Assembly (NCBI GenBank): GCA_041662625.1
Contig: JBAZSB010000001.1
Span: 310,467-374,466, forward strand
Reading direction: 5' to 3'
DNA length: 64,000 nucleotides
Source of the DNA: Patescibacteria group bacterium
Lineage (GTDB): Bacteria; Patescibacteriota; Patescibacteriia; Buchananbacterales; UBA6539
In this document: positions 1 to 64,000 of the stretch, one piece after another
Position numbering within the stretch: the first letter of the stretch is position 1
How the letters are laid out: each line of letters opens with the position of its first letter
Notes under the pieces: model-generated
Told to the model about the DNA's origin: nothing
Databases searched by the model: none
The model's input: the letters and a program-made list of their open reading frames with translations, nothing else
Program-made: the position numbers and the translations under genes

Positions 1-170
1 AAACCGCAATTAAAACTGCTAAGCAGATATTAATTTTTTGAACATCAATTTTCATGGCTGGAAAAAATTTTCTGCTTGGTCTAATTCTTTGATTTGTTTT
101 TTTAGAGAGATGAAAAAATTTGGACATATTTTTGTTTTTGTTTTTATTTATTTTAAGAGTTGATTGGAAA

Positions 171-1106
171 TTAAATTTTTTCGGCTAATCTTAATTTGGC
201 ACTGCGCGCCCTCGGATTAACCGCCACTTCCTCTTCGCTTGGGACAAGCGGTTTTCTGGTAATAATCTTTAAAGTCTTTTGGTGTTTACATCCGCAGATT
301 GGCAGCTGGGGCGGACAAATACAATCGCGACTTTCCTGCTTGAAAAATCCTTTAACAATTTTATCTTCAAGCGAATGAAAACTGATTACCGCTATTCGAC
401 CACCGGTTTTAAGCCGTCCGACTGCCTGGGGTAAAACTTGTTTTAAATTTTCAATTTCCTCATTAACACTCATCCGCAAAGCTTGAAAAATTTTGGTTGC
501 GGGGTTAACTTTTGATTTTCCCCGATAATATTTTTTGTAAACTGCGGCAACAATTTCAACTAATTGGTTTGGTGAATTGATTGATTCAATCCGCCGCATC
601 TCAACTATTTTTTTGGCAATCGGCCAGGCTAAATGTTCTTCACCAAAATTTTTAAATATCTCTGATAATTCTTTTTGACTATAGGTATTTAGAATTTTTT
701 CTGCTGTTAAGTCTGTTTGCTGTCCGAATCGCATGTCGAGTCTGCCTTCGGCCAGAAAACTGAAGCCTCTCTGGTGATCCTGAAGCTGACCACTGGATAA
801 GCCAAGGTCAAGTAGGATACCATCAATTTTATCAAATTTGTATACATCGGCGATTTTGTTTAAGTTTCGAAAGTTATCTTGGACTAAAATTAGATTTTTA
901 GAATTTTTTGTTGTTTCTTTGGTGGCTTGGATTGCCAATGGATCTAAATCAATGCCTAATAATTTTCCTTGCGGGCTGATTCTTTCCAGAATTGCCGAAG
1001 CATGACCACCACCGCCCAAAGTACAATCAATGAAATTATCGCCCAACTGAGGATTAAGATAATGAAGCACTTCCTCAAGCATCACCGGCTGATGAAAAAA
1101 AGTCAT
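171..1106 (-). CDS. rsmH: 16S rRNA (cytosine1402-N4)-methyltransferase RsmH (MraW)
   Basis: 311-aa ORF with a SAM-MTase fold pattern and a GGGGHA glycine-rich motif; typical RsmH N-terminus MTFFHQPVMLEEV; directly downstream of mraZ. Confidence 0.85.
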   Translation of the reverse strand: MTFFHQPVMLEEVLHYLNPQLGDNFIDCTLGGGGHASAILERISPQGKLLGIDLDPLAIQATKETTKNSKNLILVQDNFRNLNKIADVYKFDKIDGILLDLGLSSGQLQDHQRGFSFLAEGRLDMRFGQQTDLTAEKILNTYSQKELSEIFKNFGEEHLAWPIAKKIVEMRRIESINSPNQLVEIVAAVYKKYYRGKSKVNPATKIFQALRMSVNEEIENLKQVLPQAVGRLKTGGRIAVISFHSLEDKIVKGFFKQESRDCICPPQLPICGCKHQKTLKIITRKPLVPSEEEVAVNPRARSAKLRLAEKI

Positions 1107-1124
1107 AAATTTTAAGGTAAGGAG

Positions 1125-1556
1125 TTAGACTCCTAGTTCACCCAAAGCCTCAGCAATATCACTGCTCTTGTTTTCTGTCCCCTGTTTATATTTATTCCAC
1201 TTGGTTTCATCCCAAATTTCTAAACGGTTGTATAAACCAGTAATTACTACTTTCTTTTTCATCCCGGCATACTTTCGCAGATAATCAGGAACGAGTAACC
1301 GGCCTTGTTTGTCGATTTCCACATCCATGGCACCAGCCAGCATTAGGCGGGCAAAAGCCCTGGCATTAGCCTTGGCAATAGGTAAACCTGCCAATTTTGG
1401 TGCCAGCTTACCCCATTCTTCTTTGGTATATAAAGAAAGACAGTCGTCTAAACCTTTTGTGACTACTGCCCCTTTGGTTAAAATCGCCCGAAACTTGGCG
1501 GGTACAGCCAAGCGGCCCTTTTGATCAATATTGTGTTGGTATTCACCGATAAACAT
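1125..1556 (-). CDS. mraZ: transcriptional regulator MraZ (start trimmed to the internal MFIGEY Met)
   Basis: Two MraZ/SpoVT-AbrB repeats; the canonical N-terminus MFIGEYQHNIDQKGRL lies inside the longer 1125..1625 ORF. Confidence 0.75.
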   Translation of the reverse strand: MFIGEYQHNIDQKGRLAVPAKFRAILTKGAVVTKGLDDCLSLYTKEEWGKLAPKLAGLPIAKANARAFARLMLAGAMDVEIDKQGRLLVPDYLRKYAGMKKKVVITGLYNRLEIWDETKWNKYKQGTENKSSDIAEALGELGV

Positions 1557-1621
1557 ATTTTGACTTTTGTGTCTTAATTTAGACTTTATCCACAATCGAT
1601 TTATCTTATCCCCACTTTTAT

Positions 1622-1680
1622 CCACCTTTCACCACTCTATTATCATTTTACACCACCTAAGCACCCCTGTCAACCACTTC
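1622..1680 (-). promoter_or_regulatory. mraZ promoter (-35 TTGACA at 1673-1668, 17-nt spacer, -10 TAAAAT at 1650-1645) overlapping GTGG direct repeats (MraZ-box-like)
   Basis: Minus strand reads aGTGGttgacagggGTGcttagGTGGtgtaaaatgataatagaGTGGtg; MraZ is known to bind GTGG-type direct repeats upstream of its own promoter. Confidence 0.4.
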
Positions 1681-1972
1681 ACAACTTAACAAAAAAATGA
1701 CATATTTTGCTATTTTTTAAATAAAATTTGACGATCTTGTCAATTCACAGCTGTAATATGTGGATAAATCAAAATCACCCTCCGGATTTAGAAAAAATTA
1801 AGCTAAAAATATACCTGCCATCACTTCCCTACTTCATCTTGGGATAATCAACTGCTAACTCATAATTTTTATCTAAATAAGATTGACAACACACTATAAT
1901 TCTGTTAATTGTTAATGAGAGGAAAGAAGTCATTTGGTAGGTCAACAAGGTTTACAATTGGAGGGATGCGAC

Positions 1973-3238
1973 ATGGCAACGATAGTAAAGAAATTCGGCG
2001 GATCGTCGCTGACAACAGACGAGCAGGTAATGGCTGCCGCTCGGGCAATAGTTGCGGACCACCAACAACGAACAAGCGTAGTTGTTGTGGTCTCAGCTCG
2101 AGGAAAAACAACCAACCAAATCAGGGCTCGCATCAAGGGCTGTGGTGGTGACGGTACTTCGGAACGGGTACTCGCTTTTGGCGGCTTGGCCGGAGAACGC
2201 GAATCTGCGGCCTGCATGGCGGCGGCCATCGAGTCATTAGGAGTCCAAACCTTTTTGGCTGATGGCGCCGATATCGGCCTTGTGGCTACGGGTGAATTCG
2301 GCCGCGGCCAAGCCAAAACCGTCAGGAAGCCGGAAATCATCATCAAGGCATTGGAGGAAGGCAAGATTGTCGTTCTGGCGGGTTACACGGGTGTAACTAC
2401 AGACGGACGGACGATCGACTTAGGCCGCAGCGGAACTGATACCTTTGCTGTCGTTGTGGCAGCTGCCATCGGAGCAAAGGTTTGTCAGATCTACACTGAT
2501 GTGCCCGGATTCTTTGCGGTTGATCCCCGTCATGTTCCGGGTGCAAAACTGCTGCACCAAATCACTTTCCGGCAAGCACTGAAGTGGGCCAGCGCTGGCA
2601 TCGAAGTAGTCAAGAAGGAATCCTTGGCAGTCGCCGATGGACTTGGTATGCCAATCCAAGTTCTGCTCAGTCCAAGCTTTGACAGCCAACCGTGGCTCGA
2701 ACGCAGTCTTGATGTCCAAGCTGGAACTTGGATCTCGAAAGGGGCGACTTTGGAAGATATGCAGGGTGGTGACCTTGATCAAACGATCTTGGCAATTATC
2801 ACTGACCTCACCATCTTCAACCTCACTGATGTGCCCAATGAGCCAGGCTGGTCAGCCAAGATATTCGGCCTCTGCCGTGACCACAAAATCGTTGTGTTGG
2901 ACATCGCCCAAGGTTTGGCACCCAAGGGCAAAAAGGCGGCCATAACCTTTTGGGTCAAGGCAGAAACTGGCGATCAAACTGAACGAATTTTGAAAGAAGC
3001 CTCTTTGGGCTCAATCAAGATCGAAAGGCGCGACGACATTGGCTGCTTGAGAATTATCGATCCGAGGATGGAGAGAGAAAGCGGTTGGCTTGCCCGAATC
3101 GACGATACCCTAGCCGCCGCCAAGGTCAACATTGAAATCCACCCAACAGCCGGGGACGTCATCCTTTTGCTCATTGCTAAGGACAAGGTTGACGCGGCCG
3201 CTCAAGCGATCGCCAAAGAATTCGGCCTCTGCGCGTAG
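1973..3238 (+). CDS. aspartate kinase (aspartokinase, LysC-like), GC-rich foreign-looking gene
   Basis: KKFGGSSL, VVVVSARG, GRSGTDTFAVV, CQIYTDVPGFFAVDPRHVPGAKLL and ITFRQAL match aspartokinase signature blocks; ACT-like C-terminus; GGAGGG Shine-Dalgarno 7 nt before the ATG; visibly GC-rich relative to flanks. Confidence 0.7.
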   Translation: MATIVKKFGGSSLTTDEQVMAAARAIVADHQQRTSVVVVVSARGKTTNQIRARIKGCGGDGTSERVLAFGGLAGERESAACMAAAIESLGVQTFLADGADIGLVATGEFGRGQAKTVRKPEIIIKALEEGKIVVLAGYTGVTTDGRTIDLGRSGTDTFAVVVAAAIGAKVCQIYTDVPGFFAVDPRHVPGAKLLHQITFRQALKWASAGIEVVKKESLAVADGLGMPIQVLLSPSFDSQPWLERSLDVQAGTWISKGATLEDMQGGDLDQTILAIITDLTIFNLTDVPNEPGWSAKIFGLCRDHKIVVLDIAQGLAPKGKKAAITFWVKAETGDQTERILKEASLGSIKIERRDDIGCLRIIDPRMERESGWLARIDDTLAAAKVNIEIHPTAGDVILLLIAKDKVDAAAQAIAKEFGLCA

Positions 3239-3329
3239 CAAGGAGGAATCCGGAGGGATTGGAGGAATTACAACAAGGGTCCTGCGTGGTCAACGCAAGA
3301 CTCTTTTTTTGAATGATTACTCTAAAATA

Positions 3330-3713
3330 TTAAATGAGACCTAACTTTTCTTTAATTTTTTTCACTAAATCATTTAAATCAGTATTGGCTTTGACTAAAT
3401 AATCATATTTCCCGATTGCTGAAGCCTGTTCAAAAGAACCCTGGTCAGCTAAATTGCTTAGAATAATCACCGGCAAATCTTGGGTCTCTGGATGAGTGGC
3501 AATTTCATTCAGGATAGTCAGCCCGTCAATATCAGGCAACAGAATATCTAGCAAAGCCAAATCAGGCTTATTTGTTTTTAAATAATTTAAAGCCTCCTGA
3601 CCCGTTTCTACTGCTTTAACTTTAAAGCCTACGTCAGTGAGTTTTTTATTCATTAAGTATAATAGATCCCTGTCATCTTCAACCAGTAAAATTGTTTTTG
3701 GCTCAACAGACAT
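3330..3713 (-). CDS. single-domain response regulator (CheY-like receiver)
   Basis: ILLVEDD...DLALLDILLPDIDG...K receiver motifs; 127 aa with no output domain. Confidence 0.7.
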   Translation of the reverse strand: MSVEPKTILLVEDDRDLLYLMNKKLTDVGFKVKAVETGQEALNYLKTNKPDLALLDILLPDIDGLTILNEIATHPETQDLPVIILSNLADQGSFEQASAIGKYDYLVKANTDLNDLVKKIKEKLGLI

Positions 3714-3725
3714 GGTAATTATAAG

Positions 3726-4139
3726 CTATTTAGAATGGCGCTTAGTGATATTTGGCTCTTTATCGTAAAATGGTTCAATAATTTTTCCGACTGATGCCTT
3801 TTTTATTTTTTTTTCAATTACTGCCACTAGTTGGCTTAAATTATGAAATTCATTCAGTTTAATCCCAACGATAGGAATACCTAAAGCCCAAGCCAAGGTA
3901 TTAGCTGTAGTAACACCAATACGCAAAGCGGTAAATGGGCCAGGACCAGAAACTACGGCAATACCATTAATAGCTTGTAGCTGGTAGCTTTTAGCTTTTA
4001 GGAGGTTGCCAATGGCTGATAATAGCTTTTCCGCTTGTTGGTATGGTGCCAAAAATTCTTTCTTCGCTATCAATTTGCCTGACTTGATTAAACCAACAAA
4101 GACTTGTTTTTGGTCAGCGGTATGAATAACTAAAATCAT
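3726..4139 (-). CDS. tRNA threonylcarbamoyladenosine biosynthesis protein TsaB-like (short form)
   Basis: N-terminal YeaZ/TsaB pattern ...VVSGPGPFTALRIGVTTANTLAWALGIPIVGI; only 137 aa. Confidence 0.5.
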   Translation of the reverse strand: MILVIHTADQKQVFVGLIKSGKLIAKKEFLAPYQQAEKLLSAIGNLLKAKSYQLQAINGIAVVSGPGPFTALRIGVTTANTLAWALGIPIVGIKLNEFHNLSQLVAVIEKKIKKASVGKIIEPFYDKEPNITKRHSK

Positions 4140-4148
4140 AAACCTAAA

Positions 4149-4949
4149 TTAAAGATATTTTTTAAACCACTCAACTACAATCGGATTAATCTTCTTTTGA
4201 AATTTATTTCCCGGGTCATTTTTGCCTCGCCAGGTATGAGGCGCTCCTTTGATAATAACTAATTTTTTTGTTGACTTTAATAATTTATAAGCCAAGTAAG
4301 GATGGCTTAAAGCAACTGATTCATCTTTTGAACCATGGATAATCAAAATCGGGATTTTTATCTTTTTAATCCTTTCCGGTGTATTGTACTTTAACAACTC
4401 AAAATAATAGCCTACTTTTATTCTATATTTCTTACCCGTTCTTTTACTATATACGAAGAAATACCCTGTCTTTTTTGCTTCAGCCAATTGCTCTTTAGTA
4501 TTCTTTTCCAAATTGGTTTTCCCTGCTCCTCTAAAAACTACGCCGGCCAGATCAGCTAATACCGTTATCCTTTTGTCGATGGGCGCATAATGTAAAATTA
4601 ATTGCCCGCCTAGACTATGGCCAGCTAAACCAATCCTTTTTTTATCAACTAACTTATTATGAGATAGATAATCAACTGCCGTTTTTAAGTCACGCAAATA
4701 TTGGCTAAACATTATATCTTCTAATTTGCCGTAACTTTGCCCGGCGCCATTGCCAAAATCAAAGCGAAAAGCCAAAATTCCTTTTTTAGCAAGCAAGCTG
4801 GCCAAACTCTTCAGATGCATTTGCTCTTTATAACCTTTAAACCCGTGACAGATAATAACGGCTGGAAATGGCGGTTTACCTTTGGGGATATCAAAAATAC
4901 CAACTAACTTCTGCCCGACCTTACTTTTGAAAACGACTCTTTTTTGCAT
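4149..4949 (-). CDS. alpha/beta hydrolase (dienelactone hydrolase / S9-like)
   Basis: GHSLGG nucleophile elbow, later IHGSKD and His; 266 aa. Confidence 0.6.
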   Translation of the reverse strand: MQKRVVFKSKVGQKLVGIFDIPKGKPPFPAVIICHGFKGYKEQMHLKSLASLLAKKGILAFRFDFGNGAGQSYGKLEDIMFSQYLRDLKTAVDYLSHNKLVDKKRIGLAGHSLGGQLILHYAPIDKRITVLADLAGVVFRGAGKTNLEKNTKEQLAEAKKTGYFFVYSKRTGKKYRIKVGYYFELLKYNTPERIKKIKIPILIIHGSKDESVALSHPYLAYKLLKSTKKLVIIKGAPHTWRGKNDPGNKFQKKINPIVVEWFKKYL

Positions 4950-4955
4950 GATAAA

Positions 4956-5573
4956 TTAAGGATTATTGATTTTATCAACAATAGTAATTTTTCTGCCTTC
5001 CAAAATATCATACAAAAATCGATCCGTAATATCTTGACGATATTTAAACTCTTGTTGAGTCATCACCGTATAATTAATACTGTGGCCCCATTCTTTTTCA
5101 AAATCATGAACAATTTTATTTAATCTTTTCCGATTGATGGTGCCAACCAATAAAATATCAGTGGCAAAGCCATCCACCCCGACAAAAACTCCGGTCAAAA
5201 TAAAAAGCTTAACTTTAGCCATAACTTCAATTTTGCCGACAAAACTTCTTTCCAAGAGCAATTGGGCTTTTAGCAGCAGGGCTTTCAATTCAGGATAGAG
5301 AATAAAATCAGTGTTGGCCAAAAAATACTTTTTAGTGCCTTTAATTTTTTCTTTTTTCTTTTTCTGCTTATTTTTTCCCGTCTCTGAGTCAACCAATTGG
5401 ACTGTTTTCACGATGCCAATTTTTTCCAAATTATTAATTTCTCGTCTAACTGAGTTAAGCTGCGTTTTTAATTTCCTGGCTAATTCTCTCAAGTAGTAAG
5501 GTTGACTTGGATTATTCAAAAAAAGCCGCAAAAGGTTGACTCTGGTGGTTGAACCAAATAGTTGTTCAAGCAT
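4956..5573 (-). CDS. winged-helix DNA-binding protein, hypothetical (Lys-rich insert)
   Basis: N-terminal HTH-like LRELARKLKTQLNSVRREINNLEKIGIVK; low-complexity KNKQKKKKEKIKGTKK insert. Confidence 0.35.
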   Translation of the reverse strand: MLEQLFGSTTRVNLLRLFLNNPSQPYYLRELARKLKTQLNSVRREINNLEKIGIVKTVQLVDSETGKNKQKKKKEKIKGTKKYFLANTDFILYPELKALLLKAQLLLERSFVGKIEVMAKVKLFILTGVFVGVDGFATDILLVGTINRKRLNKIVHDFEKEWGHSINYTVMTQQEFKYRQDITDRFLYDILEGRKITIVDKINNP

Positions 5574-5654
5574 ATAAACTTAATTTAATTGGGATTTACT
5601 CTCCCGTCTCTTTATAGTATAATATAAACACTAATTCCTGACAAATGAATAGCG

Positions 5655-7946
5655 ATGGAATATTTAGAAAACAAAATTAACCAACTGATTGTCGAAAAAC
5701 CTGGTAAACAGACAAAATTCGTCCGGTCATTTGCTACCCGGCCAGTGAAACTATTGGGTGAAAAAATCGGCAAAATATTCGGGTTAATTGAAATTGAATC
5801 AAAAAATCCGAAAATACCGGAACTAATTGATTTAATTATTGAAGAAATAAAAAATAGCTATTACCGTCAAAAAGAACAAGTCTCAATAGAAAAACTACCG
5901 GATATTAGCAGTCGTTTTGAAACGGCTTTAAAAAAAACCAATTTAGCGATCACTGCCTTTTTGGAAAGTGAGCAAATCTCTTTGGACTTAAAAAAGGTCA
6001 ATATTATCATTGCTTTATCCTGCCAACAAGAACTCCATTTTACCTTAGTGGGTAATATCGGGGTAATTCTTTTTTATAATCTCTCTTTAGATAATTACCG
6101 AATAATCAATGTTTTAGAAAGTACTCATTCATTTAGTACCGAGCCCGATCCTTTAAAATTATTTTCACAGATCATCAGCGGCCGAATTAGACCTCACGAC
6201 ATTTTATTTATTACTACCGCTAACGTTTTTGATTATTTTTCTTTGGAAAGAATAAAAAATATTATTACTAAACAACCATCAATTGAAGGGGTTAATGAGC
6301 TAAAAAAACTGTTAGAAGAAATGGAAATTAAAGAAAATTTTGGTTCGCTGACCTTAGAATTAGAAAGAATTAACTTGCCAGTCAAAAGAGAAGCTGACGT
6401 TGATGATTTTGATTACCGCAAAGCTGCTTCGCAAGATTCGATTAAAGAATTAATCAGAACCGAAAAGGAAACTGAAAAACTTTTAACTCCCTCACTAATG
6501 CCAGAAATCAAAAAATATACTAGTTCCTTTAAAACTGCCTTCAATAATTACCTAGATAAAGTTAAAACAACAACTGTAACTTTTTATCAAAAAAGAAAGA
6601 TTACTCTCCCAAAAAATATTAGCCTACCACAGCAATTTAATTTAAAACCAAAAATTAAAAGCTTGAATAAAATTGGTGAAACGGCAAAAAAAGTCACTCA
6701 ACCAACAATAATTTCAACCCAAAAAATCTTCACTAATATTGCTAATCAACCAATTTGGAAAAAACTACTCCAAATTAGCCAAAGACTACTTGGTAATTTA
6801 TGGCTAAGGTTTAAAAAATTGCCTCGCTCAAGCCGGATTCTGCTGGTAGTCACAATTATTTTAGTAATTTTATTTTCCCAAAGTCTGATTTGGCTGGGAA
6901 TTAAAAATCGACGAGAACAAAAAGTTGAACAGTTCAACCAAACTATTGTTAATGTCGAAACCAAAAAAAATAATGCTGAATCGAGTTTAATTTATCGGGA
7001 TGAAAATCAGGCCCGGCAATTGTTAATCGAAGCAAAAAATCTGCTTAATGGTCTGGAGCCGTCAAGTAAGGCACAAAAAGAACAAATTACGCTTCTACTG
7101 GGCGGTATTGAGGAACAACTCCAAAAGCTGCGCCATTTGGTTGAAATTACTGATCCAATTCAAGTTGTTAATTTTCAAAATTTGGACAGCCAGGCTAAAA
7201 TTGCCCCTATACTTTTGGCCAGCCAAAAAAGTGTCTACACCCAAAATTATAATAATCAATCAATCTATAAAGCTAATTTGGATACTAGAGTTTTGGCGGC
7301 GATTTATTCACCAACGGCAAACACTGGCAATTTAAAGCTAGGGCTAGCAATTAATAATAATGAATTACTATTCTTTAATGAGGCTGGCGTAGCTTTTCAG
7401 CTAAACCCGCTTAATGAGGCAATCCAAAAAATCCCCCTGAATATCAATAGCAATGCCAACATTATTGATGTTACCACTTTTAATAATCGGATTTATTTGC
7501 TGGATGCTAGCGCTAACCAAATCTACCGCTATACGAAAACAAATGGGAGTTATGGTAATGGTACGAGTTGGATTACTGAACAAGGCCTTGATTTAGCTAG
7601 TGCCAAAGCCCTAACCATTGATGGCTCAATTTATATTCTCAAAGCCGATGGCCAAGTCATTAAACTGGAAAACGGTAAATCGGCTGAATGGCAAAATAAA
7701 GTTATTGATCCCCCGTTTAAATCGCCAACTAAAATTAAAACCACCGAGAGCTCCAAATATCTTTACATTTTAGATCCCCCGACTAAGCGATTGGTTGTTT
7801 TGGATAAAACGGGCAATTTGATTAATCAATATACTTCAAATAGTTTTGATGATTTGAAAGATTTTATTGTGGTGGAAAATCAAAAAGAAATCTATCTCCT
7901 TAATGGCAGCTCAATTTTTGGCATTCCTACCGAGCATTTGAAGTAA
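5655..7946 (+). CDS. hypothetical membrane-anchored protein (cytoplasmic N-domain, one TM, extracytoplasmic repeat-rich C-domain)
   Basis: 763-aa ORF; hydrophobic segment ILLVVTIILVILFSQSLIWLGI near aa 390; C-terminal beta-rich repeats; no recognisable catalytic motif. Confidence 0.4.
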   Translation: MEYLENKINQLIVEKPGKQTKFVRSFATRPVKLLGEKIGKIFGLIEIESKNPKIPELIDLIIEEIKNSYYRQKEQVSIEKLPDISSRFETALKKTNLAITAFLESEQISLDLKKVNIIIALSCQQELHFTLVGNIGVILFYNLSLDNYRIINVLESTHSFSTEPDPLKLFSQIISGRIRPHDILFITTANVFDYFSLERIKNIITKQPSIEGVNELKKLLEEMEIKENFGSLTLELERINLPVKREADVDDFDYRKAASQDSIKELIRTEKETEKLLTPSLMPEIKKYTSSFKTAFNNYLDKVKTTTVTFYQKRKITLPKNISLPQQFNLKPKIKSLNKIGETAKKVTQPTIISTQKIFTNIANQPIWKKLLQISQRLLGNLWLRFKKLPRSSRILLVVTIILVILFSQSLIWLGIKNRREQKVEQFNQTIVNVETKKNNAESSLIYRDENQARQLLIEAKNLLNGLEPSSKAQKEQITLLLGGIEEQLQKLRHLVEITDPIQVVNFQNLDSQAKIAPILLASQKSVYTQNYNNQSIYKANLDTRVLAAIYSPTANTGNLKLGLAINNNELLFFNEAGVAFQLNPLNEAIQKIPLNINSNANIIDVTTFNNRIYLLDASANQIYRYTKTNGSYGNGTSWITEQGLDLASAKALTIDGSIYILKADGQVIKLENGKSAEWQNKVIDPPFKSPTKIKTTESSKYLYILDPPTKRLVVLDKTGNLINQYTSNSFDDLKDFIVVENQKEIYLLNGSSIFGIPTEHLK

Positions 7947-7953
7947 AATCAAT

Positions 7954-7998
7954 AAAAAAACAGAAGGTAAAACCTGAGTTGGACCTTCTGTTTTTTTT
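7954..7998. terminator. bidirectional intrinsic terminator between convergent genes
   Basis: aaaaaaa-CAGAAGGT-loop-ACCTTCTG-tttttttt. Confidence 0.6.
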
Positions 7999-8005
7999 AA
8001 ACTTC

Positions 8006-8428
8006 TTATTTTAAGGTAACTTTTGCACCAGCTTCTTCGAGTGTCTTTTTGATTTTTTCCGCTTCATCTTTCTTAATTCCTTCTTTAACTACCTTGGGTG
8101 CACCATCAACTAAATCTTTGGCTTCTTTTAAGCCCAATTCGATGACGCTGCGGACAGCTTTAATTACCCCGATTTTATTATCACCTGAAGCAGTCAATTC
8201 CACGGTGAACTCAGTTTTTTCTTCAACCGGAGCGGCAGAAGCAGCGGCAACTGCCATAACCGGGGCAGCAGCCGAAACGCCAAATTTATCTTCAAGGATT
8301 TTGACCAGCTCGGCCAAATCCAGAACCGACATTTTTTCAATCTCTTCAACTAAAGATTTAAATTTAGCCGGTACTTCTCCGCCAGAGGCGGATCCGCCTT
8401 GGGCGGAAACTTTTTTTTCTTCGGACAT
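8006..8428 (-). CDS. rplL: 50S ribosomal protein L7/L12
   Basis: MSEEKK...[21 protein letters not shown]...EAGAKVTLK; AAGGAG Shine-Dalgarno 9 nt upstream of the ATG at 8428. Confidence 0.9.
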
Positions 8429-8524
8429 AATTATATTCTCCTTATATTTAGCTACGAACATTGGGCTTTGAACTTTGAACTTTATTTATTGTTCTCAGTT
8501 CTTAGTTCATGGTTCTAAGCTATA

Positions 8525-9052
8525 TTAATTATTTTTATTATCTTTAATAGCACTTAAAACGTAAACTAGATTTCTTAAATTGCCGGCCAAAACATTAATA
8601 AACCCTGAAACTGGCGCTTGAATTGACCCAACAACCTTGGCTAATAATTCATCGCGTGAAGGTAATTTAGCTAGTTCAATAATTTTTTCTTTCGCCACAA
8701 ATTTGCCTTCCAAAATTCCACCGATAGCTTGTAAAGCTTCGTGGCCTTTGCTGAAATTTTGAATAATGCGGGCCGGGGCCACTTCATCATCATAACCAAA
8801 AACAGTGGCGACTTCCTTGTCAAAACTCTTAGGATCAACCCCTTCTAAACCGGCATCCTTAAAAGCTTTTTTCATCAAGGTTTTTTTTGCCACTAAATAG
8901 CCGACGTTTTCCGCCCGGCACTTCTTTCTTAACTCTTCGACTTCTTTGACTTTGAGACCGTCAAAATTAACAAAAACTAAAGATTTAGCCTTTTTTAAAT
9001 CTTCGGTTAAAATTTTGATGATTTCTTCTTTTTGTTGTTTAGTCTTTGCCAT
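8525..9052 (-). CDS. rplJ: 50S ribosomal protein L10
   Basis: 175 aa; L10 family pattern; immediately upstream of rplL. Confidence 0.85.
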   Translation of the reverse strand: MAKTKQQKEEIIKILTEDLKKAKSLVFVNFDGLKVKEVEELRKKCRAENVGYLVAKKTLMKKAFKDAGLEGVDPKSFDKEVATVFGYDDEVAPARIIQNFSKGHEALQAIGGILEGKFVAKEKIIELAKLPSRDELLAKVVGSIQAPVSGFINVLAGNLRNLVYVLSAIKDNKNN

Positions 9053-9142
9053 AAAATATAATACTAATCTACGAATTAATGCGAATGTTACTAATAGCCA
9101 TTCGTATCATTCGCATGAATTCGCATTTATTAGCATCGCCAT

Positions 9143-9270
9143 AAAAAAACTGTGGCTAAACCACAGACTTCATAAGACTAATGTCTTAAGTTATTTACCT
9201 GCGTAGGGCTGACTTTTGTCTAATTTGAGCAATTTCTTGCCCCCACGGTCTGCGGTTTATTTAATTGGAC
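9143..9270 (-). ncRNA. rplJ (L10) leader RNA with intrinsic terminator (attenuator-type)
   Basis: Minus-strand sigma70-like promoter (TTGACA 9304-9299, 16-nt spacer, TATACT 9282-9277). A roughly 125-nt transcript follows, ending in hairpin CTGTGG-tttag-CCACAG plus TTTTTTT (9166-9143), about 90 nt before the rplJ start. L10 leaders in Firmicutes act by transcription attenuation. Confidence 0.5.
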
Positions 9271-9276
9271 TTTTTT

Positions 9277-9304
9277 AGTATAGCAAGCTACCAAAATTTG
9301 TCAA
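9277..9304 (-). promoter_or_regulatory. sigma70-like promoter for the rplJ leader / rplJL
   Basis: TTGACA-16nt-TATACT on minus strand. Confidence 0.5.
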
Positions 9305-9384
9305 GAAAAAGAGAGGACAAACGCCAGACCGGCGCACTATCCTCTCGCTGGGTACTACGTGCGAAGAATGACTGATAGGCGAGA

Positions 9385-9657
9385 TTACGCCAATGCTGCC
9401 GACAATTGAGCCGGCACCTCTGGCTTGTGATTCTCCCACCTCTGTCCTTCGACCCGAAGGCAACTGTCGACAGGAAAGTCAACAAATTCATTGCCTCCGC
9501 ATTGCGGATCTCGTGGCGGGTCGCCGGGCTCGAGGACAAAACCTCGAAATCCATTACGGCCAAGTTTTGGCAGGCCGACGATTTGGATTCTCCTCTCGCT
9601 TCCATCTTGTTGGACAACTGCCACACTTCCGAGTGTCAATTCCGCTTCCGGTACCAT
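9385..9657 (-). CDS. hypothetical 90-aa ORF inside a GC-rich 430-bp island (may not be coding)
   Basis: Perfect SD AGGAGG-8nt-ATG; Gly/Pro/Arg-rich product; region has ORFs open in several frames on both strands as expected for GC-rich DNA. Confidence 0.2.
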   Translation of the reverse strand: MVPEAELTLGSVAVVQQDGSERRIQIVGLPKLGRNGFRGFVLEPGDPPRDPQCGGNEFVDFPVDSCLRVEGQRWENHKPEVPAQLSAALA

Positions 9658-9762
9658 GTTTCGTTCCTCCTAACCGGGGTTATGTGGCCTTGGCCACTTG
9701 CGGTTCTCGATAACTTATATTTAACAAGAATACCTTTATTTGTCAACACTATTATTGCTATT

Positions 9763-10446
9763 TTAGTTAATAATCGTACCTTTGAAATTCTTACCAAGCA
9801 AAAATCCCCTAAGATTAGCCAAATCACTCCCTTTCATCACCACCAGTTTCATTTGCCATTTAGCTGCCAAGCGGCTGGCCACCGGGTCAAAAGGTACATG
9901 AGCACCTGGCACCCACTTGGTCCCAACTAACGGAAAAAACTTTTTCCAGCTCATTTGCTTCTGGGGTTTGGCATCTTTATGTTTGAGCGGATTTTTATCA
10001 TAGACATAAGTAATATTAGAAAGATTAATCACGGTTTTGGCGCCAAAAGCCCTGGCGGCCAAGACGGCGTCTTTATCCGAAGAAGAACCAGGTTTATAGC
10101 CAGCTCCGACTGTTATTTTACGATTTGTGGTAACTTTTTTATTTGGCACTATTAAAATGCTCTCATAAGCAGCATCGCCGAAAATGGCACTGACCAACTC
10201 AGCGTTTAATTTGGTGGTGGCAATACCAATCCAGTCCAAATCTCTAGCTTTGACTTTTGGATTTATAATCTTGGCGGCTTTTTGGTAACTACGGCAAGTA
10301 TTTCCCCCGCCACAAATCAAAACTACTCGATTGCCTTTTTTGGTGTAATCTAAAATCAACTTTTTAAATTTTTTCAAAAAATTAATATCAATGCCATCCG
10401 GGGCAATTAATGAACCGCCCAAAGACATAACTAAAGTTTTAGCCAT
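9763..10446 (-). CDS. amino-acid-kinase-family protein, UMP kinase-like (archaeal-type PyrH size)
   Basis: MSLGGSLIAP...VVLICGGGN...TVGAGYKPGSSSDKDAVLAARA pattern; 227 aa. Confidence 0.55.
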   Translation of the reverse strand: MAKTLVMSLGGSLIAPDGIDINFLKKFKKLILDYTKKGNRVVLICGGGNTCRSYQKAAKIINPKVKARDLDWIGIATTKLNAELVSAIFGDAAYESILIVPNKKVTTNRKITVGAGYKPGSSSDKDAVLAARAFGAKTVINLSNITYVYDKNPLKHKDAKPQKQMSWKKFFPLVGTKWVPGAHVPFDPVASRLAAKWQMKLVVMKGSDLANLRGFLLGKNFKGTIIN

Positions 10447-10453
10447 ATTTTTA

Positions 10454-10523
10454 GAATCAAGGAGTAAGAATCAAGAATCAAGGAAACTAAGCAACCTTAA
10501 TTCTTAATTCTTAATTCTTACTT
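10454..10523. repeat. intergenic palindromic tandem-repeat hairpin, GAATCAAG type, loop core AAGCAACCTT (reverse orientation of AAGGTTGCTT)
   Basis: gaatcaaggagtaagaatcaagaatcaagg-aaactaagcaacc-ttaattcttaattcttaattcttacttc between the mltG stop and the pyrH-like start. Confidence 0.7.
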
Positions 10524-11576
10524 CTATTTGTAATACCTAGCCTTTGCTGCCACATGTTCATCATGAGTCTTGCTGTAAATTACTTTACCATCAGGCGTGG
10601 TCAGAAAATACCAATAAGGATTAGCTTGCGGATAAATTGCTGATTTAATTGCAACAAGACCCGGGTTACAAATTGGCCCTGGCGGCAAACCTTTATATTC
10701 ATAAGTATTATACGGACTGTCAACTTGGATATCAACGGCTGAGGAACGCGCCGCCCCTTTACCAGTAACATAGTTTACTGTGGAGTCAGCTTGCAACGGC
10801 ATGCCCGCCAAAAGACGTTTATAAAAAATGTCAGCCACCAGCTTACGGTCATTTTCCGTTGAAACTTCCTTTTCTAAAATTGAAGCTAAAGTTAAAACCT
10901 CATGGATGGTTTTGCCTTGGCGAGTAATTTCAGACCGTAATTCCGGAGTTAATTTCTTGCCAAAGTTATTAAGCATTTTTTTCACAATGTCAGTAAGCGA
11001 AGCATCCCGGTAAACGCGGTAAGTATCGGGAAAAAGATAGCCTTCTAAATCAGCGGTTTTTGGTCGACTATCTAAAAAATCATATTCATCCCACCAGGCT
11101 GCTTTCTTTTGAACAATATTGAAAAAATCCGCTGGCTGAGCTAAACCATTTTTGGCTAAATAATCAGCAATTTCCTGATTATTCCAACCTTCAATAAAAG
11201 TTAAAGTGATCTCTTTAGTCACGCCGGCACCCCGGCTTAAAATCTGAGCAATCTCTTTCAGGCTTAAATTCTGAGCTAAAAAGTATTCACCATCTTGCAG
11301 GCGGCTATTGATGCCTTGCTGCCAGGTATAAAATTGAAAGAGCCAAGCGCTGCGAATCAAGCCAGCTTTTTGCAATTCCCAACTGATCTCCGTACTCCCC
11401 CAGCCTTTTTCCACTTTAAATTCCTTTTGCTGTGGATTATTAGTAACTGGCTGATTAAGATTATAGGAATAATAAAGCCAGCCGGCTAAAATTAAAACTA
11501 GTAAAATAATTAATAGTTTTCCAGATTTTTTTCTTTTTTTTCGTAAAAACATATTTCTGATTATACTCCTCGCCAT
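10524..11576 (-). CDS. mltG: endolytic murein transglycosylase MltG (YceG-like)
   Basis: N-terminal TM then YceG domain; C-terminal LQADSTVNY...YNTYEYKGLPPGPICNPG motif. Confidence 0.8.
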   Translation of the reverse strand: MARSIIRNMFLRKKRKKSGKLLIILLVLILAGWLYYSYNLNQPVTNNPQQKEFKVEKGWGSTEISWELQKAGLIRSAWLFQFYTWQQGINSRLQDGEYFLAQNLSLKEIAQILSRGAGVTKEITLTFIEGWNNQEIADYLAKNGLAQPADFFNIVQKKAAWWDEYDFLDSRPKTADLEGYLFPDTYRVYRDASLTDIVKKMLNNFGKKLTPELRSEITRQGKTIHEVLTLASILEKEVSTENDRKLVADIFYKRLLAGMPLQADSTVNYVTGKGAARSSAVDIQVDSPYNTYEYKGLPPGPICNPGLVAIKSAIYPQANPYWYFLTTPDGKVIYSKTHDEHVAAKARYYK

Positions 11577-12268
11577 TCCTTTTCAACTTGCTGATGACGC
11601 TGCGGTGTGCCGGTATCAAACCATTGGGCCGAAGATTTAAAGCCAAACAATCCTCCGGCTTTGGCAATGGCCGGCCAAAGATCGGTTTCGACCATGGCAA
11701 AATTTTTATCCGGCAAATAATTGAAAACTTCTGGCGATAATAAATAATAGCCGGAGCTGGCATAATTAGACGGTGCCAGCTCTTTGCTTGGCTTCTCAAT
11801 GAATTGCAAAATTTTATCGCCGGCTAGCATTGCAATACCAAACTGGGTCGGATCAGTCACTTCAGTCAGGGCAATGGTGGCAATGGCCTGATTTTTTTTA
11901 TGAAATTTAATCATTTGTTTCAGGTCCAGGGCAAATAGATTATCACCATTAGACATAAAAAAATCTTTTGCTGGAATTTTGTTCTGCTGCCGTAAAATCA
12001 ATAACGGTCCGGCAGTCCCCATTCTTTCATGCTCTTCCAAATATTCAATCTTTAAACCGAATTTACTGCCATCACCAAAATATTCAATCATTTTATCGGC
12101 CAGATAGGCAACTGAAAGATAAATTTCAGTCACACCGACTTTTTGATAAATAGCAAAAACCTGCTCCGTCAAAGTTTTACCTTGAATCGGAATTAAAGCC
12201 TTGGGAATTTCATAAGTTAACGGCCGAAGGCGTGTTCCTTCACCCCCGGCCAAAATTATTGCTTTCAT
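11561..12268 (-). CDS. sugar-phosphate nucleotidyltransferase (NTP_transferase family)
   Basis: MKAIILAGGEGTRLRPLTYEIPKALIPI signature. Confidence 0.65.
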   Translation of the reverse strand: MKAIILAGGEGTRLRPLTYEIPKALIPIQGKTLTEQVFAIYQKVGVTEIYLSVAYLADKMIEYFGDGSKFGLKIEYLEEHERMGTAGPLLILRQQNKIPAKDFFMSNGDNLFALDLKQMIKFHKKNQAIATIALTEVTDPTQFGIAMLAGDKILQFIEKPSKELAPSNYASSGYYLLSPEVFNYLPDKNFAMVETDLWPAIAKAGGLFGFKSSAQWFDTGTPQRHQQVEKEWRGV

Positions 12269-13026
12269 TCTTTTTCTTTTTCTAGTTCTGCTGGTGGAAT
12301 AAAATTAACGACTAAAAAATTAATTAATTCTTTTTGATCAGGAAAATCAGCCTCCAACATCCCAATAACGTCTTCTCGAGGAGCGGCACCTCGATACGAG
12401 CGGGCGGAGCGTAAAGAATCAAAAGCATCAATAACCGCGAGAATCTTAGAATAATTATGGATCATTTCTTCGGTTTCTGGTTCATCAAATCGATGCAGCT
12501 CAGACTGGGGCGGATAGGGTTGCTTTTGTTTATAAGTATGATGCCTTAAAACAGTCTCGGCCACTATGGCCGCTTCAGCCGGATTGCTAAGATTATTTAA
12601 ACAAAGTTCATAACCAGCCTGCGGATGGCCTTTAAAAATTTCATACTCCCCATCAGTCAAATGGCCTGGTTTAGTAAGTAATTCCGGATCAATTTCTTTT
12701 TTACCAATATCATGAAACAAAGCCGACATGACAAATATTTTCTTTCCCTGAGGCGATGGCTTGGCCAACTCTTTAATATCGCCGCTTTCCGCTAAAGATT
12801 TAGCTAAAATTGCCAAATCAAAACAATGCTTATGGGTACTTTCGATATTTTGTTTTGCAACTATATCTTTTTCTCGCTCAGCCAGTTCCATCATTCTTTG
12901 GGCCATATCAGGATTTTCTTTAAGAATTTGGGCAAGATAGTCATCCTCTCGCTCGGACGGACTCATTGCCCAGCCTTCGATTGCATCAGAGATTGCTTCT
13001 TGCTCAGCAGCAGCAATTGAACACAT
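12265..13026 (-). CDS. HD-domain phosphohydrolase
   Basis: FHDIGK...H...D motifs; 253 aa. Confidence 0.5.
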   Translation of the reverse strand: MCSIAAAEQEAISDAIEGWAMSPSEREDDYLAQILKENPDMAQRMMELAEREKDIVAKQNIESTHKHCFDLAILAKSLAESGDIKELAKPSPQGKKIFVMSALFHDIGKKEIDPELLTKPGHLTDGEYEIFKGHPQAGYELCLNNLSNPAEAAIVAETVLRHHTYKQKQPYPPQSELHRFDEPETEEMIHNYSKILAVIDAFDSLRSARSYRGAAPREDVIGMLEADFPDQKELINFLVVNFIPPAELEKEKE

Positions 13027-13031
13027 AAATT

Positions 13032-13643
13032 TTATCCTTCAATCAACGGGACAAAAACAAATCCCGGATAAATTATTTCTTTATATTTAGCCTCCGTTAT
13101 TTTTTCAATCAATCTGATGTCTTGAGCTTCGGTTGGAATCACCATTCGGCCGCCAATTGCCAATTGTTCTTTTAATTCAGAAGGAATTTCAAAAGCAGCT
13201 GCTGACACAATTATCCTAGCAAAAGGTGCGTGATTGGGCAACCCTTTTGTCCCGTCGCGGCAGAAAAACTCGACATTGGAAAAATTATATTTAGCAACGT
13301 TTCTTTGACCAAATTCTTTTAATCCAGCAATTCGTTCAATAGCAAAAATATTTCCTTTAGCCCCAACAATTTCTGCCAGCATGGCTGCAGTCCAACCGGA
13401 GCCAGAACCAATATCTAAAACCTTTTGCCCCATTTTTGGTTGCAGCAGCTCAAACATAAAAGCGACTGTCAAAGGCTGCGAAATCGTTTGACCATGGCCA
13501 ATGAGTAAGGGGGCATTAACGGATTCTTCCAAAATCAAATCAGCTGGCAAAAAATCTGCCCGCTTGATTTTACGGAAAGCGTTGATGATTGCCGGCGTTT
13601 TTAGATAACCTTCACTGATCAATTGTTGAATTAACTCATCCAT
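13032..13643 (-). CDS. pcm: protein-L-isoaspartate O-methyltransferase
   Basis: GHGQTISQP...VLDIGSGSGW SAM-binding motifs typical of PCMT. Confidence 0.75.
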   Translation of the reverse strand: MDELIQQLISEGYLKTPAIINAFRKIKRADFLPADLILEESVNAPLLIGHGQTISQPLTVAFMFELLQPKMGQKVLDIGSGSGWTAAMLAEIVGAKGNIFAIERIAGLKEFGQRNVAKYNFSNVEFFCRDGTKGLPNHAPFARIIVSAAAFEIPSELKEQLAIGGRMVIPTEAQDIRLIEKITEAKYKEIIYPGFVFVPLIEG

Positions 13644-13654
13644 AACAAATTATA

Positions 13655-13705
13655 ATTTTGAATTTTGATTCAATTTTAAATATTATAATATTGAATTATT
13701 AAAAA
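13655..13705. repeat. AT-rich palindromic intergenic element sharing core AATATTATAATATTGAAT with the element at 17040-17135
   Basis: ttgaattttgattcaattttaaatattataatattgaattattaaaaattcattcaa. Confidence 0.5.
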
Positions 13706-13710
13706 TTCAT

Positions 13711-14535
13711 TCAAAATTTATTAAAATACAACATCACCAAAATTACCGCCCCCAAAACAATCCGATAATAAGCAAAAACTTTTAACGAATGATTTTCTAA
13801 AAATTTCAAAAAATACTTGATGCACAAATAGCCGGTTACAGCTGACACCAAAAAGCCTAAAATCAAAATAAAAAAATCAGCACCAACCAGCAAATTATCA
13901 CTAAGTAGACTCAAAAATTCTTTAAGCCCAGCACCAAAAATAACAGGCAGCGAAAGCAAAAAACCAAACCGGGCAGCGTCCTGCCGTTTTAATTTCTGGC
14001 TCAAACCTGCTATAATAGTAATACCAGACCGCGAGACTCCAGGAATTAAAGCCAGTGCCTGAAATAAGCCAATTACTAACGAACTTCCCAGATTCAACTC
14101 GGTGATTGTCCGCAGTTGAACAAAAAATTTATCAGCCAGATAAAGAATAATACCGAATATAATGAGCATTAAGGCAACCACTCCTGGCTGACGAAAAAGT
14201 ATTTCGATCTGATCTCCCAAAAAATAGCCAATCACTGCCGCTGGCAAAGTGGCTAAAAATAAATACCAGGCTAGGCGCTGGTTGTTATTACTCTTTAATT
14301 CCCATCGGCTAAAACTCTGAAACCAGGCCAGAAGATAGTTGATCACATCAAAACGGAAAAAAAGTAATAAAGCAACCAGGGTACCCAAATGCAAAACTAC
14401 ATCAAAAGCCAAATTATCGGGAAAATCAAAACTCAAAAAATCATGAAAAAGCACCAGATGTCCAGAGCTGGAAATTGGCAAAAACTCAGTCAAACCCTGG
14501 ATAATCCCGGCTAGAATTGAATACAGTATTTCCAT
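13711..14535 (-). CDS. uppP: undecaprenyl-diphosphatase UppP (BacA)
   Basis: EFLPISSSGHL and SRSGxT motifs; 8 predicted TM segments. Confidence 0.85.
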   Translation of the reverse strand: MEILYSILAGIIQGLTEFLPISSSGHLVLFHDFLSFDFPDNLAFDVVLHLGTLVALLLFFRFDVINYLLAWFQSFSRWELKSNNNQRLAWYLFLATLPAAVIGYFLGDQIEILFRQPGVVALMLIIFGIILYLADKFFVQLRTITELNLGSSLVIGLFQALALIPGVSRSGITIIAGLSQKLKRQDAARFGFLLSLPVIFGAGLKEFLSLLSDNLLVGADFFILILGFLVSAVTGYLCIKYFLKFLENHSLKVFAYYRIVLGAVILVMLYFNKF

Positions 14536-14541
14536 GGAAGC

Positions 14542-14608
14542 GAATTATGAATTATGAATTATGAATTATGTGGTTTCCCTAATTCCTAATTCCTAATTCC
14601 TAATTCCT
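14542..14608. repeat. intergenic palindromic tandem-repeat hairpin: (GAATTATG)x4 - spacer - (CTAATTCC)x4
   Basis: Exact 8-bp tandem units on both arms, in the divergent region between uppP and the DUF212 gene. Confidence 0.75.
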
Positions 14609-14614
14609 GAAAAC

Positions 14615-15043
14615 ATGGATTTATCCTATATCATTATACCAATAATTGTCCTAATTACCAGCCAGGTTTTAAAATTACTGACTGATGGCATTAAAGGCAA
14701 TTTTGATCTGCGAAATCTTTTTATCAGCTACGGCGGCATGCCTTCTTCGCACACGGCTTTCGCTGTTTCTATCACCACACTAATTGGCCTGAGAGAAGGC
14801 TATGATTCCGCTCTCTTTGCCTTGGCCTTAGTTTTTACATTGCTAGTCATGCGCGACGCCGTGGCGTTCCGCGGTCTTTTGGGCAAACAAGCGAAAGTCT
14901 TTAATACTTTGATTAAAAGATTTCCCGAGGCAGAAAAAAAAGATCTGCCCTTGTTTCGGGAACAGATGGGACACAGCACGCTGGAAGTAACTGGCGGCAT
15001 TATTTGGGGAATTGGTTTGACCTATCTTTTGAGTTTATTATAG
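14615..15043 (+). CDS. DUF212 / acid-phosphatase-vanadium-haloperoxidase-related membrane protein (YuiD-like)
   Basis: GGMPSSHTAF motif; 142 aa with multiple TM segments. Confidence 0.5.
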   Translation: MDLSYIIIPIIVLITSQVLKLLTDGIKGNFDLRNLFISYGGMPSSHTAFAVSITTLIGLREGYDSALFALALVFTLLVMRDAVAFRGLLGKQAKVFNTLIKRFPEAEKKDLPLFREQMGHSTLEVTGGIIWGIGLTYLLSLL

Positions 15044-15173
15044 TCTGCAAAAAATCATTACTGAGGTTTAAAGACCTCTTTTTTATTTATTGACAATTTA
15101 GTTTAAATAGGATAAGAAAGAGATAGTCGAAACGACCTACGATGGTGTAGGTTATGAAGAGGAGGAACCCAAA

Positions 15174-16037
15174 TTGATCACTCTTACGGGAATAAGCGAC
15201 GAGGCGGGCCAGGACCTAATGGCCCAAATCAAAGCCCACCAGGAATTAGGTTGGGGTTATCTGGAGTTACGCGCCGTTGACGGCAAACTTGTCACCCGGA
15301 TGAACAACCGGGAATTCGACCCCATTTACGCCGCTGTGACTGCAGCCGGCCTCAAAGTGTCGTGCTTTTCTAGCGGCATCGCCAACTGGGCACACCCCAT
15401 CACGGGCAAGCTCAGACCGGATACCGATGAGCTGAGACGCGCCATTGCTCACATGCGCCTCTGCGGCACTCGGTACATCCGAATCATGAGCTACCCCAAC
15501 GATGAGAAGCATCCGGTACCGGAAGCCGAGTGGCGGCGGGAAGCCATTCGCCGAGTCAAACGGATGGTCAGAATTGCCGAGGAATACAACGTCGTTCTGG
15601 CTCACGAGAATTGCTCCGGCTGGGGCGGGATATCGTGGGAAAACAACCTTGCTCTGATCGAGGCAATCGACAGCCCGAACTTCGGGGTACTGTTCGATAC
15701 AGGTAACCCGCCGACCTATGGCAAGGATACCTGGGAATGGTACCTCAAGGTCCGCGACCGGATCATCTACGTCCATATCAAGGACGCCCGTCTCAACTTA
15801 TCCCACGACCCAGAACAAGACGTCTACACCTACGCGGGTGAAGGCGACGGCTGCGTGCGCCGGGTGCTCGCTGACCTCGTCAGACGCAACTGGACCGGGT
15901 TCGTTTCCACTGAACCCCATCTGGCCGCAGTCATTCACACCGGTCAAAAGGCCGAACCACAAGCTTTGTACGACTCGTATGTCGAGTACGGCAGAAAATT
16001 GATGGACCTCATCAAACAGATCAGGGCCGAAGCCTGA
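15174..16037 (+). CDS. sugar phosphate isomerase/epimerase (xylose-isomerase-like TIM barrel), GC-rich foreign-looking gene, TTG start
   Basis: AP_endonuc_2 / XylA-like TIM-barrel pattern (AHENCSGWGG..., FDTGN); GAGGAGG SD 8 nt before the TTG; GC-rich with its own terminator. Confidence 0.55.
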   Translation: MITLTGISDEAGQDLMAQIKAHQELGWGYLELRAVDGKLVTRMNNREFDPIYAAVTAAGLKVSCFSSGIANWAHPITGKLRPDTDELRRAIAHMRLCGTRYIRIMSYPNDEKHPVPEAEWRREAIRRVKRMVRIAEEYNVVLAHENCSGWGGISWENNLALIEAIDSPNFGVLFDTGNPPTYGKDTWEWYLKVRDRIIYVHIKDARLNLSHDPEQDVYTYAGEGDGCVRRVLADLVRRNWTGFVSTEPHLAAVIHTGQKAEPQALYDSYVEYGRKLMDLIKQIRAEA

Positions 16038-16065
16038 TATAGCGGAGGAACTCGAAATTGCTAGT

Positions 16066-16116
16066 TCCCTGCTCCCTGGTGCGTTCGTGCATCTGGAAGA
16101 GCAGGGACTTTTTTTA
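16066..16116 (+). terminator. GC-rich intrinsic terminator of the isomerase cassette
   Basis: TCCCTGCTC ... GAGCAGGGA then CTTTTTTT. Confidence 0.6.
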
Positions 16117-16120
16117 CTCC

Positions 16121-16140
16121 CACACCAAAATTTTGGTGTG
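16121..16140. terminator. perfect 20-bp palindrome CACACCAAAATTTTGGTGTG at the 3' end of fpg (likely bidirectional terminator)
   Basis: Read directly; lies immediately after the fpg stop. Confidence 0.45.
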
Positions 16141-16145
16141 TGAGT

Positions 16146-17027
16146 TTATTTCTGACACTTTTTACAAAAATGCGTGCCCCGCCCATTGAGTTTAATTTTT
16201 TGGACAACACCACTGCACCTGGCACATTTCTCCCCTTTCCGACCATAAACTTTCAAATAAGGTAGCATTCCGCCTTGGCTGCCATCTAACTGAACATAAT
16301 CATCGGCTGAAGTTCCTTTTTTAGCAATGGCAAACTTTAATATTTTTGGAATACAATTAAATAATCTCTTAATTTCTTCAGGCTTCAAAGTCTTTACTAC
16401 TCTGGTTGGCAAAATTTTAGCACAAAAGCAGCTCTCATCAGCATAGATATTACCGACGCCAGCAAGCAAAGTCTGATCCATTAAAATCTGTTTTATTTTA
16501 CGATTGGGATAGCGTTTTAAAATTGTTTGAAAATTCACTAAAGTATATTCTTTGTCAAACGGCTCTACACCGAATTCGCTGATTAGCTTATCAACTTGCT
16601 GTTTATTGACTAACCTTATCCAGCCAAACTTGCGCAAGTCATTAAAATAAAGTTTTGAACCGTCAGTAAAATCAAAAATAATATGCGTGAATTTATTGGG
16701 TAAACCCACTACCCCACCCTTTTGCGGGTGGCCCCCAACAATAAGCTTCTGATTTCTGATATCTGATTTCTTATTTCTGAAAATCAACTGCCCAGTCAAT
16801 TTTAAATGGATTAATAAAAAATTGTCACTTGACAATTCAATAATTAAAATCTTTGCCCGGCGCTTAACATCAATGATTTTCCTGCCTTTAAGTTGCTGGG
16901 AAAACTGCTTAGGAGTCAGGGGCTTAACCATTTTTGGCCAGTCCACGCTGGCTGATTTTATAGTCTTACCACGGACAACTGAAGCCAACTCCCGGCGCAA
17001 AGTCTCCACTTCAGGTAATTCTGGCAT
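16146..17027 (-). CDS. mutM: formamidopyrimidine-DNA glycosylase (Fpg/MutM)
   Basis: N-terminal MPELPEVE, H2TH and C-terminal C4 zinc finger (CARCSG...CKKC). Confidence 0.8.
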   Translation of the reverse strand: MPELPEVETLRRELASVVRGKTIKSASVDWPKMVKPLTPKQFSQQLKGRKIIDVKRRAKILIIELSSDNFLLIHLKLTGQLIFRNKKSDIRNQKLIVGGHPQKGGVVGLPNKFTHIIFDFTDGSKLYFNDLRKFGWIRLVNKQQVDKLISEFGVEPFDKEYTLVNFQTILKRYPNRKIKQILMDQTLLAGVGNIYADESCFCAKILPTRVVKTLKPEEIKRLFNCIPKILKFAIAKKGTSADDYVQLDGSQGGMLPYLKVYGRKGEKCARCSGVVQKIKLNGRGTHFCKKCQK

Positions 17028-17039
17028 AAGTTAAGAATT

Positions 17040-17135
17040 TTTAATTTTAAATTTTTAATCAATTTCGAATATTCGAATATTATAATATTGAATCAAAATT
17101 AAAAATTCGAAATTAAAAATTATCTTAAAAAAACT
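17040..17135. repeat. AT-rich palindromic intergenic element (core AATATTATAATATTGAATCA)
   Basis: tcgaatattcgaatattataatattgaatcaaaattaaaaattcgaaattaaaaatt. Confidence 0.5.
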
Positions 17136-17145
17136 GTTTTTATTG

Positions 17146-17931
17146 TTATATTTTACAATACTTTTTGACCTGCTTTACTAATTCCCGGTGTAATTTTGGC
17201 CGCGCTACCAGTATACCCCTAGGCTTTTCATTGGCATGCCATACAGTACCATCCAAATTAGTGCATTTAACTCCGGCTTCCTGGCAAATTAAACTGCTAG
17301 CGGCAATATCCCAGCTATTATCACCGGCGAAAAACGCCGCATCCATCCGACCAACGGCTACATAGCAGAAACAAATCGCCATGCTGGCATGCCGGGATTG
17401 GATATAGACTTTTTTTGTTAAATCTTTTGCCAGCTGATAAAGGTCATATTTTGCCGTTGGCCAAAGTTCCAAATCAACATAAGCCTGACTCATATTCTGG
17501 CAGGCCGTGGATTTAATTTTTTTACCGTTCAAATAAGCGCCTTTGCCTTTCTGCGCAAAAAACAGTTCATTTCTGATCGGATCACAAACTGTTGCTAAAA
17601 TCATTTCTTTACCTTTAGCTAAGCCGATGGAATTGGTAAAAAAAGCAATACCGCGAGAAAAAGGAATGGTGCCGTCAATTGGGTCAATGTGCCAGGTATA
17701 GCTAGAAGTACTTTTTTTGAATGGCAATTCTTCAGAAATAATGCCGTGATCGGGAAAATAGCGTCTGATTTGGTTATACAAATATTTATTAACCCGTAAG
17801 TCGGTTTTAGTCAGCGGGCTATTATCCGGTTTCCAAGTGACTTCTCGTTTACCAAAAAAACCTTTTCTGGTAATTTTGGCTGATTCTTGAGCAATGTGTA
17901 AAATAAACTTCTTTAAATCTTTTTCCGTCAT
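17146..17931 (-). CDS. inositol monophosphatase family protein (SuhB-like)
   Basis: WHIDPIDGT and DAA...GDN IMPase motifs. Confidence 0.75.
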   Translation of the reverse strand: MTEKDLKKFILHIAQESAKITRKGFFGKREVTWKPDNSPLTKTDLRVNKYLYNQIRRYFPDHGIISEELPFKKSTSSYTWHIDPIDGTIPFSRGIAFFTNSIGLAKGKEMILATVCDPIRNELFFAQKGKGAYLNGKKIKSTACQNMSQAYVDLELWPTAKYDLYQLAKDLTKKVYIQSRHASMAICFCYVAVGRMDAAFFAGDNSWDIAASSLICQEAGVKCTNLDGTVWHANEKPRGILVARPKLHRELVKQVKKYCKI

Positions 17932-17951
17932 AAGGTCAATTTAATTTTTTA

Positions 17952-18815
17952 TTAAAATTCTTTAGTATAAAGTGCTTTTAATATTTCCAGCTCGACTTCG
18001 GTAAAATTATAGCCTCCGGCCGTTAGTTGATCATGAAGATCAGGCACCGCTTCCTCGAATAGCTTCTCGATTTCTTTGCTGCTTTCAACTGCCTGCCTCA
18101 TTATTTTTTCGGCGTGTTTAGGATCAGCTATTTCTTCATCGCCTCTTAGCTTATCTTCTAACTCATTTGCCCACATTTCTTCCATTTTAGCCACTAAATA
18201 CATTCGAGCCAGTCTCACTGGGTTATCAAAATCATAGAGTTCCACTGCTTCTTTCATTTTATCGCCGAATGCTCTTTTTGCAGCAGCCTGTTCGGCTTCA
18301 TAAACTCCTTTTTCTGCACCAGCAACATGAGTCACGGTAAAATATTCTGCTATACTTTCATCCATTAGTCTTCGGCCGCCGCTGACTTTTCCGGCATGAG
18401 CGGCTTCATGAACCATAATATCCTCCCAGTGCTCTGGGGGGCTATCTAAGCCTTCAGGAGTTATGCCAATAGTACCATCTGGGAAATAAACCCCTAAGGC
18501 ACCCTCAAACGCTTCAATTTGAACATTTTTAGCCGATAGCCTTGCTTGCTCCAGAGCCATTGTCATTCTTAACATTTTGTAAGCCAGCTCCTGCTTAATG
18601 CTGAGATCTTTTGTCTCATCGTATTCTGTCTGCCAATTATTCATAAGCTCGGCCACATTCTTTGCCGGCCCAGCTAGGTCTCGCTTATCTGCACCCACAA
18701 CTACAACACCTCCGTCTGCCGTTTCTCCTCCAGATAGATCAGTAACCATTTCGTCGTCTGGTGCAGTTTCAGCATCAGCAGCTCCTTTAAATTGTTTTGA
18801 ATGTCGTTCAATCAT
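17952..18815 (-). CDS. hypothetical protein with HExxH zinc-metallopeptidase motif
   Basis: MVHEAAHAG; acidic N-terminus; somewhat higher GC than its neighbours. Confidence 0.4.
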   Translation of the reverse strand: MIERHSKQFKGAADAETAPDDEMVTDLSGGETADGGVVVVGADKRDLAGPAKNVAELMNNWQTEYDETKDLSIKQELAYKMLRMTMALEQARLSAKNVQIEAFEGALGVYFPDGTIGITPEGLDSPPEHWEDIMVHEAAHAGKVSGGRRLMDESIAEYFTVTHVAGAEKGVYEAEQAAAKRAFGDKMKEAVELYDFDNPVRLARMYLVAKMEEMWANELEDKLRGDEEIADPKHAEKIMRQAVESSKEIEKLFEEAVPDLHDQLTAGGYNFTEVELEILKALYTKEF

Positions 18816-18825
18816 ATGATTTTAA

Positions 18826-19086
18826 TTATTCTTTATTAAAATGTTTAAGCCAAACTTTTTTGAAAAATGGCATAGTAAGCGTAGAAATCATGAAAGCCAC
18901 CGAAGGCACAATCGCGTTTAGCCAGGGGTCAGGCAGATTTATTGCCTGCATATACACACCAACAGCCAGATAAGTGAATAACAGCAGCAAAAGCCTTCTG
19001 GTCCAGCTTTTTTCCCAGGCCTTATCCGCTTCCACCCGCTGATTTCTTTGTTCAATTTGTTGAATTTTTTGCTCTAGGTTATCCAT
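18826..19086 (-). CDS. small membrane protein, hypothetical
   Basis: 86 aa, two hydrophobic helices. Confidence 0.3.
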   Translation of the reverse strand: MDNLEQKIQQIEQRNQRVEADKAWEKSWTRRLLLLLFTYLAVGVYMQAINLPDPWLNAIVPSVAFMISTLTMPFFKKVWLKHFNKE

Positions 19087-19094
19087 ATTTTAAA

Positions 19095-19760
19095 CTATAA
19101 TCTGCCATCCCACTCGGCGAAGAACTGCTTTAAGTAAGCCTCGATGAACTTGTGCCTTCTAACTGCAATCTTTTTGGCAGTTTTAGTATTAAAATCGTCT
19201 TTCAGCCTTAAAATTTTGGAATAAAAATGCTCAATTTGCGATTGGTCAGTCTCGTCATCTTCATCATAGTATTTCCGACCTAAAGGCCTTCCCGGGAGCC
19301 AAATCGGCGTATCATGCACCCCACCCCAATGGAAAACCCGGGCAATGGCAATCGCGCCAACTGCATCTAAATTATCAGCGTCCTGAACAATTTTGGTTTC
19401 AAGATCAGTGCTCTTTCTGCCTTGTTTGGAAAAAGAATATTCCTCATGATTTTCAATACAATAAATAATTCTGGACAATTTTTCTTTGGGAATATTAATA
19501 CCTTTTAAAATCTCTTTGACTACAGGCAGCGATGCCTTAGGTGAGACATACTTTTTACCTGCCTTTCTCATCATTCGGTGGATGTCATGCAAAAAAGCCG
19601 CCACTGCAATCACTAACTTATCACCGCCTTCTTGTTTCTGAATTTTCAAAGCTAAATTTAAAGTTCTTTTCAAATGATAAATATCATGTTCCCCACTCGG
19701 ATGCGGAAATCGCTTTTTAACCTTGGCTTCCAGTTTATTGATGATTTTCTTTATGGTCAT
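19095..19760 (-). CDS. HD-domain metal-dependent phosphohydrolase
   Basis: HDIHR...D motif. Confidence 0.55.
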   Translation of the reverse strand: MTIKKIINKLEAKVKKRFPHPSGEHDIYHLKRTLNLALKIQKQEGGDKLVIAVAAFLHDIHRMMRKAGKKYVSPKASLPVVKEILKGINIPKEKLSRIIYCIENHEEYSFSKQGRKSTDLETKIVQDADNLDAVGAIAIARVFHWGGVHDTPIWLPGRPLGRKYYDEDDETDQSQIEHFYSKILRLKDDFNTKTAKKIAVRRHKFIEAYLKQFFAEWDGRL

Positions 19761-19932
19761 AAATCTATTTTCCGTCTTGTCACCCTAAACTTGTTTCGGC
19801 AGCCTTGTCATCCTGAATTTATTTCAGGATCTAGTCAATTTTTAGTGAGATTCCGAAATGAATTCGGAATGACAAAACAGATTAAGCTCTAGAGCGTCTT
19901 TTAATTTTATTCCTGTGTTTGTATTAATTCTT

Positions 19933-20421
19933 CTATAATGTTTCGATCCATTTTTTTGTAGTTTTTAAAAAATTATCAGGGTTTGTCTGTATTTCCTGCT
20001 TTAGTTCTTCTCTTTTAAACCATTTAATCTCTTCCACTTCGTCCTTATTAATAACAAACTCTGTTTCGGGCTTATCGATTTTAACCAGATATCGCTTTAC
20101 AAAATAATTATATTTTCCTGATACTCTTTCTTTTGACCCTTCTTGCAAAGCAATATTTTTTAATCCCAATTCTTCTTCAGCTTCTTTAATGATATTTGTT
20201 CTGTAGTCTTCCCCTTCCTCAACTGTCCCGGCTACTGCCGGGCCCCACTTTCCCGGATCATGGGATTTTGTCAAAGCTCGGCGTGCAAGCATTATCTCGC
20301 CTTGACTGTTTGCAACCCATAGCGCCGACACCCGATAAATATCTTCTTGCTTAACAGCGTCTCTGTCTTTATATCCAATTACATTATCATTTTCATCAAC
20401 AATTATAATCTTGGACTTCAT
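19933..20421 (-). CDS. NUDIX hydrolase
   Basis: Nudix box GTVEEGEDYRTNIIKEAEEELGL. Confidence 0.7.
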   Translation of the reverse strand: MKSKIIIVDENDNVIGYKDRDAVKQEDIYRVSALWVANSQGEIMLARRALTKSHDPGKWGPAVAGTVEEGEDYRTNIIKEAEEELGLKNIALQEGSKERVSGKYNYFVKRYLVKIDKPETEFVINKDEVEEIKWFKREELKQEIQTNPDNFLKTTKKWIETL

Positions 20422-20945
20422 AAAGAATAATGACTAAAATATTTATCGAACGTAGCGTCTGCTGTTTGCCCGGTTGTATCAATAAAATTCTCCTTACCAA
20501 TCACGTCTTTTATCGCCTCAAATTCAGCCCGAACCGCTGTTATGCGATCAACCCCAGTGGTCCAACATTCGCGCTCCTTGTCTCTTTTTATCATCTCTTC
20601 TTTGGTTGGAAACAAAACTTTAATTTCTAAATCATTGCCGAATTCTTTTTTAAACCTTTCAAAAAATTCTAAATAATGACCAAAAATTAAATAATCAATA
20701 ACAATCTTATCTTTGCTGTGGTTATATATTTTTTTCACTTCAGCAAAAATCTTATCATGCGCTTGTTTTAATTTTTCAAAATTTTCCGGCAGCCAGTGAA
20801 GTCCCTCGGGAAAAAATTCACTATCCAGCCGGTCCCCATCAACTTTGATAAAACCACACCTCTTAACTAACAAATCAGCAATTGTGGTTTTACCTGAACC
20901 TCCGGGGCCAGTCAAAATCAATACCCTTTTGCTGTTATTTTTCAT
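20418..20945 (-). CDS. P-loop kinase (AAA_33-like)
   Basis: Walker A LTGPGGSGKTT; start trimmed to avoid overlap with the secA stop. Confidence 0.5.
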   Translation of the reverse strand: MKNNSKRVLILTGPGGSGKTTIADLLVKRCGFIKVDGDRLDSEFFPEGLHWLPENFEKLKQAHDKIFAEVKKIYNHSKDKIVIDYLIFGHYLEFFERFKKEFGNDLEIKVLFPTKEEMIKRDKERECWTTGVDRITAVRAEFEAIKDVIGKENFIDTTGQTADATFDKYFSHYSL

Positions 20946-20959
20946 AGTCATTATTAGTT

Positions 20960-23701
20960 CTAAGCCCCATGGCACTTCTTAAACTTTTTCCCCGAACCAC
21001 ACGGGCAGGGATCGTTGCGGCCGACTTTTTGGCCTTGAAAGTAATGAGTGGCGTCATCAACAGGCGCCTGCGATTCCCGGCTTTCCACTTCTTTCTGCTG
21101 CGGAGTCTTGCCAACTGCACCAGCGGCTTGGGCAATGGCTGAGCTGCTGCCGTCCCCGGTTTTGGCCGGAGCACGGAAAGTTAAGCCTTGGGCCTGCTGC
21201 ATGGCAGATGGTGCAATTTTAGTGGCCACGCCGACTTTGTAAATACTATAAACAATTTGTTTTCGAATTATTGCCAACAATTCTTTGAAAAGGCCAAAAG
21301 CTTCTCTTTTATATTCAACCAAAGGATCGCGCTGGCCATAACCGCGCAGACCAATGCCGGTGCGCAGATGATCGACAGCTTCCAAATGCTCAATCCACAA
21401 AGTATCAATACTGCGCAGCATTATCCCCTTTTCCACCTGGCGCATCGCATCGGGTTTACCGACTACAGCGGTAATTTCTGTTTCCAGCCGGTTATAATTT
21501 TCCACAGCTAATTTAAACAGATAACCCAAGAGTTTTCCCCTGGCACTTTTGTCTTCAAGATTACTGCCCGCCTCCAGGGCGATATCTTCCAGTTTCAGCC
21601 GCGTTATGGGTGGCACCGGAAAGATGGTATTAATTACTTCATAAATTTCTTCCAGATTCCAAGTCTTTTCATTATCTGCAGCCGTATGAAAATTCAAAAC
21701 CTCGGTAATTTCCTGCTTGACCAAATCCAAGACCTGATCTTTTAAACCTTCAGCCGCCAGAACTTCCCGGCGCTTTTTATAAATAGTTTCCCGGTGCTTG
21801 TTTAAAACATCATCATATTCAACCAAATGTTTTCGGGTGTCAAAATGGTAGCCTTCAACTTTCTTCTGGGCCGCTTCTAGGGACTTGGAAATCATCCGGT
21901 TTTCAATCGGCATGTCATCAGGCACTTTCAAAGTTTCCATCAGCTTTTTGATCCGGTCGGAACCAAAAATCCGCATTAAATCGTCGTCGAGTGAAACATA
22001 AAATTGCGAGGCACCCGGATCGCCCTGGCGGCCACCGCGGCCACGCAGCTGATTATCAATCCGGCGTGACTCGTGGCGTTCAGTACCCAAAATAAACAAA
22101 CCACCAGCTTCTTTGACTTTCTGTTCTTCTTCCGGATCAACGGGATCACCGCCTAATTTAATATCAACCCCTCGGCCAGCCATGTTAGTGGCTACTGTCA
22201 CTGCACCTAACCTCCCAGCCTGAGTAATAATCTGGGCTTCTTTTTCGTGTTGCTTGGCATTTAAAATTTGGGCTTGGATTCCTTCGCGCTGCAAAAGTTG
22301 GCCCAAAAGCTCATTTTTTTCAATGGAAATTGTACCAATTAAAACCGGCTGGCCTTTTTGGCTCCGCTCTTTGACTTCTTTGACCACAGCCTGAAATTTA
22401 CATTCTTCATTTTTATAAATCCGGTCCGACAAGTCCCGCCTGATCATCGGCTGGTTGGTCGGAATTTCCGTGACATCAAGTTTATAAATTTTGGAAAATT
22501 CTTCGGCTTCAGTTGCCGCCGTTCCGGTCATACCGGATAATTTTTTGTAAAGCCGGAAATAATTCTGAAAAGTAACGGTAGCTAAAGTCCGTGATTCACG
22601 CTGGACTTCCACGCCTTCCTGGGCTTCAATTGCCTGGTGCAGGCCTTCGCTGTAACGCCGGCCAAACATCATCCGACCAGTGAATTCATCAACAATAATT
22701 ACTTCACCGTCTTGCACGACGTAATCTCGATCACGCTTAAACAAAGCATGGGCTCTTAAAGCCTGCTCAATATGATGAACTTCGGAAATTCCCCGCTCAG
22801 TATAAATATTATCAACCCCAAGCCACTTTTCCATTCTGGTGACTCCCCCTTCAGTCAGAGTGGCTGAACGCATCTTTTCATCAACATTATAATCTTCATT
22901 TTCCTTAAGTTGAGTAACTAACTTGGCAAACTGGTAATATTTATCCGTTGACTCCATATCTGGTGCTGAAATAATCAAAGGGGTCCGGGCTTCATCAATC
23001 AAAATACTGTCGACTTCATCAACAATGGCATAGTGTAAATCCCGCTGCACCATTTGCACCAACTCCTGGACCATGTTGTCACGCAAATAATCAAAACCAA
23101 ATTCATTATTGGTGCCATAAGTGATATCAGCTAAATAAGCATCTTTTCGCGAAATCGGCCGCAGGTGAACCAACTTTTCATCGGTGGTATTTTCATCAAT
23201 ATAATTTGGATCATACAAAAAAGCGGCCTCATGAACAATGACGCCAACTGATAATCCCAGTGAATAATAAATTGGGCCCATCCAGCCGCAATCGCGCCGT
23301 GACAAATAATCGTTAACTGTCACCAGATGCGTCCCCTTGCCTTCCAAAGCATTCAGATAAAGGGACAGTGTTGCGGCCAAAGTTTTACCTTCACCGGTTT
23401 TTTGTTCGGCAATCTGGCCCTGATGCAGACAAATGCCGGCTAAAAGCTGAACATCGTAATGCCGCTGCTTAATGGTTCGCTTGGCTGCTTCGCGGACACA
23501 GGCAAAAGCTTGGGGTAAAATGTCATCCAGAGTTTTTCCTTTGGCTAGTTCATCTTTGAATTTGGCAGTTTGCTCTTTCAGCTGGTCATTAGAAAAAGAC
23601 TCGAATTTTTTTTCGAGTTGGTTGATTTGATCAACAAGTGGTTTCAGCTTTTCCAGAAACTTCTCGTTAGGATCACCCAAGATGATATTTAAAAAAGACA
23701 T
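20960..23701 (-). CDS. secA: preprotein translocase ATPase SecA
   Basis: 913 aa; DEAD-motor and SecA wing/scaffold pattern; C-terminal zinc finger [14 protein letters not shown]. Confidence 0.9.
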
Positions 23702-23859
23702 AGAAATGCCTCTGTATTATACTAGATTATAATATATTTGACAAGAGTAAAAAATTGAGTTAAAGTACAAAATCAACAAGGGAGAGGAAGTAGAAGTTTG
23801 GCATTGGCAGAAGTACGGCACAAATTTGTCCCTTAGTGATAGGGACAGGAGGGCATAAC

Positions 23860-24570
23860 ATGATGCCGAGCATACTGCTAGTTGATAGCAGCGAACTGAC
23901 ACTGAGCGTAACCACCCGATTACTGGTGGCTCTCAAGTGTAACGTGTTGGTTAGTACTACCGCTGAAGGAGCGCTAAGAGCACTTCAGTCTGACGAAATT
24001 GACCTGGTCATAACCGAAACCGGCGATTGGGTCGGAGGTGGTGGGGCGACATTTCTTCCCACCCTGAAACAGGCCAGCAAGGTACCGGTGGTAATCCTGG
24101 GCGGCAGTGTCGGGGATCTAGATACACAGATCCTGACGGCAGCTGGGTTTGCCGTACACCATAAACCGACCACCAAGGACATCCTGCGAACGATCGTTGC
24201 CGTCACCAAAAAGATACTGCTCGTTGACGAAGACCAACTGGCAAGGGAAGCTGTGACAGAAATGCTCCAAGCTCTTGGGCACCCTGTGACTGCCGTTGCT
24301 ACCACCAAGGAGGCGCTGGCAGCGTTCAAGGCTGGAGGATTCAGCCTCGTCATCACCGAGAGCGGAGAAGTTCTTGTCGACGGCGGGGTGGAATTTCTCA
24401 CCGCTCTAAAAAGGCATAACGGCCATGTACCCGCGATAATCCTCGGCAGCAGTGTCAGTACTAAGGACGAGGAAGTAGCGAGCATGATGGCGGCTGGGTT
24501 TGCCGGCGTCTGGCGAAAGACGGTCACTCTATCCGAATTGGGGACGATTGTGGCTTCAGTCATCGGCTGA
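23860..24570 (+). CDS. tandem receiver-domain protein (two CheY-like domains, the second lacking the acceptor Asp), GC-rich foreign-looking gene
   Basis: ILLVDSSEL...IDLVITE and ILLVDEDQL...FSLVITE repeats; promoter TTGACA-17-TAAAGT and SD GGAGGG upstream; GC-rich. Confidence 0.5.
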   Translation: MMPSILLVDSSELTLSVTTRLLVALKCNVLVSTTAEGALRALQSDEIDLVITETGDWVGGGGATFLPTLKQASKVPVVILGGSVGDLDTQILTAAGFAVHHKPTTKDILRTIVAVTKKILLVDEDQLAREAVTEMLQALGHPVTAVATTKEALAAFKAGGFSLVITESGEVLVDGGVEFLTALKRHNGHVPAIILGSSVSTKDEEVASMMAAGFAGVWRKTVTLSELGTIVASVIG

Positions 24571-24608
24571 ACAGCCACGTCCTTCTTCGACAACTCTTGT
24601 GTTGATCA

Positions 24609-24631
24609 CGACTCCTCCGGGAGTCGTTTTT
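24609..24631 (+). terminator. intrinsic terminator of the receiver cassette
   Basis: CGACTCC-tccg-GGAGTCG-TTTTT. Confidence 0.65.
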
Positions 24632-25615
24632 CTAAAAACCTAAATATTGGACTTCTTCCTGAATCTGGGCGCCCAATTGGTTCCTGACCCGCATTTTAAC
24701 ATCAGAAATTAGCATCATGACGTGTTCGGCTTTGGCCTCACCAGTATTAATAAAAAAGGCACAATGTTTATCAGAAATTTTGCAGCCGCCAATTGTTTTA
24801 TTTTTCAAACCTAAATGGTCAATCACAAAGCCAATCGGCAATTTGCCAAACGCCGTTGCTTCCTGCCATTCTTTTTCAGTGATATCTAATTCCTTAATGG
24901 CTTTTTGGGGATCGATTGCAACTTTATCCAGTTCAATGTTTTGAAAAATGCAGCCAGCGCTGGGTTCATAGGGCAATTTATCATTGCGATCTTTGATTAT
25001 TTTAAGCACTTCGGCATGAATTGCTTGGGAGTCACCATTTTTTAAACCGACAACAACCGATAGAATAATGCCGCCGGTTTGTTTAACCAGACTTTGCCGG
25101 TAACTATATTTCATTTCTTCTTTAGTCAACTCTTGGACTTGCCCATTTTGATAAACTTTAACTTTTTTTATAACATCGCCAAATCCCTTGCCATAAGCGC
25201 CGGCATTGCCTCGCGCAGCGCCACCAACGGTTCCCGGAATTCCTGAAGCAAATTCTAAACCAGTTAAGCCAGCCCGGGCGGCCTCCCCAACTAGCCGGCT
25301 CAGATTGACTCCGGCTTCGGCAAAAATTTCTTCACCTCTGACTTCAAAATTTTCGCTGAGGGTTTTTATTACTAAGCCAGCAAAACCATTATCAGCAACC
25401 ACCAAGTTGCTGCCCCAACCCAAAATAAAATAAGGCAGGTTTAAATCTTGGGCTGTTTTAACCGCCAAAAGTAATTCATCGCTATTTTTGGCAACATAAA
25501 AATACTTAGCCGGTCCACCAATCTTAAAAGTGGTGTGATTAGCCATTGGCTCGTTTTCTTTAACGGTGCCAAGTTTTTGCTGTAGCTGACTTAACATAAA
25601 AGAATTTAGAATCAC
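24632..25615 (-). CDS. murB: UDP-N-acetylenolpyruvoylglucosamine reductase MurB
   Basis: HTTFKIGGPAKYF FAD-binding motif; 327 aa; true start may be the internal Met (MLSQLQQ, about 25597). Confidence 0.8.
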   Translation of the reverse strand: MILNSFMLSQLQQKLGTVKENEPMANHTTFKIGGPAKYFYVAKNSDELLLAVKTAQDLNLPYFILGWGSNLVVADNGFAGLVIKTLSENFEVRGEEIFAEAGVNLSRLVGEAARAGLTGLEFASGIPGTVGGAARGNAGAYGKGFGDVIKKVKVYQNGQVQELTKEEMKYSYRQSLVKQTGGIILSVVVGLKNGDSQAIHAEVLKIIKDRNDKLPYEPSAGCIFQNIELDKVAIDPQKAIKELDITEKEWQEATAFGKLPIGFVIDHLGLKNKTIGGCKISDKHCAFFINTGEAKAEHVMMLISDVKMRVRNQLGAQIQEEVQYLGF

Positions 25616-25680
25616 GAATCAAGAATTAAGGTTGCTTAGCAATTCTCCCTTGATTCTTACTTCTTACTTCTTGATTCTAA
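25604..25680. repeat. intergenic palindromic tandem-repeat hairpin, GAATCAAG type, loop core TTAAGGTTGCTTAGCAA
   Basis: gaatcacgaatcaagaattaaggttgcttagcaattctcccttgattcttacttcttacttcttgattc between the murC stop and the murB start. Confidence 0.7.
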
Positions 25681-27065
25681 TTAATTAGCTTATCCCTAAC
25701 CCGATACACATCTCCTGCCCCCATTGTTACTAAAACTATGCCGGGTTTAATTTTATCTTTCAAACAATTAACTGCGTGATTTAAATCGCCAGCATAAATA
25801 ACATTCTGATGGTAGATTTTGGCTTCTTTGGCCAAATCTTTGGAAGTGATATCTTCGGCTTGTTCCCGGGCGGAAGCAAAAATATCAGCGAATAGCACCA
25901 TATCCACATCATTGAAACTTTGGGCAAAATCATTTAACAAAGCCTTGGTCCGGGAAGCCATATGCGGCTGAAAAACACACCAAATCAAATTATTGGGGAA
26001 ACGCTGACGAATGGCTTTCAGGGTAGTTTTGATTTCGGTGGGATGATGGGCGTAATCATCAACAAAAGTGATACCATTTCTTTCAGAAATATCAAAACGC
26101 CTTTCGCTACCTTTAAATTGTTTCAAAATATTTTGGATTTCGCCGATTTTTAGTCCCTCATTTAAACCAATAATTATTACCGCCAAAGCATTTAAGGCAT
26201 TATGCTCGCCAAAAAGTCCGATTTCAAATTCACCAAAGTCCTGGCCGGCTTTTTTAACTTTAAAAATAGTACGATCGAATTCCACTCTAACATCATAAGC
26301 TTGCCAAGTATTACTTACCTCAAAGCCATAAGTGACGGTTTTGCTTTCATTACCTTTAATAATTTTTTTAATGGCGGGCCAATCGCCACAAACTACCAAT
26401 AGCTCTTTGGTTTTCTGGACTAATTTTTGGAATGCAACCTCCATTGATTCTAAATCAGGATAGATATCAACATGTTCCCATTCTAAACTGGTAATTACCG
26501 AAATTGCCGGATCTAAATCTAAAAATTTTGGCGTTTTATCTTCTTTACTGCGGACATATTCATCACCTTCGACAATAAAGTGGACGCCTGAGGCCCACTT
26601 GGAATTGCTGCCTAAATCCGGCACCATCCCTGTACCAATCAAAAAACTGGGGTCAAGGCCGGCCTGAGAAAACAAATAGGCCATTAGCGCAGTTGTTGTC
26701 GTTTTGCCATGGACACCGGTAATGGCAATAGTTTTTTTCTCTTGGCTTAATAAACCCCGCATTTCTGAATCAGTAATATTAGGCAATTTCCTTTTTTTAG
26801 TTTCGGCTACTTCAATATTATCATCTCCCCAGGAAGTGCCAATTACCACTAAATCCGGATTACAATCCAGATTTGCTGCCGAAAAATCTTCAAAAATTTC
26901 AATCTCATGATCAATTAAAATTTTATCAGTAATAAATTTTTCTTCAACATCGGAACCAAAAACTTCCAGCCCTTTTTGTTTACAAATTACCGCCAAGCCT
27001 GACATCGCCACGCCTTTAATGCCGATGAAATAAACTCTTTTGATTTTAGCTAGATTAATAGCCAT
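25677..27065 (-). CDS. murC: UDP-N-acetylmuramate--L-alanine ligase MurC
   Basis: Mur ligase domains; GVHGKTTTTAL P-loop. Confidence 0.85.
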   Translation of the reverse strand: MAINLAKIKRVYFIGIKGVAMSGLAVICKQKGLEVFGSDVEEKFITDKILIDHEIEIFEDFSAANLDCNPDLVVIGTSWGDDNIEVAETKKRKLPNITDSEMRGLLSQEKKTIAITGVHGKTTTTALMAYLFSQAGLDPSFLIGTGMVPDLGSNSKWASGVHFIVEGDEYVRSKEDKTPKFLDLDPAISVITSLEWEHVDIYPDLESMEVAFQKLVQKTKELLVVCGDWPAIKKIIKGNESKTVTYGFEVSNTWQAYDVRVEFDRTIFKVKKAGQDFGEFEIGLFGEHNALNALAVIIIGLNEGLKIGEIQNILKQFKGSERRFDISERNGITFVDDYAHHPTEIKTTLKAIRQRFPNNLIWCVFQPHMASRTKALLNDFAQSFNDVDMVLFADIFASAREQAEDITSKDLAKEAKIYHQNVIYAGDLNHAVNCLKDKIKPGIVLVTMGAGDVYRVRDKLIN

Positions 27066-27088
27066 AGTATTAAATTACAAATTTCAAG

Positions 27089-27967
27089 CTACAGTCCCAG
27101 ATCCCTTTTAATTTGCGGTAACGCTTTCAAGGCCGCTTTCCGTCCCTCCTCAACACAATAAGCCACTGAATTAGTCTGATAGCGTTTGACTTGTTCAATT
27201 TGGGGCCGAATCAAAATATCATAAGGGTAAGCATGATGATAAAAATTATTGACTTGGTTGATTGATAAACTAATCGCCCGCCCGACTAACTGAAATATAT
27301 TTAAATCTTTTTGTCCCACGATTTTTTTCTGCTCGATTAATTTATCGCGCTTACTGAGCTTTTTAAAGTTGGCCAGAAAACGGGTAATCAAACCGGGATC
27401 TTTTGCCACGTAAACCGCCATCACATAATCTGCCCCGTTTTGGTATAAGGTCTTTGAAGGAATCATGTTAAAATTACCGCCATCAATCAAAATTTTTCCA
27501 TCTTTTTTGATTGGCACAAATATTCCTGGCACTGTTACCGCCGCCCGCATGACCTCACTTATCTTTCCTTGCTCAACAATTACTTCTTCCATACTGACTA
27601 AATCGGTCAAGGCAACCATTAATCTCTTATTTAAGTCACAAAATTCTTTGTCACCGACAAATTCCTCAAAAAACTTTTGGTTTTTCTCTCCTTTCAAAAA
27701 ACCTTCTTTGGGCAGTGTTGGTTCGAAAATTATTCGCCAATAATCACGCCGGTTGCCGGCAATCATTCGTTTTTTCAATTCCGGTAAAGTCCCGGCGGCA
27801 TAAACAGCGGCAATGGCCGCACCAGAGCTACAACCAGAAATTATATCAATCGGAATATTGTTTTCTTCCAAAACTTCAATCACACCAATAGCCGCAGTGG
27901 CCCGGATAAAACCACCGCTGATAGCTAGACCGACTTTTTTTCTGGCTGGTTGATTTGATAAATCCAT
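27089..27967 (-). CDS. patatin-like phospholipase
   Basis: GGFIRATAAIG oxyanion region and GCSSG (GxSxG) nucleophile; DGG motif. Confidence 0.7.
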   Translation of the reverse strand: MDLSNQPARKKVGLAISGGFIRATAAIGVIEVLEENNIPIDIISGCSSGAAIAAVYAAGTLPELKKRMIAGNRRDYWRIIFEPTLPKEGFLKGEKNQKFFEEFVGDKEFCDLNKRLMVALTDLVSMEEVIVEQGKISEVMRAAVTVPGIFVPIKKDGKILIDGGNFNMIPSKTLYQNGADYVMAVYVAKDPGLITRFLANFKKLSKRDKLIEQKKIVGQKDLNIFQLVGRAISLSINQVNNFYHHAYPYDILIRPQIEQVKRYQTNSVAYCVEEGRKAALKALPQIKRDLGL

Positions 27968-27971
27968 ATTT

Positions 27972-29018
27972 TTATAAAATCATCGCTGTAATTTTTTCCG
28001 CCGCGTCTTTTGGCATCATCTTGGCGATATTCCGGCTCAGGTTGGCTAACTCTGCCTGGTCAAACAAAAGTGTTTTAATTGCTTGGAAAAATTTCTGACT
28101 GGACAAATCATTTTCATCCAGTACAGCAATGGCATTATTACGAAAAAATTCAACGGCATTATCCTGCTGATGGCTGGCTGGGATTGGAATGATAATAGCG
28201 GGCTTTGCCAAGGCCGCCAACTCAGTCAAAGTGCCTAAGCCGGCTCGGGCAACAACTAAATCAGCAATAGCATAGGCATTCTTCATTTGATCAGTTAAAA
28301 AGTCATAGGAGCGATAACGGGGATGCTCAGCGGTTTTTTGCTGCCGGCCGCCGGTTAAATGAATCACCTGACAGAATTGAACTAATTCCTCAAGACTTTC
28401 AATTACCAAACTATTTAAATTTAAGGCACCAGTGCCACCACCTAAAATTAAAATTGTCGGCAAGTCAGACTTAAAACCAAAAAATTTGTAACCGGCTTCT
28501 TTACTGCCGGTTAAAATATCCGCTCGCACGGGATTACCAACCAAATGAGTTTTTTTGGCTGGGAAATCTTTCAATGATTTTTCAAAAGTAACCGTGATCA
28601 TGTTGGCAAAGGGGGCCATTAGTTTATTGGCTAAACCTGGCCGGACATCCTGCTGATGAATAATCAAAGGCCGGCGCAAAAACCAAGCCGCCCAGGCCAC
28701 CGGCACTGAAACAAAGCCGCCAGCCGAAAGCACGGCCTGAGGCTTAAATTTTAAAATAATAAATAATGACTGCCAAAAGCCAAAAAAGATTAAAAAAGGA
28801 TCTAAAAAATTCTTGAAGCTGAAATAACGCCGGAGCTTCCCAGAAAATATTTTTTTCAAAGGAATCTGGTAACTGCTGATTAAATTTTCTTCCGGTCCAT
28901 CCGATGTTGCCAACCATAAAAATTCAGCCTGCGGCTGATTTTTTTTGATTTCTTCATAAATAGCAATTAGGGGGCTGACCGAACCCAAGGTTCCACCCCC
29001 GGAAAGAATGACTCGCAT
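27972..29018 (-). CDS. murG: undecaprenyldiphospho-muramoylpentapeptide beta-N-acetylglucosaminyltransferase MurG
   Basis: GT28 N/C domains; GGGTGALNLN motif. Confidence 0.85.
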   Translation of the reverse strand: MRVILSGGGTLGSVSPLIAIYEEIKKNQPQAEFLWLATSDGPEENLISSYQIPLKKIFSGKLRRYFSFKNFLDPFLIFFGFWQSLFIILKFKPQAVLSAGGFVSVPVAWAAWFLRRPLIIHQQDVRPGLANKLMAPFANMITVTFEKSLKDFPAKKTHLVGNPVRADILTGSKEAGYKFFGFKSDLPTILILGGGTGALNLNSLVIESLEELVQFCQVIHLTGGRQQKTAEHPRYRSYDFLTDQMKNAYAIADLVVARAGLGTLTELAALAKPAIIIPIPASHQQDNAVEFFRNNAIAVLDENDLSSQKFFQAIKTLLFDQAELANLSRNIAKMMPKDAAEKITAMIL

Positions 29019-29266
29019 ACCCGGTAGTAGTCCCGCCCTTTTTCTTTTTTTGAAAAATAACGGGGAATTTTATTAATTTTATATTTATCCCAATAGTAAT
29101 CCTATCAATTAAAGGAGTGGGATCACTACCGGGTATAGCTAAAAAATAACAGATTTCTGACAAAAAATCAATAACTACCGATGTTATTTCTAATGATTGA
29201 CATTAATTAAAAAATTTAGTAAGCTTGAAGGCAACTTTGTCCCAACGACGAAGAGGAGGGAATGAA

Positions 29267-29527
29267 ATGGGCATAAAAAATGCTCTCGGCTACCGACTGT
29301 ACCTGTTCTACGAACTGTGGTTCTGTTTTACCCGCGGCGTCCGGCTCCATACGTTGATTGCTTGCCGCCACTGCGGTAAGGAGCCAACCAAACGGCAAGG
29401 CTGCCCCCAAAGCTGCCGGCAAGGAGTGTTTTTCGAGGAAGACATCTATGGCCGGCCGGGACTTTGGCTCAGGCGGGTGATCCGGGCTATTCAGGCCGAA
29501 GTATTTGGCTACCCCTGTCTGGGGTAA
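29267..29527 (+). CDS. hypothetical 86-aa Cys/His-containing small protein in a GC-rich mini-cassette (may instead be a structured RNA)
   Basis: SD GGAGGG 7 nt before the ATG; CRHCGK...CPQSC cluster; followed by a strong terminator; an antisense ORF is also open. Confidence 0.25.
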   Translation: MGIKNALGYRLYLFYELWFCFTRGVRLHTLIACRHCGKEPTKRQGCPQSCRQGVFFEEDIYGRPGLWLRRVIRAIQAEVFGYPCLG

Positions 29528-29564
29528 CCACTCCTCCTGGTTAGCACTAATCAATCGTACCCTT

Positions 29565-29592
29565 GAGACCGTCTCCGGACGGCTCTTTTTTT
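29565..29592 (+). terminator. intrinsic terminator of the small GC-rich cassette
   Basis: GAGACCGTC-tccg-GACGGCTC-TTTTTTT. Confidence 0.65.
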
Positions 29593-29638
29593 AATTAAAA
29601 AAACTCTAAAATAGAGTTTTAAAAAATTAAATTTAATT

Positions 29639-30796
29639 TTATTTACTAGTCTTAGAAATATTAATTAAAATGCCTGAGGCGGCCAAAGAAACCGCTAAAG
29701 CCGTACCACCATAACTGACAAATGGTAAAGGAATACCAGTTAACGGCAATAAACCAACCATGGCACCGATATTCAGAAAAGCTTGAAAAGTAAACCAGGA
29801 AATTATCCCAACCACAATAAACCGGCCATAATCATCTTCAATCCCTTGAGCTAGCTTAAAACCACGCCAAGCCAAAAGTAAAAATAAAATAATCAAAGCC
29901 GTAGCAAAAATAAAACCAAGTTCTTCGGCAATAATAGCAAAAATTGAATCCCCCATCACTTCCGGTAAATAAGCAAATTTTTGGCGGGACTGGCCAAAAC
30001 CAAAACCAAACCAGCCACCCGAACCAATGGCTAGTAGTGCTTGATTAATATGATAGCCCACTCCCTGGGGATCCAATTCCGGATGCAAAAAAGTCATTAA
30101 GCGCGCTACTTTTGTCGGCATCTGAGTCATTAAAATACCAAAAGCACCTAAACCAAGAGTCATCAAACCCAAAATATGGGTGAAGCGCGCCCCGGCTACA
30201 AAGTAAACTGCAAAAGCGATAGTAATAATCACTAGTAACGTGCCTAAGTCAGGCTCTAAAACTATCAACAGGGAAACTAGACCAAGCAGAACTGAAAAAG
30301 GTACCAGTCCGTTCCAGAAATCAGCATTTTTTTCCCTCCCGCGATAAGAAAACCAACCCGCTAAAGATAAAATTAAAAGCAGCTTAAAAATTTCTGTCGG
30401 TTGGATCGACAAACCGGCAAAATTAAGCCAGCTTTTAGCTTTGCCGTAGCTGGCACCAAGGCCAGGGATAAAAACCGAAATTAATAAAATGATAGAAAGA
30501 ACAAAAAAACCTACCGTATATTTTTCCCAGCGCTGATAATCAATTTTCGACAAAATAAAAAATAAAATCAGGCCCGGCACAATCCCCCGCGAAACCTGAT
30601 GCCAAAAAAAATAATAAGTATAGCCCTTTTGTTGAAAAGACACAACGCTTGATGCCGAAGAAAGCATAATTAAACCAAAGGCAGCGATGATAAAAATCAG
30701 GGTTAACAAAAAAATGTCACTGCGACCCGTGATTTGTTTTTTCGGTTTAATAAACTTTGCTAAATAGCTTTTTTTTCTAAAATTAAACTTTCTCAT
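29639..30796 (-). CDS. ftsW: SEDS-family peptidoglycan glycosyltransferase FtsW/RodA
   Basis: 385 aa; about 10 TM segments; SEDS pattern; dcw position between murD and murG. Confidence 0.8.
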   Translation of the reverse strand: MRKFNFRKKSYLAKFIKPKKQITGRSDIFLLTLIFIIAAFGLIMLSSASSVVSFQQKGYTYYFFWHQVSRGIVPGLILFFILSKIDYQRWEKYTVGFFVLSIILLISVFIPGLGASYGKAKSWLNFAGLSIQPTEIFKLLLILSLAGWFSYRGREKNADFWNGLVPFSVLLGLVSLLIVLEPDLGTLLVIITIAFAVYFVAGARFTHILGLMTLGLGAFGILMTQMPTKVARLMTFLHPELDPQGVGYHINQALLAIGSGGWFGFGFGQSRQKFAYLPEVMGDSIFAIIAEELGFIFATALIILFLLLAWRGFKLAQGIEDDYGRFIVVGIISWFTFQAFLNIGAMVGLLPLTGIPLPFVSYGGTALAVSLAASGILINISKTSK

Positions 30797-32208
30797 AACT
30801 GAAAAACAATTGTTTTAAATTGATCGCCTCGATCAAACTCATTAATGAATAGGTTAAAAGATGCGGAGGCGGGTGAAAGTAAAATTGTATCCCCGCTTTT
30901 CCCAAAACTTTGAGCCAGACTCACGGCCTCAGTCATCTTGTTTAATTCGGCAATAAATGGCCGGAATTTCAACGACTTAAATTGTTTTTTTAACTGCTCG
31001 CTGCCCGGACCGGAAAACAAAATTACCGCTTTGCATTTTTGTTTGATAATTTTGGCTAATTCTTGATATTTGGCATCAGGAATATTTTTGGTGTCGCCGC
31101 CTGCCAACAAAATTACATTTCTTTTTTTGGCCAGTCTCAGAGCGGCAATTGTCGCGTCCGGTGTCGTTGCTGTTGTATCATTGATATATTTAATGCCTTT
31201 TTTTTCTTTAATTAATTCTAACCGACCGGGCAAACCCTTAAATTGTTTCAAAGCTGATTTAATAGCCAAGGGCGAAATATTAAAAGAAGCGGTAGCGGCC
31301 AAAGCGGCTAAAACATTTTCTAAGTTATGCCAACCAAAAAGCTTAATATCACTTACCTTGGCTAATCTTTTTTCCCCGCCGTTCCGCCGTAAGAAAATTT
31401 GACCACTTCTGACAAAGCAACCATTCTCCTCAGTAAAATATTTTTTTGAAAACCAAAATCGTTGTGAAACTACTACCTGACCCAATTTCTTGGTTTGGGG
31501 ATTATCTAAATTTAAAATGACAAAATCATTTTGATTTTGCCAGGTGAAAATATTTTTTTTGGCGGAAATATAAGAGGCCATCCCAAAGTAACGATTGAGG
31601 TGATCCGGATAAATATTAGTGAAAACAGCAATATGCGGGCTTAAGTTCTGCTCCCCTAAAATTTCTAATTGCCAGGAAGATAATTCCAAAACCACCAGAT
31701 CATTTGGTTTAACTTGATCTAAAATTTCCAGCATCGGTTGCTGAGGAAGACCGGCCAGCCAAACTGTTCCGTGTTTCATGTTCCGTGTTCCATGCCTTAA
31801 TATTTCATAAACTAAACTAGCCGTCGTTGACTTTCCCCGCGTTCCGGTCACGCCAATGATTTGGGCCGGACAATTTTTAAAAAATAGACTGGCCTCATTT
31901 TCAATTGGAATACCGGCTTTTCTGGCAAGCTTTAAGTATTTTGATTCCCGCCTCACGCCCGGGTTTTGAATAATTAAATCTGCATTTTTGAAATCACCTG
32001 CCCGGTGCTGCCCAAGTATTAACTTGATTTTTTGATTTTTTGTTTTCTTGATTCTCTTTAAAGATACGCTTAGCTCTTTGGCTGTCTTCAAATCCGTCAC
32101 CGTAACGCTGGCCCCATGCTTTGTTAGCCATTTAACACAAGCGACTCCACCGCCGTGGAGCCCTAGTCCCATTACTGTGACTTTTTTACCACTAAATAAA
32201 TTTCTCAT
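30793..32208 (-). CDS. murD: UDP-N-acetylmuramoylalanine--D-glutamate ligase MurD
   Basis: N-terminal GLGLHGGGVA Rossmann motif and GTRGKSTT P-loop. Confidence 0.8.
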   Translation of the reverse strand: MRNLFSGKKVTVMGLGLHGGGVACVKWLTKHGASVTVTDLKTAKELSVSLKRIKKTKNQKIKLILGQHRAGDFKNADLIIQNPGVRRESKYLKLARKAGIPIENEASLFFKNCPAQIIGVTGTRGKSTTASLVYEILRHGTRNMKHGTVWLAGLPQQPMLEILDQVKPNDLVVLELSSWQLEILGEQNLSPHIAVFTNIYPDHLNRYFGMASYISAKKNIFTWQNQNDFVILNLDNPQTKKLGQVVVSQRFWFSKKYFTEENGCFVRSGQIFLRRNGGEKRLAKVSDIKLFGWHNLENVLAALAATASFNISPLAIKSALKQFKGLPGRLELIKEKKGIKYINDTTATTPDATIAALRLAKKRNVILLAGGDTKNIPDAKYQELAKIIKQKCKAVILFSGPGSEQLKKQFKSLKFRPFIAELNKMTEAVSLAQSFGKSGDTILLSPASASFNLFINEFDRGDQFKTIVFQL

Positions 32209-32215
32209 TTTTGCT

Positions 32216-33256
32216 TTAAGTTTTATCCACTAAAAATAGAATTAAGCCAACTACCGCAGAAATTCCCGAAATTACCCAAAAACGCATGACGATTTTTGGC
32301 TCAGGCCAACCTTTGGCTTCAAGGTGATGATGCAGCGGCGAAGAAATAAAAAATTTATGGCCAAAAAACTTTTTAGAAATCATCTGGATAATAACGGAGA
32401 TAGTCTCAATGACAAAAATAAAACCGATAATTGGCAAAAGCAAAGCGGCATTAGTCAGCATCGCAATAATTCCTAAAGTGACTCCCAAAGACATTGAGCC
32501 GGTATCACCCATAAAAAACCTGGCCGGATTAATATTAAACCAGAGGAAAGCTGAAAGCGCGCCAATGATGACACCGCAAAAAGTGGCCAGATCATAACGG
32601 CCTTGGGCAAAAGAAATTGCCCCATAAGCGCCAAAGGCAATCAGTAAAGTTCCACCGGCCAAACCATCGAGGCCATCAGTCAAATTGACGGCATGAGCCG
32701 TAGCAATAATTACAAGAATAAAAAATGGAATATACCATAAGCCAATATCCAAGTAGCCAAAAAAAGGAACATAAAGAGTGGTCCATTCCAATTTAAAATA
32801 AAACCACCAGGCGCCAACAATAGCAATTAAACCATATATCAGGAAGCGGTGGCGCATCCGCAACCCGCCGCCGCCTTTGCCCATTCGCCAAACATCAAAC
32901 AAATCATCAATCAAACCAACGGCAGCTGAAGCAAGTAAAGCGCCAAGAGGCAGCAATGTTTCTTTACGTGATAAAAAATCTAATTTTGAAAACCACCCAT
33001 CAAAAAATTTACTTAAATAAAAAAATAAAAGGATTAGAAATAAAGTGGTGCCCCAAATCAAAATCCCACCCATTGTCGGCGTTCCGGCTTTCTTTTTATG
33101 CATGGCCGCAAAAACCGGGGCAGCTTGGGCATCACGAATTCCCTTGCCTAAACGATACTTATACAAAAAATGGGTTAAAAACGGCGTCCAAAGCAAAGTT
33201 AAAACAAAAGAAACCGTTGTTAAAAAGAAAATTTTGGTAATAAAAAAATTAGTCAT
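32216..33256 (-). CDS. mraY: phospho-N-acetylmuramoyl-pentapeptide transferase MraY
   Basis: NLTDGLDGLAGG and DTGS motifs; polytopic membrane protein. Confidence 0.85.
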   Translation of the reverse strand: MTNFFITKIFFLTTVSFVLTLLWTPFLTHFLYKYRLGKGIRDAQAAPVFAAMHKKKAGTPTMGGILIWGTTLFLILLFFYLSKFFDGWFSKLDFLSRKETLLPLGALLASAAVGLIDDLFDVWRMGKGGGGLRMRHRFLIYGLIAIVGAWWFYFKLEWTTLYVPFFGYLDIGLWYIPFFILVIIATAHAVNLTDGLDGLAGGTLLIAFGAYGAISFAQGRYDLATFCGVIIGALSAFLWFNINPARFFMGDTGSMSLGVTLGIIAMLTNAALLLPIIGFIFVIETISVIIQMISKKFFGHKFFISSPLHHHLEAKGWPEPKIVMRFWVISGISAVVGLILFLVDKT

Positions 33257-33262
33257 CTCAAT

Positions 33263-33688
33263 TTAATTAACTAAAGTTATGAAAACCCCGGCTAAAATAA
33301 AAATAAACTGGAGCAGACTAGCGGTACCAACCAAAAAATAACTGAGGATTCTTTCTCTTTGATAAAATATCAAACTGATTAGAAGATTAATTACGAGAAA
33401 TCCCAATCCAAACAGTGGCAGAAAAAATATCTGGTGCCAAGGGCCAAGCAGATCAATACCAAAATAAATATTATAATGAAGAAATATTAAATCAGAAAAA
33501 TTTCTGGCTTGCCAGACCAAAAAAAGCCATAAAATAATATTGGCAATCAAACTAAAAACCAGATTAATTTTAATAAACCGGTTACGGTAGTAAGAACCCA
33601 AAAAAGTTTGTTGGAAAGGTTGAGCGGCCATAAAAAATGATAAGATAAGGCTATTTCTATAATAATGATTATTTACGATTTTGTCCAC
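33263..33688 (-). CDS. hypothetical polytopic membrane protein
   Basis: 141 aa; four hydrophobic helices. Confidence 0.35.
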   Translation of the reverse strand: MDKIVNNHYYRNSLILSFFMAAQPFQQTFLGSYYRNRFIKINLVFSLIANIILWLFLVWQARNFSDLIFLHYNIYFGIDLLGPWHQIFFLPLFGLGFLVINLLISLIFYQRERILSYFLVGTASLLQFIFILAGVFITLVN

Positions 33689-33699
33689 CTGCCCTTTTT

Positions 33700-33725
33700 T
33701 AAAATTTCGATTTTATGGTATAATA
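33700..33725 (+). promoter_or_regulatory. extended -10 promoter (TGgTATAAT) for the type IV pilus operon
   Basis: atggTATAAT at 33715-33723, about 40 nt upstream of the pilB ATG. Confidence 0.4.
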
Positions 33726-33761
33726 AAACTAACTAAATCGCTAAGATAAAAACAAATTTTT

Positions 33762-35489
33762 ATGTTTACTGAGCAAGAAATTGAAAAAATTATTCTGGAA
33801 ACCAAAATTTTAGGCCAAAAAGAACTAAATTTATACCTTGAGGAGTCAAAAAAAAGGAACCAAAAGCTGGAAGAATACCTTATCAGCCAGAAAATTATCA
33901 ACGAGGAACAACTCTACCAGACTGCCGCCCAATATTTTAATCTCCCCTTTATTAACCTCAAAAACGAAACTATCCGCAAGGATATTCTTTTTTTAATCCC
34001 CGAACCAATAGCGACCACTCATCGGATTCTCGCTTTCGACAAAACCGATACGGAATTAAAACTTGCCGCCCTGAATCCAGCCGATTTACAAATCTTTGAA
34101 TTTTTAGGTAAAAAAACCGGCCTCGAAGTAAAAATCTATCTAACCACACCGGAAGGCATTAATGAGGGAATAAAAAATTATCACAAAGGATTAAAAGCAG
34201 AATTTCAAGAACTTACCAATGGCAAGGAAAATATTGAAATTTCCGGCGATACTAAATTAAAAGAATTAGCCCATGATTTGCCGGTAATCAGAATAGTCGA
34301 TACTTTACTGGAATATGCAATCTTTGAAAGTGCGTCGGATATTCATATTGAACCAACGGAGAAAGAGGTGGTTGTTCGCTACCGAATTGATGGGATCTTA
34401 CGGAATGTCATGACTCTGCCTAAATCGATTCATGCCGGTATTATTGCCCGAATCAAAATTTTGGCAAATTTAAAATTAGATGAACATCGCTTACCCCAGG
34501 ATGGCCGTTTCAAAATTGTCACCAATGAATATAAAGTATCATTTCGTGTTTCCATTATTCCGGCCTATGACGGAGAAAAAATAGTCTTGCGGGCTTTAAA
34601 TGAACAAACCAGTGTAATCACTCTGGAGCAGCTCGGCTTTCAGAAAAAATCATTGGATAGAATTAAAAGAAATATCGCTAAACCCCACGGCCTAATTCTG
34701 GTAACCGGACCGACTGGTTCGGGAAAAACCACAACTCTTTATGCCGTCTTAAACATCCTAAACCGACCGGAAGTGAATATTACCACCATTGAGGACCCAA
34801 TTGAATATCGAATGCCCGGCATCAATCAAACTCAGGTTAACCCAAAAATCGGTTATACTTTTGCCGGCGGCTTACGGGCATTTCTAAGGCAAGATCCTAA
34901 TATTATTATGGTCGGCGAAATCCGGGATCAGGAAACTGCGGAAATCGCCATTCATGCGGCTTTAACCGGCCATCTAGTACTTTCCACTCTTCATACTAAT
35001 GACGCCCCAACAACCTTGCCTCGCTTAAGCGAAATGGGAGTACCGGCCTTTTTGGTTGCCTCCACCTGTAATGTCATTATTGCCCAAAGGCTGGTAAGAA
35101 AAATCTGCCAAGACTGCATTGAAAGCTACAATTTAACTAAAGAAGAAATCGCAAAATTAGAAAAGCAAATTAATCTAGAATCAATTCTCAGCACCTTGGA
35201 AAAAGAAAATCTAATAACCAAAAAACAAAGTAAGGAATCTCTGCTTTTCTACCGCGGCAAAGGCTGCAAGAAATGCAATAAAACCGGCTATAAAGGCCGA
35301 ATTGGCCTTTATGAAGTGTTGGAAATCACCCCAGAGATTAATGAATTGATTCTTAAGGGCTCACCGGCCAAAGAAATTCTGGAAACTGCCAAAAAACAAG
35401 AAATGCTAACCATTCTGGAAGATGGCTTCATTAAAGCTAAAACCGGAATTACTACGATTGAAGAAGTGCTCAGGGTAACAAAAGATTAA
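33762..35489 (+). CDS. pilB: type IV pilus assembly ATPase PilB (GspE family)
   Basis: GspE N-domain; Walker A GPTGSGKTTT; Asp box and His box; C-terminal tetra-Cys zinc motif CQDC...CKKC. Confidence 0.85.
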   Translation: MFTEQEIEKIILETKILGQKELNLYLEESKKRNQKLEEYLISQKIINEEQLYQTAAQYFNLPFINLKNETIRKDILFLIPEPIATTHRILAFDKTDTELKLAALNPADLQIFEFLGKKTGLEVKIYLTTPEGINEGIKNYHKGLKAEFQELTNGKENIEISGDTKLKELAHDLPVIRIVDTLLEYAIFESASDIHIEPTEKEVVVRYRIDGILRNVMTLPKSIHAGIIARIKILANLKLDEHRLPQDGRFKIVTNEYKVSFRVSIIPAYDGEKIVLRALNEQTSVITLEQLGFQKKSLDRIKRNIAKPHGLILVTGPTGSGKTTTLYAVLNILNRPEVNITTIEDPIEYRMPGINQTQVNPKIGYTFAGGLRAFLRQDPNIIMVGEIRDQETAEIAIHAALTGHLVLSTLHTNDAPTTLPRLSEMGVPAFLVASTCNVIIAQRLVRKICQDCIESYNLTKEEIAKLEKQINLESILSTLEKENLITKKQSKESLLFYRGKGCKKCNKTGYKGRIGLYEVLEITPEINELILKGSPAKEILETAKKQEMLTILEDGFIKAKTGITTIEEVLRVTKD

Positions 35490-35530
35490 CCGATAATTAG
35501 TTGATTTAAAAAATAAAAATATTAATCGCG

Positions 35531-36619
35531 ATGAACCTAAAAGAAAAATTGGCTCAAATAGTAGGCTGGCTGCGAAAGCCAAGAAAAGTTTCCCTTTCCC
35601 AAAAAATATTCTTTGTCCAACAGCTGGGGGTAATGCTTAAAGCCGGAATTTCTTTGTCGACTGCTTTAAAAACTCTGGCCCAGCAGACAACTTCCAAAAG
35701 TTTCAAAACAATTTTAGTTGACCTTCAACAAGACGTAGAAAAAGGCAATTTACTTTCTAAAGGTCTGGAGAGATACTCAAAAATATTTGGCGAATTATTC
35801 ATCAATATGATTAAAGCTGGTGAAGTTTCCGGCAAGCTCGAGGATGTTTTAAAACAACTTTTTGTCCAGCTGAAAAAGGATCACGACATCATCTCAAAGG
35901 TCAAGGGGGCGATGATTTATCCGATGATTGTGATTCTAATGATGATTGCTATTGGAATTTTGGTTCTAATCTATGTCATTCCAACTATGTCGGGCATCTT
36001 TACTGAAATGAATATTGAATTACCGCTAGCGACCAGAATCTTGATCTACTCTAGCCAATTCGCTCTGAACTACGGAATTTTTGTTTCAATCGGTTTAGCA
36101 ATTTTGGCAGTCATAATTGGCCGAGTAATTAGCCTGCCACAAGGAAAGAGACAATTCCACCAGCTGCTTTTAAAAACTCCGATTTTGGGCCGGATAATCA
36201 GAAAGATTAATTTGGCCCGTTTTTGTCGAGCTTTAAGCTCACTGCTTAAAACTGACATCCCAATCGTCCAATCATTTGAAATCACTGCCAAAATTCTCGG
36301 CAATGTCAAATATAAAGATGCGCTAACTGAAGCTAAAGAAAAAATTAAAAAAGGCGTCAGTATTGAAGAGTCATTAAGACCGCACATTAAACTATTTCCG
36401 CCAGTTGTCTTGCAGATGATTATGGTTGGTGAAGAAACCGGAGCCTTGGATAATATTTTGGAAGAATCAGCTGTTTTCTATGAAGAAGACGTTGCCCAAA
36501 CTATGGAAAATTTACCTTCAATTTTAGAACCAGTCTTAATGATTATCCTCGGCATTGCAGTGGCGGGAATGGCCGTCGCTGTTATTATGCCGATGTACTC
36601 TTTGAGCCAACAAATCTAA
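35531..36619 (+). CDS. pilC: type IV pilus platform protein PilC (GspF family)
   Basis: Two GspF repeats; three TM segments; 362 aa. Confidence 0.85.
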   Translation: MNLKEKLAQIVGWLRKPRKVSLSQKIFFVQQLGVMLKAGISLSTALKTLAQQTTSKSFKTILVDLQQDVEKGNLLSKGLERYSKIFGELFINMIKAGEVSGKLEDVLKQLFVQLKKDHDIISKVKGAMIYPMIVILMMIAIGILVLIYVIPTMSGIFTEMNIELPLATRILIYSSQFALNYGIFVSIGLAILAVIIGRVISLPQGKRQFHQLLLKTPILGRIIRKINLARFCRALSSLLKTDIPIVQSFEITAKILGNVKYKDALTEAKEKIKKGVSIEESLRPHIKLFPPVVLQMIMVGEETGALDNILEESAVFYEEDVAQTMENLPSILEPVLMIILGIAVAGMAVAVIMPMYSLSQQI

Positions 36620-36627
36620 CCAGAAAA

Positions 36628-39600
36628 ATGGCTAAAATTTTAAAAAATCCTAAAGGATTCTCACTAATTGAGGTTGTTTTTGCCACTCTAATTCTAGCCA
36701 CGGCCGGAGTGGGAGTTTTAAGTATGTTTGGATTTGGTCTGAAAGTAATCGCCGAGATCAAGTCTAAGACCGGAGCTATAACTGTTGCTAATGAAATTAT
36801 AGAAATGATCCATAATCTTCCTTACAATCAGGTCGGCACTGTCGGCGGCCTTATTTCCGGACCGGTACCACAAGAAGATACGATCAACTTAAACGGAGTT
36901 GAATATGCAGTCAGCACTAGCGTCGATTATATTGATGACCCTTTTGACGGCACGGTAGCATTAGGCACTGACGAATTAGGCAATGATTATAAAAAAATCC
37001 GAGTGGCCGTAGCCTGGACCAGCCATTTTGGTCAAAAAGAAATAGTTTCAGTCACAACGATTGCTCCCCAAGGAATAGAATCAAATGAAGGATCGGGTAT
37101 TTTGTGGATTAATGTCATTAATGCCAATGGCGACCCCGTGTCTGATGCCTCTATCCATATTGTCAATCACAGTACCAATCCAGAAATTGATGATTCTTCA
37201 CATAAAACTAATGATGAAGGCTACTATTATTCTAGTGCTCCATCAGCCAATAGCTCTTATCAGATTACCGTTACTAAAGACGGCTACAGCAGCGATTATA
37301 CGTGCGCCATTGATCCAATTGGTGCTGGCTGCAGTGCCGCCGAAGGTAATCCTAATCCAGTCAAACCGCATGCAACGGTAATTGAAGGTCGTCTGACTTC
37401 AATTACTTTTGCCATTGACCAAGTGGCAACTTTAAATATTCATACTATTTCTCAAACTATTCCTAATGAATGGCAGGTTAATACTGATTCCAGTTCTGAA
37501 GACCAGTTCTCCCCTGCTCTGGCTTTAGGAACAAATGGCAATTATTATTTCGTTTGGCAGGACTTTCGTAGTTACGCCGCAAGAATTTACAGTCAGAGTT
37601 ATGACCAACAAGTTAACCAATGGACTTCTGATTTACCAGTAACAACTTCTAATAATCAAGGCGCTCCTCAACTGGCTTTGGATGGTGACAATAATATTTA
37701 TTTCACCTGGCATGATGATAGAACCGGTAATCAAGATATTTACCTGGATAAATATGATTCTTTGGGTAATGACCTTTGGACTGGAGCCAAAAAAATTAAT
37801 ACCGATTCTGGTTCAGCCGACCAGCAATATCCAAAAATAATTTATAACGCCTCAAGCACTGCACCGGCTTTTTATATCGCCTGGAAAGACGAGCGGGCGG
37901 GTGGAGGAAAATCAGATATTTATTTACAGAAATTTGACACTAGTGGTAATGCCTTATGGTCGGCGGAATTGAAAGTCAATTTAAACTCATCTTCAGCTTA
38001 CCAAGCTAGTGATTCTGCCAGCTGGACTTTTGATAATTTGCTAGATTATGTCTGCAACAGCGGTAGCTGCGATGGCAGTAATGATATTGAAGTAAGCGGC
38101 GGCTTTTCCCAGCTAGTCCCCTTAAAAACCTGCCAAGGAACTCCCGATAACTGCGATACTCTTTTAACTGAAGCCAGTTGTGGCAACCAAAGCGGCTGCA
38201 GTTGGGACCAGGCCGGCCCCTGCAGTGGCCTAAGTTGCAGCTGTAATTTACTGACTGAAGAAGCTGATTGTGATTTGGCATCAAGCTGCTTGTGGCAGGC
38301 TGGCGCTGAAAGCTGCTCGGGTAGTTGCCACTGTTGGTCAATCGGTAATCGCGGTCGGTGTAATTCCGTACCTCAATGCAGCTGGTGGTTTTTCTTTTGC
38401 AACGGCGGCAGCAGTTGTAGCTGCCAGGATATTACTAATCAGACCACTTGTCTAGATGCCGACTGCTCATGGGGTTCTTCTGGCGGCAGTTGTTCTGGAA
38501 GCTGCAGCTGCTCAGATTTAACCACTGAATCAATTTGTACCCAATCAAGCTGTGATTGGGATCCGGCCGGACCCTGTTCAGGCACGGCTGTGGCTTGCGG
38601 CAGTTTTACTGATTTAGAAACTTGTCAGGATCAAACCGGCTGTTCTTGGGAAGACTCGGGATCTGGTTATCCTACTGATAAGCCGGATATTTATATTGCT
38701 GAATCGTTGTCTGTAGCCAATCTGACTGCCTGGGATTCTTTCACAGAAACGGCAGTAAAAAACGGCGGCGAGATCTATTACCAGCTTTCTGATAACAATG
38801 GCGGAAACTGGAAATATTTTGACGGCAGCGGCTGGTCAACAGCCGGAGCCTCTGATTATAATACCGCCGGAGAAATTAATGATCATATCGCTTTATTTCC
38901 TATTGCCAAAGGAAAAATAATGTTCAAAGCCTTTTTTGTCAGTAACGGGAGCCAGCAAATTCAATTAGACCAAATCGACATCGGTTATTCTTATACCACT
39001 GATGGCGGCGGCTACTCTCAATCGGTTGATTTAGCAATGGATCAAGATGAAAACGTTTATGTTGCCTGGGAAGACTACCAGATTGATAATTATGATATTT
39101 TCATCCAAAAAGTTGATTACCTTGGTAGTGTTGTCTGGACTAATGATATTAGGGCAAATACTGCCGGCAGTGGTAATCAAACCAATCCCAATCTCAACGT
39201 TGACAGCAATAATGATGTTTATATTGTCTGGCAGGATGATCGCAACGGCAACAACGACATCTACGGCCAAAAATACGATTCGGCGGGTAATAATCTATGG
39301 CCAACTGGCGATTTGGTAATGAGCGTGGTGACAACCAGCAATCAAGAAAATCCTAAGGCAGTTATTGATGCGAGTAATAATCTTTATATTGTGTGGCAAG
39401 ACTATCGTAACGGCAATAATGATATTTATAGTCAAAAGATTGACTCAATGGGTAATATCATCTGGCCCAATGATGTTCGGATTAATTCTGACACCACTGG
39501 TGAACAAAAAAATCCTGATGTCATCATTAACCAATCAGGCAATCTGGTAATAACTTGGCAGGACAATAAAGATGGCAATTACGATATTATGGCGGCCGAA

Positions 39601-39882
39601 TACCCAAATGACCCCAGTGCTTACACTTCTACCCCTAACGTTCCCTTAATAATCGTGGGCAGTAAAAAAATAGGGACAAGTCCCGATCTCTATAAATATA
39701 ATGAAAATCACACTACGGATGCCTCAGGTCAGCTAATCCTAAATAATATTGAATGGGATACCGAGGGTTATAATATCAGCCTTCAGGCCGGGTCTGTTTA
39801 TACTATCATCAGTACGGAACCACCAATGCCGATTTCTGTTTCTCCAGGAGCTACTATCGATATTACTATAAATTTAGAATAA
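36628..39882 (+). CDS. giant type IV pilin-like protein (1084 aa): prepilin N-terminus, Ig/prealbumin-like domain, W-D-R repeat (propeller-like) blocks and a Cys-rich repeat module; candidate pilus adhesin
   Basis: N-terminus MAKILKNPKG^FSLIEVVFATLILATAGVGV has the class III signal (Gly-1, Phe+1, Glu+5). About 7 repeats of the form Y(F/I)(V/A)WQDxRxGNxDIYxQK(Y/I)DSxGNxLW. The 210-aa middle region carries more than 40 Cys in CSW / CSGSCSC repeats. Confidence 0.7.
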   Translation: MAKILKNPKGFSLIEVVFATLILATAGVGVLSMFGFGLKVIAEIKSKTGAITVANEIIEMIHNLPYNQVGTVGGLISGPVPQEDTINLNGVEYAVSTSVDYIDDPFDGTVALGTDELGNDYKKIRVAVAWTSHFGQKEIVSVTTIAPQGIESNEGSGILWINVINANGDPVSDASIHIVNHSTNPEIDDSSHKTNDEGYYYSSAPSANSSYQITVTKDGYSSDYTCAIDPIGAGCSAAEGNPNPVKPHATVIEGRLTSITFAIDQVATLNIHTISQTIPNEWQVNTDSSSEDQFSPALALGTNGNYYFVWQDFRSYAARIYSQSYDQQVNQWTSDLPVTTSNNQGAPQLALDGDNNIYFTWHDDRTGNQDIYLDKYDSLGNDLWTGAKKINTDSGSADQQYPKIIYNASSTAPAFYIAWKDERAGGGKSDIYLQKFDTSGNALWSAELKVNLNSSSAYQASDSASWTFDNLLDYVCNSGSCDGSNDIEVSGGFSQLVPLKTCQGTPDNCDTLLTEASCGNQSGCSWDQAGPCSGLSCSCNLLTEEADCDLASSCLWQAGAESCSGSCHCWSIGNRGRCNSVPQCSWWFFFCNGGSSCSCQDITNQTTCLDADCSWGSSGGSCSGSCSCSDLTTESICTQSSCDWDPAGPCSGTAVACGSFTDLETCQDQTGCSWEDSGSGYPTDKPDIYIAESLSVANLTAWDSFTETAVKNGGEIYYQLSDNNGGNWKYFDGSGWSTAGASDYNTAGEINDHIALFPIAKGKIMFKAFFVSNGSQQIQLDQIDIGYSYTTDGGGYSQSVDLAMDQDENVYVAWEDYQIDNYDIFIQKVDYLGSVVWTNDIRANTAGSGNQTNPNLNVDSNNDVYIVWQDDRNGNNDIYGQKYDSAGNNLWPTGDLVMSVVTTSNQENPKAVIDASNNLYIVWQDYRNGNNDIYSQKIDSMGNIIWPNDVRINSDTTGEQKNPDVIINQSGNLVITWQDNKDGNYDIMAAEYPNDPSAYTSTPNVPLIIVGSKKIGTSPDLYKYNENHTTDASGQLILNNIEWDTEGYNISLQAGSVYTIISTEPPMPISVSPGATIDITINLE

Positions 39883-39897
39883 GGGCAGAATAAAAAA

Positions 39898-40521
39898 ATG
39901 TTTCGAGCCAAAGAAAAAAACCAAAGCCACGGCTTCACTTTAATAGAAGCGATGGTAACAATCGGAATATTTCTAGTCAGCTTAAGCGCTGTAACCCTTT
40001 TTGTCACCCAGGGTTTCAAAGTTAACCGGTTTGCGATTCAACAGAGTGACGCCATTAACTATGCTCGTAAAGGAATTGACATTATGATCAAAGAAATTAG
40101 AGAAGCCTCACCCGCAGAAAATGGCAGCTATCCGATTGTTACCGCCCAAAATCAGACCCTTACTTTTTATAGCGATATTGACCAAGACGAATTAGTAGAA
40201 AGAGTAAGATATTTCTTGGACGGGGTTAATTTAAAAAAAGCCGTTTCAAAACCTAGTGGGTTTCCTCCGGTCTATTCCATTGAAGAACAGATAAGCACTC
40301 TATCGGAATACGTCCGAAACGATACTGACCCAATTTTTTATTATTATAATAAGGATTTTCCAACTGACACTGAAAATAATCCGTTGCCTCAGCCCATAGC
40401 GATAAACGAGGTAAGATTGATCAGAATTTTTTTAAAAATAAATGTTGACCCTGCCTATGCCCCGGCCGATTTTGTTTTAATTTCCAACAGCCAGCTAAGA
40501 AATCTTAAAGATAATCTATAG
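39898..40521 (+). CDS. minor pilin / pseudopilin (prepilin-type N-terminus)
   Basis: MFRAKEKNQSHG^FTLIEAMVTIGIFLVSLSAV; Glu at +5. Confidence 0.65.
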   Translation: MFRAKEKNQSHGFTLIEAMVTIGIFLVSLSAVTLFVTQGFKVNRFAIQQSDAINYARKGIDIMIKEIREASPAENGSYPIVTAQNQTLTFYSDIDQDELVERVRYFLDGVNLKKAVSKPSGFPPVYSIEEQISTLSEYVRNDTDPIFYYYNKDFPTDTENNPLPQPIAINEVRLIRIFLKINVDPAYAPADFVLISNSQLRNLKDNL

Positions 40522-41946
40522 ATGAAAAATTCTAAACAAACGCCAAAAATTAATTTGGTTAGTAAGGAAAGAGGTGGTATACTAATAATGACGTTAGTTT
40601 TTGTAACTGTTTTTTTAATTATTGCAATTGGTCTTCTGAGTTTGATTAATCAGCAGACAAAATTAGGCGAGCAACGCCAAGCCTTATCGGAGGCCATCCA
40701 GATTGCTGAAGCCGGCGTAAATTATTACCGTTGGCACCTAGCGCATGATTTAGAGGATTATGCTGATGATACCGGCCAAACCGGCTGCTACCCCTGCGGA
40801 CCTTATACTCATGAGTACTACGACCCCTCTAGCGGCTTAGTTGGTTATTTTAGTTTAACTATCACCCCACCTGCCCCCACTTACCCTGGCTCAACAATCG
40901 TCAAAATCAAATCAGTTGGCTGGACCACAAAATATCCCAATTCAAAAAGAGAAGTGGCAGTAAGGCTGGGCTTACCGTCGCTAGCCAGATTTACCACTGT
41001 TGTCCATAACAATCTAAATTACGGCGTCGGTTCGGAAACCTTCGGCCCGGTTCATTCCAATGGCGGCATTAGATTTGATGGCATTGCCCATAATATTGTC
41101 AGTAGTGCCTTGGAAGAATATTGGTATGGCGGCAGCTATGGCTGGCGCGATGGAGTTTGGACATCACTAGCCAATGAAGATGAGGTATTTTTAGCCGGCA
41201 AAGAATTCCCGGCGCCAACGGTTGACTTCGGCAGTTTCACCCAAAGTTTAAATACGATGGAAACTTATGCCACTTCAGATGGTGTATTATTAGAACCATC
41301 CGGATATCAAGGGTATCATATTCAATTTTTGGGTGATGGTAATTTCCAGTACCGAATAGTTGAAAGCAAAACTTCGACTTGCAATGATGAAGACACCGGG
41401 GGCATTGCCACCTATTACGGTGATTGGCAAACCGTTGCTATACCGGACAATGGCTTAATCTTTGCTAAAGATAATTTATGGGTTGACGGCACGGTTAATG
41501 GCAGTCGGGTAACTTTAGTAGCCGCCGAAGATCCCCTAGATACCGGCGAAGCAGATATTTTTCTGAATAACGATCTATTATATACTGATAAAAATGGTTT
41601 GGATGTTATCGGTTTAATTGCCCAAAGGAATGTAGTTATTGGCTTGTATAGCGAAGATGATTTAGAAATTGACGCCGTTTGTATCGCTAAAAATGGCAAG
41701 CGCTTTAGGCCTGATTACGGTTCCACTATGCAATGCGGGTCAAGTGTCTTAAGAGATGAATTCCTTTTGTACGGATCAACAATTAGCTATTTAACTCCCT
41801 ACATGAACAGCGGCTCAAGCGGGTATGAAAATCGCAGTTATATCTATGACCCTAATACGCTTTATGCTCCCCCGCCCTTTTTCCCAACCAGCGGTGAATA
41901 CGAATTTATCCTCTGGGAAGAAGTTTTAGAAGGAGAAACATACTAA
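40522..41946 (+). CDS. PilX-N-like pilus-associated protein (large, uncleaved hydrophobic N-terminus)
   Basis: KERGGILIMTLVFVTVFLIIAIGLLSL resembles the PilX_N domain; 474 aa; no G/FxxxE cleavage motif. Confidence 0.45.
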   Translation: MKNSKQTPKINLVSKERGGILIMTLVFVTVFLIIAIGLLSLINQQTKLGEQRQALSEAIQIAEAGVNYYRWHLAHDLEDYADDTGQTGCYPCGPYTHEYYDPSSGLVGYFSLTITPPAPTYPGSTIVKIKSVGWTTKYPNSKREVAVRLGLPSLARFTTVVHNNLNYGVGSETFGPVHSNGGIRFDGIAHNIVSSALEEYWYGGSYGWRDGVWTSLANEDEVFLAGKEFPAPTVDFGSFTQSLNTMETYATSDGVLLEPSGYQGYHIQFLGDGNFQYRIVESKTSTCNDEDTGGIATYYGDWQTVAIPDNGLIFAKDNLWVDGTVNGSRVTLVAAEDPLDTGEADIFLNNDLLYTDKNGLDVIGLIAQRNVVIGLYSEDDLEIDAVCIAKNGKRFRPDYGSTMQCGSSVLRDEFLLYGSTISYLTPYMNSGSSGYENRSYIYDPNTLYAPPPFFPTSGEYEFILWEEVLEGETY

Positions 41947-41957
41947 AAAATATTTTT

Positions 41958-43013
41958 ATGGAAATTGAGTCATCAAAAAATATCTTCGGCCTAGATATCA
42001 GCCAAAATTGTGTGCGCCTGATCCAGTTAAAAAGGAAAAATAAAGATTTTTCCATTAAATCTTTTAATGAGGTAAGGCTGGCTGATGGAACCATTGTTAA
42101 TGGCGAAATAAAAAATCAGGATAAAATGACAGAGGCCGTTAAAAAATTGGTTAAAACTGTCCAAGGAGACAAGATAAAAACTAAAAATCTTGTCGCCGTT
42201 TTACCTGAACCAAAAACTTTCATTAAAGTAATAGAAATAGTAATTAAAAATGAAAAAGATAACATAACGAAGTTGGTTCAGGAAGAAATAAAAAATCATA
42301 TTCCTTTAGAGGCTGAGGATATCTACTTCGATTGGCAGATTTTAAGCCAAAATAACAATCAGACAAAAATTATAGTGGCGGCAATCCCAAAAGTAATATC
42401 AGACTCTTACTTTGATACTTTAACCAAGGCCGGTTTTATTCCAATCGCTTTAGAAGTTGAAGCCATCGCCATTGCCCGAGCTTTGATCAAAGAAAAAGAA
42501 GAGGACCCCAAAAAAGCTAAAATTATCATTGATTTTGGGGCAACGAGAACCAGCTTAATTATCTACGACCACAAAGCAGTTCAATTCACTGTCAGTTTAC
42601 CAATTTCCGGTGATAAAATTACCGAAACAATTTCTAACACTCTTAGCCTTGATGCCCAAAAGGCGGAAGAAGCAAAAATTGTCTGCGGTTTAGACCAAAA
42701 AAAATGTGAAGGGGCAATATTCAAAATACTTGTAGCCTCAATTAATAATCTGGCTGACCAAATTAAAAAATCAATTATTTTTTACAAAACAAACTTTGTC
42801 GATAGCAATGACATAGCTGGAATTATAATTTGCGGCGGCGGGGCAAACTTGTCCCAAATTGATAAAATATTAACGGAGGCACTTCAAATCCCAACCGCAA
42901 TTGCTAATCCCTTAATCAACCTCGGTAAACAAAAAGGATTAAATATGCCAGCTGACAAATTGCTGTCTTATGCGACGGCTATTGGTCTAGCTTTAAGAAA
43001 TTGGCAAAAATAG
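41958..43013 (+). CDS. pilM: type IV pilus assembly protein PilM (actin-like ATPase fold)
   Basis: 351 aa; FtsA/PilM-like pattern; position upstream of pilN/pilO. Confidence 0.7.
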   Translation: MEIESSKNIFGLDISQNCVRLIQLKRKNKDFSIKSFNEVRLADGTIVNGEIKNQDKMTEAVKKLVKTVQGDKIKTKNLVAVLPEPKTFIKVIEIVIKNEKDNITKLVQEEIKNHIPLEAEDIYFDWQILSQNNNQTKIIVAAIPKVISDSYFDTLTKAGFIPIALEVEAIAIARALIKEKEEDPKKAKIIIDFGATRTSLIIYDHKAVQFTVSLPISGDKITETISNTLSLDAQKAEEAKIVCGLDQKKCEGAIFKILVASINNLADQIKKSIIFYKTNFVDSNDIAGIIICGGGANLSQIDKILTEALQIPTAIANPLINLGKQKGLNMPADKLLSYATAIGLALRNWQK

Positions 43014-43558
43014 AAATGATTACTTTGAATTTAATTTCACCTGAACAAAAAAAAGAACTCGGACTACGCCGGTTTTATATTTTGATCAAAAACTTAACTA
43101 TTATTTTCTTACTTTTTACTACCATTTTAGCAATTATCATGTTAATTGCTAAAATGATTATCCAGAATAATTTCAATAAAGTTGTTAATGATTATTCTTT
43201 GACTACAAGATACAGTCGAATTGTTAATTATGAAATGGAAAATTTTGATAAGCAACTGAACTTTATAGTAAATGTTCAAAATGACTACATCCCCTGGACT
43301 AATTTTATTGCCAGTTTTATCAATTCTGTCCCACCAGAAATTAATCTCTATAGTGTTGATTTGGGAAAGACAGATAGCCAAATGAAAATTAATGGCTTTG
43401 CCCAAAATCGGGATGACCTCTTAAAATTCAAAGGTAATCTAGAAAACCTGCCACTTCTATCGGAAATAAATGTACCAATGGGAAACCTCCTAAAAAAAGA
43501 AAGTATTGAATTCGAAATTGAAGCAAAAATCAACTTAGAAGAATTGAAAAAACTATGA
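43001..43558 (+). CDS. pilN: PilN-like bitopic membrane protein
   Basis: Short cytoplasmic N-terminus, one TM (IIFLLFTTILAIIMLIA), periplasmic coiled-coil domain; overlaps the pilM stop. Confidence 0.55.
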   Translation: MAKIEMITLNLISPEQKKELGLRRFYILIKNLTIIFLLFTTILAIIMLIAKMIIQNNFNKVVNDYSLTTRYSRIVNYEMENFDKQLNFIVNVQNDYIPWTNFIASFINSVPPEINLYSVDLGKTDSQMKINGFAQNRDDLLKFKGNLENLPLLSEINVPMGNLLKKESIEFEIEAKINLEELKKL

Positions 43559-44091
43559 GCCTAAAACTGAAAACTGCTATTATTGTATCACTAAATATCC
43601 TACTTATTATAGTAATTTCTTTGGTTATTATTTTACCAATCACTCGAGATATTAAAAAAATTGGTGATGCAATCTACAAAGAAAGAGTTGATTTGGAAAA
43701 AAAATATTTAAGAGGCCAATTATTGAAAAAAACAGTCAGCGATTTTGAAAAAATAAAACCTCAAAAAGACAGATTGAATGCTATTTTTATTATTGAAGGT
43801 GAGGAACTAAAATTTGTTTCTAGGCTGGAAGAAATTGCCAGTTTAAATAATGTCCGCCAAACTATTGAGCTAGATACAAAAAATTCTGAGATTCAGGAAG
43901 GAATAAAGATATTACCTTTAAAAATAACAACCCAGGGTAATTTTGTATCAATAATGAAATACCTAACTGATTTGGAACAACTCAATTATTATTTTAATAT
44001 TTATTCAGTCAGAATAGGAACGGAAAAAGATTTAATTATTGCTACTTTAGATGGTAAAATTTTCAGCCAGGGTAAAGAGGAAATAAAATAA
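43555..44091 (+). CDS. pilO: PilO-like bitopic membrane protein
   Basis: One TM then coiled-coil/ferredoxin-like C-domain; overlaps the pilN stop. Confidence 0.5.
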   Translation: MSLKLKTAIIVSLNILLIIVISLVIILPITRDIKKIGDAIYKERVDLEKKYLRGQLLKKTVSDFEKIKPQKDRLNAIFIIEGEELKFVSRLEEIASLNNVRQTIELDTKNSEIQEGIKILPLKITTQGNFVSIMKYLTDLEQLNYYFNIYSVRIGTEKDLIIATLDGKIFSQGKEEIK

Positions 44092-44096
44092 ACAAC

Positions 44097-44414
44097 ATGA
44101 AATTAAAACTTGCAAAAATAGCCACCTCTTCAAAAACTATCACCCTGATAGTAACCTTGATTTTTATTATTATTTTAGGGTATTTCGGCGGATTTTTATA
44201 TAAAAATATTTATCAAACCATTACTCAATCCCAGGAAATTATCGTTATGAGGGCAGAAGTTTCCCCCTATGCAATTAACATCGAAAAATTTAATGATATC
44301 TTAACAGCAATTGACAAAAAAAGTACCGCTACAAATACTCCCGCTTGGCAAGAGATGAGGAACCCTTTTGGTTTTACTTCAATTAATCGGCCAACGACCG
44401 GCGGAATAGATTAA
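44097..44414 (+). CDS. small single-TM protein, last gene of the pilus operon (PilP-like?)
   Basis: 105 aa, one TM segment. Confidence 0.3.
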   Translation: MKLKLAKIATSSKTITLIVTLIFIIILGYFGGFLYKNIYQTITQSQEIIVMRAEVSPYAINIEKFNDILTAIDKKSTATNTPAWQEMRNPFGFTSINRPTTGGID

Positions 44415-44449
44415 AAAAAGTCTATAAAGCTCTTCTAGCTTACTTACTT

Positions 44450-44476
44450 AAAACCGAGGTCTATACCTCGGTTTTA
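44450..44476. terminator. bidirectional intrinsic terminator between the pilus operon and iscS
   Basis: AAAACCGAGGT-ctata-CCTCGGTTTT. Confidence 0.7.
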
Positions 44477-44497
44477 AGTACGAATTTTTATCACTAA

Positions 44498-45667
44498 TTA
44501 TTTTATTGGCGATATCATCCTTAATTTAGCCACAATCCTCGGTAAAACCTCCAATAAATAATCAACATCTTTTTCTGTATTGAATTTACCCAAAGTTATC
44601 CTTAAACTGCCATGAGCCAACAGCGGATCCATGCCTAGACTCATAAGGACATGAGATGGCTCCAATGAGCCAGAAGAGCAGGCCGAACCGGTAGAAACGG
44701 CAATCCCTTCTTGGTCTAAAAGTAAAAGCATACTTTCACCTTCTACCCCCTTAAAACTAAAGTGGGCATTGCTTGGGACTCGTTTTTCTAAATCACCATT
44801 AACTTGGGTATTAGGAATATTTTTCAAAACGCCAGCAATTAATTTATCACTTAATTTTTTTATTTTCTTATTACTTTCTTGATCTTGAGTGATAAGTTCG
44901 ACTGCCTTCCCTAGGCCAATGATACCGGGCACATTTAAAGTGCCAGGGCGCAAACCTTTTTCCTGATGGCCGCCAAATTGAATTGGGCTAAGTGGCGTAC
45001 CAGCCCTTTTATACAAAACCCCGATACCTTTTGGTCCATAAATTTTATGACCGGACAAAGATAATAAATCAACCCCCAATTTGTCAACATTCATCTCACA
45101 ATAATTAGCAGCTTGGACCGCGTCAGTATGAAAATAAATTCTGTTTTCTGATTTCCGTTTTCTGTTTTCTTCCTTTACCAATTCTCCAATTTCAACAATT
45201 GACTGAATAGTTCCGATCTCATTATTAACATACATAACTGAAATCAAACGGGTATTCTCTTTAATCGCCTGTTTGATATCATCAACGGAAACTAAACCTT
45301 TATTGCTCACGCCAATATAAGTAACTTCCACGCCTCTTTTTTCCATCTCCCGGCAGGGCTCCAAAATGGCCGGATGTTCAATTCTAGTAGTAATAATATG
45401 TTCGCCTGGCTTGGCTAAACCCAAAATCACAAGATTATCACTTTCAGTCGCTCCAGAAGTGAAAAAGACTTCACTAGTCTTACTCCCTAAAAAATCAGCA
45501 ACGATTTCTCTGGCTTCATCCACTTTTGCCATAGCTGTTTGGCCGTGAATATGAATTGACGAAGCATTACCAAAAGTTTCAGAAAAATAAGGCAACATTT
45601 CTTTAAGAACCTGGGGGGCCACCGGAGTAGTGGCTGAATGGTCAAAGTAGATTTTTTGGTTAGACAT
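44498..45667 (-). CDS. iscS: cysteine desulfurase IscS/NifS
   Basis: PLP-lysine motif SGHKIYGPKGIGVLY; active Cys near the C-terminus (GSACSSGS). Confidence 0.85.
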   Translation of the reverse strand: MSNQKIYFDHSATTPVAPQVLKEMLPYFSETFGNASSIHIHGQTAMAKVDEAREIVADFLGSKTSEVFFTSGATESDNLVILGLAKPGEHIITTRIEHPAILEPCREMEKRGVEVTYIGVSNKGLVSVDDIKQAIKENTRLISVMYVNNEIGTIQSIVEIGELVKEENRKRKSENRIYFHTDAVQAANYCEMNVDKLGVDLLSLSGHKIYGPKGIGVLYKRAGTPLSPIQFGGHQEKGLRPGTLNVPGIIGLGKAVELITQDQESNKKIKKLSDKLIAGVLKNIPNTQVNGDLEKRVPSNAHFSFKGVEGESMLLLLDQEGIAVSTGSACSSGSLEPSHVLMSLGMDPLLAHGSLRITLGKFNTEKDVDYLLEVLPRIVAKLRMISPIK

Positions 45668-45760
45668 AACAATTTAAGTTAATAAAGTTAATAGAGCAAT
45701 AAAGCGATAAGGTGCCGAAAACTTCATTACTTTATTAACTTTATCGCTTTATCTCTTAAT

Positions 45761-45985
45761 TTAAACGGCCTCAATATCTTTAACACCCTTAACCTTACTC
45801 TTTAAAACCCGGCCAATACCATCTTGCAAAGTCATCTGTGACATTGGACAACCAGCGCAAGCCCCTTGGAGTTTAAGCTTGACTATACCTTTCTTTTCAT
45901 CAACATCAATTAGTTCTACATCGCCGCCATCGGCTTGAAGGGTAGGCCTTATTTCATCTAGAATTTTTTTTACTTCGTCTTTCAT
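45761..45985 (-). CDS. NifU-like (Nfu C-terminal-type) Fe-S assembly protein
   Basis: CAGCPMS CxxC motif; 74 aa. Confidence 0.65.
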
Positions 45986-45996
45986 AGTTAGTTATA

Positions 45997-46072
45997 GAAT
46001 TAAGAATCATGAATCAAGAATTAAGGTTGCTTGGTAGTACTTCCTTGATTCTTGATTCTTACTTCTTGATTC
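45997..46072. repeat. intergenic palindromic tandem-repeat hairpin, GAATCAAG type, loop core TTAAGGTTGCTTGG
   Basis: gaattaagaatcatgaatcaagaattaaggttgcttggtagtacttccttgattcttgattcttacttcttgattc between the iscU stop and the nfu start. Confidence 0.7.
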
Positions 46073-46517
46073 AATCTTCGGTAATCTTATAATCCTTAAT
46101 TTCCGGATATTGATCCAGCACCCTCTCTTTTTCTAGATAATTCCTGATTGCCACTTTCAAAGCATCGGAAGCTAAAACTGAACAATGTAGTTTAACTGGC
46201 GGCAATTCACCAAGGCCTTTGACAATATCTTTTTTTTCCAAAATCCAAGCTTCTTTTAAAGTTTTACCTTTGACCATATCGGTTGAAATTGAAGAACAGG
46301 CAATCGCTGCGGCACAACCTAAGGTTTCAAACTTAACGTCTGAAATCACGTCTTCCAATCGGTTGACAGTTGACGACGGGTGATCAACCTTTAAATAAAT
46401 TTTCATCATATCCCCGCATAAAGGGTTACCGACTTCACCAATCGCGTCAGCGTCAGCAATTTGACCCTGGTTATGGGGATTTTGGAAATGATCCATTACT
46501 TTTTTAGAATATGGCAT
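46071..46517 (-). CDS. iscU: Fe-S cluster scaffold IscU/NifU N-terminal-type
   Basis: NPLCGD, ...GCAAAIACSS conserved Cys ligands. Confidence 0.8.
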   Translation of the reverse strand: MPYSKKVMDHFQNPHNQGQIADADAIGEVGNPLCGDMMKIYLKVDHPSSTVNRLEDVISDVKFETLGCAAAIACSSISTDMVKGKTLKEAWILEKKDIVKGLGELPPVKLHCSVLASDALKVAIRNYLEKERVLDQYPEIKDYKITED

Positions 46518-46547
46518 AAGCTTAAATTAGAAATTCATAATTAAAAA

Positions 46548-46946
46548 TTAAATCAAATCTTTCAAAGTCATTGATTTTAAACTGTCAGTAATCGCTTTTT
46601 GGACTTTTTGATAGACTTTAGCTGACGGACAAGCCTTAACCCCGCAAAAAACCCGACCATTCACGCCCAGACAATGAAAGACCGAGATTTGTCCTTCTAA
46701 AGCCTCTATAACGCTAAAAACGCTGATTTTTGAAGGGTTTCTGGCCAATTGATAGCCACCAGCCATTCCTTTCGAGCTAAGCACTAAATCGGCCTTTTTT
46801 AAACGAGAAAAAAGTCGTTCCAAATAGGCCTGGGAGATCTTTTCGGCTTTAGCCATTTTAGCTAAAGAATAAGGTCCCTGGGCGTAATTTTTAGCTAAAT
46901 GGATTATTGCCCTTAAGCCATAAGATGATCTGGTGGAAAATTTCAT
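46548..46946 (-). CDS. iscR: Rrf2-family transcriptional regulator (IscR-like)
   Basis: MKFSTRSSYGLRAIIHLA Rrf2 HTH; three Cys (CLGVNGRVFCGVKAC) consistent with a cluster-binding IscR. Confidence 0.7.
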   Translation of the reverse strand: MKFSTRSSYGLRAIIHLAKNYAQGPYSLAKMAKAEKISQAYLERLFSRLKKADLVLSSKGMAGGYQLARNPSKISVFSVIEALEGQISVFHCLGVNGRVFCGVKACPSAKVYQKVQKAITDSLKSMTLKDLI

Positions 46947-47031
46947 ATATTAAATTGGCTAAAATCGGGCAAGACCAGAGGGTGGACTGAATTAACTAGA
47001 TTAGATTCCCACCCTCCTCTCGCCACACTTA

Positions 47032-47082
47032 TTAGCAACCGCAGCCGGGGCCGCAGTTACTACAGCACGAACAATTGTCCAT
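47032..47082 (-). CDS. 16-codon Cys-rich leader ORF MDNCSCCSNCGPGCGC (7 Cys) upstream of iscR
   Basis: ATG at 47082-47080, double stop TAATAA at 47034-47029; preceded by promoter TTGACA(47160-47155)-16nt-TAAAAT(47138-47133); followed by an 8-bp-stem hairpin GAGGGTGG...CCACCCTC (46977-47017) before the iscR start at 46946. Confidence 0.3.
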   Translation of the reverse strand: MDNCSCCSNCGPGCGC

Positions 47083-47132
47083 ATATTGAGCGCTTAATTA
47101 TTAATACCAACCATTTTAGTCGGTATTTATTA

Positions 47133-47160
47133 ATTTTAGCAAATAAAAAAAGTCTGTCAA
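47133..47160 (-). promoter_or_regulatory. sigma70-like promoter for the Cys-rich leader and the isc operon
   Basis: TTGACA-16nt-TAAAAT on minus strand; overlapped by one copy of a CAAGACC(C)CAGAGG direct repeat (second copy at 46967-46981). Confidence 0.4.
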
Positions 47161-47184
47161 GACCCCAGAGGATATAGCTAAAGA

Positions 47185-47790
47185 TTAATCGAAATTTTTA
47201 ATTAAAGTAATAGCTTCTTTAAGCTGCCTAGCTAAATTTTTTGACGGATCAAAGGTATACAAAAAAGGCCGATTTAAATTTTTATAAAGCGATTTTGTCC
47301 GATAATAATTTCTGACTGCTTGGTCACTATTTTCAAAAAGCCAGGTATGTTTGTAGTTTCGTAATTTTTTGATAATAAATTGCTCGGGTGGATTTACATG
47401 GAGCCAAATAATTTTTACTTTAAATCGATTTTTAATTTTTTTCAAATAAACTTGTGCCTCTTCTGAGGCGCAATTAGTATCTAAAGCAATGCTAAATCCT
47501 TGCTTTAAATACTTTAGTGCAACGGTAAAAACCATTTCTTTATTCCGATTGTAATTATAACCATTTTCCTTAAGCAGTTGCCTGATTTCATCGGCACTTA
47601 TCCGTAATAATGATAACTTATGACTTAACGGTTTAATAACAGTGGTTTTACCCGCACCAACTAGTCCAACTGGACAAATTATAATTTGTTTGCTTAATTT
47701 CTTCTTTGGTACAATTAATTTTTTTTCATAAACAACTAATAAATCTTTCAGCTTATTATCGGAAAGATTTTTTGGATCTTGGCCTTCCAT
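47185..47790 (-). CDS. P-loop kinase-like protein (AAA_33 / zeta-toxin-like fold), hypothetical
   Basis: Walker A GLVGAGKTTV. Confidence 0.4.
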   Translation of the reverse strand: MEGQDPKNLSDNKLKDLLVVYEKKLIVPKKKLSKQIIICPVGLVGAGKTTVIKPLSHKLSLLRISADEIRQLLKENGYNYNRNKEMVFTVALKYLKQGFSIALDTNCASEEAQVYLKKIKNRFKVKIIWLHVNPPEQFIIKKLRNYKHTWLFENSDQAVRNYYRTKSLYKNLNRPFLYTFDPSKNLARQLKEAITLIKNFD

Positions 47791-47793
47791 ATT

Positions 47794-48633
47794 CTATTCA
47801 TTGACAATAATGACTACTTTTCTCCCCTGCTCCATTTCTTGATCAGTCATACCCCCTGCCGCTAAAGTGTGATCCCAATCATGGATGGCAGCAATTAATT
47901 TTTGATATTTATAACGGTAACCTTCACCTTTTCTAGTTCCTGGGTCATTAGTAATAAACTCGCCTTTGTTATCGTCATAACCACGGATTACCAGCATGTG
48001 GTAAATCGGACCGGCTCCGGTAAAATTTGGATTGCCTAGTTGCCGACCGGCGGCCGGAACAATAATCAGCTGACCGGCTAAAAGTTGTTTCTTGATATTT
48101 TCCACCGAAACATCGGTTGTCGTTTTAGCCGAAACCGCAAAATAATTTTTTAAAATTGATGTGGCTTCATCGGCCGTAACATCAACCTGATAGCCGTTTT
48201 CCTCTTCCCATTTAACTAAATTCAAAATCCCCTGTTCCATAAGGTGCGGACTTAACGGCTCTTTTTTAAAATATTTTACCGCCATAATCATGGCCGCTTC
48301 TTCGCAGGCTTCTTCATGCAACGCATCCCAGTTAGAAAAAGGCGCCTGACTGGCAAACGCCACAGGATAATCTAAAAATTTAGGAATCTCATTATTCTCA
48401 ATAATCGGCGTAACGGGTTTAACCGGTTCAACTGGTTTAGGCTCGGTTTTCACCGTTGTAGTTGGTTTGATTGGCTCAACTGTCTTATTGGTCGAACTTG
48501 GCGTCGTTGTGGCTTGAACTTCCGGTAAAGAATTGTTCTGATTTAGTAAAGCAACCTCTGTCTGATTTTGGCAGGCGACTAACGTAAAAATTGATGCAAT
48601 TAGCAAAAAATGTTTTATTTTCATACTCTCCAA
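47794..48633 (-). CDS. lipoprotein with C39-like (papain-fold) peptidase domain
   Basis: Lipobox LVAC after signal peptide; Thr/Pro/Val-rich linker; C-terminal C39_2-like domain (conserved Cys in EEACEEAAMIMAVKYF, His in YHMLVIRGYDD). Confidence 0.45.
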   Translation of the reverse strand: MESMKIKHFLLIASIFTLVACQNQTEVALLNQNNSLPEVQATTTPSSTNKTVEPIKPTTTVKTEPKPVEPVKPVTPIIENNEIPKFLDYPVAFASQAPFSNWDALHEEACEEAAMIMAVKYFKKEPLSPHLMEQGILNLVKWEEENGYQVDVTADEATSILKNYFAVSAKTTTDVSVENIKKQLLAGQLIIVPAAGRQLGNPNFTGAGPIYHMLVIRGYDDNKGEFITNDPGTRKGEGYRYKYQKLIAAIHDWDHTLAAGGMTDQEMEQGRKVVIIVNE

Positions 48634-48723
48634 GTATATCCTAACCAGCCTTTCTTGACAATTCGGCCGCCATAAGCTATTATACTTCCATCCCTAATTT
48701 CTAATTCCTACTTCCTAAAAAAT

Positions 48724-49005
48724 ATGGCACATAAAAAAGCCGGCGGCTCAACTAGTTTAGGCCGGGATTCACAAGCGAAAAGATTAGGCACTAAACTCTA
48801 TGAAGGCCAGTTTGCCCAAGCAGGCAGTATTTTGATCCGCCAAAGAGGCACAAAAATTAGGCCAGGCCAAAATGTCAAAAGAGGCGAAGATGATACTTTA
48901 TATGCGGCAATTTCGGGACTGGTTAAATTTAACCGCAAAAAAATCAAAAAGTTTACCGGTAAATTAGAGTGGGCGCAGTTTGTCAACGTCATTGCTAAAA
49001 AATAG
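48724..49005 (+). CDS. rpmA: 50S ribosomal protein L27
   Basis: [24 protein letters not shown]...IRQRGTK...PGQNV; promoter TTGACA(48654)-17-TATTAT upstream. Confidence 0.85.
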
Positions 49006-49020
49006 CATTCATCAATAATA

Positions 49021-49051
49021 AAAAAAGGGCAATTGTATTGCCTCTTTTTTT
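49021..49051. terminator. bidirectional terminator between rpmA and pyrG
   Basis: AAAAAAGGGCAAT-tgt-ATTGCCTC-TTTTTTT. Confidence 0.6.
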
Positions 49052-49067
49052 ATTGAAAAATTTATTC

Positions 49068-50714
49068 TTATTTCTTGTCTCTTATTTCTTGTCTCTTATT
49101 TCTTGCTGCCGCAGCGATTAATCCTTTAAACAAAGGGTGCGGATTTAACGGCCTTGACTTTAACTCTGGATGAAACTGGGTACCAACAAAGAAAGGATGA
49201 TTAGCCACTTCAATTATTTCAACTAATTTTTTATCCGGGGACAACCCAGCTAATCTTAAGCCCTTTTTGATTAACTTCGCCCGATAATCATTATTGAATT
49301 CATAGCGATGGCGGTGGCGTTCACTAATCTTTCTTTGGCCGTAAAGTTTAAAACTCAGTGAATCCTTATCCAAAATACAAGGATAAGCCCCAAGCCGCAT
49401 CGTATTACCATATTGTTTCTTGGCTAACTTTTCTGCTTGGTCGGGCATAATATGAATTACTGGATACTTAGTCTTGGGATTAATCTCAGTTGTGTGAGCG
49501 CCTTTAAGTTTAACGACATTCCGGGCAAATTCAATTGTGGCCAGTTGCATGCCATAACAAAGCCCTAAAAAAGGAATTTTATTTTCCCGGGCATATTTAA
49601 TGGCTAAAATTTTTCCCTCAATTCCCCGACTACCAAAGCCACCGGGAACAACAATGCCGTCATAATTTTTTAGTTCTTTAACTAGGCCGGGCTTTTTTTC
49701 ATAAACATCAGAATTAATCCAGCTTATTTCTGCCTTAACCTTGTTTGCACCGCTGGCATGCTTGATTGCCTCAATTACTGAAATATAGGCATCAGGCAAA
49801 ATAAAATCACCAGAAGCAAAATATTTACCAATAATACCGATTTTAACAGCTTTAATCGCCCGCCTAGCTGCTAGCACCATCTTCTGCCAATCCTGCATAT
49901 TCCTTTTCTTCGGTCTAAGATGCAATTTATTTAAAATCTTTTCGCTAAGCCTTTCTTTTTCTAAAATTAAAGGGATTTCATAAATTGATTCTACATCCGG
50001 ATTGGAAATGACATCCTGCTTGGCGACATTACAGAAAGTAGAAATTTTATGTTTCCTCGGTTCGTCAACCGGCTTGGCCGAACGACAAACGATAAAATCC
50101 GGTTGAATTCCAGCGGCATTAATCTGTTGGACGGCATATTGAGTCGGCTTAGTCTTCATCTCGCCTAAAGTCCCGGGAATTGGCAGATAACTGACCAAAA
50201 CGAATAAGACATCGTGAGGATTTTGATAATGCATAATTCTGGCTGCTTCCAAAAATAGAATATTTTGATATTCGCCGACCGTGCCACCGACTTCAATAAT
50301 AGCAATATCAGCTTTAGATTTAACTGTTGCTTTTTTTATTCGTCTGATTACTTCTTCGGGAATATGCGGTACCACCTCAACACATTTTCCGCCGTACTCT
50401 AGATTTCTTTCGCGGCAAATTACTGACTGGTAAACCCGGCCCGTGGTCATGTAATTGTCCCTTAAAATATTGACACCTAAAAATCTCTCGTAGTTGCCAA
50501 TATCCTGATCGGTTTCATCACCATCTTCGGTAACAAAAACCTCGCCGTGCTCGACCGGGTTCATCGTACCGGCGTCAATATTAACATAAGGGTCAATTTT
50601 TAAGGCGGTTACTTTGTAACCCCGAGCTTGCAAGATTTTTCCAATTGAGGCAGTGGTAACGCCTTTGCCCACGCCGGACATCACCCCGCCCATGACAAAG
50701 ATAAATTTAGACAT
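49068..50714 (-). CDS. pyrG: CTP synthase PyrG
   Basis: N-terminal synthetase domain (GGVMSGVGKG) and C-terminal GATase (GLCYGMQ, HPE...). Confidence 0.9.
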   Translation of the reverse strand: MSKFIFVMGGVMSGVGKGVTTASIGKILQARGYKVTALKIDPYVNIDAGTMNPVEHGEVFVTEDGDETDQDIGNYERFLGVNILRDNYMTTGRVYQSVICRERNLEYGGKCVEVVPHIPEEVIRRIKKATVKSKADIAIIEVGGTVGEYQNILFLEAARIMHYQNPHDVLFVLVSYLPIPGTLGEMKTKPTQYAVQQINAAGIQPDFIVCRSAKPVDEPRKHKISTFCNVAKQDVISNPDVESIYEIPLILEKERLSEKILNKLHLRPKKRNMQDWQKMVLAARRAIKAVKIGIIGKYFASGDFILPDAYISVIEAIKHASGANKVKAEISWINSDVYEKKPGLVKELKNYDGIVVPGGFGSRGIEGKILAIKYARENKIPFLGLCYGMQLATIEFARNVVKLKGAHTTEINPKTKYPVIHIMPDQAEKLAKKQYGNTMRLGAYPCILDKDSLSFKLYGQRKISERHRHRYEFNNDYRAKLIKKGLRLAGLSPDKKLVEIIEVANHPFFVGTQFHPELKSRPLNPHPLFKGLIAAAARNKRQEIRDKK

Positions 50715-50720
50715 ATTTTT

Positions 50721-50790
50721 GAATTAGGAATTAGGAATTAGGAATTAGGAATTGCTCATTCCTAACTCATAATTCATAATTCGTTATTCC
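50721..50790. repeat. intergenic palindromic tandem-repeat hairpin: (GAATTAGG)x4 - spacer - CTAACTCATAATTCATAATTCGTTATTCC
   Basis: Between the rplI stop and the pyrG start. Confidence 0.7.
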
Positions 50791-50860
50791 TATTTAAAGC
50801 GACAAACCCACCTGGCGGTGGGCATAGATTATAAAAAATAAATTTTATTAAATTTAAGCA

Positions 50861-51319
50861 TCACTTCTGTTCAGCATTAATAATTAAAGTGATGACTGCT
50901 TCCAGTCCATGATCGAGATTAATTTTAACTTCATGTTCACCTAATTCCTTAATATGAGAAGCTCCGATCTGGTCCTTGGCAATATCAAAACCCTTAGCTT
51001 TTAGGGCAGCGGCAATTTTAGCTGGCGAAACCGCGGCGTAAAGTGTGCCTTCATCACTAGCCTTGGCGGCAATTTCTACTACCTGACCTTCCAATTGCTG
51101 AATTAGCTGTTCGGTTTTTTCTAAATCCGCTTCCGCCATTTTTTCTTCTTTAGCCTTTCTAGCTTCCAGTTCGGCAATCATGTCCGGCGTGGCTTCAACC
51201 GCTAAATTCTTGGGAAATAAAAAATTACGGGCATAGCCTAAGGCCACCTCTTTAACATCATCTTTTGTCCCTAAAGTTGGGACGTCTTTTAATAGAATTA
51301 CCTGCATGGATTTTTTCAT
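50861..51319 (-). CDS. rplI: 50S ribosomal protein L9
   Basis: MQVILLKDVPTLG...NFLFPK N-domain; true start may be the Met at about 51307. Confidence 0.8.
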   Translation of the reverse strand: MKKSMQVILLKDVPTLGTKDDVKEVALGYARNFLFPKNLAVEATPDMIAELEARKAKEEKMAEADLEKTEQLIQQLEGQVVEIAAKASDEGTLYAAVSPAKIAAALKAKGFDIAKDQIGASHIKELGEHEVKINLDHGLEAVITLIINAEQK

Positions 51320-51328
51320 CTTAGTAAC

Positions 51329-51601
51329 TCATTTTATCTCAAAATCAGAAAACTCGCTAGTCGCTTCTGACCAGCTTTGTTCAATCTTTTGGACCATTGC
51401 TGGTCCAACTCCATTATAGCACCATTGAATAAAATCTTTCAAGTCTTTTTCCTCGCCTTCGGCAACTATTTCCACTATTCCACCTTCTAAGTTCCTAACA
51501 TAACCGGTAAATCTCCGTTTTTTAGCTTCATTACGGCCCACATAGCGATAACCAACCCCCTGAACCAGTCCGTGGATTTTTAAAGTCACGCGCTTAGCCA
51601 T
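51329..51601 (-). CDS. acylphosphatase
   Basis: VxGxVQGVxYR and GYVRNLEGG...VEIVAEG motifs; 90 aa. Confidence 0.75.
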   Translation of the reverse strand: MAKRVTLKIHGLVQGVGYRYVGRNEAKKRRFTGYVRNLEGGIVEIVAEGEEKDLKDFIQWCYNGVGPAMVQKIEQSWSEATSEFSDFEIK

Positions 51602-51636
51602 ATTTTTATAGAAATATCGGTTAATCCAAATTTATC

Positions 51637-53121
51637 TTATAATTTTCTCACTACTCCTTGGATAGTGTCAATCTCGACTTTATCACCGTCTTTTAAGACT
51701 TTGGTAGCAATTTTTGTCCCAACAAAACAGGGAATTTTTAACTCCCGGGCGACAATCGCGGCATGACTGGCAATTCCACCTTCATTAGTTATAATAGCCA
51801 AAGCTTTACGCATCAATGGCACAAATTCTATTCTGGTCATACTGGTAACGAGAATTTCATTTTTTTTAAATCTTTCTTTGGTCGGATTAAAAATTATTCT
51901 GGCAATACCGCGAACTATTTTTTTATTACCTTGATAGGCGACAAAACCTTTCACTTCTTTGGCATTTGACTGACTAGCTAATTTAAAAATTTTATTAATT
52001 TCTTTGCCGTAGAAATATTTGATCGGCTTATTCTTTTGAAAAACTGCAAGATAATTTTTATGACGCCCCAAGACATCTGACTTTTTCAACTTTTTGTTTC
52101 TTTTGAGTAGATTTAAAACATCATAAAAATCATAGCTGACGAGTTCTTGATAAGTGAGCCCATATAATTTTGATATATCCTCAATGAAACTTGCATAATA
52201 GTAAAAAAATTTTGCCTGGCCCAATTTTCTCTGATCAATCCAATAAATTGTTCGGGAAGAGAAATAGATGTCATCTTTATCTTTTTTTAACAATTGCAGC
52301 CTTGCTAGAATTTTTCTCCTGGCAAAATTAATATCTTTAGCTTTACTAATAATAGAGTTGAGTTCTCTCTGGACTTGGTTTATATTTTTTTGCAACAATT
52401 CTTTTTTAATATCATTAATAACTGAATTGACTGACAAGTGTGTAGCGGAATAAAAATCAGATTTAATCCAAAAATGACGTTTGATATAAGATTGAATTTC
52501 ATTTTTAATTTTAGTATCACCGCTGTTTTTATAAAATAGCAAGCAAAGCTGCAAAAAATCCTTTCTTTCCGCGTTTAAAAAAGACAGTTCTTTTGGCTCG
52601 CAAAGATCGCCAAAAATTTCTCTTGCCTTGTTTGAATCAAAATTATGCCTTTTAGCAAAAGCGGGAATTATTTCAGAATTAATTATTTCTCCCTTGTCTT
52701 CACCAACAGAAGAGTAATACCAAAATATTCTGCTCGCTTTAAGAAAATTCTCAAAATGATAAAGTATTATATTTGAAGTTATTTTTTTCTCTTTCTTGTA
52801 CCGGGCCCAGACCATGTCTATTCCCCTAATTGACGTCAAATGCTTGGCTATCATTTTATTCAAACTTAGCTTGTCTTTTAAATAATTGGAGTAAACTTTT
52901 TTGGCTAACACATCAACAAGATTCTGGCTGACAATTTGAAAATGATGAATCTTTTGGTTAAACATGAAAAAAAAGAATAGCGGGCTGAAATTTACCCCGT
53001 GCACAATTGAAGAATTAACGTAAGCGTCATAAGGAACACTGGCCACGGAAAGATTGGCGTTGGCATTCTGAATGTCAATTCTATTTTTGGTTAAATATTT
53101 TTCAACCGCTTGGATATTCAT
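51637..53121 (-). CDS. protein with divergent N-terminal domain and C-terminal PEP-utilizing-enzyme mobile (swivel phospho-His) domain - paralog 1
   Basis: C-terminus GGIASHAAIVARELKIPCFVGTKIATKVLKDGDKVEIDT matches the PEP-utilizers His-domain consensus; N-domain shares the (L)YGLTYQEL block with paralogs 2-6. Confidence 0.6.
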   Translation of the reverse strand: MNIQAVEKYLTKNRIDIQNANANLSVASVPYDAYVNSSIVHGVNFSPLFFFFMFNQKIHHFQIVSQNLVDVLAKKVYSNYLKDKLSLNKMIAKHLTSIRGIDMVWARYKKEKKITSNIILYHFENFLKASRIFWYYSSVGEDKGEIINSEIIPAFAKRHNFDSNKAREIFGDLCEPKELSFLNAERKDFLQLCLLFYKNSGDTKIKNEIQSYIKRHFWIKSDFYSATHLSVNSVINDIKKELLQKNINQVQRELNSIISKAKDINFARRKILARLQLLKKDKDDIYFSSRTIYWIDQRKLGQAKFFYYYASFIEDISKLYGLTYQELVSYDFYDVLNLLKRNKKLKKSDVLGRHKNYLAVFQKNKPIKYFYGKEINKIFKLASQSNAKEVKGFVAYQGNKKIVRGIARIIFNPTKERFKKNEILVTSMTRIEFVPLMRKALAIITNEGGIASHAAIVARELKIPCFVGTKIATKVLKDGDKVEIDTIQGVVRKL

Positions 53122-53139
53122 ACTTTCTTTGAAATTTCC

Positions 53140-54084
53140 CTACAGAGTAGTAATCGGACGAGACTGGGTAATATAAAATTTACCCTTAGCATATGCCCAT
53201 TCGATGTCCTGGGGCTTAGTATAATGTCTTTCAATCTGAAGACAAATTTTGGCTAAAGCAATAATTTGATTATTACTAAGCACTTGAGCTTCTTTTTTAT
53301 TTTTTGCTACGATTTGCCAAACATTACCGCCGCTGCTCTTTCGGACTAACATTCTAGTTTTAGTCGCCAGGTTAATGTCTAAAATCTGAAAATTCCTTTT
53401 ATCTAAAACGTAACTGTCCGGCGTAATCTGACCTGAGACAATGGCTTCACCCAAGCCAAAACTGGCTTCAATAATCATTTGATTTTTATTCCTGGTCACT
53501 GGATGGACAGTGAAGGTAATGCCGGAGATTTCCGATTCCACCATTTGCTGAATAACCACCGCGACCGAAACTTTGGAATTGCGTAAACCTTTTTCAAAAC
53601 GGTAAAAAATTGCTCTGGGAGTAAAAAGAGATGACCAACACTCCTTAACTCGGCCTAATAGATTCTTTTCTGTCGTATTCAAATAGGTCTCCAGTTCCCC
53701 TGCCCAACTGGCTTGCGTTGAATCCTCAGCCGTGGCTGATGAGCGGACAGCGACAAACTTAGTTTTTAGTTTCTTGAATTCAATTAAAATTTCCTGGCCC
53801 AAATCTTTTGGCATTCTAGTGTCATGAATTAAGTCGCGGATGACATTAGAAGCCTGGTCAACTGAATTAATATCTTTATAATTTATTTTTTTCAACTGCG
53901 TCTTAATCTCTACCTGCAGATCGGTTTCAGCCAAAAATTGTTCAAAAGCTGAGGCTAAAATAACAAAGCCAGGTGGCACTGAAATTTTAGTCTGAATCAT
54001 TTCACCAAGCGACGCACCTTTGCCCCCGGCAATGCTAATATCTTTTTTAGAAATTTGCGCTAATGGTTTGATAAATTTTGACAT
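53140..54084 (-). CDS. stand-alone PPDK_N-type ATP-binding domain protein (N-terminal domain of pyruvate phosphate dikinase / PEP synthase / rifampin phosphotransferase)
   Basis: 314 aa; ISIAGGKGASLGEM...VAVRSSATAEDS...SFAGQ-like blocks typical of PF01326; no swivel or TIM-barrel domain attached. Confidence 0.6.
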   Translation of the reverse strand: MSKFIKPLAQISKKDISIAGGKGASLGEMIQTKISVPPGFVILASAFEQFLAETDLQVEIKTQLKKINYKDINSVDQASNVIRDLIHDTRMPKDLGQEILIEFKKLKTKFVAVRSSATAEDSTQASWAGELETYLNTTEKNLLGRVKECWSSLFTPRAIFYRFEKGLRNSKVSVAVVIQQMVESEISGITFTVHPVTRNKNQMIIEASFGLGEAIVSGQITPDSYVLDKRNFQILDINLATKTRMLVRKSSGGNVWQIVAKNKKEAQVLSNNQIIALAKICLQIERHYTKPQDIEWAYAKGKFYITQSRPITTL

Positions 54085-54090
54085 TTTTTA

Positions 54091-54163
54091 GAATCAAGAA
54101 TCAAGAATCAAGAATCAAGCAGTAACTTAGCACCCTTGATTCTTGATTCACGATTCATAATTC
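54091..54163. repeat. intergenic palindromic tandem-repeat hairpin: (GAATCAAG)x4 - spacer - CTTGATTCTTGATTCACGATTCATAATTC
   Basis: Immediately upstream of the PPDK_N gene start. Confidence 0.7.
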
Positions 54164-54339
54164 TTCACTATTGTTTGTTCTTTAACTTAATAATATCAGA
54201 ATTTCCTTATTTATCAAATAAATTATTTCAATAAAATACTAATTTTAGCCAAAATTAACCAAAAGTAATTGACAAAACTAGTAAAATATGCTATTATTAT
54301 ATATTGCTCTCTAAAATAAAATTGGTTAAATTCGCGCCT

Positions 54340-54397
54340 GGTTGATTCAGATAAGCGGTAAATTGGTTTTCTGGTTTACCGCTTACTTGAATCAACC
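54340..54397. repeat. 23-bp inverted repeat pair (GGTTGATTCAGATAAGCGGTAAA / TTTACCGCTTACTTGAATCAACC) separated by 12 bp, at the left edge of the GC-rich creatininase cassette
   Basis: Read directly; 21/23 complementary; preceded by a putative promoter TTGACA(54268)-17-TATTAT. Confidence 0.5.
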
Positions 54398-54464
54398 AGT
54401 GGAATAAGGAAGAAGAGGCGCCACATTACGTGGCATAACACAGATAAGGAAAGGAATTGGAGAA

Positions 54465-55241
54465 ATGCTGAGACTACAGCAGATGTCCCACACACAGGTA
54501 GAAACGCACCTGCGAGAACACCCCAACGCGGTCGCGGTATTGGCGGTTGGCAGTACGGAACAGCATGGCTTTGGTCCGTGCGGCACCGACCACCTGATTG
54601 CCAAGTATCTGTCGCATCGTGTGACAGAAGGCGTCGAGAACACCGTGCTCGTACCCTCGATTGCCTACGGCATGAGCAAGCACCACACGTGGGCCAGCGG
54701 CACGATTTCGCTGCCGTGGGAACTCTTCCAGGGATTGGTCGCCAACGTATTGGAGGAGCTCTACCGGAGCGGGTTTCGGCGGGTGGTTATCATCAACGGA
54801 CACGGGGGCAATCACGAGCCGATCGAGATGGCCATCAAGTCCGTCCGGACCTTCCACAAAGATCTGCAGGTGCAGAACCGCCTGATGATCTACGTCCAGG
54901 TCGAGGAGAAGTACGAGAACCCGATTCGCGAGCAGATGCTCGAACTCTGCGCGGCAGTCGGCCAGCAAGAACTCTCGCATGCCGATGCACCGGAGTTTTC
55001 CCTCTTGTTCGCCATGTTCCCCACACTCCAGCAATATCTGGACGCCGACCTCGCCGAAATGCCGAAACTACCGGATTTGTCGGCGGTGACCGGCGTACGC
55101 GATCCCCAGGAGTGGAAAGCGAAGATGGCACCTTGCCGCGGTGGCAAGGGCGATCCCCGCGAAGCCAACCTGGAAGTTGGCGCAAAAGTCGTTCAGGCTC
55201 TCGTTGCCCAGTTAGTCGCAGACGCGACTACGGGCTGGTAA
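54465..55241 (+). CDS. creatininase-family amidohydrolase, GC-rich foreign-looking gene
   Basis: AVGSTEQHG and INGHGGN metal-binding motifs; very GC-rich region producing many overlapping spurious ORFs on both strands. Confidence 0.6.
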   Translation: MLRLQQMSHTQVETHLREHPNAVAVLAVGSTEQHGFGPCGTDHLIAKYLSHRVTEGVENTVLVPSIAYGMSKHHTWASGTISLPWELFQGLVANVLEELYRSGFRRVVIINGHGGNHEPIEMAIKSVRTFHKDLQVQNRLMIYVQVEEKYENPIREQMLELCAAVGQQELSHADAPEFSLLFAMFPTLQQYLDADLAEMPKLPDLSAVTGVRDPQEWKAKMAPCRGGKGDPREANLEVGAKVVQALVAQLVADATTGW

Positions 55242-55261
55242 GAGCCCCATCGTAAGACGAC

Positions 55262-55310
55262 AAAGAGGCGTACCTCGAGTTTTACTCTTGGTGCGCCTCT
55301 TTCCGTTTAG
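55262..55310 (+). terminator. 13-bp-stem hairpin terminating the creatininase cassette
   Basis: AAAGAGGCGTACC-...-GGTGCGCCTCTTT (one G.U). Confidence 0.5.
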
Positions 55311-55326
55311 ACTGTATTTTATTATT

Positions 55327-56160
55327 TTAAAGTTTACCCCGATTAATCCAAGCTACCGAAAAAATGACTGGCCAAAACCAGTTTTTATTATTTTTTGGCG
55401 CATTATTGTAATAGACACCTTGATTCAAATAAGCAATCCCTAGCCAGCGCCAACCGCCCAAATAAGCCAAACCTTTAGTCCAGGTATTGCCAATCATACC
55501 AATTGAAGGACAAATCAGATTCCGGCCTTCCCAGATTGCTTTTTCGTATTCAATATAATATTCTTTGACATCATAACCTTTTTCTCGAAGTTCATTGGCA
55601 ATAATTTCACAACGTTTAGCAATTTCTTCAACCAGGGCAAACTCCCCCACCCGGCCAGTCAGCCGACGGGTGCTGGTAATGGCAATGGTTGGTTTAATGC
55701 CTAAATTATTTTCTAACCAGGCAATGGCTTGGGAAATTTCATTTCGTTTTGATTCCAAAGTCAGGCCGGAATAATTAGAGATACTGGGCGTAGCAAACCA
55801 TTGACCGTCTTTGGCAAAAAAAGAAACCGAGATTTTTTCTTGGTCTTCGGGCCGGCCATAGGCTTGCAAAAATAATTTATGAGTGTAAGAATCTTTGAGC
55901 TGAGCACGCATTAAGCCTTCAACTTTACCCGATTTAACTAGATCAACAAGTACTTGGCTAGCTTCCTCTTCACTTTGAGTCGGAATACAATTTAAACCAT
56001 CAATTTTTGAACCAACCACGACTAAATCGGCGTAGTCACTGGCTTGAATCAAACTTTTGACGACTTCAGGTTGGGGATCAATAATACCAATGCCAATTTT
56101 CCGACGTTTTTGTTTAGCTTCGGTTAAAAATCGTTGTTCAATTTCACTGAGTTTTTCCAT
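55327..56160 (-). CDS. PTA/PTB (phosphate acyltransferase) family-like protein, paralog A (tentative)
   Basis: Block pattern KIGIGIIDPQPEVVKSL...DLVVVG, VSFFAKD, KPTIAITSTRR, NLICPSIGMIGNTWTKG loosely parallels phosphotransacetylase blocks; start set at internal MEKLSEIEQ to avoid overlap with the upstream paralog. Confidence 0.35.
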   Translation of the reverse strand: MEKLSEIEQRFLTEAKQKRRKIGIGIIDPQPEVVKSLIQASDYADLVVVGSKIDGLNCIPTQSEEEASQVLVDLVKSGKVEGLMRAQLKDSYTHKLFLQAYGRPEDQEKISVSFFAKDGQWFATPSISNYSGLTLESKRNEISQAIAWLENNLGIKPTIAITSTRRLTGRVGEFALVEEIAKRCEIIANELREKGYDVKEYYIEYEKAIWEGRNLICPSIGMIGNTWTKGLAYLGGWRWLGIAYLNQGVYYNNAPKNNKNWFWPVIFSVAWINRGKL

Positions 56161-56173
56161 ATGTCTATAAGGC

Positions 56174-57001
56174 CTATTTAACTTGGTTGTTACACAACGC
56201 CACGGCATGAATGATGTGCCAAAAAAAGTCTTTTTCATTCCTTGAGCCGTCTTCATAGACGACGCCCAAATCGAGGTAATTAGTCGTCAGTAATCGCCAG
56301 TCACCCAGATAAAGCAGCGATTTAATCCAGGAGTTGCCGACAAAGCCAATCGAAGGCACAATCAGATTGCGCCTGTCCCAGACCGCGGTTTCATATTCCA
56401 TGTAATATTCTTTGGCATCATAGCCCTTGCTGACTAAATATTCATAAAATTTAGTGCACTGTTCAGTAATATCATCAATCAACTTATATTTACCACGGTT
56501 ACTGGATGGCCGCAAAATTCCCATCACGGCAATCTTTGGCTCTACCCCTAAATCTTCTTTCATATGCCGGATAATCCTTTCCACTTCAAAAATTTTATCT
56601 TCTAAAGTTAAGCCTTGGTAGACAGAAGAAGTTGTAATAAAAAAGCTGTAATCGGCCTTTTGCATAATGCCAACATAAACTTTGTGGCTACTGGGAATTG
56701 GCGTCATCTGAAACTGCTTAAAAAACACCTCCAAAGTGTAAGAATCCTTGACCTGGCCGCGGACGATACCTTCGACTTTTTTTTCTTTAAGTAATTGGAT
56801 TAAAATTTCACTGGCTTTGTCCTGATCTGGCTCAACAATATTTTCAAAACCCTTTACTTTTGCCCCAACCACCACTAAATCAGCGTACTTTGAAGCCTTC
56901 TTTAAGCTTTTGATAGTTTCCGGAACCGGCCGCATAATGGCAATGCCGATTTTTCTTTTCTGCTTTTTGGCTTGCTCCAAAAATAATTTAGAAAAATCCA
57001 T
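56174..57001 (-). CDS. PTA/PTB family-like protein, paralog B (tentative)
   Basis: Clear paralog of 55327-56160 (KIGIAIMRPVPETIKSL...DLVVVG...NLIVPSIGFVGNSWIKS). Confidence 0.35.
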   Translation of the reverse strand: MDFSKLFLEQAKKQKRKIGIAIMRPVPETIKSLKKASKYADLVVVGAKVKGFENIVEPDQDKASEILIQLLKEKKVEGIVRGQVKDSYTLEVFFKQFQMTPIPSSHKVYVGIMQKADYSFFITTSSVYQGLTLEDKIFEVERIIRHMKEDLGVEPKIAVMGILRPSSNRGKYKLIDDITEQCTKFYEYLVSKGYDAKEYYMEYETAVWDRRNLIVPSIGFVGNSWIKSLLYLGDWRLLTTNYLDLGVVYEDGSRNEKDFFWHIIHAVALCNNQVK

Positions 57002-57010
57002 ATATTTTAA

Positions 57011-57784
57011 TTAATCATTAAAGATAAAAATTGGCTCTTGATAATGCCGGATTTTATTTTCTTCAAATCTTTGCCTGATTAGTTTTTTCAGCTGCTCGTT
57101 TTTCCAAACCAGTGACTTATTTTGCCGCAAAATCGTCATTGGTAAATCCAGCCTTAAAGCTCGCCCTGAAATTAAATGGCGGGTGATACCTGAAGGCACC
57201 TTTAAATTTTTTTCCGCCACTAAAATTATGTCTTGAGGTGTGAATTTTGGAAAAACAACTAAGGTCTTGCCTTGCTCATTTTTAGAAAAATCACTGGCAT
57301 TATCTAAACGATGGAATTTATAATGCTTATTATACAAATCAACCATTTTATTTAAAGCTTCAATTTGCTTAAAGAAATCCCCTTTTTTAATCGGGCGACA
57401 GATAATCTTGTTCCTCCGCAATTTGAATTTTTTAATCATTGGCTTACCAACCGTCTTTTTGAGCTGTAGAAAAAAGTCTTTAGCCGTAATCCCCAAAACC
57501 AAATGATTCCAGGTTTTTAATTCTAAGCCGGGGTTATCAGAAGTAACAATTTGAACAACAATATCTTTAAAGCCTAATTTTTTGAAAACCGTAGTTCGGT
57601 TCGCCCCATCCAAAACCACGAACTTTCCGGATTGACCGATTGGTGCGACTAACGGTGGATTAGTAAAAATTTTGTCTCTTTTTATTTTGTTACTTAGCCT
57701 TTTGACCCGGCTAGGATCAACAAATTCGTGTAGAACTAATTTTGACAGACTAACAACTTTTAGATTAGGTAAATTTTTGGTCAT
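57011..57784 (-). CDS. ParB/Srx-fold domain protein (possible phosphotransferase or nuclease-like)
   Basis: N-terminal LHEFVDP...R...L...FVVLDGANRT pattern of ParB/sulfiredoxin-like domains. Confidence 0.35.
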   Translation of the reverse strand: MTKNLPNLKVVSLSKLVLHEFVDPSRVKRLSNKIKRDKIFTNPPLVAPIGQSGKFVVLDGANRTTVFKKLGFKDIVVQIVTSDNPGLELKTWNHLVLGITAKDFFLQLKKTVGKPMIKKFKLRRNKIICRPIKKGDFFKQIEALNKMVDLYNKHYKFHRLDNASDFSKNEQGKTLVVFPKFTPQDIILVAEKNLKVPSGITRHLISGRALRLDLPMTILRQNKSLVWKNEQLKKLIRQRFEENKIRHYQEPIFIFND

Positions 57785-57786
57785 AA

Positions 57787-58422
57787 TTAATTACTTACTT
57801 TTTTCTCATTAGCTAAAAAATCATATAAACTGCCAATTTCCCAATAAGTCTTTTTATCTTTTATGCCCGAATTATTATTTAAAATATGATACAGGCGGGC
57901 GGAAAAATCAGGGTACTTGTCCTTTACTGATTTTACTGCTTCCAGGAAAAATTGACAATTTGTTTCTTTATCATCAGTATAAATAACAGTTTTATAGCCC
58001 TGCTGATATTTCTTCTCTAGGTAGTCAACCAGCATCTCTTTGGTTTTTTTGTTAGTCTCACCATAATCAAAAGTTGAATTGAGTTTTTGAAAACAGGACC
58101 GAAAATCAAAGCCAGTTTTCGGAACTAAGTATTCCGCCCGCCAATCCATCTGCTCCTGCATCCCGGTACTGAAAGTCTCATTATATTTGGTCCAAGATAA
58201 AACTTCTTTGGCACCAGGCTGCAAAGCCAGCTGAAAATACCAACCCTCTTTATAAGGAATTTCATACATTTGTTCAAACTTTCGATCAGGAACATCTTTA
58301 ATTTTTTTACCCAGTTGCGCTTCGATCCAAGCCTCAATACTTGGATATTTTGTTTCTTTCACATCCCACTCTTCATGAAAAATCGTGCCCGCCATATCCC
58401 AAAGATAAAGTGTTTTTGTCAT
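57787..58422 (-). CDS. HAD-like hydrolase-fold protein with degenerate motif I (tentative)
   Basis: YLWDMAGTI (DxAGT instead of DxDGT) and a later YTDDKETN motif. Confidence 0.3.
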   Translation of the reverse strand: MTKTLYLWDMAGTIFHEEWDVKETKYPSIEAWIEAQLGKKIKDVPDRKFEQMYEIPYKEGWYFQLALQPGAKEVLSWTKYNETFSTGMQEQMDWRAEYLVPKTGFDFRSCFQKLNSTFDYGETNKKTKEMLVDYLEKKYQQGYKTVIYTDDKETNCQFFLEAVKSVKDKYPDFSARLYHILNNNSGIKDKKTYWEIGSLYDFLANEKKVSN

Positions 58423-59021
58423 ATCTTTTTAGTTTTTTTTAATAATATTAAAGCCACAATAACTCCATTACCTAATAAGCCATTCACAATCGGGTGAACA
58501 TATGCGATCCAATCTACACCAGGATCAAATAATAAAGAAATTGTTGAAAATAGATACGCTACAATAACAGTACTCCAGGCCACATAATGTTCTTTTCCAG
58601 TTCCTTTTATTATTCCAAAAATGGTAGGGATATAAGAAATGATATAGGTTCCCTGCAAAAGGAGATTAGCGACTCTGTCATTTGATGTAATTTGCCAAAA
58701 GAATCCTATCACCAGAGCTAAGACAAAAATAATAATTTCGATATTAGACACCCTTGCAAACCGCCCCTTAATTCGGGCATATACTAAGATGATAAAGACT
58801 GATAAAGTTACAGCAATTACAATAAAACTTTGCCATAAATTATCATTGGTTACAGAAAAATAAGTGATTGCATTAATAATCCCGATTAAAAACCAAATTC
58901 CCCAAGTTGACGGGTTGGGCGTTGATTGACCTTTAAATATCTGTTTAAAATAAAGCCCATAGGCAATCAATGCCGTTATACCGGCCAATAATCCAAAAAT
59001 GTATGAATAATTCATAGTCAT
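58419..59021 (-). CDS. hypothetical polytopic membrane protein
   Basis: 200 aa; 6 hydrophobic helices. Confidence 0.4.
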   Translation of the reverse strand: MTMNYSYIFGLLAGITALIAYGLYFKQIFKGQSTPNPSTWGIWFLIGIINAITYFSVTNDNLWQSFIVIAVTLSVFIILVYARIKGRFARVSNIEIIIFVLALVIGFFWQITSNDRVANLLLQGTYIISYIPTIFGIIKGTGKEHYVAWSTVIVAYLFSTISLLFDPGVDWIAYVHPIVNGLLGNGVIVALILLKKTKKI

Positions 59022-59028
59022 TATTAAG

Positions 59029-60612
59029 TTATTTCCTTTTTAAAATAGTTATAACACCATGATTACCGTTAACTTCCACCAAATCCCCATCTTTCAGAAC
59101 TACGGTAGCGATTTTAGTACCAATGACGCAAGGAATGCCAAATTCTCTGGCCACAATCGCGGCATGGGAGGTTACACCGCCTTCATCGGTGACAATCGCC
59201 GCGGCTTTCTTAATGCCCATAATATAATCCGGCCGGGTCATCACCGCCACTAAAATATCACCCTGATTAATTTTACCAACTTCATGAGCACTCCGAACAA
59301 CTTTAACAATGCCGCGCACTTTGCCGCTGGAAGCACTTAAACCACGAAAATCATTGATATTCTTTTTGATATTTGATGTAAATAACATCTTGGCAATTTC
59401 TTTTGATTTACGCCCAAAGACCATTTCATAATGATTTCGGCAATGATAGATTAAACTAAAAATACGACGAGCCCGAGCTTCTTGTTTTGAAACCCTATGA
59501 CTATTTTTCGAAAATAACGCCAATACTTCAACTGCAAACATATACTTCATTTCGTTGAGTGAGTAGCCAAAACGCTTACCAATTTCTTGCAAAAAGATTG
59601 ATCCGTAATGCGTTGTCCAAAGCGTGTATTTTTTCCTCTCGTCTTGCCAATAAGTAAAGGTTTCTGATATCTCAATTAAATTTTTGATGTCTTTCGGGGG
59701 CTTTAATCGTTTCAATATTTGCTTTTTAATCCGGCGGTTAATCGCTGGGGCTGATTCAATCCGTTTAATCTGGCTAGCGATATCAATTGAACTTCCAAGT
59801 AAAGCTTTAATTTCTTTGATAAAGTATTTGGGAGTTAAAATGTAATTATTCACATAATTATTTTTACTCCAAAAATAATTTTTTTGATGACCTAAAAGTA
59901 ACTCATATTCTTTGGGAAAATCTTTTAACTTTTGCCAAATTTCACTTACTTTCTTTTCAATAAAAATCTGCCTTAACTTTTTATTTTTGGAAACTAATCG
60001 CGCGACTCTCAATAATGATAATTCACTTTCATTAATAAATGATAAACTCGCCGGCGCCGTCAATTGAGAAAATATTTTACCTTGTCCCTTTTTAATTCTC
60101 TTTCTATCCAAAAAATTTTTAATTCTTTCTTGGATAATGGCGTCACTGCCTAAGGCAAAACCGTCTATAACTGAACTCATTGTTACCCACCGGAAATAAC
60201 AGTCAATAAACTTCTTATATAAACAATACAATTTTTGATCTGAAAGAGTAGCTAATTTAATATTTTCCAAGTCCTGACAAAATTCAATGAACTTTATTTT
60301 ATCTTTGTCCCATTTAATCATTGTCCTCTTACCAATATCTGATTCGCGATTACAACGCTTAACAAATAGGTTAGTGATTCGTTTAAAATCGGCTTGATCA
60401 GCATAATAATCAGTTTTATCATCACTAAATATGACGACATGTTTCCTTTCTTCGCCGCCTTTCATTTTTCGAGGCTCTGGTTTTAGCTCCATTTCTCCTG
60501 TTAAATACAAAAGATTTGGGCAGCCATCAAATCTTTGGTGATACCATTCCTTTTTTCTTAATTTCTTTAGATCACTCTTGATCAAGCCTTTTTTAAATTT
60601 CATGTAATTCAT
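59029..60612 (-). CDS. divergent N-domain + C-terminal PEP-utilizing swivel His-domain protein - paralog 2
   Basis: C-terminus GGVTSHAAIVAREFGIPCVIGTKIATVVLKDGDLVEVNG. Confidence 0.6.
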   Translation of the reverse strand: MNYMKFKKGLIKSDLKKLRKKEWYHQRFDGCPNLLYLTGEMELKPEPRKMKGGEERKHVVIFSDDKTDYYADQADFKRITNLFVKRCNRESDIGKRTMIKWDKDKIKFIEFCQDLENIKLATLSDQKLYCLYKKFIDCYFRWVTMSSVIDGFALGSDAIIQERIKNFLDRKRIKKGQGKIFSQLTAPASLSFINESELSLLRVARLVSKNKKLRQIFIEKKVSEIWQKLKDFPKEYELLLGHQKNYFWSKNNYVNNYILTPKYFIKEIKALLGSSIDIASQIKRIESAPAINRRIKKQILKRLKPPKDIKNLIEISETFTYWQDERKKYTLWTTHYGSIFLQEIGKRFGYSLNEMKYMFAVEVLALFSKNSHRVSKQEARARRIFSLIYHCRNHYEMVFGRKSKEIAKMLFTSNIKKNINDFRGLSASSGKVRGIVKVVRSAHEVGKINQGDILVAVMTRPDYIMGIKKAAAIVTDEGGVTSHAAIVAREFGIPCVIGTKIATVVLKDGDLVEVNGNHGVITILKRK

Positions 60613-61949
60613 AATTTTTTTACTGTGCCTTTATCAGCATCAACCTCAATTAAATCATCATCCTTAAAAACTTTAGTCGCAATTTCAGTGCCAACCACGC
60701 AAGGAATTTTCATCTCCCGGGCCACAATTGCCGAATGTGAGGTGAAACCGCCGATATCTGCCACAATCGCTGAGACTTTGTGTAAAACCGGCATATAATC
60801 CGGGGTGGTAATTTCACAAACAATAATATCGCCTTTTTCAACTTTACTGAATTCTTTGGTGGTAAGTACAACTTTAGCTCTCCCTCGGACGACACCAGCT
60901 GAAACACCTTTGCCAGAAACTTGATTTTTCTTTTTTGGAACTTGATTAAAAAGTTGAATGATTAAATCAGCCTTTTTGCCAGTATAGATTTTATTGCCGA
61001 TGTAGACATATTTCTGACGGCGCAATTGCAGTTCGGCCGGAATCTTCTTTGTTTTGACCTCCTCTGGGGTTAAATGAATCAATTCACCATAGCTTAAGTT
61101 AAGTCGTTTTGCTACCTCGTTTAAAAGACGGCAAAAATTAAAACTGCCGCGGATAAACTGCTCGAAACGGTAATCTCTGATATACAAAAGTTTTTGACTA
61201 ATATCGGCTTTTTTCTTAAGTTCTTTAGGCAAGCGCTGGTATAATCTTTTAAATTCTCTTTCCCCTTTCTTATGATTTTTGAGTAAAGTGGCGAGTTGCT
61301 GAGTGGGATTTTTCATTGTCCTGAGTTGGCCGGTAATAAATTTATTCGTCAAAGCTTTATAACGTGATAATTCCAGATTGCTCCACTCCCATTTTTTTTT
61401 GAAAGTCGCTAAAGAAATTCGACCCAGTTTCAAAAGTAAAAAATCTTTACTTCTTCTCAGGTGATAAGTGTTATATAAAGGGTAGCTTAAGATATCAAAA
61501 TCTTTTTCGCTAAAACCGTGCTGCTGCAAAGTTTTTATCATTTTTTTCTCAAAATGAGAGGGAAAATAAATCGGAATATCTATCACTCTCATATACCGAC
61601 CCCACTGATCACACATCTTTTGGTAATCAACTATTAATTCTTTCCATAAAATTTTGGAAAAATCTTTTTGCCGGAGCTGTTCTGAAAATTTGACATAATC
61701 AGCCGCTCTTTCTTCGACTAAACTTACTGCTGATAAAATTTTACCGTCGGGAAAATCATAGGCAGCAATATCTTTCTTATTTAAAAACCACTGGCCATTA
61801 ATATAAATCAGTTCAACATTAGGGAATCCTTCTTGCTTTAACAAACGGCGTTGATTAAGCTCAAAATAAGAAAGTAAAACACTTTCTTTGATCGAACAAA
61901 TTCTAACATAACTCTCTGGCTTAATCTTTTTTAGCATAGCCTGACTCAT
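60609..61949 (-). CDS. divergent N-domain + C-terminal PEP-utilizing swivel His-domain protein - paralog 3
   Basis: C-terminus GGFTSHSAIVAREMKIPCVVGTEIATKVFKDDDLIEVDA; 4-nt overlap with paralog 2. Confidence 0.6.
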   Translation of the reverse strand: MSQAMLKKIKPESYVRICSIKESVLLSYFELNQRRLLKQEGFPNVELIYINGQWFLNKKDIAAYDFPDGKILSAVSLVEERAADYVKFSEQLRQKDFSKILWKELIVDYQKMCDQWGRYMRVIDIPIYFPSHFEKKMIKTLQQHGFSEKDFDILSYPLYNTYHLRRSKDFLLLKLGRISLATFKKKWEWSNLELSRYKALTNKFITGQLRTMKNPTQQLATLLKNHKKGEREFKRLYQRLPKELKKKADISQKLLYIRDYRFEQFIRGSFNFCRLLNEVAKRLNLSYGELIHLTPEEVKTKKIPAELQLRRQKYVYIGNKIYTGKKADLIIQLFNQVPKKKNQVSGKGVSAGVVRGRAKVVLTTKEFSKVEKGDIIVCEITTPDYMPVLHKVSAIVADIGGFTSHSAIVAREMKIPCVVGTEIATKVFKDDDLIEVDADKGTVKKL

Positions 61950-63403
61950 ATTTTTCTTACCACTCCTTTGTTGGCATCGACCTCAACCATATCTCCGGTC
62001 TTGAAAACCTGAGTAGCAACTTTAGTCCCAACCACACCAGGAATTCCTAGCTCCCGCGAAACAATGGCGGCGTGGCAAGTAATTCCGCCATCGTCAGTAA
62101 CAATGGCACCAGCCTTACGCATAGCTGGCAAATAATCAATTGTAGTCATAGAAGTTACTAAAATACCACCCTTTTTGACAATTTTAATCGCCTCTTTGGC
62201 TCCTTTAACAATATATGCTTTTCCAATCACTTTACCCCGGCTAGCTGGCACACCGGTAACCTGCGAAGTCTTACCAGTTTTAATAACCGAGAGAACAAGT
62301 TTATCTAAAACTTTTTTGGCATCACTGCCTAAATATTCCTTAACTTTGCCTTTTTTAATTACCCAAGTTAAACCCTGCCGGCGTTTGGCAATAACTGACT
62401 GATTAACTTTGATGTTTTTCAAACACAAATTTTTAACTTCTGAATTGCTATAAAACAATAAGTCTTGATATTTAATTTCAAATCTTTTGGCCATTTCGTT
62501 TAGAGCAGGGAAAATAATTTGGTTGGAACGCATCTGAGTTTCCTTGCGCCAATCATGGAACATGGAAAAAGTATCCAGGAGCTGAAAATACGGCCTTAGA
62601 CTACTAAATGACAATTTATATTTCTTGATTAGGTTGTTTCTCCTGGCTTTGGCCGATTTAACAAAATTATTAATTTGTTTTAATTCTTTCTTTCTTAAAT
62701 TAAGACTTTTTTTCTTTAGTTTCTTAATCTCTTGTTTGATATGATTGACAGTTAATTCATTACTGCCATCCCAACTCATCATAACCCAGCCGAAACGTTT
62801 AACCGTTTTTTGCAAAGCCGTTTGACTAACAACCTTTTTGAAAGAAAAATCTAATGTAGTCTTTTTGTAAATCAAACTCTCGGAAGCATAGGCGGGCTCC
62901 ATCAACTGGTGTAGATCAGTTTCATTTATTTTATCTCTAGTTAAACGCCTCAGTTCTTCCCCAAAGATTTTACCAAAAAAATCATCAAATGAATCCATTG
63001 AATACTCGGAAAAGCTAATACTGGCCAAACATACCATTTGGGCTTGATGATATAAATTGTATAATTCTTTATTAGAAATATTTTTTACGGCAATATTTTT
63101 TAAAGGCAACAAAATCTTATTGACTTCAAAATGAGATTTCTTATACAAAGAAAAAATTCCATTTAAATTATTTTTGCTGCTAAGCCAAGACTTAAGCCAG
63201 CATCTCATAGTCTTTTCTAATAAATCAGCATCGCGCGACCACCAAAAATAGTCATGATAAAAAGTCATAACGTCGGAGTAATTGGCCAAATAAGGATATT
63301 TTTTACCCGGCGAAAGTTTAATCAAATCCAAATAAGCCGAGACACCTTGTGGGTAGAGCTGATCCCGTTCATAAACCCGCCAACGGACTTGTGTTTTAGA
63401 CAT
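61946..63403 (-). CDS. divergent N-domain + C-terminal PEP-utilizing swivel His-domain protein - paralog 4
   Basis: C-terminus GGITCHAAIVSRELGIPGVVGTKVATQVFKTGDMVEVDA; 4-nt overlap with paralog 3. Confidence 0.6.
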   Translation of the reverse strand: MSKTQVRWRVYERDQLYPQGVSAYLDLIKLSPGKKYPYLANYSDVMTFYHDYFWWSRDADLLEKTMRCWLKSWLSSKNNLNGIFSLYKKSHFEVNKILLPLKNIAVKNISNKELYNLYHQAQMVCLASISFSEYSMDSFDDFFGKIFGEELRRLTRDKINETDLHQLMEPAYASESLIYKKTTLDFSFKKVVSQTALQKTVKRFGWVMMSWDGSNELTVNHIKQEIKKLKKKSLNLRKKELKQINNFVKSAKARRNNLIKKYKLSFSSLRPYFQLLDTFSMFHDWRKETQMRSNQIIFPALNEMAKRFEIKYQDLLFYSNSEVKNLCLKNIKVNQSVIAKRRQGLTWVIKKGKVKEYLGSDAKKVLDKLVLSVIKTGKTSQVTGVPASRGKVIGKAYIVKGAKEAIKIVKKGGILVTSMTTIDYLPAMRKAGAIVTDDGGITCHAAIVSRELGIPGVVGTKVATQVFKTGDMVEVDANKGVVRKI

Positions 63404-63406
63404 ATC

Positions 63407-64000
63407 TTATTTTTTAATTTTCCTCACTTCACCCCGCTCCGCATCAACTTCGACCAAGTCACCATTTTTTAAAACTAATGTAGCCAATTTTGTACCAACA
63501 ATGCAAGGCACTCCCATTTCCCGAGAGATAATGGCGGCATGCGAAGTCAATCCCCCTTCATCGGTTACGACAGCCTTAGCTTTTTTGAATATCGAAACCA
63601 TCTCCGGACTGGTGGCCGGAGTAACCAAAATCTCCCCAGTTTTAAAGCCTTTCAGGCTACTTAGATCTAAAATTACCCGTACCTTGCCTTTCACTTTGCC
63701 TGGATAGGCACTGAGTCCACTAACTTCCTCAAGGTCTGTCTTTTGCTTAGTAGTTATTTGCTGAAGGAGCTTTTTTGCCGCAAGACCGGTGAAAACTTGG
63801 TAGCTATTTCTTCTAAAATTGTAGACTGAACCGTTAATCCTTTTTTTAATCAGCTTCCGATCGACCCGGTCGGTTCTAAGAGCTTTTTCGATTTCTGGAG
63901 TCAATAAAAATTTAAGTTCTTTTTCGGTTAAACTAAGCCGCTTGGCGATTTCATTCAGTAATTTTCTTTCATAAAAAATTGCTTTAACTGCTAAAGGCTT
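63407..64000 (-). CDS. divergent N-domain + C-terminal PEP-utilizing swivel His-domain protein - paralog 5 (5' end beyond window)
   Basis: C-terminus GGLTSHAAIISREMGVPCIVGTKLATLVLKNGDLVEVDA. The frame stays open upstream of the TTG at 63904 to the window edge. The upstream peptide ...NEIAKRLSLTEKELKFLLTPEIEKAL aligns with the LNEVAKRLNLSYGELIHLTPEEV block of the other paralogs. Confidence 0.55.
   Translation of the reverse strand, partial: KPLAVKAIFYERKLLNEIAKRLSLTEKELKFLLTPEIEKALRTDRVDRKLIKKRINGSVYNFRRNSYQVFTGLAAKKLLQQITTKQKTDLEEVSGLSAYPGKVKGKVRVILDLSSLKGFKTGEILVTPATSPEMVSIFKKAKAVVTDEGGLTSHAAIISREMGVPCIVGTKLATLVLKNGDLVEVDAERGEVRKIKK

Follow-up and report, generated by a model that had tools for sequence, protein, structure and literature searches.

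In a type IV pilus operon from a Patescibacteria genome, the third gene encodes a protein that starts like a pilin and runs on to 1084 aa, which raises the question of what such a protein is built from and what it does on the cell. To our knowledge, every Patescibacterium in culture lives attached to a host cell, and Saccharibacteria are the only lineage among them that has been studied genetically. The locus touches the question of how the uncultivated majority of Patescibacteria recognizes its hosts. We analyzed the gene within a 64-kb stretch of one contig (the window), and the features are collected in Table 1.

The ORF had an ATG start and was open over all 1084 codons. Its product was 100% identical to NCBI MFA6254730.1, and independent assemblies from ENA and Logan gave the same call, which makes a sequencing frameshift unlikely. 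The initial annotation, made from the letters alone, had described an intact reading frame in third place of a pilB-pilC operon and a pilin-headed multidomain protein inside a type IV pilus operon. All of this was borne out by the assemblies, by the PilB and PilC genes directly upstream, and by the protein architecture together with the PilB-PilC-PilM-PilN context. The CPR-like organism that it surmised agrees with the NCBI source name "Patescibacteria group bacterium" and with the occurrence of orthologs in Candidatus Buchananbacteria.

Table 1 Features of the pilus operon and domains of the 1084-aa pilin (slash, cleavage site; window coordinates)
Feature	Residues	Position	Strand	Basis
PilB-type extension ATPase, operon gene 1		33762..35489	+	Pfam T2SSE 442 bits and MshEN
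PilC/GspF-type platform protein		35531..36619	+	Pfam T2SSF 188 bits, two stretches
1084-aa modular minor pilin, stop included		36628..39882	+	MFA6254730.1; start 8 nt past pilC stop
Class III (prepilin) leader MAKILKNPKG	1-10	36628..36657	+	read from sequence; N_methyl HMM
Pilin module	11-152	36658..37083	+	alpha-1 helix with Glu5, four-stranded sheet
CarboxypepD_reg-type Ig-like beta-sandwich	155-278	37090..37461	+	PF13620; AF2 pLDDT 83-94
Propeller blades 1-3	288-456	37489..37995	+	repeats, AF2, fold matches
Cassette N-terminal strands	457-501	37996..38130	+	motif W.F....Y....IEV.GG.AQL; pLDDT 79-93
Cysteine-rich array	502-680	38131..38667	+	six tandem ~30-aa units
Predicted jelly-roll (CBM-like)	681-792	38668..39003	+	motif KNGGEIYYQLSD..G..W.Y
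Propeller blades 4-7	793-1002	39004..39633	+	repeats, AF2, fold matches
C-terminal beta-sandwich	1003-1084	39634..39879	+	AF2 pLDDT ~90
207-aa minor pilin, tentatively J-type		39898..40521	+	prepilin signal HG/FTLIEAMV; N_methyl 28.2 bits
474-aa PilX_N-type pilin-like protein, tentatively K-type cap		40522..41946	+	PilX_N 21.6 bits (cut-off 25.5)
PilM		41958..43013	+	PilM_2 153 bits; TIGR01175 174 bits (> 133 cut-off)
PilN-like protein		43001..43558	+	PF05137 22.4 bits (cut-off 22.8)
Two small single-pass membrane proteins, operon end		43555..44414	+	178 aa and 105 aa
Terminator-like hairpin, 16-bp stem then T-run		44445..44480	+	3' of last operon gene

The PilB ORF scored 592 bits against TIGR02538 type_IV_pilB, under the cut-off of 675.65. 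The large pilin, a pilin of ~205 aa and a PilX_N-type protein of ~475 aa whose N-terminus has no Glu5 form a trio that was kept in four of the four loci examined, including locus L004, where PilB/PilC did not directly precede the trio and PilM did not follow it. The place of the 207-aa pilin directly behind the large one was also kept across loci. Its top matches were ComGF and GspJ (sub-threshold, in three of four loci), and the 474-aa protein gave sub-threshold matches to GspK and ComGG; the matches behind this J/K typing were weak, mixed between types and all below curated cut-offs. At the operon end, where the gene order was the same in loci L003 and L006, the 178-aa protein was PilO-like by position only, and neither it nor the 105-aa protein had a family match in the HMM searches. 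The only strong terminator-like hairpin in the operon lay behind the last gene. A major pilin, a prepilin peptidase (PilD) and PilT were not found among the scanned ORFs of the window.

The head of the large protein was analyzed for its pilin character. The leader is followed by FSLIEVVFATLILATAGVGVL, and the signal with Gly-1, Phe+1 and Glu+5 is canonical as read from the sequence. Pfam N_methyl gave 21.4 bits on the isolated N-terminus (cut-off 21.2), 17.8 bits in the full-length protein, and 24-28 bits in the relatives, so the class III leader with Glu+5 claimed earlier was confirmed. Glu5 was kept in more than 90% of 33 aligned relatives. In the AF2 model, residues 13-62 formed a helix and the stretch 83-145 supplied four strands; pLDDT was 80-91 outside the loop at 101-120. 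The module contains an invariant acidic loop, DDPFDG...NDYK, at residues 103-122. The model thus indicated that the pilin fold of alpha-1 helix and antiparallel sheet is kept in the 1084-aa protein. The initial annotation had supposed that the globular domain of the pilin was replaced, but the predicted four-stranded sheet (residues 63-150) is still there, with the extra modules added behind it and nested into one another.

Models of I-type minor pilins (ComGE, PilV, and GspI, with curated cut-offs) gave hits in 18, 18, and 15 of the 18 family members, none reaching its cut-off and all confined to the first ~55 residues; the best scores were 26 bits for ComGE (cut-off 49), 20.7 for PilV (52.2), and 17.1 for GspI (44.35). 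The N-terminal helix was thus best matched by competence minor pilins of the ComGE type, and natural competence has been described for Saccharibacteria (PMC10633639), both of which would suit a DNA receptor, that is, a large minor pilin of a competence-type pilus capturing the DNA that Patescibacteria need for nucleotides. We consider this reading highly improbable. The mature protein has a pI of 4.07, and, apart from the N-terminal leader and the membrane helix, every domain is acidic (pI 4.0-4.5 each), so DNA binding, which had been suggested before, is unlikely. Moreover, TM7x mutants of a propeller-pilin system had normal competence (PMC11623550).

Behind the pilin module, CarboxypepD_reg (PF13620) matched residues 163-224 with 30.9 bits, just below its cut-off of 32.3, and relatives passed the cut-off with 46.8 and 55.6 bits, in agreement with the Ig/prealbumin-like segment seen at first reading. 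The three and four W-D-R repeats reported there were counted again as seven blades of ~54 aa each with 34% mean pairwise identity, and all seven shared the conserved motif W-x-D-x-R ... DIY-x-Q. Structure prediction was run for the probable seven-bladed propeller, and the AF2 model and fold matches supported it; according to the model, the seven repeats close into an SBBP/CylK-like beta-propeller. The lectin-like segment (~681-792) and the terminal beta-sandwich (~1003-1084) also had confident AF2 models. TIGR04275 beta_prop_Msarc scored 47.2 bits against the 1084-aa protein (cut-off 85), and PF06739 (SBBP) gave no direct Pfam match in it; the SBBP cut-off of 20.5 was passed by the 745-aa relatives P0026 (38.1 bits) and P0023 (26.3 bits).

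The fold matches of the propeller were generic and many of them were enzymes: CylK, which is an alkylating enzyme, sialidases, GH43 enzymes, and several lyases (rhamnose-glucuronate lyase, ulvan lyase, virginiamycin B lyase). Weak BNR_4 and Glyco_hydro_43 sequence matches were found in the 1084-aa protein and in P0020, and peptidase modules occur in some modular pilins (PMC8179133). Such data would fit a pilus-borne enzyme, in which the propeller, perhaps with the jelly-roll as a CBM, is a glycan-cleaving or lyase-type catalyst that opens or remodels the host wall. We regard this as quite unlikely, as every enzyme-family sequence match was below cut-off, PLL-family lectins matched the propeller equally well and at lower rmsd, and the conserved blade residues form the same motif in all seven blades, which indicates a structural repeat and not a single active site. 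The blade type is similar to that of the CylK propeller (PDB 7ron/7roo) and the SBBP family (PF06739; TIGR04275), but CylK works as a soluble biosynthetic enzyme and has a separate N-terminal calcium-binding domain that is absent in the 1084-aa pilin. Catalysis by CylK reportedly needs this separate domain.

Shorter relatives of ~600 and 745 aa revealed how the modules are arranged. In the 600-aa relatives, the C-terminal sandwich stood directly behind the Ig domain, and in the 745-aa relatives, blades 1-3 were contiguous with blades 4-7. The propeller is nested between two sandwiches, and a cassette is nested between blades 3 and 4. The initial annotation listed the cysteine-rich and lectin-like parts as successive domains; they are instead one cassette within the propeller. 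At the same scaffold sites, relatives carried a Laminin_G/pentaxin module, a beta-helix, or no propeller. With a further tier of 1148 aa, the tiers of ~600, 745, 1084 and 1148 aa provide an unusually clean record of nested module gain on one pilin scaffold.

The cassette has 336 aa and consists of an N-terminal strand element, six ~30-aa cysteine units and a CBM-like jelly-roll; an HMM from alignment A3 found the strand element directly upstream of cysteine units or jelly-roll in many other proteins. The cysteine units follow the pattern C-x8-C-x4-5-C-x-W-x5-7-C-x3-4-C. The cysteine-rich stretch (residues 476-672) was at the place given before, but it contained 30 cysteines and not more than 40; 28 of them lie in the array and C476 and C481 just before it, and the whole protein has 32. 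All 30 were invariant in ten full-length sequences (the 1084-aa protein and nine orthologs). The array contains 2 K+R versus 21 D+E, and it had no Pfam match even at E <= 10. Structure prediction was also run for the ordered cysteine-rich domain supposed at first: pLDDT was 27-60 in the first model and 55-85 with a deeper alignment, in which each unit was modeled as a short helix and a beta-hairpin. The units are thus moderately confident in the model, and the stalk is probably disulfide-locked. Residues 681-792 were predicted to have a CBM-type jelly-roll/beta-sandwich fold that resembles carbohydrate-binding modules and receptor ligand-binding domains, with generic fold matches; they had no Pfam family at E <= 10 beyond noise and no sequence relative in the PDB.

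With clustering at 50% identity, the cassette recurred in at least 1,576 protein clusters, many of them pilin-headed, and no Pfam model covers it; this large uncurated family merits a database model. Prepilin-like N-termini were present in at least 69 of the 149 best matches to the cassette profile. Tentatively, the cassette, with its strand element, variable array of cysteine units and jelly-roll, could be a mobile module for host recognition that has not been described before and that seems to occur mainly in pilin-headed surface proteins of Patescibacteria-like organisms. Evolution would shuffle it into set positions of a conserved I-type minor-pilin scaffold. If so, the cassette would fix which host cell an ultrasmall bacterium can attach to, and the array of 30 invariant cysteines would mean that these reduced genomes provide for disulfide formation outside the cell.

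Many of these prepilin-like matches had lengths of 1,000-2,400 aa, a size that a filament body could hardly accommodate, and a major pilin gene was absent from the operon as well as from the scanned ORFs of the window. This could mean that the class III signal serves for export and anchoring only, as in the sugar-binding proteins of the archaeal bindosome or in short pseudopili, and that the protein remains on the cell, anchored through its alpha-1 helix or carried by a very short stub, as a surface adhesin or receptor without a long filament. This seems rather unlikely to us, because the gene holds a minor-pilin slot between pilC and two more minor pilins in a complete assembly operon, because Glu5, so widely kept in the relatives, is needed for subunit docking, and because a bulky modular pilin can sit at a filament tip (PMC8179133).

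On balance, we think that the 1084-aa protein is probably a tip-located modular minor pilin which acts as an adhesin in Buchananbacteria-like Patescibacteria. A prepilin peptidase would cut off the 10-residue leader, a step that we infer since none of the scanned ORFs of the window encoded such a peptidase. Through its hydrophobic alpha-1 helix with Glu5, the mature protein would then dock, placing the large pilin into a priming complex with the two downstream minor pilins, the last of which, without Glu5, would cap it. As the tip of a type IV filament is assembled first and its base last, the priming complex would end up at the pilus tip. Core minor pilins are described to build such a tip complex capped by a subunit without Glu5 (PMC10191384). 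About 930 strongly acidic residues of binding modules would be displayed behind the pilin module, with the Ig-like domain as a stalk and the six cysteine units as a probable second, disulfide-locked stalk that holds out the CBM-like jelly-roll from between blades 3 and 4. The cell would in this way attach to a surface ligand, for which glycans or glycoproteins of a host or partner cell are the likeliest candidates. The adhesin role proposed in the initial annotation agrees with the precedents of modular pilins and PilX2, and its basis in this protein is architecture and analogy.

The PilB (vWA module) and PilC (lectin module) proteins of S. sanguinis are modular pilin adhesins (PMC8179133, Raynaud et al. 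2021). Like them, the 1084-aa protein has an N-terminal pilin carrier with non-pilus domains grafted behind it (CarboxypepD_reg, an SBBP-like propeller, a jelly-roll, and a beta-sandwich), which matches the definition of a modular pilin, and a tip place and an adhesive role are predicted. Like S. sanguinis, the organism apparently lacks an outer membrane, since the operon has no secretin gene. The 1084-aa protein differs in having five or six modules and not one, in that these are nested and not placed end to end, and in an inserted cassette without database signature. Pilin plus PF13620 (IPR012902 - PF13620) is the third commonest modular-pilin architecture, found in 66 proteins, of which many belong to the candidate phyla radiation, and Dataset S1 of the same survey contains no SBBP-propeller pilin architecture (PMC8179133).

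The minor pilin PilX2 of Nanosynbacter lyticus TM7x has a seven-bladed propeller and is needed for host binding (PMC11623550). Both are minor pilins of Patescibacteria type IV pili with a seven-bladed propeller and PLL-type lectin similarity, but the host-binding role is genetically supported for PilX2 and proposed here. PilX2 has RCC1-type blades, a C-terminal propeller and no recognizable PilD signal (PMC11623550), whereas the 1084-aa pilin has SBBP/CylK-like blades, a canonical Gly-1/Phe+1/Glu+5 signal, an I-type-like and not PilX-type head, and an extra cassette within the propeller. An RCC1-propeller pilin of the PilX2 type was ruled out by this signal and by the lack of an RCC1 Pfam match in the protein. 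The locus thus points to the same propeller-pilin strategy as in Saccharibacteria, made from different parts in a distant Buchananbacteria-like lineage, and the 1084-aa pilin is a concrete candidate specificity determinant. Modular pilins have been described before, and so have the combination of a pilin with PF13620 and, in Saccharibacteria, a host-binding pilin with a propeller; the architecture is therefore an elaborate example that extends a known design and not a new kind of system or mechanism; its value lies in candidates and cataloguing, and the modular-pilin concept is unchanged.

Two further comparisons concern the propeller itself. PilY1/PilC proteins, the tip adhesins of type IVa pili, are also large and tip-associated (the tip place being predicted here), with a seven-bladed propeller and variable effector modules, and they work with core minor pilins (PMC8179133, PMC10191384). 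PilY1 of outer-membrane bacteria is a non-pilin that docks on minor pilins via its C-terminal IPR008707 propeller, whereas here the propeller is covalently fused to the pilin. Membership in the PilY1/PilC family was ruled out, as the protein is itself a pilin and had no PilC/PilY1 Pfam match at E <= 0.01. The 1084-aa pilin may work like PilY1 without belonging to its family. In integrins alphaM, alphaL and alphaE, a ligand-binding I-domain is inserted between adjacent propeller blades, namely blades 2 and 3. There, the blades are of the FG-GAP type and the insert is vWA, and here a Cys-stalk and a jelly-roll stand at blades 3/4; with an identity of 6-8%, this likeness is an analogy only.

The large pilin is encoded by 1084 open codons that begin with ATG, 8 nt downstream of the stop codon of the gene before it, and the independent ENA and Logan assemblies gave the identical protein (NCBI entry MFA6254730.1, [quoted passage not shown], from a contig of 922 kb). 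Nine full-length orthologs (1081-1112 aa, 54-84% identity) could be aligned with it end to end. Because of these identical calls on independent assemblies and the end-to-end orthologs, the intact frame proposed in the initial annotation is genuine and not an assembly artefact. The leader MAKILKNPKG is followed by FSLIEVVF..., and Gly-1, Phe+1 and Glu+5 of the prepilin signal were read directly; the leader is presumably cleaved. The initial annotation held that the globular domain of the pilin had been replaced, but AlphaFold2 modelled helix 13-62 packed against four strands (pilin module, residues 1-152), and since the pilin sheet is kept behind the helix, the globular domain is retained. The original observation was thus confirmed as a whole with one corrected number, the cysteine count, and its interpretation stood in part: a pilin-headed propeller protein does lie in the pilus operon, but its pilin domain was not replaced.

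Features of the pilus operon and the inserted cassette (window coordinates)
Feature	Coordinates	Strand	Evidence or remark
PilB	33762-35489	+	T2SSE 442 bits
PilC	35531-36619	+	T2SSF 188 bits
Large pilin	36628-39882	+	prepilin signal + predicted pilin fold
Inserted cassette of the large pilin	37996-39003	+	residues 457-792
207-aa canonical prepilin	39898-40521	+	N_methyl 28.2 bits
474-aa PilX_N-type protein without Glu5	40522-41946	+	PilX_N 21.6 bits (below cut-off)
PilM	41958-43013	+	PilM_2 153 bits
PilN-like	43001-43558	+	22.4 bits vs cut-off 22.8
Two small membrane proteins	43555-44414	+	no family hits
Terminator-like hairpin, 16-bp stem	44445-44480		3' of operon

All genes of the operon are on the + strand, and the operon is divergent from a cell-wall/division cluster (mraY, murD, ftsW, murG, murC, murB, mraW). 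The operon lacks a secretin gene, consistent with an envelope that has no outer membrane. Canonical prepilin signals occurred only twice in the 64-kb window, in the large pilin and the 207-aa protein, and a search of the window for further prepilins or cassette copies returned only this other prepilin and no second cassette. Neither a major pilin nor PilD (prepilin peptidase) nor PilT (retraction ATPase) was recognised among the window ORFs scanned. Display of the large pilin on the cell surface without a long filament is an alternative to a place on a pilus, and we consider it improbable.

The trio (large pilin, 207-aa-type prepilin, Glu5-less protein) kept its order in each of the four loci compared; in one of these, L004, PilB/PilC did not directly precede the trio and no PilM followed it. 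The minor-pilin models ComGE, PilV and GspI matched the N-terminal ~55 residues in 18, 18 and 15 of 18 relatives, with scores below the curated cut-offs. The 207-aa prepilin leaned to ComGF/GspJ and the 474-aa protein to GspK/ComGG/PilX_N, again with all scores below the cut-offs and partly mixed, so we infer an I-J-K arrangement of the three minor pilins as a reasoned assignment from sub-threshold, partly mixed matches, not as membership. PDB profile searches with the full-length family and with the pilin module gave generic pilin N-terminal helices only (Geopilin, PilA, MshA) and noise. The priming complex of type IV filaments is built from the core minor pilins, comes to lie at the pilus tip and carries the Glu5-less subunit as its cap (PMC10191384).

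Behind the pilin module, residues 155-278 form a CarboxypepD_reg-type Ig-like sandwich, for which PF13620 scored 30.9 bits, just below its cut-off of 32.3, and 46.8 and 55.6 bits in relatives. Residues 1003-1084 form a terminal beta-sandwich (pLDDT about 90 in AlphaFold2), and between the two sandwiches lies the propeller (residues 288-456 and 793-1002), which consists of seven ~54-aa blades with the motif W-x-D-x-R ... DIY-x-Q, a mean pairwise identity of 34% and a pLDDT of about 90. When seven-bladed folds were superposed on the predicted propeller model, YncE, the PLL-type lectins CV39L and BP39L, hydrazine synthase beta and integrin alpha fitted at 2.5-3.1 A over 290-331 residues, and the Foldseek result was concordant. 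Two 745-aa relatives scored above the Pfam SBBP cut-off, and the query matched TIGR04275 below cut-off. From these fold and family matches, the blades are SBBP/CylK-like and the ring is predicted to close in spite of the 336-aa insertion, which bears out the earlier suggestion of a probable 7-bladed propeller. A calcium site of the EF-hand-like DxDxDG type in the blades, as in PilY1, was rejected because the spacing W-Q-D-D-R-N-G-N-N-D does not match.

Comparison with shorter relatives indicated how these parts are nested. Relatives of ~745 aa (e.g. P0020 from Candidatus Buchananbacteria) aligned to query residues 6-456 and then straight to 793-1084, therefore residues 457-792 are an insertion between blades 3 and 4. 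Relatives of ~600 aa (e.g. P0050 from Candidatus Doudnabacteria) aligned to 6-277 and then straight to 1009-1083, therefore the entire propeller is itself an insertion between the two sandwiches. The cassette profile found nothing significant in either class. In two relatives of 1144-1148 aa (P0029 and P0033), the loop of the pilin sheet at query residues 111-115 was interrupted by an insertion of ~420 aa, and P0062 had one of ~300 aa at roughly this loop; by precomputed Pfam, P0033 has a Laminin_G_3 domain somewhere in the protein. P0074 (Laminin_G_3 and pentaxin) and P0079 (beta-helix domains) had other sequence where the propeller would be. The alignments thus describe the family as a single carrier into which exchangeable modules are inserted at no fewer than three points. 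In integrins with an I-domain, this domain lies between blades 2 and 3 of the propeller, which offers a helpful parallel to a binding domain projecting from a propeller, here the cassette at blades 3/4.

A separate observation concerns the acidic loop DDPFDG...(D)..GNDYK of the pilin module (residues 103-122, window 36934-36993), which is also where P0029 and P0033 take up their extra sequence. D103, D104, D107, D120, Y121 and K122 were invariant in 33 of 33 aligned relatives of every size class, and AlphaFold2 confidence was lower here (pLDDT 65-69). This loop may bind a metal or contact another subunit.

The inserted cassette contains 30 cysteines (residues 476-672), not the more than 40 counted initially, and all were invariant in the alignment of the query with its nine full-length orthologs (10/10 sequences). 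Twenty-seven of them fall in six tandem ~30-aa units with the consensus C-x8-C-x4-5-C-x-W-x5-7-C-x3-4-C, and they are probably disulfide-bonded. The cysteine region had a pLDDT of only 27-60 in the full-length model, and this was not taken as disorder, since a rerun of the cassette with 12 extra homologous segments gave a mean pLDDT of 80.6, with 55-85 in the cysteine units and more than 90 in the flanking strand element and jelly-roll. Each unit was modelled as a short helix and a beta-hairpin, so the structure prediction called for in the initial annotation returned ordered units. The ortholog P0007 (L006 4665-8003; Candidatus Buchananbacteria RIFCSPHIGHO2_01_FULL_44_11) had one extra isolated unit in blade 3, CAGLTTQLECESQPGCSWGASGPCSGTPTT, so the ~30-aa unit can move independently.

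Neither the cysteine units nor the jelly-roll are covered by any Pfam or NCBIfam model: Pfam scans at E <= 10 gave no family for the cysteine array and only noise for the jelly-roll (DUF5643 and Imm21 at E 0.14), and an NCBIfam scan of the full protein had no match over the cassette. A literature search for pilins or surface proteins rich in cysteine within the candidate phyla radiation found nothing, and one on giant proteins gave only tangential papers. The jelly-roll is a generic ligand-binding sandwich and names no specific lectin family. That the protein is a pilus-borne glycan-active enzyme seems to us unlikely, slightly more so than display without a long filament. An exhaustive search with the cassette profile gave 1,576 representative clusters (50% identity) at E <= 0.001 and 675 at E <= 1e-10, often with 2-5 copies per protein and in carriers of up to 5,686 aa. 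Among the best 149 matches, at least 69 had prepilin-like starts, the G|QSLLE variant included, and several more were pilins truncated at the N-terminus. The cassette is a composite of a strand element W.F....Y.YD..KIEV.GG.AQLK, a variable middle, and YP.D.P with the jelly-roll; in other proteins the middle held one to ~10 cysteine units or an unrelated ~180-aa domain (P0119, P0189). Through the cassette, the large pilin points to an extensive domain family that is associated with pilins and uncurated. A second group of carriers (among P0098-P0246) started with M..WLNLFFR.SG...K.K instead of a prepilin signal.

The definition of modular pilins comes from Raynaud et al. 2021, where pilin plus PF13620 is the third most frequent architecture (66 proteins, many from the candidate phyla radiation) and none with an SBBP propeller is listed (PMC8179133). 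For efficient host binding, TM7x (Saccharibacteria) needs its minor pilin PilX2, which has a seven-bladed RCC1 propeller and resembles PLL lectins (PMC11623550). The principle of a minor pilin with a seven-bladed propeller is common to both, but the blade family differs (SBBP/CylK-like against RCC1), and the large pilin also differs in its canonical prepilin signal, I-type-like carrier, nested architecture and undescribed cassette. It is not a member of PilY1/PilC, being a pilin itself without a PilC/PilY1 domain match, although it plausibly does the same job. From architecture and analogy we favour, with moderate confidence, a modular minor pilin that would be located at the tip and display binding modules, which would attach the cell to a host or partner cell surface. 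A role as DNA receptor, in line with the DNA-binding option raised initially, is very improbable, because the protein is acidic throughout (pI 4.07 overall, 4.0-4.5 in every domain apart from the N-terminal leader and membrane helix). The large pilin does not amount to a new type of system, but it makes a good candidate for experiments and illustrates domain nesting cleanly.

Some observations concern the surroundings. The operon is adjoined by ftsW, murD, mraY and a small ORF at 29639-33688 (- strand), and the interval 33689-33761 is possibly a shared regulatory region. The same juxtaposition was found in Buchananbacteria locus L003, and in L006 unannotated ORFs matched the cell-wall cluster position in size and orientation alone, which suggests a conserved arrangement. 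L003 and the window also share the synteny of the pilus operon with a Peptidase_C39_2-family protein (window 47794-48633, - strand; L003 14990-15850) and CTP synthase a few kb downstream. No tRNA genes were found in the 64-kb window. Four paralogous ORFs (494, 527, 446 and 485 aa; 51637-54084 and 59029-63403, - strand) matched Pfam only via a C-terminal PEP-utilizers mobile domain, and the PPDK_N ATP-binding domain was in a separate 314-aa ORF in the same regions; together they look like a pyruvate-phosphate-dikinase-like set that is unusually split or expanded. A 763-aa ORF (5655-7946, +) had no Pfam match at E <= 1e-5; by eye its N-terminal half seems cytoplasmic, with a hydrophobic segment near residue 400, and its C-terminal half, with Y-x-L-D/N motifs that look like repeats, might be a propeller.

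Follow-up and report, generated by a model that had tools for sequence, protein, structure and literature searches.

The window, the whole 64-kb stretch of Patescibacteria DNA that was analysed, carries an Fe-S operon on its minus strand. The operon includes genes for a 132-aa Rrf2-family regulator of IscR/CymR-like type (46548..46946; TIGR00738, 124 bits), a 148-aa NifU/IscU-type Fe-S scaffold (46071..46517; TIGR03419, 173.9 bits), a 74-aa Nfu-type Fe-S carrier corresponding to the NifU C-terminal domain (45761..45985; PF01106 in orthologous loci), and a 389-aa NifS/IscS-type cysteine desulfurase (44498..45667; TIGR03402, 503.7 bits). A preliminary description of this DNA named the genes iscR-iscU-nfu-iscS. 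An Fe-S operon with the Rrf2 start at 46946 is indeed present, with the best scores going to Rrf2, NifU-type, Nfu and NifS-type models, and the regulator scores under the cut-offs of both the IscR (equivalog) and CymR models. Three cysteines of the regulator, spaced C-x8-C-x4-C-P, are kept in 20 homologues and are candidate cluster ligands. Cysteine is the substrate of the desulfurase, and the operon consumes cysteine and does not make it. Patescibacteria (CPR) are ultra-small, uncultured bacteria with very few regulators, and their translation initiation is largely not led by Shine-Dalgarno (SD) sequences. This genome is almost SD-less, with an SD-like 4-mer before only 14 of 61 ORFs and no SD before the Rrf2 gene. 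Each cistron of the operon follows the order hairpin, linker, ATG, and strong hairpins are general in the intercistronic spacers of the genome, where they end 10-20 nt ahead of the following ATG.

Transcription of the operon appears to be served by a sigma-70-type promoter (47133..47160, minus strand). Its elements are where they had been proposed to be: a −35 box, TTGACA (47160-47155), a 16-nt spacer and a −10 box, TAAAAT (47138-47133). With the TG of an extended −10 at 47141-47140, it has a total of 11 of 12 promoter matches and is the best promoter-like site in a scan of 46000-48000. Directly after the −10 box, and ahead of a small open reading frame (sORF), is a 23-nt palindrome, ATACCGACTAAAATGGTTGGTAT (47104..47126), which is absent from the preliminary description. 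It occurs as a single copy in the window, with 0.06 expected, and its form ATACCNACN7GTNGGTAT is kept in 22 of 22 related loci, where cTTGACA-N16/17-TAnnnT is found at a fixed distance from it (22/22). The site resembles the IscR type-1 operator ATASYYGACTRWWWYAGTCRRSTAT and is located at a promoter as expected, the candidate falling 2 nt short of the E. coli consensus in length. It overlaps the predicted start of transcription and is probably the operator for the Rrf2 (IscR-like) repressor. As RNA, the palindrome would fold into a 10-bp 5′ hairpin, and the predicted 5′ UTR of the sORF, including this operator hairpin, is about 45 nt. The gap from the end of the −10 box to the ATG, earlier put at about 45 nt, measures 50 nt. 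Because the promoter and the palindromic operator lie upstream of the sORF and are conserved in all 22 loci, the sORF is placed inside the operon transcript.

The sORF, MDNCSCCSNCGPGCGC*, consists of 16 codons and a stop (47032..47082, minus strand), running from an ATG at 47082 to a TAA at 47034-47032, with a second in-frame TAA at 47031-47029. A 16-aa leader ORF with seven Cys had been reported here; the ORF is found at 47082, with six Cys codons (four TGC and two TGT), which amounts to 38% of its codons compared with 1% in the proteome. Some of these, within codons 4-7, lie in the unstructured 5′ half. Among the 615 ATG-initiated sORFs of 6-40 aa in the window this is the one richest in Cys. 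Shuffled windows (n = 40) gave at most four Cys in any sORF of up to 20 aa, and no ORF with six Cys arose when the window leader was dinucleotide-shuffled 2000 times. No other Cys-rich sORF was found in an intergenic leader in the window; the next best, at 58836, lies within a 200-aa ORF. The sORF is probably translated.

Two hairpins can be drawn in the leader downstream of the operator. The 3′ half of the sORF, which is self-complementary in every sORF compared, can pair as H2 (GUAACUGCGGCC / GGCUGCGGUUGC; 47035..47060, minus strand), spanning Cys codons 10, 14 and 16; pairing of this type may follow incidentally from repeated UGC/GGC codons. Beginning 7 nt after the first stop codon is H3, a GC-rich, two-tier hairpin of 57 nt (46968..47024, minus strand), with an outer stem of 7 bp (GGCGAGA/UCUUGCC), a 2-nt bulge, a 9-bp inner stem (GGAGGGUGG/CCACCCUCU) and a variable apex. 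The stem-loop noticed previously is part of this larger structure: its inverted repeat, GAGGGTGG (47016-47009) / CCACCCTC (46985-46978), is present, and its 8-nt arms enclose 23 nt, where a 25-nt loop had been given. The H3 sequence is single copy in the window, and the window leader folds better than its shuffles (z = −3.9, with 0 of 200 as good). An AU-rich linker, CGAUUUUAGCCAAUUUAAUAU (46947..46967, minus strand), leads from H3 to the Rrf2 start codon. Its U4 run (46964-46961) is displaced 3 nt from the H3 stem. Across leaders the hairpin tails hold 2-4 U in 8 nt, offset by about 3 nt, and no U-run adjoins H3, unlike the canonical intrinsic terminator read from the sequence after nifS, AAAACCGAGG-TATAG-ACCTCGGTTTT (44450..44475, minus strand), where the U-run is directly at the stem. 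A terminator scan of 46000-48000 called none, under an 8-nt loop limit that would miss H3 anyway. A permissive Rfam scan of the region (E<=10) returned noise only, a gathering-threshold scan of the whole window assigned no family, and a tRNA search of the window found none. A second promoter after H3 was rejected, as the distance between the −35-like box TTGCCC and the Rrf2 ATG varies (14-25 nt) and no −10 fits.

Comparison was extended to 22 distinct related Patescibacteria/Buchananbacteria loci. The module of sORF and hairpin is found in 8 of them: six with Cys-rich sORFs (4-8 Cys in 14-22 codons), one with a minimal sORF, MTGPGCC* (L001), and one (L033) in which a 1-nt deletion has removed the Cys frame, leaving a single Cys codon as a remnant while the hairpins are retained. 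Homologous or analogous Cys-rich sORFs occupy the same position in L011, L023, L024, L025/26, L027 and L001, so that, among loci that have a leader, conservation of the Cys ORF upstream of iscR, suggested earlier as a check, extends to six further loci with 2-8 Cys codons, almost all in frame, a seventh being frameshifted. The AUAUGG start context is conserved, and ATG...TAA frames of 7-22 codons occur in the eight loci. The module is accessory, since 13 of the 22 close relatives have no leader; in addition, L002 has an AT-rich leader with zero Cys codons. It is missing even from L009, the regulator of which is 89% identical, and the loci that have it are scattered over the regulator tree, with repeated complete losses. 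No comparable Cys sORF was found in loci of more distant regulators (L037, 56% identity; L006-L008 and L019-L022, 28-44%).

Of the TGY triplets inside these sORFs, 38 are in the reading frame, none is in frame +1 and five are in frame +2, the frameshifted L033 supplying four of the five. Such a split shows selection acting on the translated Cys codons. The observed Cys count is reached by 0-1 of 2000 dinucleotide shuffles per leader in five loci, and by 13 of 2000 in L011. In total, 38 of 115 residues are Cys (33%, versus 1.04% in genes), and a single Phe is the sole aromatic residue. Adjacent cysteines (CC) are present in the window, L011, L023, L025, L027 and L001, with L024 having only CxC repeats. 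In 6 of 7 loci a Cys codon stands immediately before the stop, and indels come in multiples of three. The non-Cys residues turn over freely, with about 8 of 10 differing between the window and L025, and the density of Cys is maintained; read from the sequences, this combination of features is that of a classic leader peptide. Gly-Pro-Gly is also kept in 4-5 loci through synonymous third-position changes (GGC/GGT/GGA, CCC/CCA/CCG), which hints at some constraint at the level of the peptide. A chance ORF in the operator region, one of the alternatives raised at the outset, is rejected because the Cys codons recur almost exclusively in frame in orthologous leaders.

In an alignment of H3 from the window, L011, L024 and L025 (A1), five of 17 pairs have compensatory double changes, and in more distant loci a different GC-rich hairpin takes the place of H3 at the same position. 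The spacer from stop codon to hairpin is 6-10 nt across loci. A modelled ribosome footprint that has the last Cys codon in its A site ends 0-1 nt from H3 in 5 of 7 loci, and at the stop codon it enters H3 by 1-3 bp. Folding under a 28-nt ribosome mask, placed on the stop codon or on one of three Cys codons (first, middle, last), gave no alternative fold, H3 staying intact in 8 of 8 leaders; the antiterminator or anti-sequester fold that had been proposed as a check is thus not found in constrained folding of these leaders. Since intercistronic hairpins are general in the genome, H3 is possibly generic operon architecture and not part of a sensor.

The reading that we favour, at about even chances, is that the sORF and H3 together form a Cys-tRNA-sensing leader peptide of an autoregulated Rrf2(IscR-like)-nifU-nfu-nifS operon. 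Transcription would start at about 47127 from the conserved promoter, with the Rrf2 operator in control, and ribosomes would load on the sORF in a genome that initiates without Shine-Dalgarno sequences. Because Cys codons are so much denser in the sORF than in the proteome, the time a ribosome takes to reach the stop codon would report the supply of Cys-tRNA(Cys). Only a ribosome at the end of the sORF, with the stop 6-10 nt before H3, could touch and partly open the hairpin; one stalled on any Cys codon would leave it intact. If H3 were to act as a weak terminator, a roadblock or a processing signal, expression of the desulfurase operon would come to depend on cysteine supply. The sign that we prefer is one of ‘licensing’, in which ample cysteine would allow read-through and scarce cysteine would lead to less IscS, and which would keep derepression by apo-IscR from draining cysteine. 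Because neither an antiterminator nor a canonical U-tract was found, and hairpins are generic in the genome, we only infer the stalling at Cys codons, its downstream effect and the sign of that effect. Sequestration of an SD sequence, as in mycobacteria, was rejected because the genome is nearly SD-less and there is no SD to sequester. That the downstream enzyme uses cysteine supports Cys-tRNA sensing. Counting against it are the absence of the module from 13 of 22 relatives and the persistence of the L033 hairpins without the Cys frame; furthermore, in all Cys leaders known to us the operon is not a cysteine-consuming one, unlike here.

The arrangement had been likened to the attenuators of amino-acid operons, a likeness that is plausible and has precedent in Cys leaders of Actinobacteria and Rhodobacterales, although the anatomy of attenuation was not found. 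Leaders of the trp, his, leu, pheA and thr type share with the present one a length of 14-22 codons, 30-45% of them for one amino acid, a promoter upstream and a stable hairpin afterwards; the pheA leader, for example, has 7 Phe of 15. In contrast to them, a search of this leader found no terminator/antiterminator pair, its U-tract is weak and displaced, and its operon is not biosynthetic for cysteine. Closer parallels exist. In mycobacteria, polycysteine leader ORFs are experimentally Cys-responsive attenuators (Ms5788A / Rv0815A and others; Canestrari et al., 10.1101/834739), and Cys leader peptides without terminators have been predicted for actinobacterial cys operons (PMC1262725). As in the mycobacterial cases, a short unannotated ORF opens the operon here, with Cys codons toward the C-terminus beside the stop, a patchy distribution, poorly conserved non-Cys residues and cysteine/sulfur genes downstream. 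Two consecutive Cys codons are enough in the mycobacterial sORFs, and CC is present in most of the Cys-rich sORFs compared here. Unlike those sORFs, which are leaderless, the present one follows a 5′ UTR predicted at about 45 nt, its Cys codons stand both in tandem and apart (CxC, CGC), and the Cys tract pairs inside the sORF (H2) and not, as in the mycobacterial comparison, with a downstream ribosome-binding site. The setting also differs, being an Fe-S operon that uses cysteine, an IscR-type operator and the phylum Patescibacteria.

A second parallel is the uORFC-8-2 motif found before cysS in Rhodobacterales, for which ribosome stalling on Cys codons has been proposed (Brewer et al. 2021, PMC8632094). 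It likewise has a uORF with conserved Cys codons (UGC preferred) in a first stem, followed by a second stem. That motif has two tandem Cys codons at positions 14-15, whereas there are 4-8 Cys codons here, and its second stem is an intrinsic terminator with a U-run in front of cysS, whereas here the U-run is not canonical and the genes are isc. No match to uORFC-8-2 was obtained via Rfam, which bears on the motif only if it is in Rfam 15. In E. coli, attenuation at pyrE depends on closeness of the upstream stop codon to the attenuator loop (PMC2784333), and in both rph-pyrE and pyrBI the upstream frame ends just before a hairpin and read-through needs a ribosome close by, as suggested for H3. 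Those systems sense UTP by RNA polymerase pausing and have canonical terminators; the present leader would sense Cys-tRNA by ribosome speed. On the Cys-tRNA-sensing interpretation, at the same even chances, the module would add a further variant to the Cys leader ORFs already known from mycobacteria and from cysS of Rhodobacterales. A literature search turned up no Cys uORF in Patescibacteria or ahead of isc or nifS. If Cys-tRNA sensing is true, this would be the first leader-peptide-type control in Patescibacteria (CPR) and the first Cys-codon leader over cysteine-consuming Fe-S machinery, as opposed to cysteine synthesis or charging. Substrate supply would then be a second input beside IscR feedback on Fe-S demand, and the attenuator would work without an antiterminator.

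The main rival explanation, which we consider clearly less likely, is that the sORF is the first cistron of the operon and H3 the usual intercistronic hairpin. The product of the sORF would be a thiolate-rich micropeptide, metallothionein-like or a ligand of Fe-S, metal or sulfur, whose synthesis, like that of the minimal ISC machinery, would be controlled by IscR. The frame-specific conservation of Cys fits a peptide product equally well, the survival of Gly-Pro-Gly through synonymous changes favours one, and with a hairpin, linker and ATG everywhere in the operon the sORF and H3 resemble a further cistron. The peptides are one-third Cys, followed by Gly, Asn, Pro, Ala, Lys and Ser, with one aromatic in 115 residues, and contain CxC, CC and CGC motifs. 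Such motifs are like those of small metallothioneins. A precedent is IsiE of cyanobacteria, an overlooked Cys-rich protein of 59 aa in an operon of the Fur regulon (PMC8634477). The resemblance to metallothioneins and IsiE lies in high Cys in CxC, CC and CxxC, little else conserved, and a metal- or Fe-S-regulated operon; the present peptides, however, have 7-22 aa and 2-8 Cys, the positions of which are not fixed and move even between close relatives (S5C, C6P and S8C between the window and L025). The smallest metallothioneins known to us have at least 25 aa, and we know of no bacterial metallothionein this small. The 7-aa peptide of L001 and the frameshifted L033 are hard to square with a folded metal site, the module has been completely lost repeatedly, and 22-aa peptides and a doubled window peptide, queries so short that the test is weak, gave no Pfam match (E<=10), metallothionein families included. 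Still less probable is the more specific proposal that a 14-22-residue peptide would be a working part of minimal Fe-S assembly, as the smallest known bacterial metallothionein-like molecule or Fe-S/persulfide carrier, with an mRNA that perhaps has a dual function as cysteine reporter. Whether the RNA or the peptide is the active product, the locus holds a conserved, unannotated 16-codon gene overlooked by standard gene callers. The earlier alternative of a secreted or RiPP-like micropeptide is unlikely, since a signal or leader region is lacking and so are modifying enzymes; a RiPP/bacteriocin role via the neighbouring C39-like peptidase gene was rejected, as the synteny of that gene is the same whether a locus has the sORF or not.

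Emphasis can also be placed on the RNA itself. The module might function chiefly as RNA, whether as a structured 5′ leader or as a small RNA composed of H2 and H3, and act in mRNA stability, processing or SD-less initiation of Rrf2; the Cys codons would then arise as a by-product of GC-rich, self-complementary UGC/GGC stems. This agrees with the leader fold being better than any of its 200 shuffles, with the self-complementary 3′ half of every sORF, with the generality of intercistronic hairpins in the genome, and with the preference for TGC over TGT (28:10 in the sORFs, about 1:1 in genes). In addition, L001 and L033 share GUUGCUGCUAAUYGCAGC and both hairpins despite different reading frames. 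If they were a by-product, however, 37 of 38 TGY triplets would not share one frame relative to a conserved ATG across seven independent sequences, and length changes would not all stay in threes with a TAA right behind the last Cys codon. Cys codons also lie in the unstructured 5′ half (codons 4-7), and there is no Rfam family match in the scans described above. We regard an RNA element as improbable. Very improbable, in our estimate, is an sORF that is translated but neutral or decaying, as a lineage-specific insertion between the operator and the Rrf2 start, perhaps from a local duplication, that is being lost. The patchy occurrence of the module, whose 8 loci out of 22 are dispersed over the tree of regulators, is in line with such an insert, as are the degenerate forms in L001 and L033 and the unrelated AT-rich leader of L002. 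Six diverged copies of a neutral insert would not, however, retain 4-8 Cys codons in frame while their other codons largely turned over, nor would H3 show compensatory changes.

Some sequence repetition within the window hints at duplication. The direct repeat CAAGACC(C)CAGAGG recorded in the preliminary description is present at 46961-46976, after H3, and at 47149-47164, over the −35 box; it is marginal, with scores as high in 4 of 300 shuffles, and none of seven related leaders has it. A functional, mobile-element or conserved role for the repeat was rejected, with its occurrence in the window only and in 0 of 7 relatives; its origin by duplication is speculative. Also in the window only, AATATATG is common to both start codons.

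The isc operon lies on the minus strand of the window and comprises genes for a 132-aa, IscR-like Rrf2 regulator (start codon at 46946) and, 3' of it, a NifU-type scaffold, an Nfu-type carrier and a NifS-type cysteine desulfurase, with a canonical terminator at its end (44475-44450). Its leader opens with the promoter already recognized in the preliminary description, TTGACA (47160-47155) and TGcTAAAAT (47141-47133) spaced by 16 nt, which matches at 11 of 12 positions and is the top promoter-like site in a 2-kb scan. Between the -10 and a short, Cys-rich reading frame (the sORF) is a palindrome with perfect arms ATACCGACTAAAATGGTTGGTAT (47126-47104), overlooked in that description, followed by a 21-nt AU-rich linker. 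The sORF starts with an ATG at 47082, which is 50 nt from the -10 rather than about 45, encodes MDNCSCCSNCGPGCGC, with six Cys and not the seven originally counted, and ends in two TAA codons (47034-47032 and 47031-47029). Seven nt past the stop is a long hairpin, H3 (47024-46968), and a second 21-nt AU-rich linker, containing UUUU, leads to the Rrf2 start codon. The 8-bp stem first proposed here has arms of 8 nt that are 23 nt apart (not 25), and they form only the inner part of H3, whose full stem has 7 plus 9 bp. By a wide margin, the leader RNA is more stably folded than its shuffled versions (z = -3.9), and it matched no family in Rfam. The stretch AATATATG is common to the sORF and Rrf2 start codons (47080-47087 and 46944-46951). 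A direct repeat, CCTCTGG(G)GTCTTG(A/C)C, has one copy over the -35 (47149-47164) and the other as the 3' arm of H3 (46961-46976); its score was reached in 4 of 300 shuffles, it was found in this genome and not in the relatives, and it may be a trace of the module's origin, for example by local duplication.

Scans of genome and metagenome collections, together with look-ups of regulator homologues, yielded 22 distinct loci in which the Rrf2 protein is 67-100% identical. All are from Patescibacteria/Buchananbacteria-type MAGs, with the same operon throughout, and every one keeps cTTGACA-N16/17-TAnnnT followed 6-7 nt on by ATACCNAC-N7-GTNGGTAT. Since this arrangement is kept, the palindrome occurs only once in the window, and the three Cys of the regulator are retained in all homologues, it is credible that the isc promoter is autoregulated and senses Fe-S status; the sORF is within the transcript predicted from it.

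The module of sORF and hairpin is present in eight loci. The peptides are MDNCSCCSNCGPGCGC in the window, MAKCLCFSNSGPGCC in L011, MAKGPGCCVCDGGC in L023, MANCPKHCNCGPECDCNCGCGC in L024, MVKCCPCCHCGNNCGC in L025 and L026, MAKAQVCPVCSHKKGCGCKCCS in L027, MTGPGCC in L001 and MTAPVAANCS in L033, which differs from L001 by a 1-nt deletion. Conservation, suggested earlier as a check, is thus seen in that Cys-rich sORFs recur where a leader with the module exists. In 13 loci there is no leader and the Rrf2 ATG is 5-27 nt past the palindrome; L009, with an 89% identical regulator, is among them. L002 has an AT-rich leader with no Cys codons. When the regulators are placed on a neighbour-joining tree, loci with the module are mixed among those without it, which points to repeated loss, or gain and loss, of the module. 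In two relatives, L002/L012 and L037, long AT-rich leaders take the place of the Cys module, about 130 nt and about 100 nt, respectively, ahead of the Rrf2 ATG. They contain short non-Cys ORFs, MWLKPDD and MPHNEKPFIKQIFF, each followed by a stop, and could be decayed or alternative leaders.

Several comparisons address the earlier alternative of a chance ORF. Of the 615 window ORFs of 6-40 codons that start with ATG, the sORF has the highest Cys count, with Cys making up 38% of its codons against 1.04% in 28 window genes. In shuffled windows (n = 40), sORFs of up to 20 codons never had more than four Cys, and an ORF with six never arose when the leader was shuffled 2000 times with dinucleotides preserved. 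Across the eight sORFs, TGY triplets number 38 in frame, none in frame +1 and five in frame +2, four of the latter from the frameshifted L033. Lengths differ by multiples of three, and a Cys codon directly precedes TAA in six of seven intact sORFs. These features indicate that the in-frame Cys codons, and with them translation, are under selection and are no side effect of a GC-rich stem; for this reason the chance ORF is rejected. The window and L025 differ at about 8 of 10 non-Cys residues, while five of six Cys positions are kept and new ones are gained. Two observations run slightly counter to that conclusion. First, the sORFs prefer TGC over TGT (28:10), where genes use both about 1:1, and their 3' half is self-complementary in each locus (hairpin H2), so an RNA-level constraint appears to coexist with the coding one. 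Second, synonymous changes leave Gly-Pro-Gly intact in four or five loci, a hint that the peptide itself is under some constraint.

How the leader might act was assessed from H3. For the four loci with a GGCGAGR...YCUUGCC type of hairpin, RNAalifold gave 17 pairs, five of them with compensatory double changes, and a freely varying apex; the remaining four module loci have other GC-rich hairpins in its place. The gap from stop codon to hairpin is 6-10 nt. With the ribosome modelled as a 28-nt footprint, five of seven loci have only 0-1 nt between its edge and H3 when the last Cys codon is in the A site, and 1-3 bp of H3 are invaded when the ribosome is at the stop codon. Ribosome-masked folds, which speak to the suggested antiterminator, gave no alternative helix at any locus. 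Only 2-4 U per 8 nt follow H3, shifted by about 3 nt, unlike the terminator 3' of nifS, where the U-run is at the stem. These results, like the next two, speak against an attenuator of the classic type. Strong hairpins ending 10-20 nt ahead of the next ATG (z = -3.5 to -8) are found in intercistronic spacers genome-wide, two of them inside the isc operon; H3 therefore fits a general architecture of hairpin, linker and ATG, and is not diagnostic of attenuation by itself. An SD-like 4-mer is within 25 nt of the start in only 14 of 61 window ORFs of at least 100 aa, and is strong in three. Initiation thus appears largely SD-independent, relying on AU-rich linkers after hairpins, and the mycobacterial SD-masking mechanism is ruled out as not applicable to a genome that hardly uses SD.

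The favoured reading, at about even odds, is that the sORF is a leader ORF sensing Cys-tRNA. Cys codons run all along the frame and the stop abuts H3. The arrangement could report a single variable: whether a ribosome gets through to the end of the sORF, and at what speed. The mechanism that we infer most resembles the occlusion or coupling attenuation of pyrE, in which read-through is determined by how far from the attenuator loop the upstream stop codon is placed (PMC2784333). We prefer a licensing sign, in which sufficient cysteine would allow read-through, because shortage would already derepress the promoter via apo-IscR and a Cys-tRNA-dependent brake would prevent over-production of an enzyme that destroys scarce cysteine; the opposite, classic sign is conceivable. 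Cys-codon leaders have precedents in the polycysteine ORFs that have been dissected by experiment in mycobacteria (10.1101/834739), in predicted leaders of actinobacterial cys operons, likewise without terminators (PMC1262725), and in the uORFC-8-2 motif preceding cysS (PMC8632094). No precedent is placed ahead of an operon for Fe-S assembly or comes from Patescibacteria, and our literature search found no report of either. The element is real, conserved and unannotated in the sources searched, and would extend Cys-codon leader ORFs to a new phylum and a new operon class.

A functional first cistron, encoding a metallothionein-like or Fe-S/sulfur-binding micropeptide, is a serious though rather unlikely reading. 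It would fit the composition, the CxC/CC motifs, the conserved GPG and the cistron-like layout, and IsiE shows that a Cys-rich protein encoded in a metal-regulated operon can be overlooked (PMC8634477). Against it, the peptides range from 7 to 22 aa and have no family match, Cys positions shift between loci, MTGPGCC and frameshifted forms exist, and the module seems to have been lost repeatedly. An RNA-only element is improbable given the frame-specific Cys codons, and a neutral, decaying insert slightly more so, being contradicted by maintained Cys codons and hairpin covariation. The RiPP or secreted peptide once suggested is rejected, with no leader or signal, no maturases, and a C39-like peptidase gene that is syntenic with or without the module. 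This gene (47794-48633, minus strand) has a lipoprotein-like product of about 280 aa that carries a Peptidase_C39_2 domain. In almost all relatives the gene directly precedes the isc promoter, with orthologues in L001, L003-L005, L023, L025, L027, L028, L033, L035 and L036; an AAA_33 kinase-like gene sits in between in the window and in L024.

Many intergenic spacers also contain near-perfect tandem heptamer arrays of 4-5 copies (10453-10525, 14542-14608, 25600-25682, 45996-46072, 48693-48718, 50721-50782 and 54090-54165). In the mRNA sense they read (AATTCCT)n, (AATTCAT)n or (GATTCTT)n right ahead of start codons, and are often paired with complementary (AGAATCA)n to give long AT-rich hairpins that end 10-20 nt before the ATG. 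Two arrays are between nifU and nfu, inside the isc operon, and the arrays seem to be a 5'-UTR or intercistronic element that is spread across the genome in this lineage. Just past the 3' end of nifS, on the plus strand, is a co-directional run of ORFs (41958-44414). From the translations alone, we take the first (351 aa) to be the type IV pilus assembly protein PilM, and the short ORFs that follow, each with a single hydrophobic N-terminal segment, are presumably PilN and PilO.

What the first reader, a model, noticed from the sequence alone, without database searches (positions are those of the whole stretch)
51637..64000. Split dikinase-like phosphotransfer system: one PPDK_N ATP-binding protein plus six paralogous swivel-His proteins with divergent N-domains
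Seen in sequence: six minus-strand genes (51637-53121, 59029-60612, 60609-61949, 61946-63403, 63407->64000 and one more starting beyond the window edge) each end with the PEP-utilizing-enzyme mobile domain (GG(I/V/F/L)(A/T)SHAAI(V/I)(A/S)RE(L/M/F)(K/G)IPCxVGTK(I/L)AT...DGD.VE(V/I)D). Ahead of it each carries a 300-450-aa Lys-rich N-terminal domain. These N-domains are clearly paralogous (shared LNEVAKRL..Y.EL..LTPEEV block) but highly diverged. Four of them are translationally coupled (ATGA overlaps). None carries the PEP/pyruvate TIM-barrel domain.
- A separate 314-aa gene (53140-54084) encodes only the PPDK_N-type ATP-grasp domain. It sits directly upstream of paralog 1.
- Established knowledge: in PEP synthase and PPDK the order is ATP-grasp, swivel His, TIM barrel. 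In rifampin phosphotransferase the order is ATP-grasp (about 314 aa), substrate-binding domain, C-terminal swivel His.
- Inference: this looks like an RPH-like architecture split into a shared ATP-loading subunit and a diversified set of substrate-binding/His-carrier subunits. That would be a multi-substrate phosphotransferase family (small-molecule or antibiotic modification, or a phosphorelay).
- The size and tandem amplification of the family in a streamlined genome is unusual.
Basis: partly seen in the sequence, partly recalled or inferred. Interest (0 to 1): 0.85.

Follow-up and report, generated by a model that had tools for sequence, protein, structure and literature searches.

The report
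One ATP loader, many dikinase subunits
A tiny-genome (CPR/Patescibacteria) bacterium encodes one stand-alone ATP-binding dikinase subunit and at least five very different phosphate-carrying subunits built like the drug-binding and histidine parts of rifampin phosphotransferase; the same one-to-many layout recurs across CPR bacteria and DPANN archaea, and I found no paper describing it.

Summary
Five minus-strand genes, not six, end in the PEP-utilizers mobile (swivel-His) domain. The fifth runs off the window edge. One 314-aa gene is a PPDK_N ATP-grasp domain only. No gene has the PEP/pyruvate TIM barrel.

What differs is the one-to-many layout. In 78 related CPR/DPANN loci the median is 4 paralogs within ±10 kb (maximum 10). 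A PPDK_N gene was found in 32 loci, and only one locus has more than one. Natural fusions exist: one ≥3,331-aa ORF is PPDK_N plus seven modules.

The paralogs are ancient, distinct subfamilies rather than recent duplicates. Only 4 of 246 have their nearest relative in the same locus. The His domain and a D-x-R-K phosphotransfer motif are conserved; the rest of the N-domain is not.

Substrates are unknown. Pta-fold genes, phosphatases and an acylphosphatase recur as neighbours. I rate this a new variant of a known kind, interest about 0.66.

The parts
63407..64000 (-). Paralog 5 (H-type subunit), C-terminal 197 aa only. The gene continues beyond the window edge.
   Evidence: PF00391 E 1.4e-27. 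The frame is open to base 64000. An orthologue of 476 aa is present in L081.
61946..63403 (-). Paralog 4, 485 aa: RIF-binding-domain-like N-domain plus a C-terminal swivel-His domain (GGITCHAAIV).
   Evidence: PF00391 E 1e-23. Aligns to RPH-family NCBIfam models from about residue 260-313. N-domain orthologues of 50% identity occur in L003 (CPR) and L018 (Woesearchaeota).
60609..61949 (-). Paralog 3, 446 aa (GGFTSHSAIV). ATGA overlaps with both neighbouring genes.
   Evidence: PF00391 E 7.6e-26. Overlaps shown. N-domain orthologue of 45% identity in L065.
59029..60612 (-). Paralog 2, 527 aa. This is the most widely conserved subfamily, 40-70% identical across CPR and DPANN.
58419..59021 (-). 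200-aa multi-pass membrane protein with no family hit, in the same tightly packed gene string.
   Evidence: Conserved next to p2 in L001/L002.
57787..58422 (-). 211-aa protein with no Pfam or NCBIfam hit. Its N-terminal 'LWDMAGT' resembles a HAD motif I by eye only. It recurs next to p2 orthologues.
   Evidence: Found in L006, L019, L021, L026, L045, L059, L082 and L083.
57011..57784 (-). SbnI/SerK-like (ParB/Srx-type) putative small-molecule kinase.
   Evidence: NCBIfam NF033589 SbnI, E 2.4e-28, full length but below the curated cut-off. SerK E 2.5e-11. Also present in L026, L082 and L083.
56174..57001 (-). MtxX/Mmp4-like protein b, a phosphotransacetylase-fold homologue.
   Evidence: TIGR03270 E 1.2e-14, below cut-off. 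hhalign against Pta genes embedded in the arrays: probability 92.4%, E 5e-7, 270 columns.
55327..56160 (-). MtxX/Mmp4-like protein a, a paralogue of b. The probable start is Met33 of the longest ORF (55327-56256).
54095..54165 (-). Long hairpin built from GAATCAA repeats in the leader, ending just before the PPDK_N start codon. It may be regulatory.
   Evidence: MFE of the folded 131-nt stretch 54070-54200 that contains it: -40.1 kcal/mol; z -6.5 against shuffles. Sequence. A promoter-like site lies at 54217-54190 on the minus strand.
53140..54084 (-). Stand-alone ATP-grasp (PPDK_N) subunit, 314 aa. It is the only one in the gene cluster examined (53-64 kb).
   Evidence: PF01326 E 4.9e-99. Aligns to RPH-Lm 7-316 and Pyrococcus-type PEP synthase 8a8e, with RPH Arg117 and Thr136 conserved, and ends at 'RPITTL'.
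51637..53121 (-). Paralog 1, 494 aa (GGIASHAAIV), 18 nt downstream of PPDK_N.
   Evidence: PF00391 E 2.7e-22. N-domain orthologues of 32-34% identity in L037, L067, L075 and L078. Junction.
51329..51601 (-). Acylphosphatase, 35 nt downstream of paralog 1.
   Evidence: PF00708 E 2.1e-23. The same adjacency occurs in L003.

Best explanation
This is a split, one-to-many version of the rifampin-phosphotransferase (RPH) type of small-molecule dikinase.

**Proposed mechanism**
- The 314-aa ATP-grasp protein (53140-54084) binds ATP. It transfers the beta-phosphate, via a pyrophosphoryl intermediate, to the conserved histidine in the C-terminal swivel domain of each paralog (p1-p5, and probably a sixth).
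- Each charged swivel domain then swings back onto its own roughly 350-420-aa helical N-domain, which is homologous to the rifampin-binding domain of RPH.
- There, a conserved D-x-R-K site passes the phosphate to a substrate held in a pocket that differs between paralogs.
- The net reaction per paralog would be ATP + X + H2O -> AMP + X-P + Pi.

**Status of each step**
- Shown here by sequence and predicted structure: domain identities and boundaries, conserved catalytic residues, gene linkage, the one-to-many ratio in related loci, natural fusions, and the antiquity of the paralog subfamilies.
- Inferred: that one ATP-grasp subunit charges all paralogs, that the acceptors are small molecules, and the direction of the reaction.
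- Unknown: the substrates. Recurrent neighbours (Pta-fold proteins, an acylphosphatase, HAD and histidine phosphatases, an SbnI-like kinase) suggest phosphorylated or acyl-phosphate metabolites rather than antibiotics.
For: **Domain content**
- PF01326 only in 53140-54084. PF00391 only, at the C-terminus, in all five paralogs.

**ATP-grasp subunit**
- It aligns end to end with RPH-Lm residues 7-316, keeps Arg117 and Thr136, and stops at the domain boundary. PMC4844700 reports that mutating these two residues abolishes resistance.

**Catalytic histidine**
- The paralog motif TSHAAIVARE aligns with TSHAAIVSRE of PEP synthase 8a8e.
- His is 100% conserved in 288 paralogs.

**N-domain fold**
- AF2 model of p2: pLDDT 95.2, pTM 0.92.
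- This mirrors what was reported for HpeH (PMC12167813).

**Phosphotransfer site**
- The profile aligns to RPH 509-866, with 'WQDERK' over RPH 'YREYPK' (Arg666, Glu667, Lys670).
- D324, R326 and K327 are 79-89% conserved across more than 100 N-domain subfamilies. The remainder of the N-domain has a mean top-residue frequency of 0.20-0.35 by region.

**Linkage and one-to-many ratio**
- Gene junctions in the window are tight or overlapping.
- In 78 CPR/DPANN loci the median is 4 and the maximum 10 paralogs per ±10 kb.
- 32 loci contain PPDK_N, and only one has more than one copy.
- 24 PPDK_N ORFs are stand-alone, all on the array strand, and 15 lie within 150 nt of a paralog.

**Rosetta-stone fusions**
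- L030: a ≥3,331-aa ORF made of PPDK_N plus 7 modules, confirmed stop-free.
- L073: 1,679 aa, PPDK_N plus 3 modules. L074: PPDK_N plus 2 modules. L063: an 884-aa RPH-like single fusion.

**Non-redundancy**
- Only 4 of 246 paralogs have their nearest N-domain relative in the same locus. 173 have an orthologue scoring at least 150 bits in another species.

**Precedent**
- HpeHI, CreHI and PpsAB are experimentally characterised two-component dikinases of this design (PMC12167813).
Against: - There is no biochemical evidence for any member of this CPR/DPANN family.
- The exact equivalence of the D-x-R-K motif to RPH Arg666/Glu667 is off by register in the HMM alignment. Q323 sits on Arg666 and D324 on Glu667.
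- 46 of 78 loci show no PPDK_N within ±10 kb. Whole genomes could not be counted, so the genome-wide one-to-many ratio is not established.
- The swivel domains show no clear within-genome co-adaptation to a shared partner: 58.7% within-locus versus 57.1% between-locus identity.
- Characterised two-component dikinases are 1:1, and their subunits did not form stable complexes (PMC12167813).
- The N-domains do not reach any curated family threshold.
- In the window, PPDK_N and p1 are separated from p2-p5 by seven other genes, one of them on the opposite strand.
Confidence: 0.65

Rival explanations
1. Activating or ligase enzymes of the PigC/RedH/HapC type, or acyl-phosphate-forming enzymes. Here the phosphohistidine would phosphorylate a carbonyl or carboxyl oxygen to activate it for condensation or acyl transfer. 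The product would be passed to the Pta-fold proteins in the cluster, rather than a stable phosphate ester being made.
For: - p2 aligns over residues 96-523 to prodigiosin ligase PigC 452-881.
- A PF01515 phosphate acetyltransferase gene sits inside the array, -75 to +42 nt from a paralog (or overlapping the PPDK_N ORF), in 12 loci.
- The window's two MtxX-like genes are Pta-fold homologues.
- An acylphosphatase follows p1 here and the last paralog in L003.
Against: - The PigC score is 82 bits against a cut-off of 1300.
- No second-substrate or condensation partner is evident.
- The Pta association is seen in only a minority of loci.
- The same upstream chemistry (ATP-grasp to His) applies, so this is a variant of the main explanation rather than a true alternative.
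Confidence: 0.15
2. The system runs mainly in reverse, or as an ATP-independent phosphotransfer hub. Each paralog would take phosphate from a different scavenged high-energy phospho-compound. It would then pass it to other acceptors or, through the single ATP-grasp subunit, regenerate ATP from AMP, as PPDK does in PPi-dependent glycolysis.
For: - HpeH alone catalyses phosphotransfer between phospho-substrates without ATP or HpeI (PMC12167813).
- PPDK-type chemistry is reversible (established knowledge).
- The hosts are CPR/DPANN organisms, reported in the literature to have limited energy metabolism (abstracts listed).
- Pta, which makes acyl phosphates, is embedded in the arrays.
Against: - RPH-type enzymes hydrolyse the gamma-phosphate, which makes the forward reaction effectively irreversible.
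- No thermodynamic or experimental support exists.
- Phosphatases in the neighbourhood argue for phosphorylated products rather than donors.
Confidence: 0.08
3. Fragments or decayed copies of PEP synthase/PPDK, or a PTS Enzyme-I-like phosphorelay that uses PEP.
For: - Databases name the proteins 'PEP-utilizing enzyme' or 'phosphoenolpyruvate synthase/pyruvate phosphate dikinase'.
- The best NCBIfam hits for the swivel and ATP-grasp parts are PEP synthase models.
Against: - There is no PEP/pyruvate TIM-barrel domain anywhere in the paralogs.
- Scores are far below the equivalog cut-offs, for example 352 against 598 bits.
- The domain order is the reverse of PEP synthase.
- The ORFs are full-length and conserved, with orthologues of 40-70% identity across phyla.
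- The fold model is high-confidence.
- Enzyme I matches only about 100 residues.
- No PTS or HPr family surfaced among the window's cluster genes or the recurrent neighbour families scanned.
Confidence: 0.03
4. Non-catalytic ligand sensors or regulators derived from dikinases. The phosphorylation state of the swivel His would report ATP or metabolite levels.
For: - A PPS-like protein acting as a regulator (PspR) has been described in Haloferax (PMC10948481, listed).
- TrmB-family regulators recur near the arrays in 12 archaeal loci.
Against: - Catalytic residues of both half-reactions are conserved across more than 100 subfamilies.
- There are no DNA-binding or output domains.
- Five to ten sensors per roughly 1-Mb genome seems excessive.
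Confidence: 0.05

Closest known systems
Two-component small-molecule dikinases HpeHI, CreHI and phenylphosphate synthase PpsAB (PMC12167813)
   Same: - A separate ATP-grasp subunit (HpeI/PpsB).
- A second subunit made of an RPH rifampin-binding-like domain followed by a C-terminal swivel-His domain (HpeH/PpsA).
- Adjacent genes.
[quoted passage not shown]
   Different: - Those systems are 1:1 pairs acting on phenolic compounds in aromatic catabolism by free-living Proteobacteria and Actinobacteria.
- Here one ATP-grasp gene accompanies five to six (elsewhere up to ten) H-type genes with mutually unalignable pockets, in CPR/DPANN symbiont-type genomes.
- The H subunits are shorter: 446-527 aa against about 71 kDa for HpeH.
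- The ~600-aa 'PRK08296' NCBIfam models, which share the C-terminal swivel-domain layout, match only the swivel domain. Whether those models represent the PpsA/HpeH clade is my recollection and was not verified.
Rifampin phosphotransferase RPH-Lm (PDB 5FBS/5HV1; PMC4844700)
   Same: - The same three domains in the same order.
- The ATP-grasp aligns 7-316, and the N-domain plus swivel aligns 509-866.
- A conserved acidic/basic phosphotransfer motif lies at the position of Arg666-Glu667-Lys670.
   Different: - RPH is a single 867-aa polypeptide with one substrate domain.
- Identity is 19% in the N-domain.
- Scores are 293 and 52-79 bits against a family cut-off of 999.
- Nothing indicates rifamycin as a substrate.
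Prodigiosin ligases PigC/RedH/HapC
   Same: RPH-type architecture. p2 aligns over about 430 residues to the PigC C-terminal two-thirds.
   Different: - Those are single polypeptides.
- They perform ATP-dependent condensation in pigment biosynthesis.
- The score is far below the cut-off (82 against 1300 bits).
PEP synthase / pyruvate phosphate dikinase
   Same: The ATP-grasp and swivel-His domains are clearly homologous: 8a8e E 1e-73 and 1e-26. The proposed two-step His-mediated dikinase chemistry is the same.
   Different: - There is no PEP/pyruvate TIM-barrel domain.
- The His domain is C-terminal rather than central.
- A helical RPH-like domain stands in place of the TIM barrel.
- The system is split into separate genes.

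Membership tests
Two-component RPH-like small-molecule dikinase (HpeHI/CreHI/PpsAB type) | Stand-alone ATP-grasp (PPDK_N) subunit that ends at the domain boundary and keeps the nucleotide-phosphate ligands. | tested here: met
   PF01326 E 5e-99. Aligns to RPH 7-316 with Arg117 and Thr136 conserved, and ends at RPITTL.
Two-component RPH-like small-molecule dikinase (HpeHI/CreHI/PpsAB type) | Second subunit made of a rifampin-binding-domain-like fold followed by a C-terminal swivel domain. | tested here: met
Two-component RPH-like small-molecule dikinase (HpeHI/CreHI/PpsAB type) | Catalytic His in the T/S-x-x-G-G-x-x-x-H motif. | tested here: met
   All five window paralogs carry the motif. His is 100% conserved in 288 family members.
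Two-component RPH-like small-molecule dikinase (HpeHI/CreHI/PpsAB type) | Second-site phosphotransfer residues equivalent to RPH Arg666/Glu667/Lys670. | tested here: inconclusive
   D324 aligns with Glu667 and K327 with Lys670. The conserved Arg (R326) is two positions away from Arg666 in the HMM alignment. I had no access to model coordinates to check the geometry.
Two-component RPH-like small-molecule dikinase (HpeHI/CreHI/PpsAB type) | One ATP-grasp gene paired with one H-type gene. | tested here: not met
   The ratio is 1:5 in the window and 1:6 in L082. It reaches 1:10 in the loci, and 1:7 fused in L030.
Two-component RPH-like small-molecule dikinase (HpeHI/CreHI/PpsAB type) | Dikinase activity: ATP gives AMP + Pi + phosphorylated substrate, and activity is abolished by His substitution. 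| not testable with these tools
   This requires purified proteins.
PEP synthase / PPDK | C-terminal PEP/pyruvate-binding TIM-barrel domain, and the order ATP-grasp, His, TIM barrel. | tested here: not met
   Only PF00391 or PF01326 is found. NCBIfam PEP synthase scores are 105-352 bits against cut-offs of 598-740.
Rifamycin phosphotransferase (NF041857 / NF000283) | Single ~865-aa polypeptide scoring above the curated equivalog cut-off. | tested here: not met
   293 bits for the ATP-grasp and 52-79 bits for the paralogs, against a cut-off of 999. The genes are separate.
Prodigiosin ligase PigC/RedH | Score above the equivalog cut-off, and a prodiginine cluster context. | tested here: not met
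   65-82 bits for the paralogs against cut-offs of 1300-1350. No pig/red genes are nearby.
PTS Enzyme I | HPr-binding subdomain plus a PEP-binding TIM barrel. | tested here: not met
   The match is limited to about 50-130 residues of the swivel domain.
Known anti-phage defence systems (PADLOC) | A hit to any defence-system model. | tested here: not met
   No hits for PPDK_N or the paralogs.

The most novel reading that the evidence does not exclude
CPR bacteria and DPANN archaea share a previously undescribed modular 'phosphoryl distribution hub'.
- A single ATP-grasp charging subunit would serve a cassette of up to about ten ancient, non-redundant swivel-His/substrate modules. These are sometimes fused into one megaprotein of at least 3,300 aa.
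- The modules would be exchanged between the two domains of life.
- The hub would be used to activate or trap a panel of host-derived metabolites, possibly via acyl-phosphates handed to embedded Pta-fold enzymes.
- In that reading it is a core adaptation to the scavenging lifestyle. It would also be a systematic source of false 'PEP synthase/PPDK' calls in metabolic reconstructions of these organisms.
Probability: 0.25. Interest if true: 0.85.

Novelty: new variant of a known kind. Interest (0 to 1): 0.66.

Why it matters
**A large uncharacterised investment in very small genomes.** CPR and DPANN organisms have genomes of about 1 Mb and few recognisable pathways. This family takes about 1% of the genome here: roughly 7.4 kb is visible in the window, and about 9.7 kb if there are six paralogs, on a 922-kb contig. 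It recurs in the related CPR and DPANN loci retrieved. An N-domain-only profile finds 2,947 clusters at 50% identity.

**A new way of using swivel-His dikinase chemistry.** If one ATP-loading subunit really serves many substrate modules, that extends this chemistry beyond the known 1:1 pairs. It would also give a defined, testable entry point into what these organisms phosphorylate or salvage.

**Annotation risk.** Public sources name these proteins 'PEP-utilizing enzyme' or 'phosphoenolpyruvate synthase/pyruvate phosphate dikinase'. Because they lack the pyruvate/PEP domain, metabolic reconstructions that take these names at face value would wrongly infer a gluconeogenic or glycolytic step.

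Tried and rejected
**Dead ends and unavailable data**
- I tried to read past the window edge. The window's own 922-kb contig could not be retrieved, and it was not in the GTDB representative set or the JGI scan. Only relatives of 72-75% identity were obtained.
- The AFDB Foldseek library was not available.
- No complex prediction tool was available.

**Tests that came back negative or weak**
- Co-adaptation of swivel domains to a shared partner: within-locus identity is 58.7% against 57.1% between loci, and the nearest core comes from the same locus in 15 of 289 cases against 4.9 expected. This is too weak to use.
- Recent tandem amplification is rejected: only 4 of 246 paralogs have their nearest relative in the same locus.
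- Assembly duplication is rejected: pairwise identity is 28-41%.
- Defence system: no PADLOC hits.
- Structured RNA: no Rfam hits in 51-64 kb.
- tRNA: none in the window.

**Literature**
- Six searches for any description of these arrays in CPR/DPANN found nothing. This is absence in the searchable library only.

**Caution on taxonomy**
- Some locus titles ('uncultured Gammaproteobacteria', 'Methanosarcinales', Ignavibacterium, Aminicenantes) are probably placeholder or mis-binned labels. I did not rely on them.

Full report
**1. What is in the sequence**

The region 51.3-64.0 kb is almost entirely minus-strand coding sequence.

Five ORFs end in the PEP-utilizers mobile (swivel phosphohistidine) domain, PF00391, with E-values from 3e-22 to 1e-27:
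- p1, 51637-53121
- p2, 59029-60612
- p3, 60609-61949
- p4, 61946-63403
- p5, 63407 to the window edge; its frame is open to base 64000

A tblastn of the domain against the whole window finds exactly these five copies.

The paralogs are 28-41% identical. Their similarity extends through the N-terminal 340-420 residues, so they are true, old paralogs and not assembly artefacts.

The ORF 53140-54084 (314 aa) is a PPDK_N ATP-grasp domain and nothing else (PF01326, E 5e-99). No paralog has a PEP/pyruvate TIM-barrel hit.

Gene junctions are tight:

| Junction | Spacing |
|---|---|
| p5 > p4 | 3 nt |
| p4 > p3 | ATGA overlap |
| p3 > p2 | ATGA overlap |
| p2 > membrane protein | 7 nt |
| membrane protein > 211-aa protein | ATGA overlap |
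| 211-aa protein > SbnI-like | 2 nt |
| SbnI-like > MtxX-like b | 9 nt |
| MtxX-like b > MtxX-like a | about 13 nt, if the latter starts at Met33 |
| MtxX-like a > PPDK_N | 1.24-kb gap holding an opposite-strand gene |
| PPDK_N > p1 | 18 nt |
| p1 > acylphosphatase | 35 nt |
| acylphosphatase > L9 | 9 nt |

**2. What the proteins are**

*The ATP-grasp protein.* It aligns end to end with residues 7-316 of Listeria rifampin phosphotransferase (RPH-Lm, 5FBS; E 1.5e-66) and with Pyrococcus-type PEP synthase (8a8e; E 1e-73). It stops at 'RPITTL', exactly where the RPH ATP-grasp domain ends. It keeps RPH Arg117 and Thr136. PMC4844700 reports that mutating these alpha-phosphate ligands abolishes resistance.

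*The swivel domain.* In the paralogs it aligns with PEP synthase around the catalytic histidine (TSHAAIVARE against TSHAAIVSRE).

*The N-domain.* I built a 100-sequence alignment (A2) and obtained an AlphaFold2 model of p2 with mean pLDDT 95.2 and pTM 0.92.
- Every other strong hit covers only the ~100-residue swivel domain: the pyruvate kinase C-terminal domain, Enzyme I and PPDK.
- A profile of A2 aligns positions 176-519 to RPH 509-866 (E 2e-27).
- In that alignment the family's 'WQDERK' lies over RPH 'YREYPK'. This contains Arg666, Glu667 and Lys670, the residues shown by mutagenesis to be needed for the second phosphotransfer (PMC4844700).

These proteins are the RIF-binding-like plus swivel part of an RPH-type dikinase, and 53140-54084 is the detached ATP-grasp part.

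**3. Distribution and anatomy elsewhere**

p2 has more than 3,500 homologues. The top 120 are nearly all about 500-530 aa, have PF00391 as their only recorded Pfam domain, and are 41-70% identical. Where sources name them, they come from Patescibacteria (CPR) and DPANN archaea and are called 'PEP-utilizing enzyme', 'phosphohistidine swiveling domain-containing protein' or 'phosphoenolpyruvate synthase/pyruvate phosphate dikinase'. The window's own protein is on record on a 922-kb contig.

A scan of one genome per GTDB species returned 78 loci from CPR phyla and from Woese-, Micr-, Nano- and Iainarchaeota. I annotated their ORFs with the window's proteins:
- The median is 4 paralogs of at least 300 aa within ±10 kb of the p2 homologue, and the maximum is 10.
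- 32 loci contain a PPDK_N ORF, and only one locus has more than one.
- 24 of these ORFs are stand-alone (about 290-480 aa stop to stop), all on the array strand. 15 lie within 150 nt of a paralog.

An N-domain-only profile (A3) finds 2,947 clusters at 50% identity with E ≤ 1e-3, and 1,237 with E ≤ 1e-10, among 1.84 billion representatives. Some of these proteins contain 2-4 modules.

**4. Natural fusions**

In L030 (a Parcubacteria MAG) one reading frame of at least 3,331 codons without a stop encodes PPDK_N followed by seven N-domain+swivel-His modules. I confirmed this by direct translation.
- L073 (an archaeon) has PPDK_N plus 3 modules in 1,679 aa.
- L074 has PPDK_N plus 2 modules.
- L063 is an 884-aa RPH-like single fusion.

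These Rosetta-stone fusions are the strongest available evidence that one ATP-grasp domain works with many modules.

**5. The paralogs are ancient and non-redundant**
- N-domains of 284 full-length paralogs from the loci fall into more than 100 similarity clusters.
- Only 4 of 246 paralogs in multi-paralog loci have their nearest N-domain relative in the same locus. 173 have an orthologue of at least 150 bits in another species.
- Each window paralog has specific orthologues elsewhere. Some are in loci titled as DPANN archaea: p4 is 50% identical to L018 (Woesearchaeota) and p1 is 33% identical to L037.
- In a 288-sequence alignment the swivel domain is highly conserved (mean top-residue frequency 0.61; His 100%).
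- In the N-domain only P187, W248, D324, R326, K327, R347, E362 and R382 reach 79-92%. The remainder has a mean top-residue frequency of 0.20-0.35 by region.
- This is the pattern expected of a fixed catalytic site with diversified binding pockets.

This is a conserved cassette of old subfamilies, not a recent expansion.

**6. Close relatives and the window edge**

The window's own contig could not be fetched. Two relatives were informative:
- L082 (p4 orthologue 72% identical) carries, in the same order: two further paralogs, p4, p3, p2, the 211-aa protein, the SbnI-like gene, an MtxX-like gene, PPDK_N and a p1-position paralog. That makes six paralogs and one ATP-grasp. It has no creatininase gene.
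- L081 has a 476-aa orthologue of p5.

A sixth paralog beyond the edge is thus plausible but not shown.

**7. Neighbours**

*In the window*
- 57011-57784 resembles the serine kinases SbnI and SerK (E 2e-28 and 2.5e-11, both below cut-off).
- 55327-56256 and 56174-57001 resemble methanogenesis marker MtxX.
- 51329-51601 is an acylphosphatase.

*Across the loci*, the recurrent neighbours are:
- HAD hydrolases in 14 loci, and the 211-aa protein in 5
- a hexapeptide transferase in 13 loci
- TrmB regulators in 12 loci
- histidine-phosphatase-superfamily proteins in 7 loci, plus a further cluster in 4
- a PF01515 phosphate acetyltransferase in 12 loci, embedded in the array -75 to +42 nt from a paralog, or overlapping the PPDK_N ORF

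hhalign shows that the MtxX-like proteins are full-length Pta-fold homologues (probability 92.4%, E 5e-7, 270 columns). Pta-fold genes therefore accompany the arrays in both CPR and DPANN.

This points to phospho- or acyl-phosphate metabolism but does not identify substrates. There are no PADLOC hits.

**8. Comparison with what is known**

Split RPH-type dikinases have been characterised experimentally: phenylphosphate synthase PpsAB, CreHI and HpeHI. The findings below were reported for HpeHI (PMC12167813).
- The ATP-grasp subunit HpeI is homologous to the RPH ATP-grasp domain.
- HpeH is homologous to the RIF-binding plus swivel domains.
- RPH is the only PDB entry that aligns over most of HpeH.
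- Substitution of the His abolishes activity.

The present system has the same design. It differs in four ways:
- the gene ratio is one to many;
- its N-domains reach no curated family threshold;
- it occurs in CPR/DPANN;
- multi-module fusions exist.

It is not a PEP synthase, PPDK, RPH, PigC or Enzyme I by the defining features tested.

I found no paper describing these arrays. This is absence from the searchable library only.

**9. Verdict**
- Most likely mechanism (confidence about 0.65): one ATP-grasp subunit charges the swivel His of each paralog, and each paralog then phosphorylates its own substrate at a conserved D-x-R-K site.
- The homology and architecture are shown. The shared-loader step, the small-molecule acceptors and the reaction direction are inferred. 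The substrates are unknown.
- Novelty: a new variant of a known kind.
- Interest: 0.66.

Noticed in passing
window 54465-55241 (+), flanks 54336-54400 and 55268-55300: A creatininase-family gene (PF02633, E 7e-47) of about 60% GC sits on the opposite strand in a 35-40% GC region. It has its own promoter-like site (54269-54297, 11 of 12 matches) and inverted repeats on both flanks, noted by eye in the sequence. It interrupts the dikinase cluster and is absent from the syntenic relative L082, so it looks like a recent horizontal insertion. Weak creatininase-like hits also lie near MtxX-like genes in two Uhrbacteria loci (L020, L023).
   Followed up: partly
window 54095-54165 (-): A hairpin of about 32 bp built from GAATCAA heptamer repeats ends a few bases before the PPDK_N start codon. 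The folded 131-nt stretch (54070-54200) that contains it has an MFE of -40.1 kcal/mol, z -6.5, and none of 200 shuffles fold as well. There is no Rfam match. It may control translation or transcription of the ATP-grasp gene.
   Followed up: partly
L030:2-9997 (+) (JBDKJL010000038.1, Parcubacteria MAG): A single stop-free ORF of at least 3,331 aa encodes PPDK_N plus seven N-domain/swivel-His modules. By eye, the last ~40 residues of the modules look nearly identical to each other (…GDEVEVDANNGVVRILKR), which hints at local homogenisation within this one gene.
   Followed up: partly
L010, L011, L012, L013, L014, L016, L018, L034, L042, L048, L065, L069 (coordinates): A bona fide phosphate acetyltransferase gene (PF01515, E 3e-94 for the representative) is embedded co-directionally inside the dikinase arrays of DPANN archaea, often overlapping the neighbouring paralog by a few bases.
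   Followed up: partly
window 55327-57001 (-): Two tandem paralogues resemble 'methanogenesis marker 4' (MtxX) in a CPR bacterium, a family described as methanogen-specific. Profile comparison shows that they are Pta-fold proteins.
   Followed up: partly
window 57011-57784 (-): An SbnI/SerK-like ParB/Srx-fold putative kinase (full-length match to SbnI, E 2.4e-28, below cut-off) lies in the same gene string. It is conserved in L026, L082 and L083.
   Followed up: no
window 35531-43013 (+): A type IV pilus/pseudopilin gene set (T2SSF, N_methyl pilin, PilX_N, PilM) includes a 1,084-aa protein with CarboxypepD_reg and weak BNR hits.
   Followed up: no
locus titles (e.g. L004, L005, L009, L011): Several MAG records titled 'uncultured Gammaproteobacteria' or 'uncultured Methanosarcinales' carry gene content typical of CPR/DPANN arrays. 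The titles are probably placeholder taxonomy.
   Followed up: no
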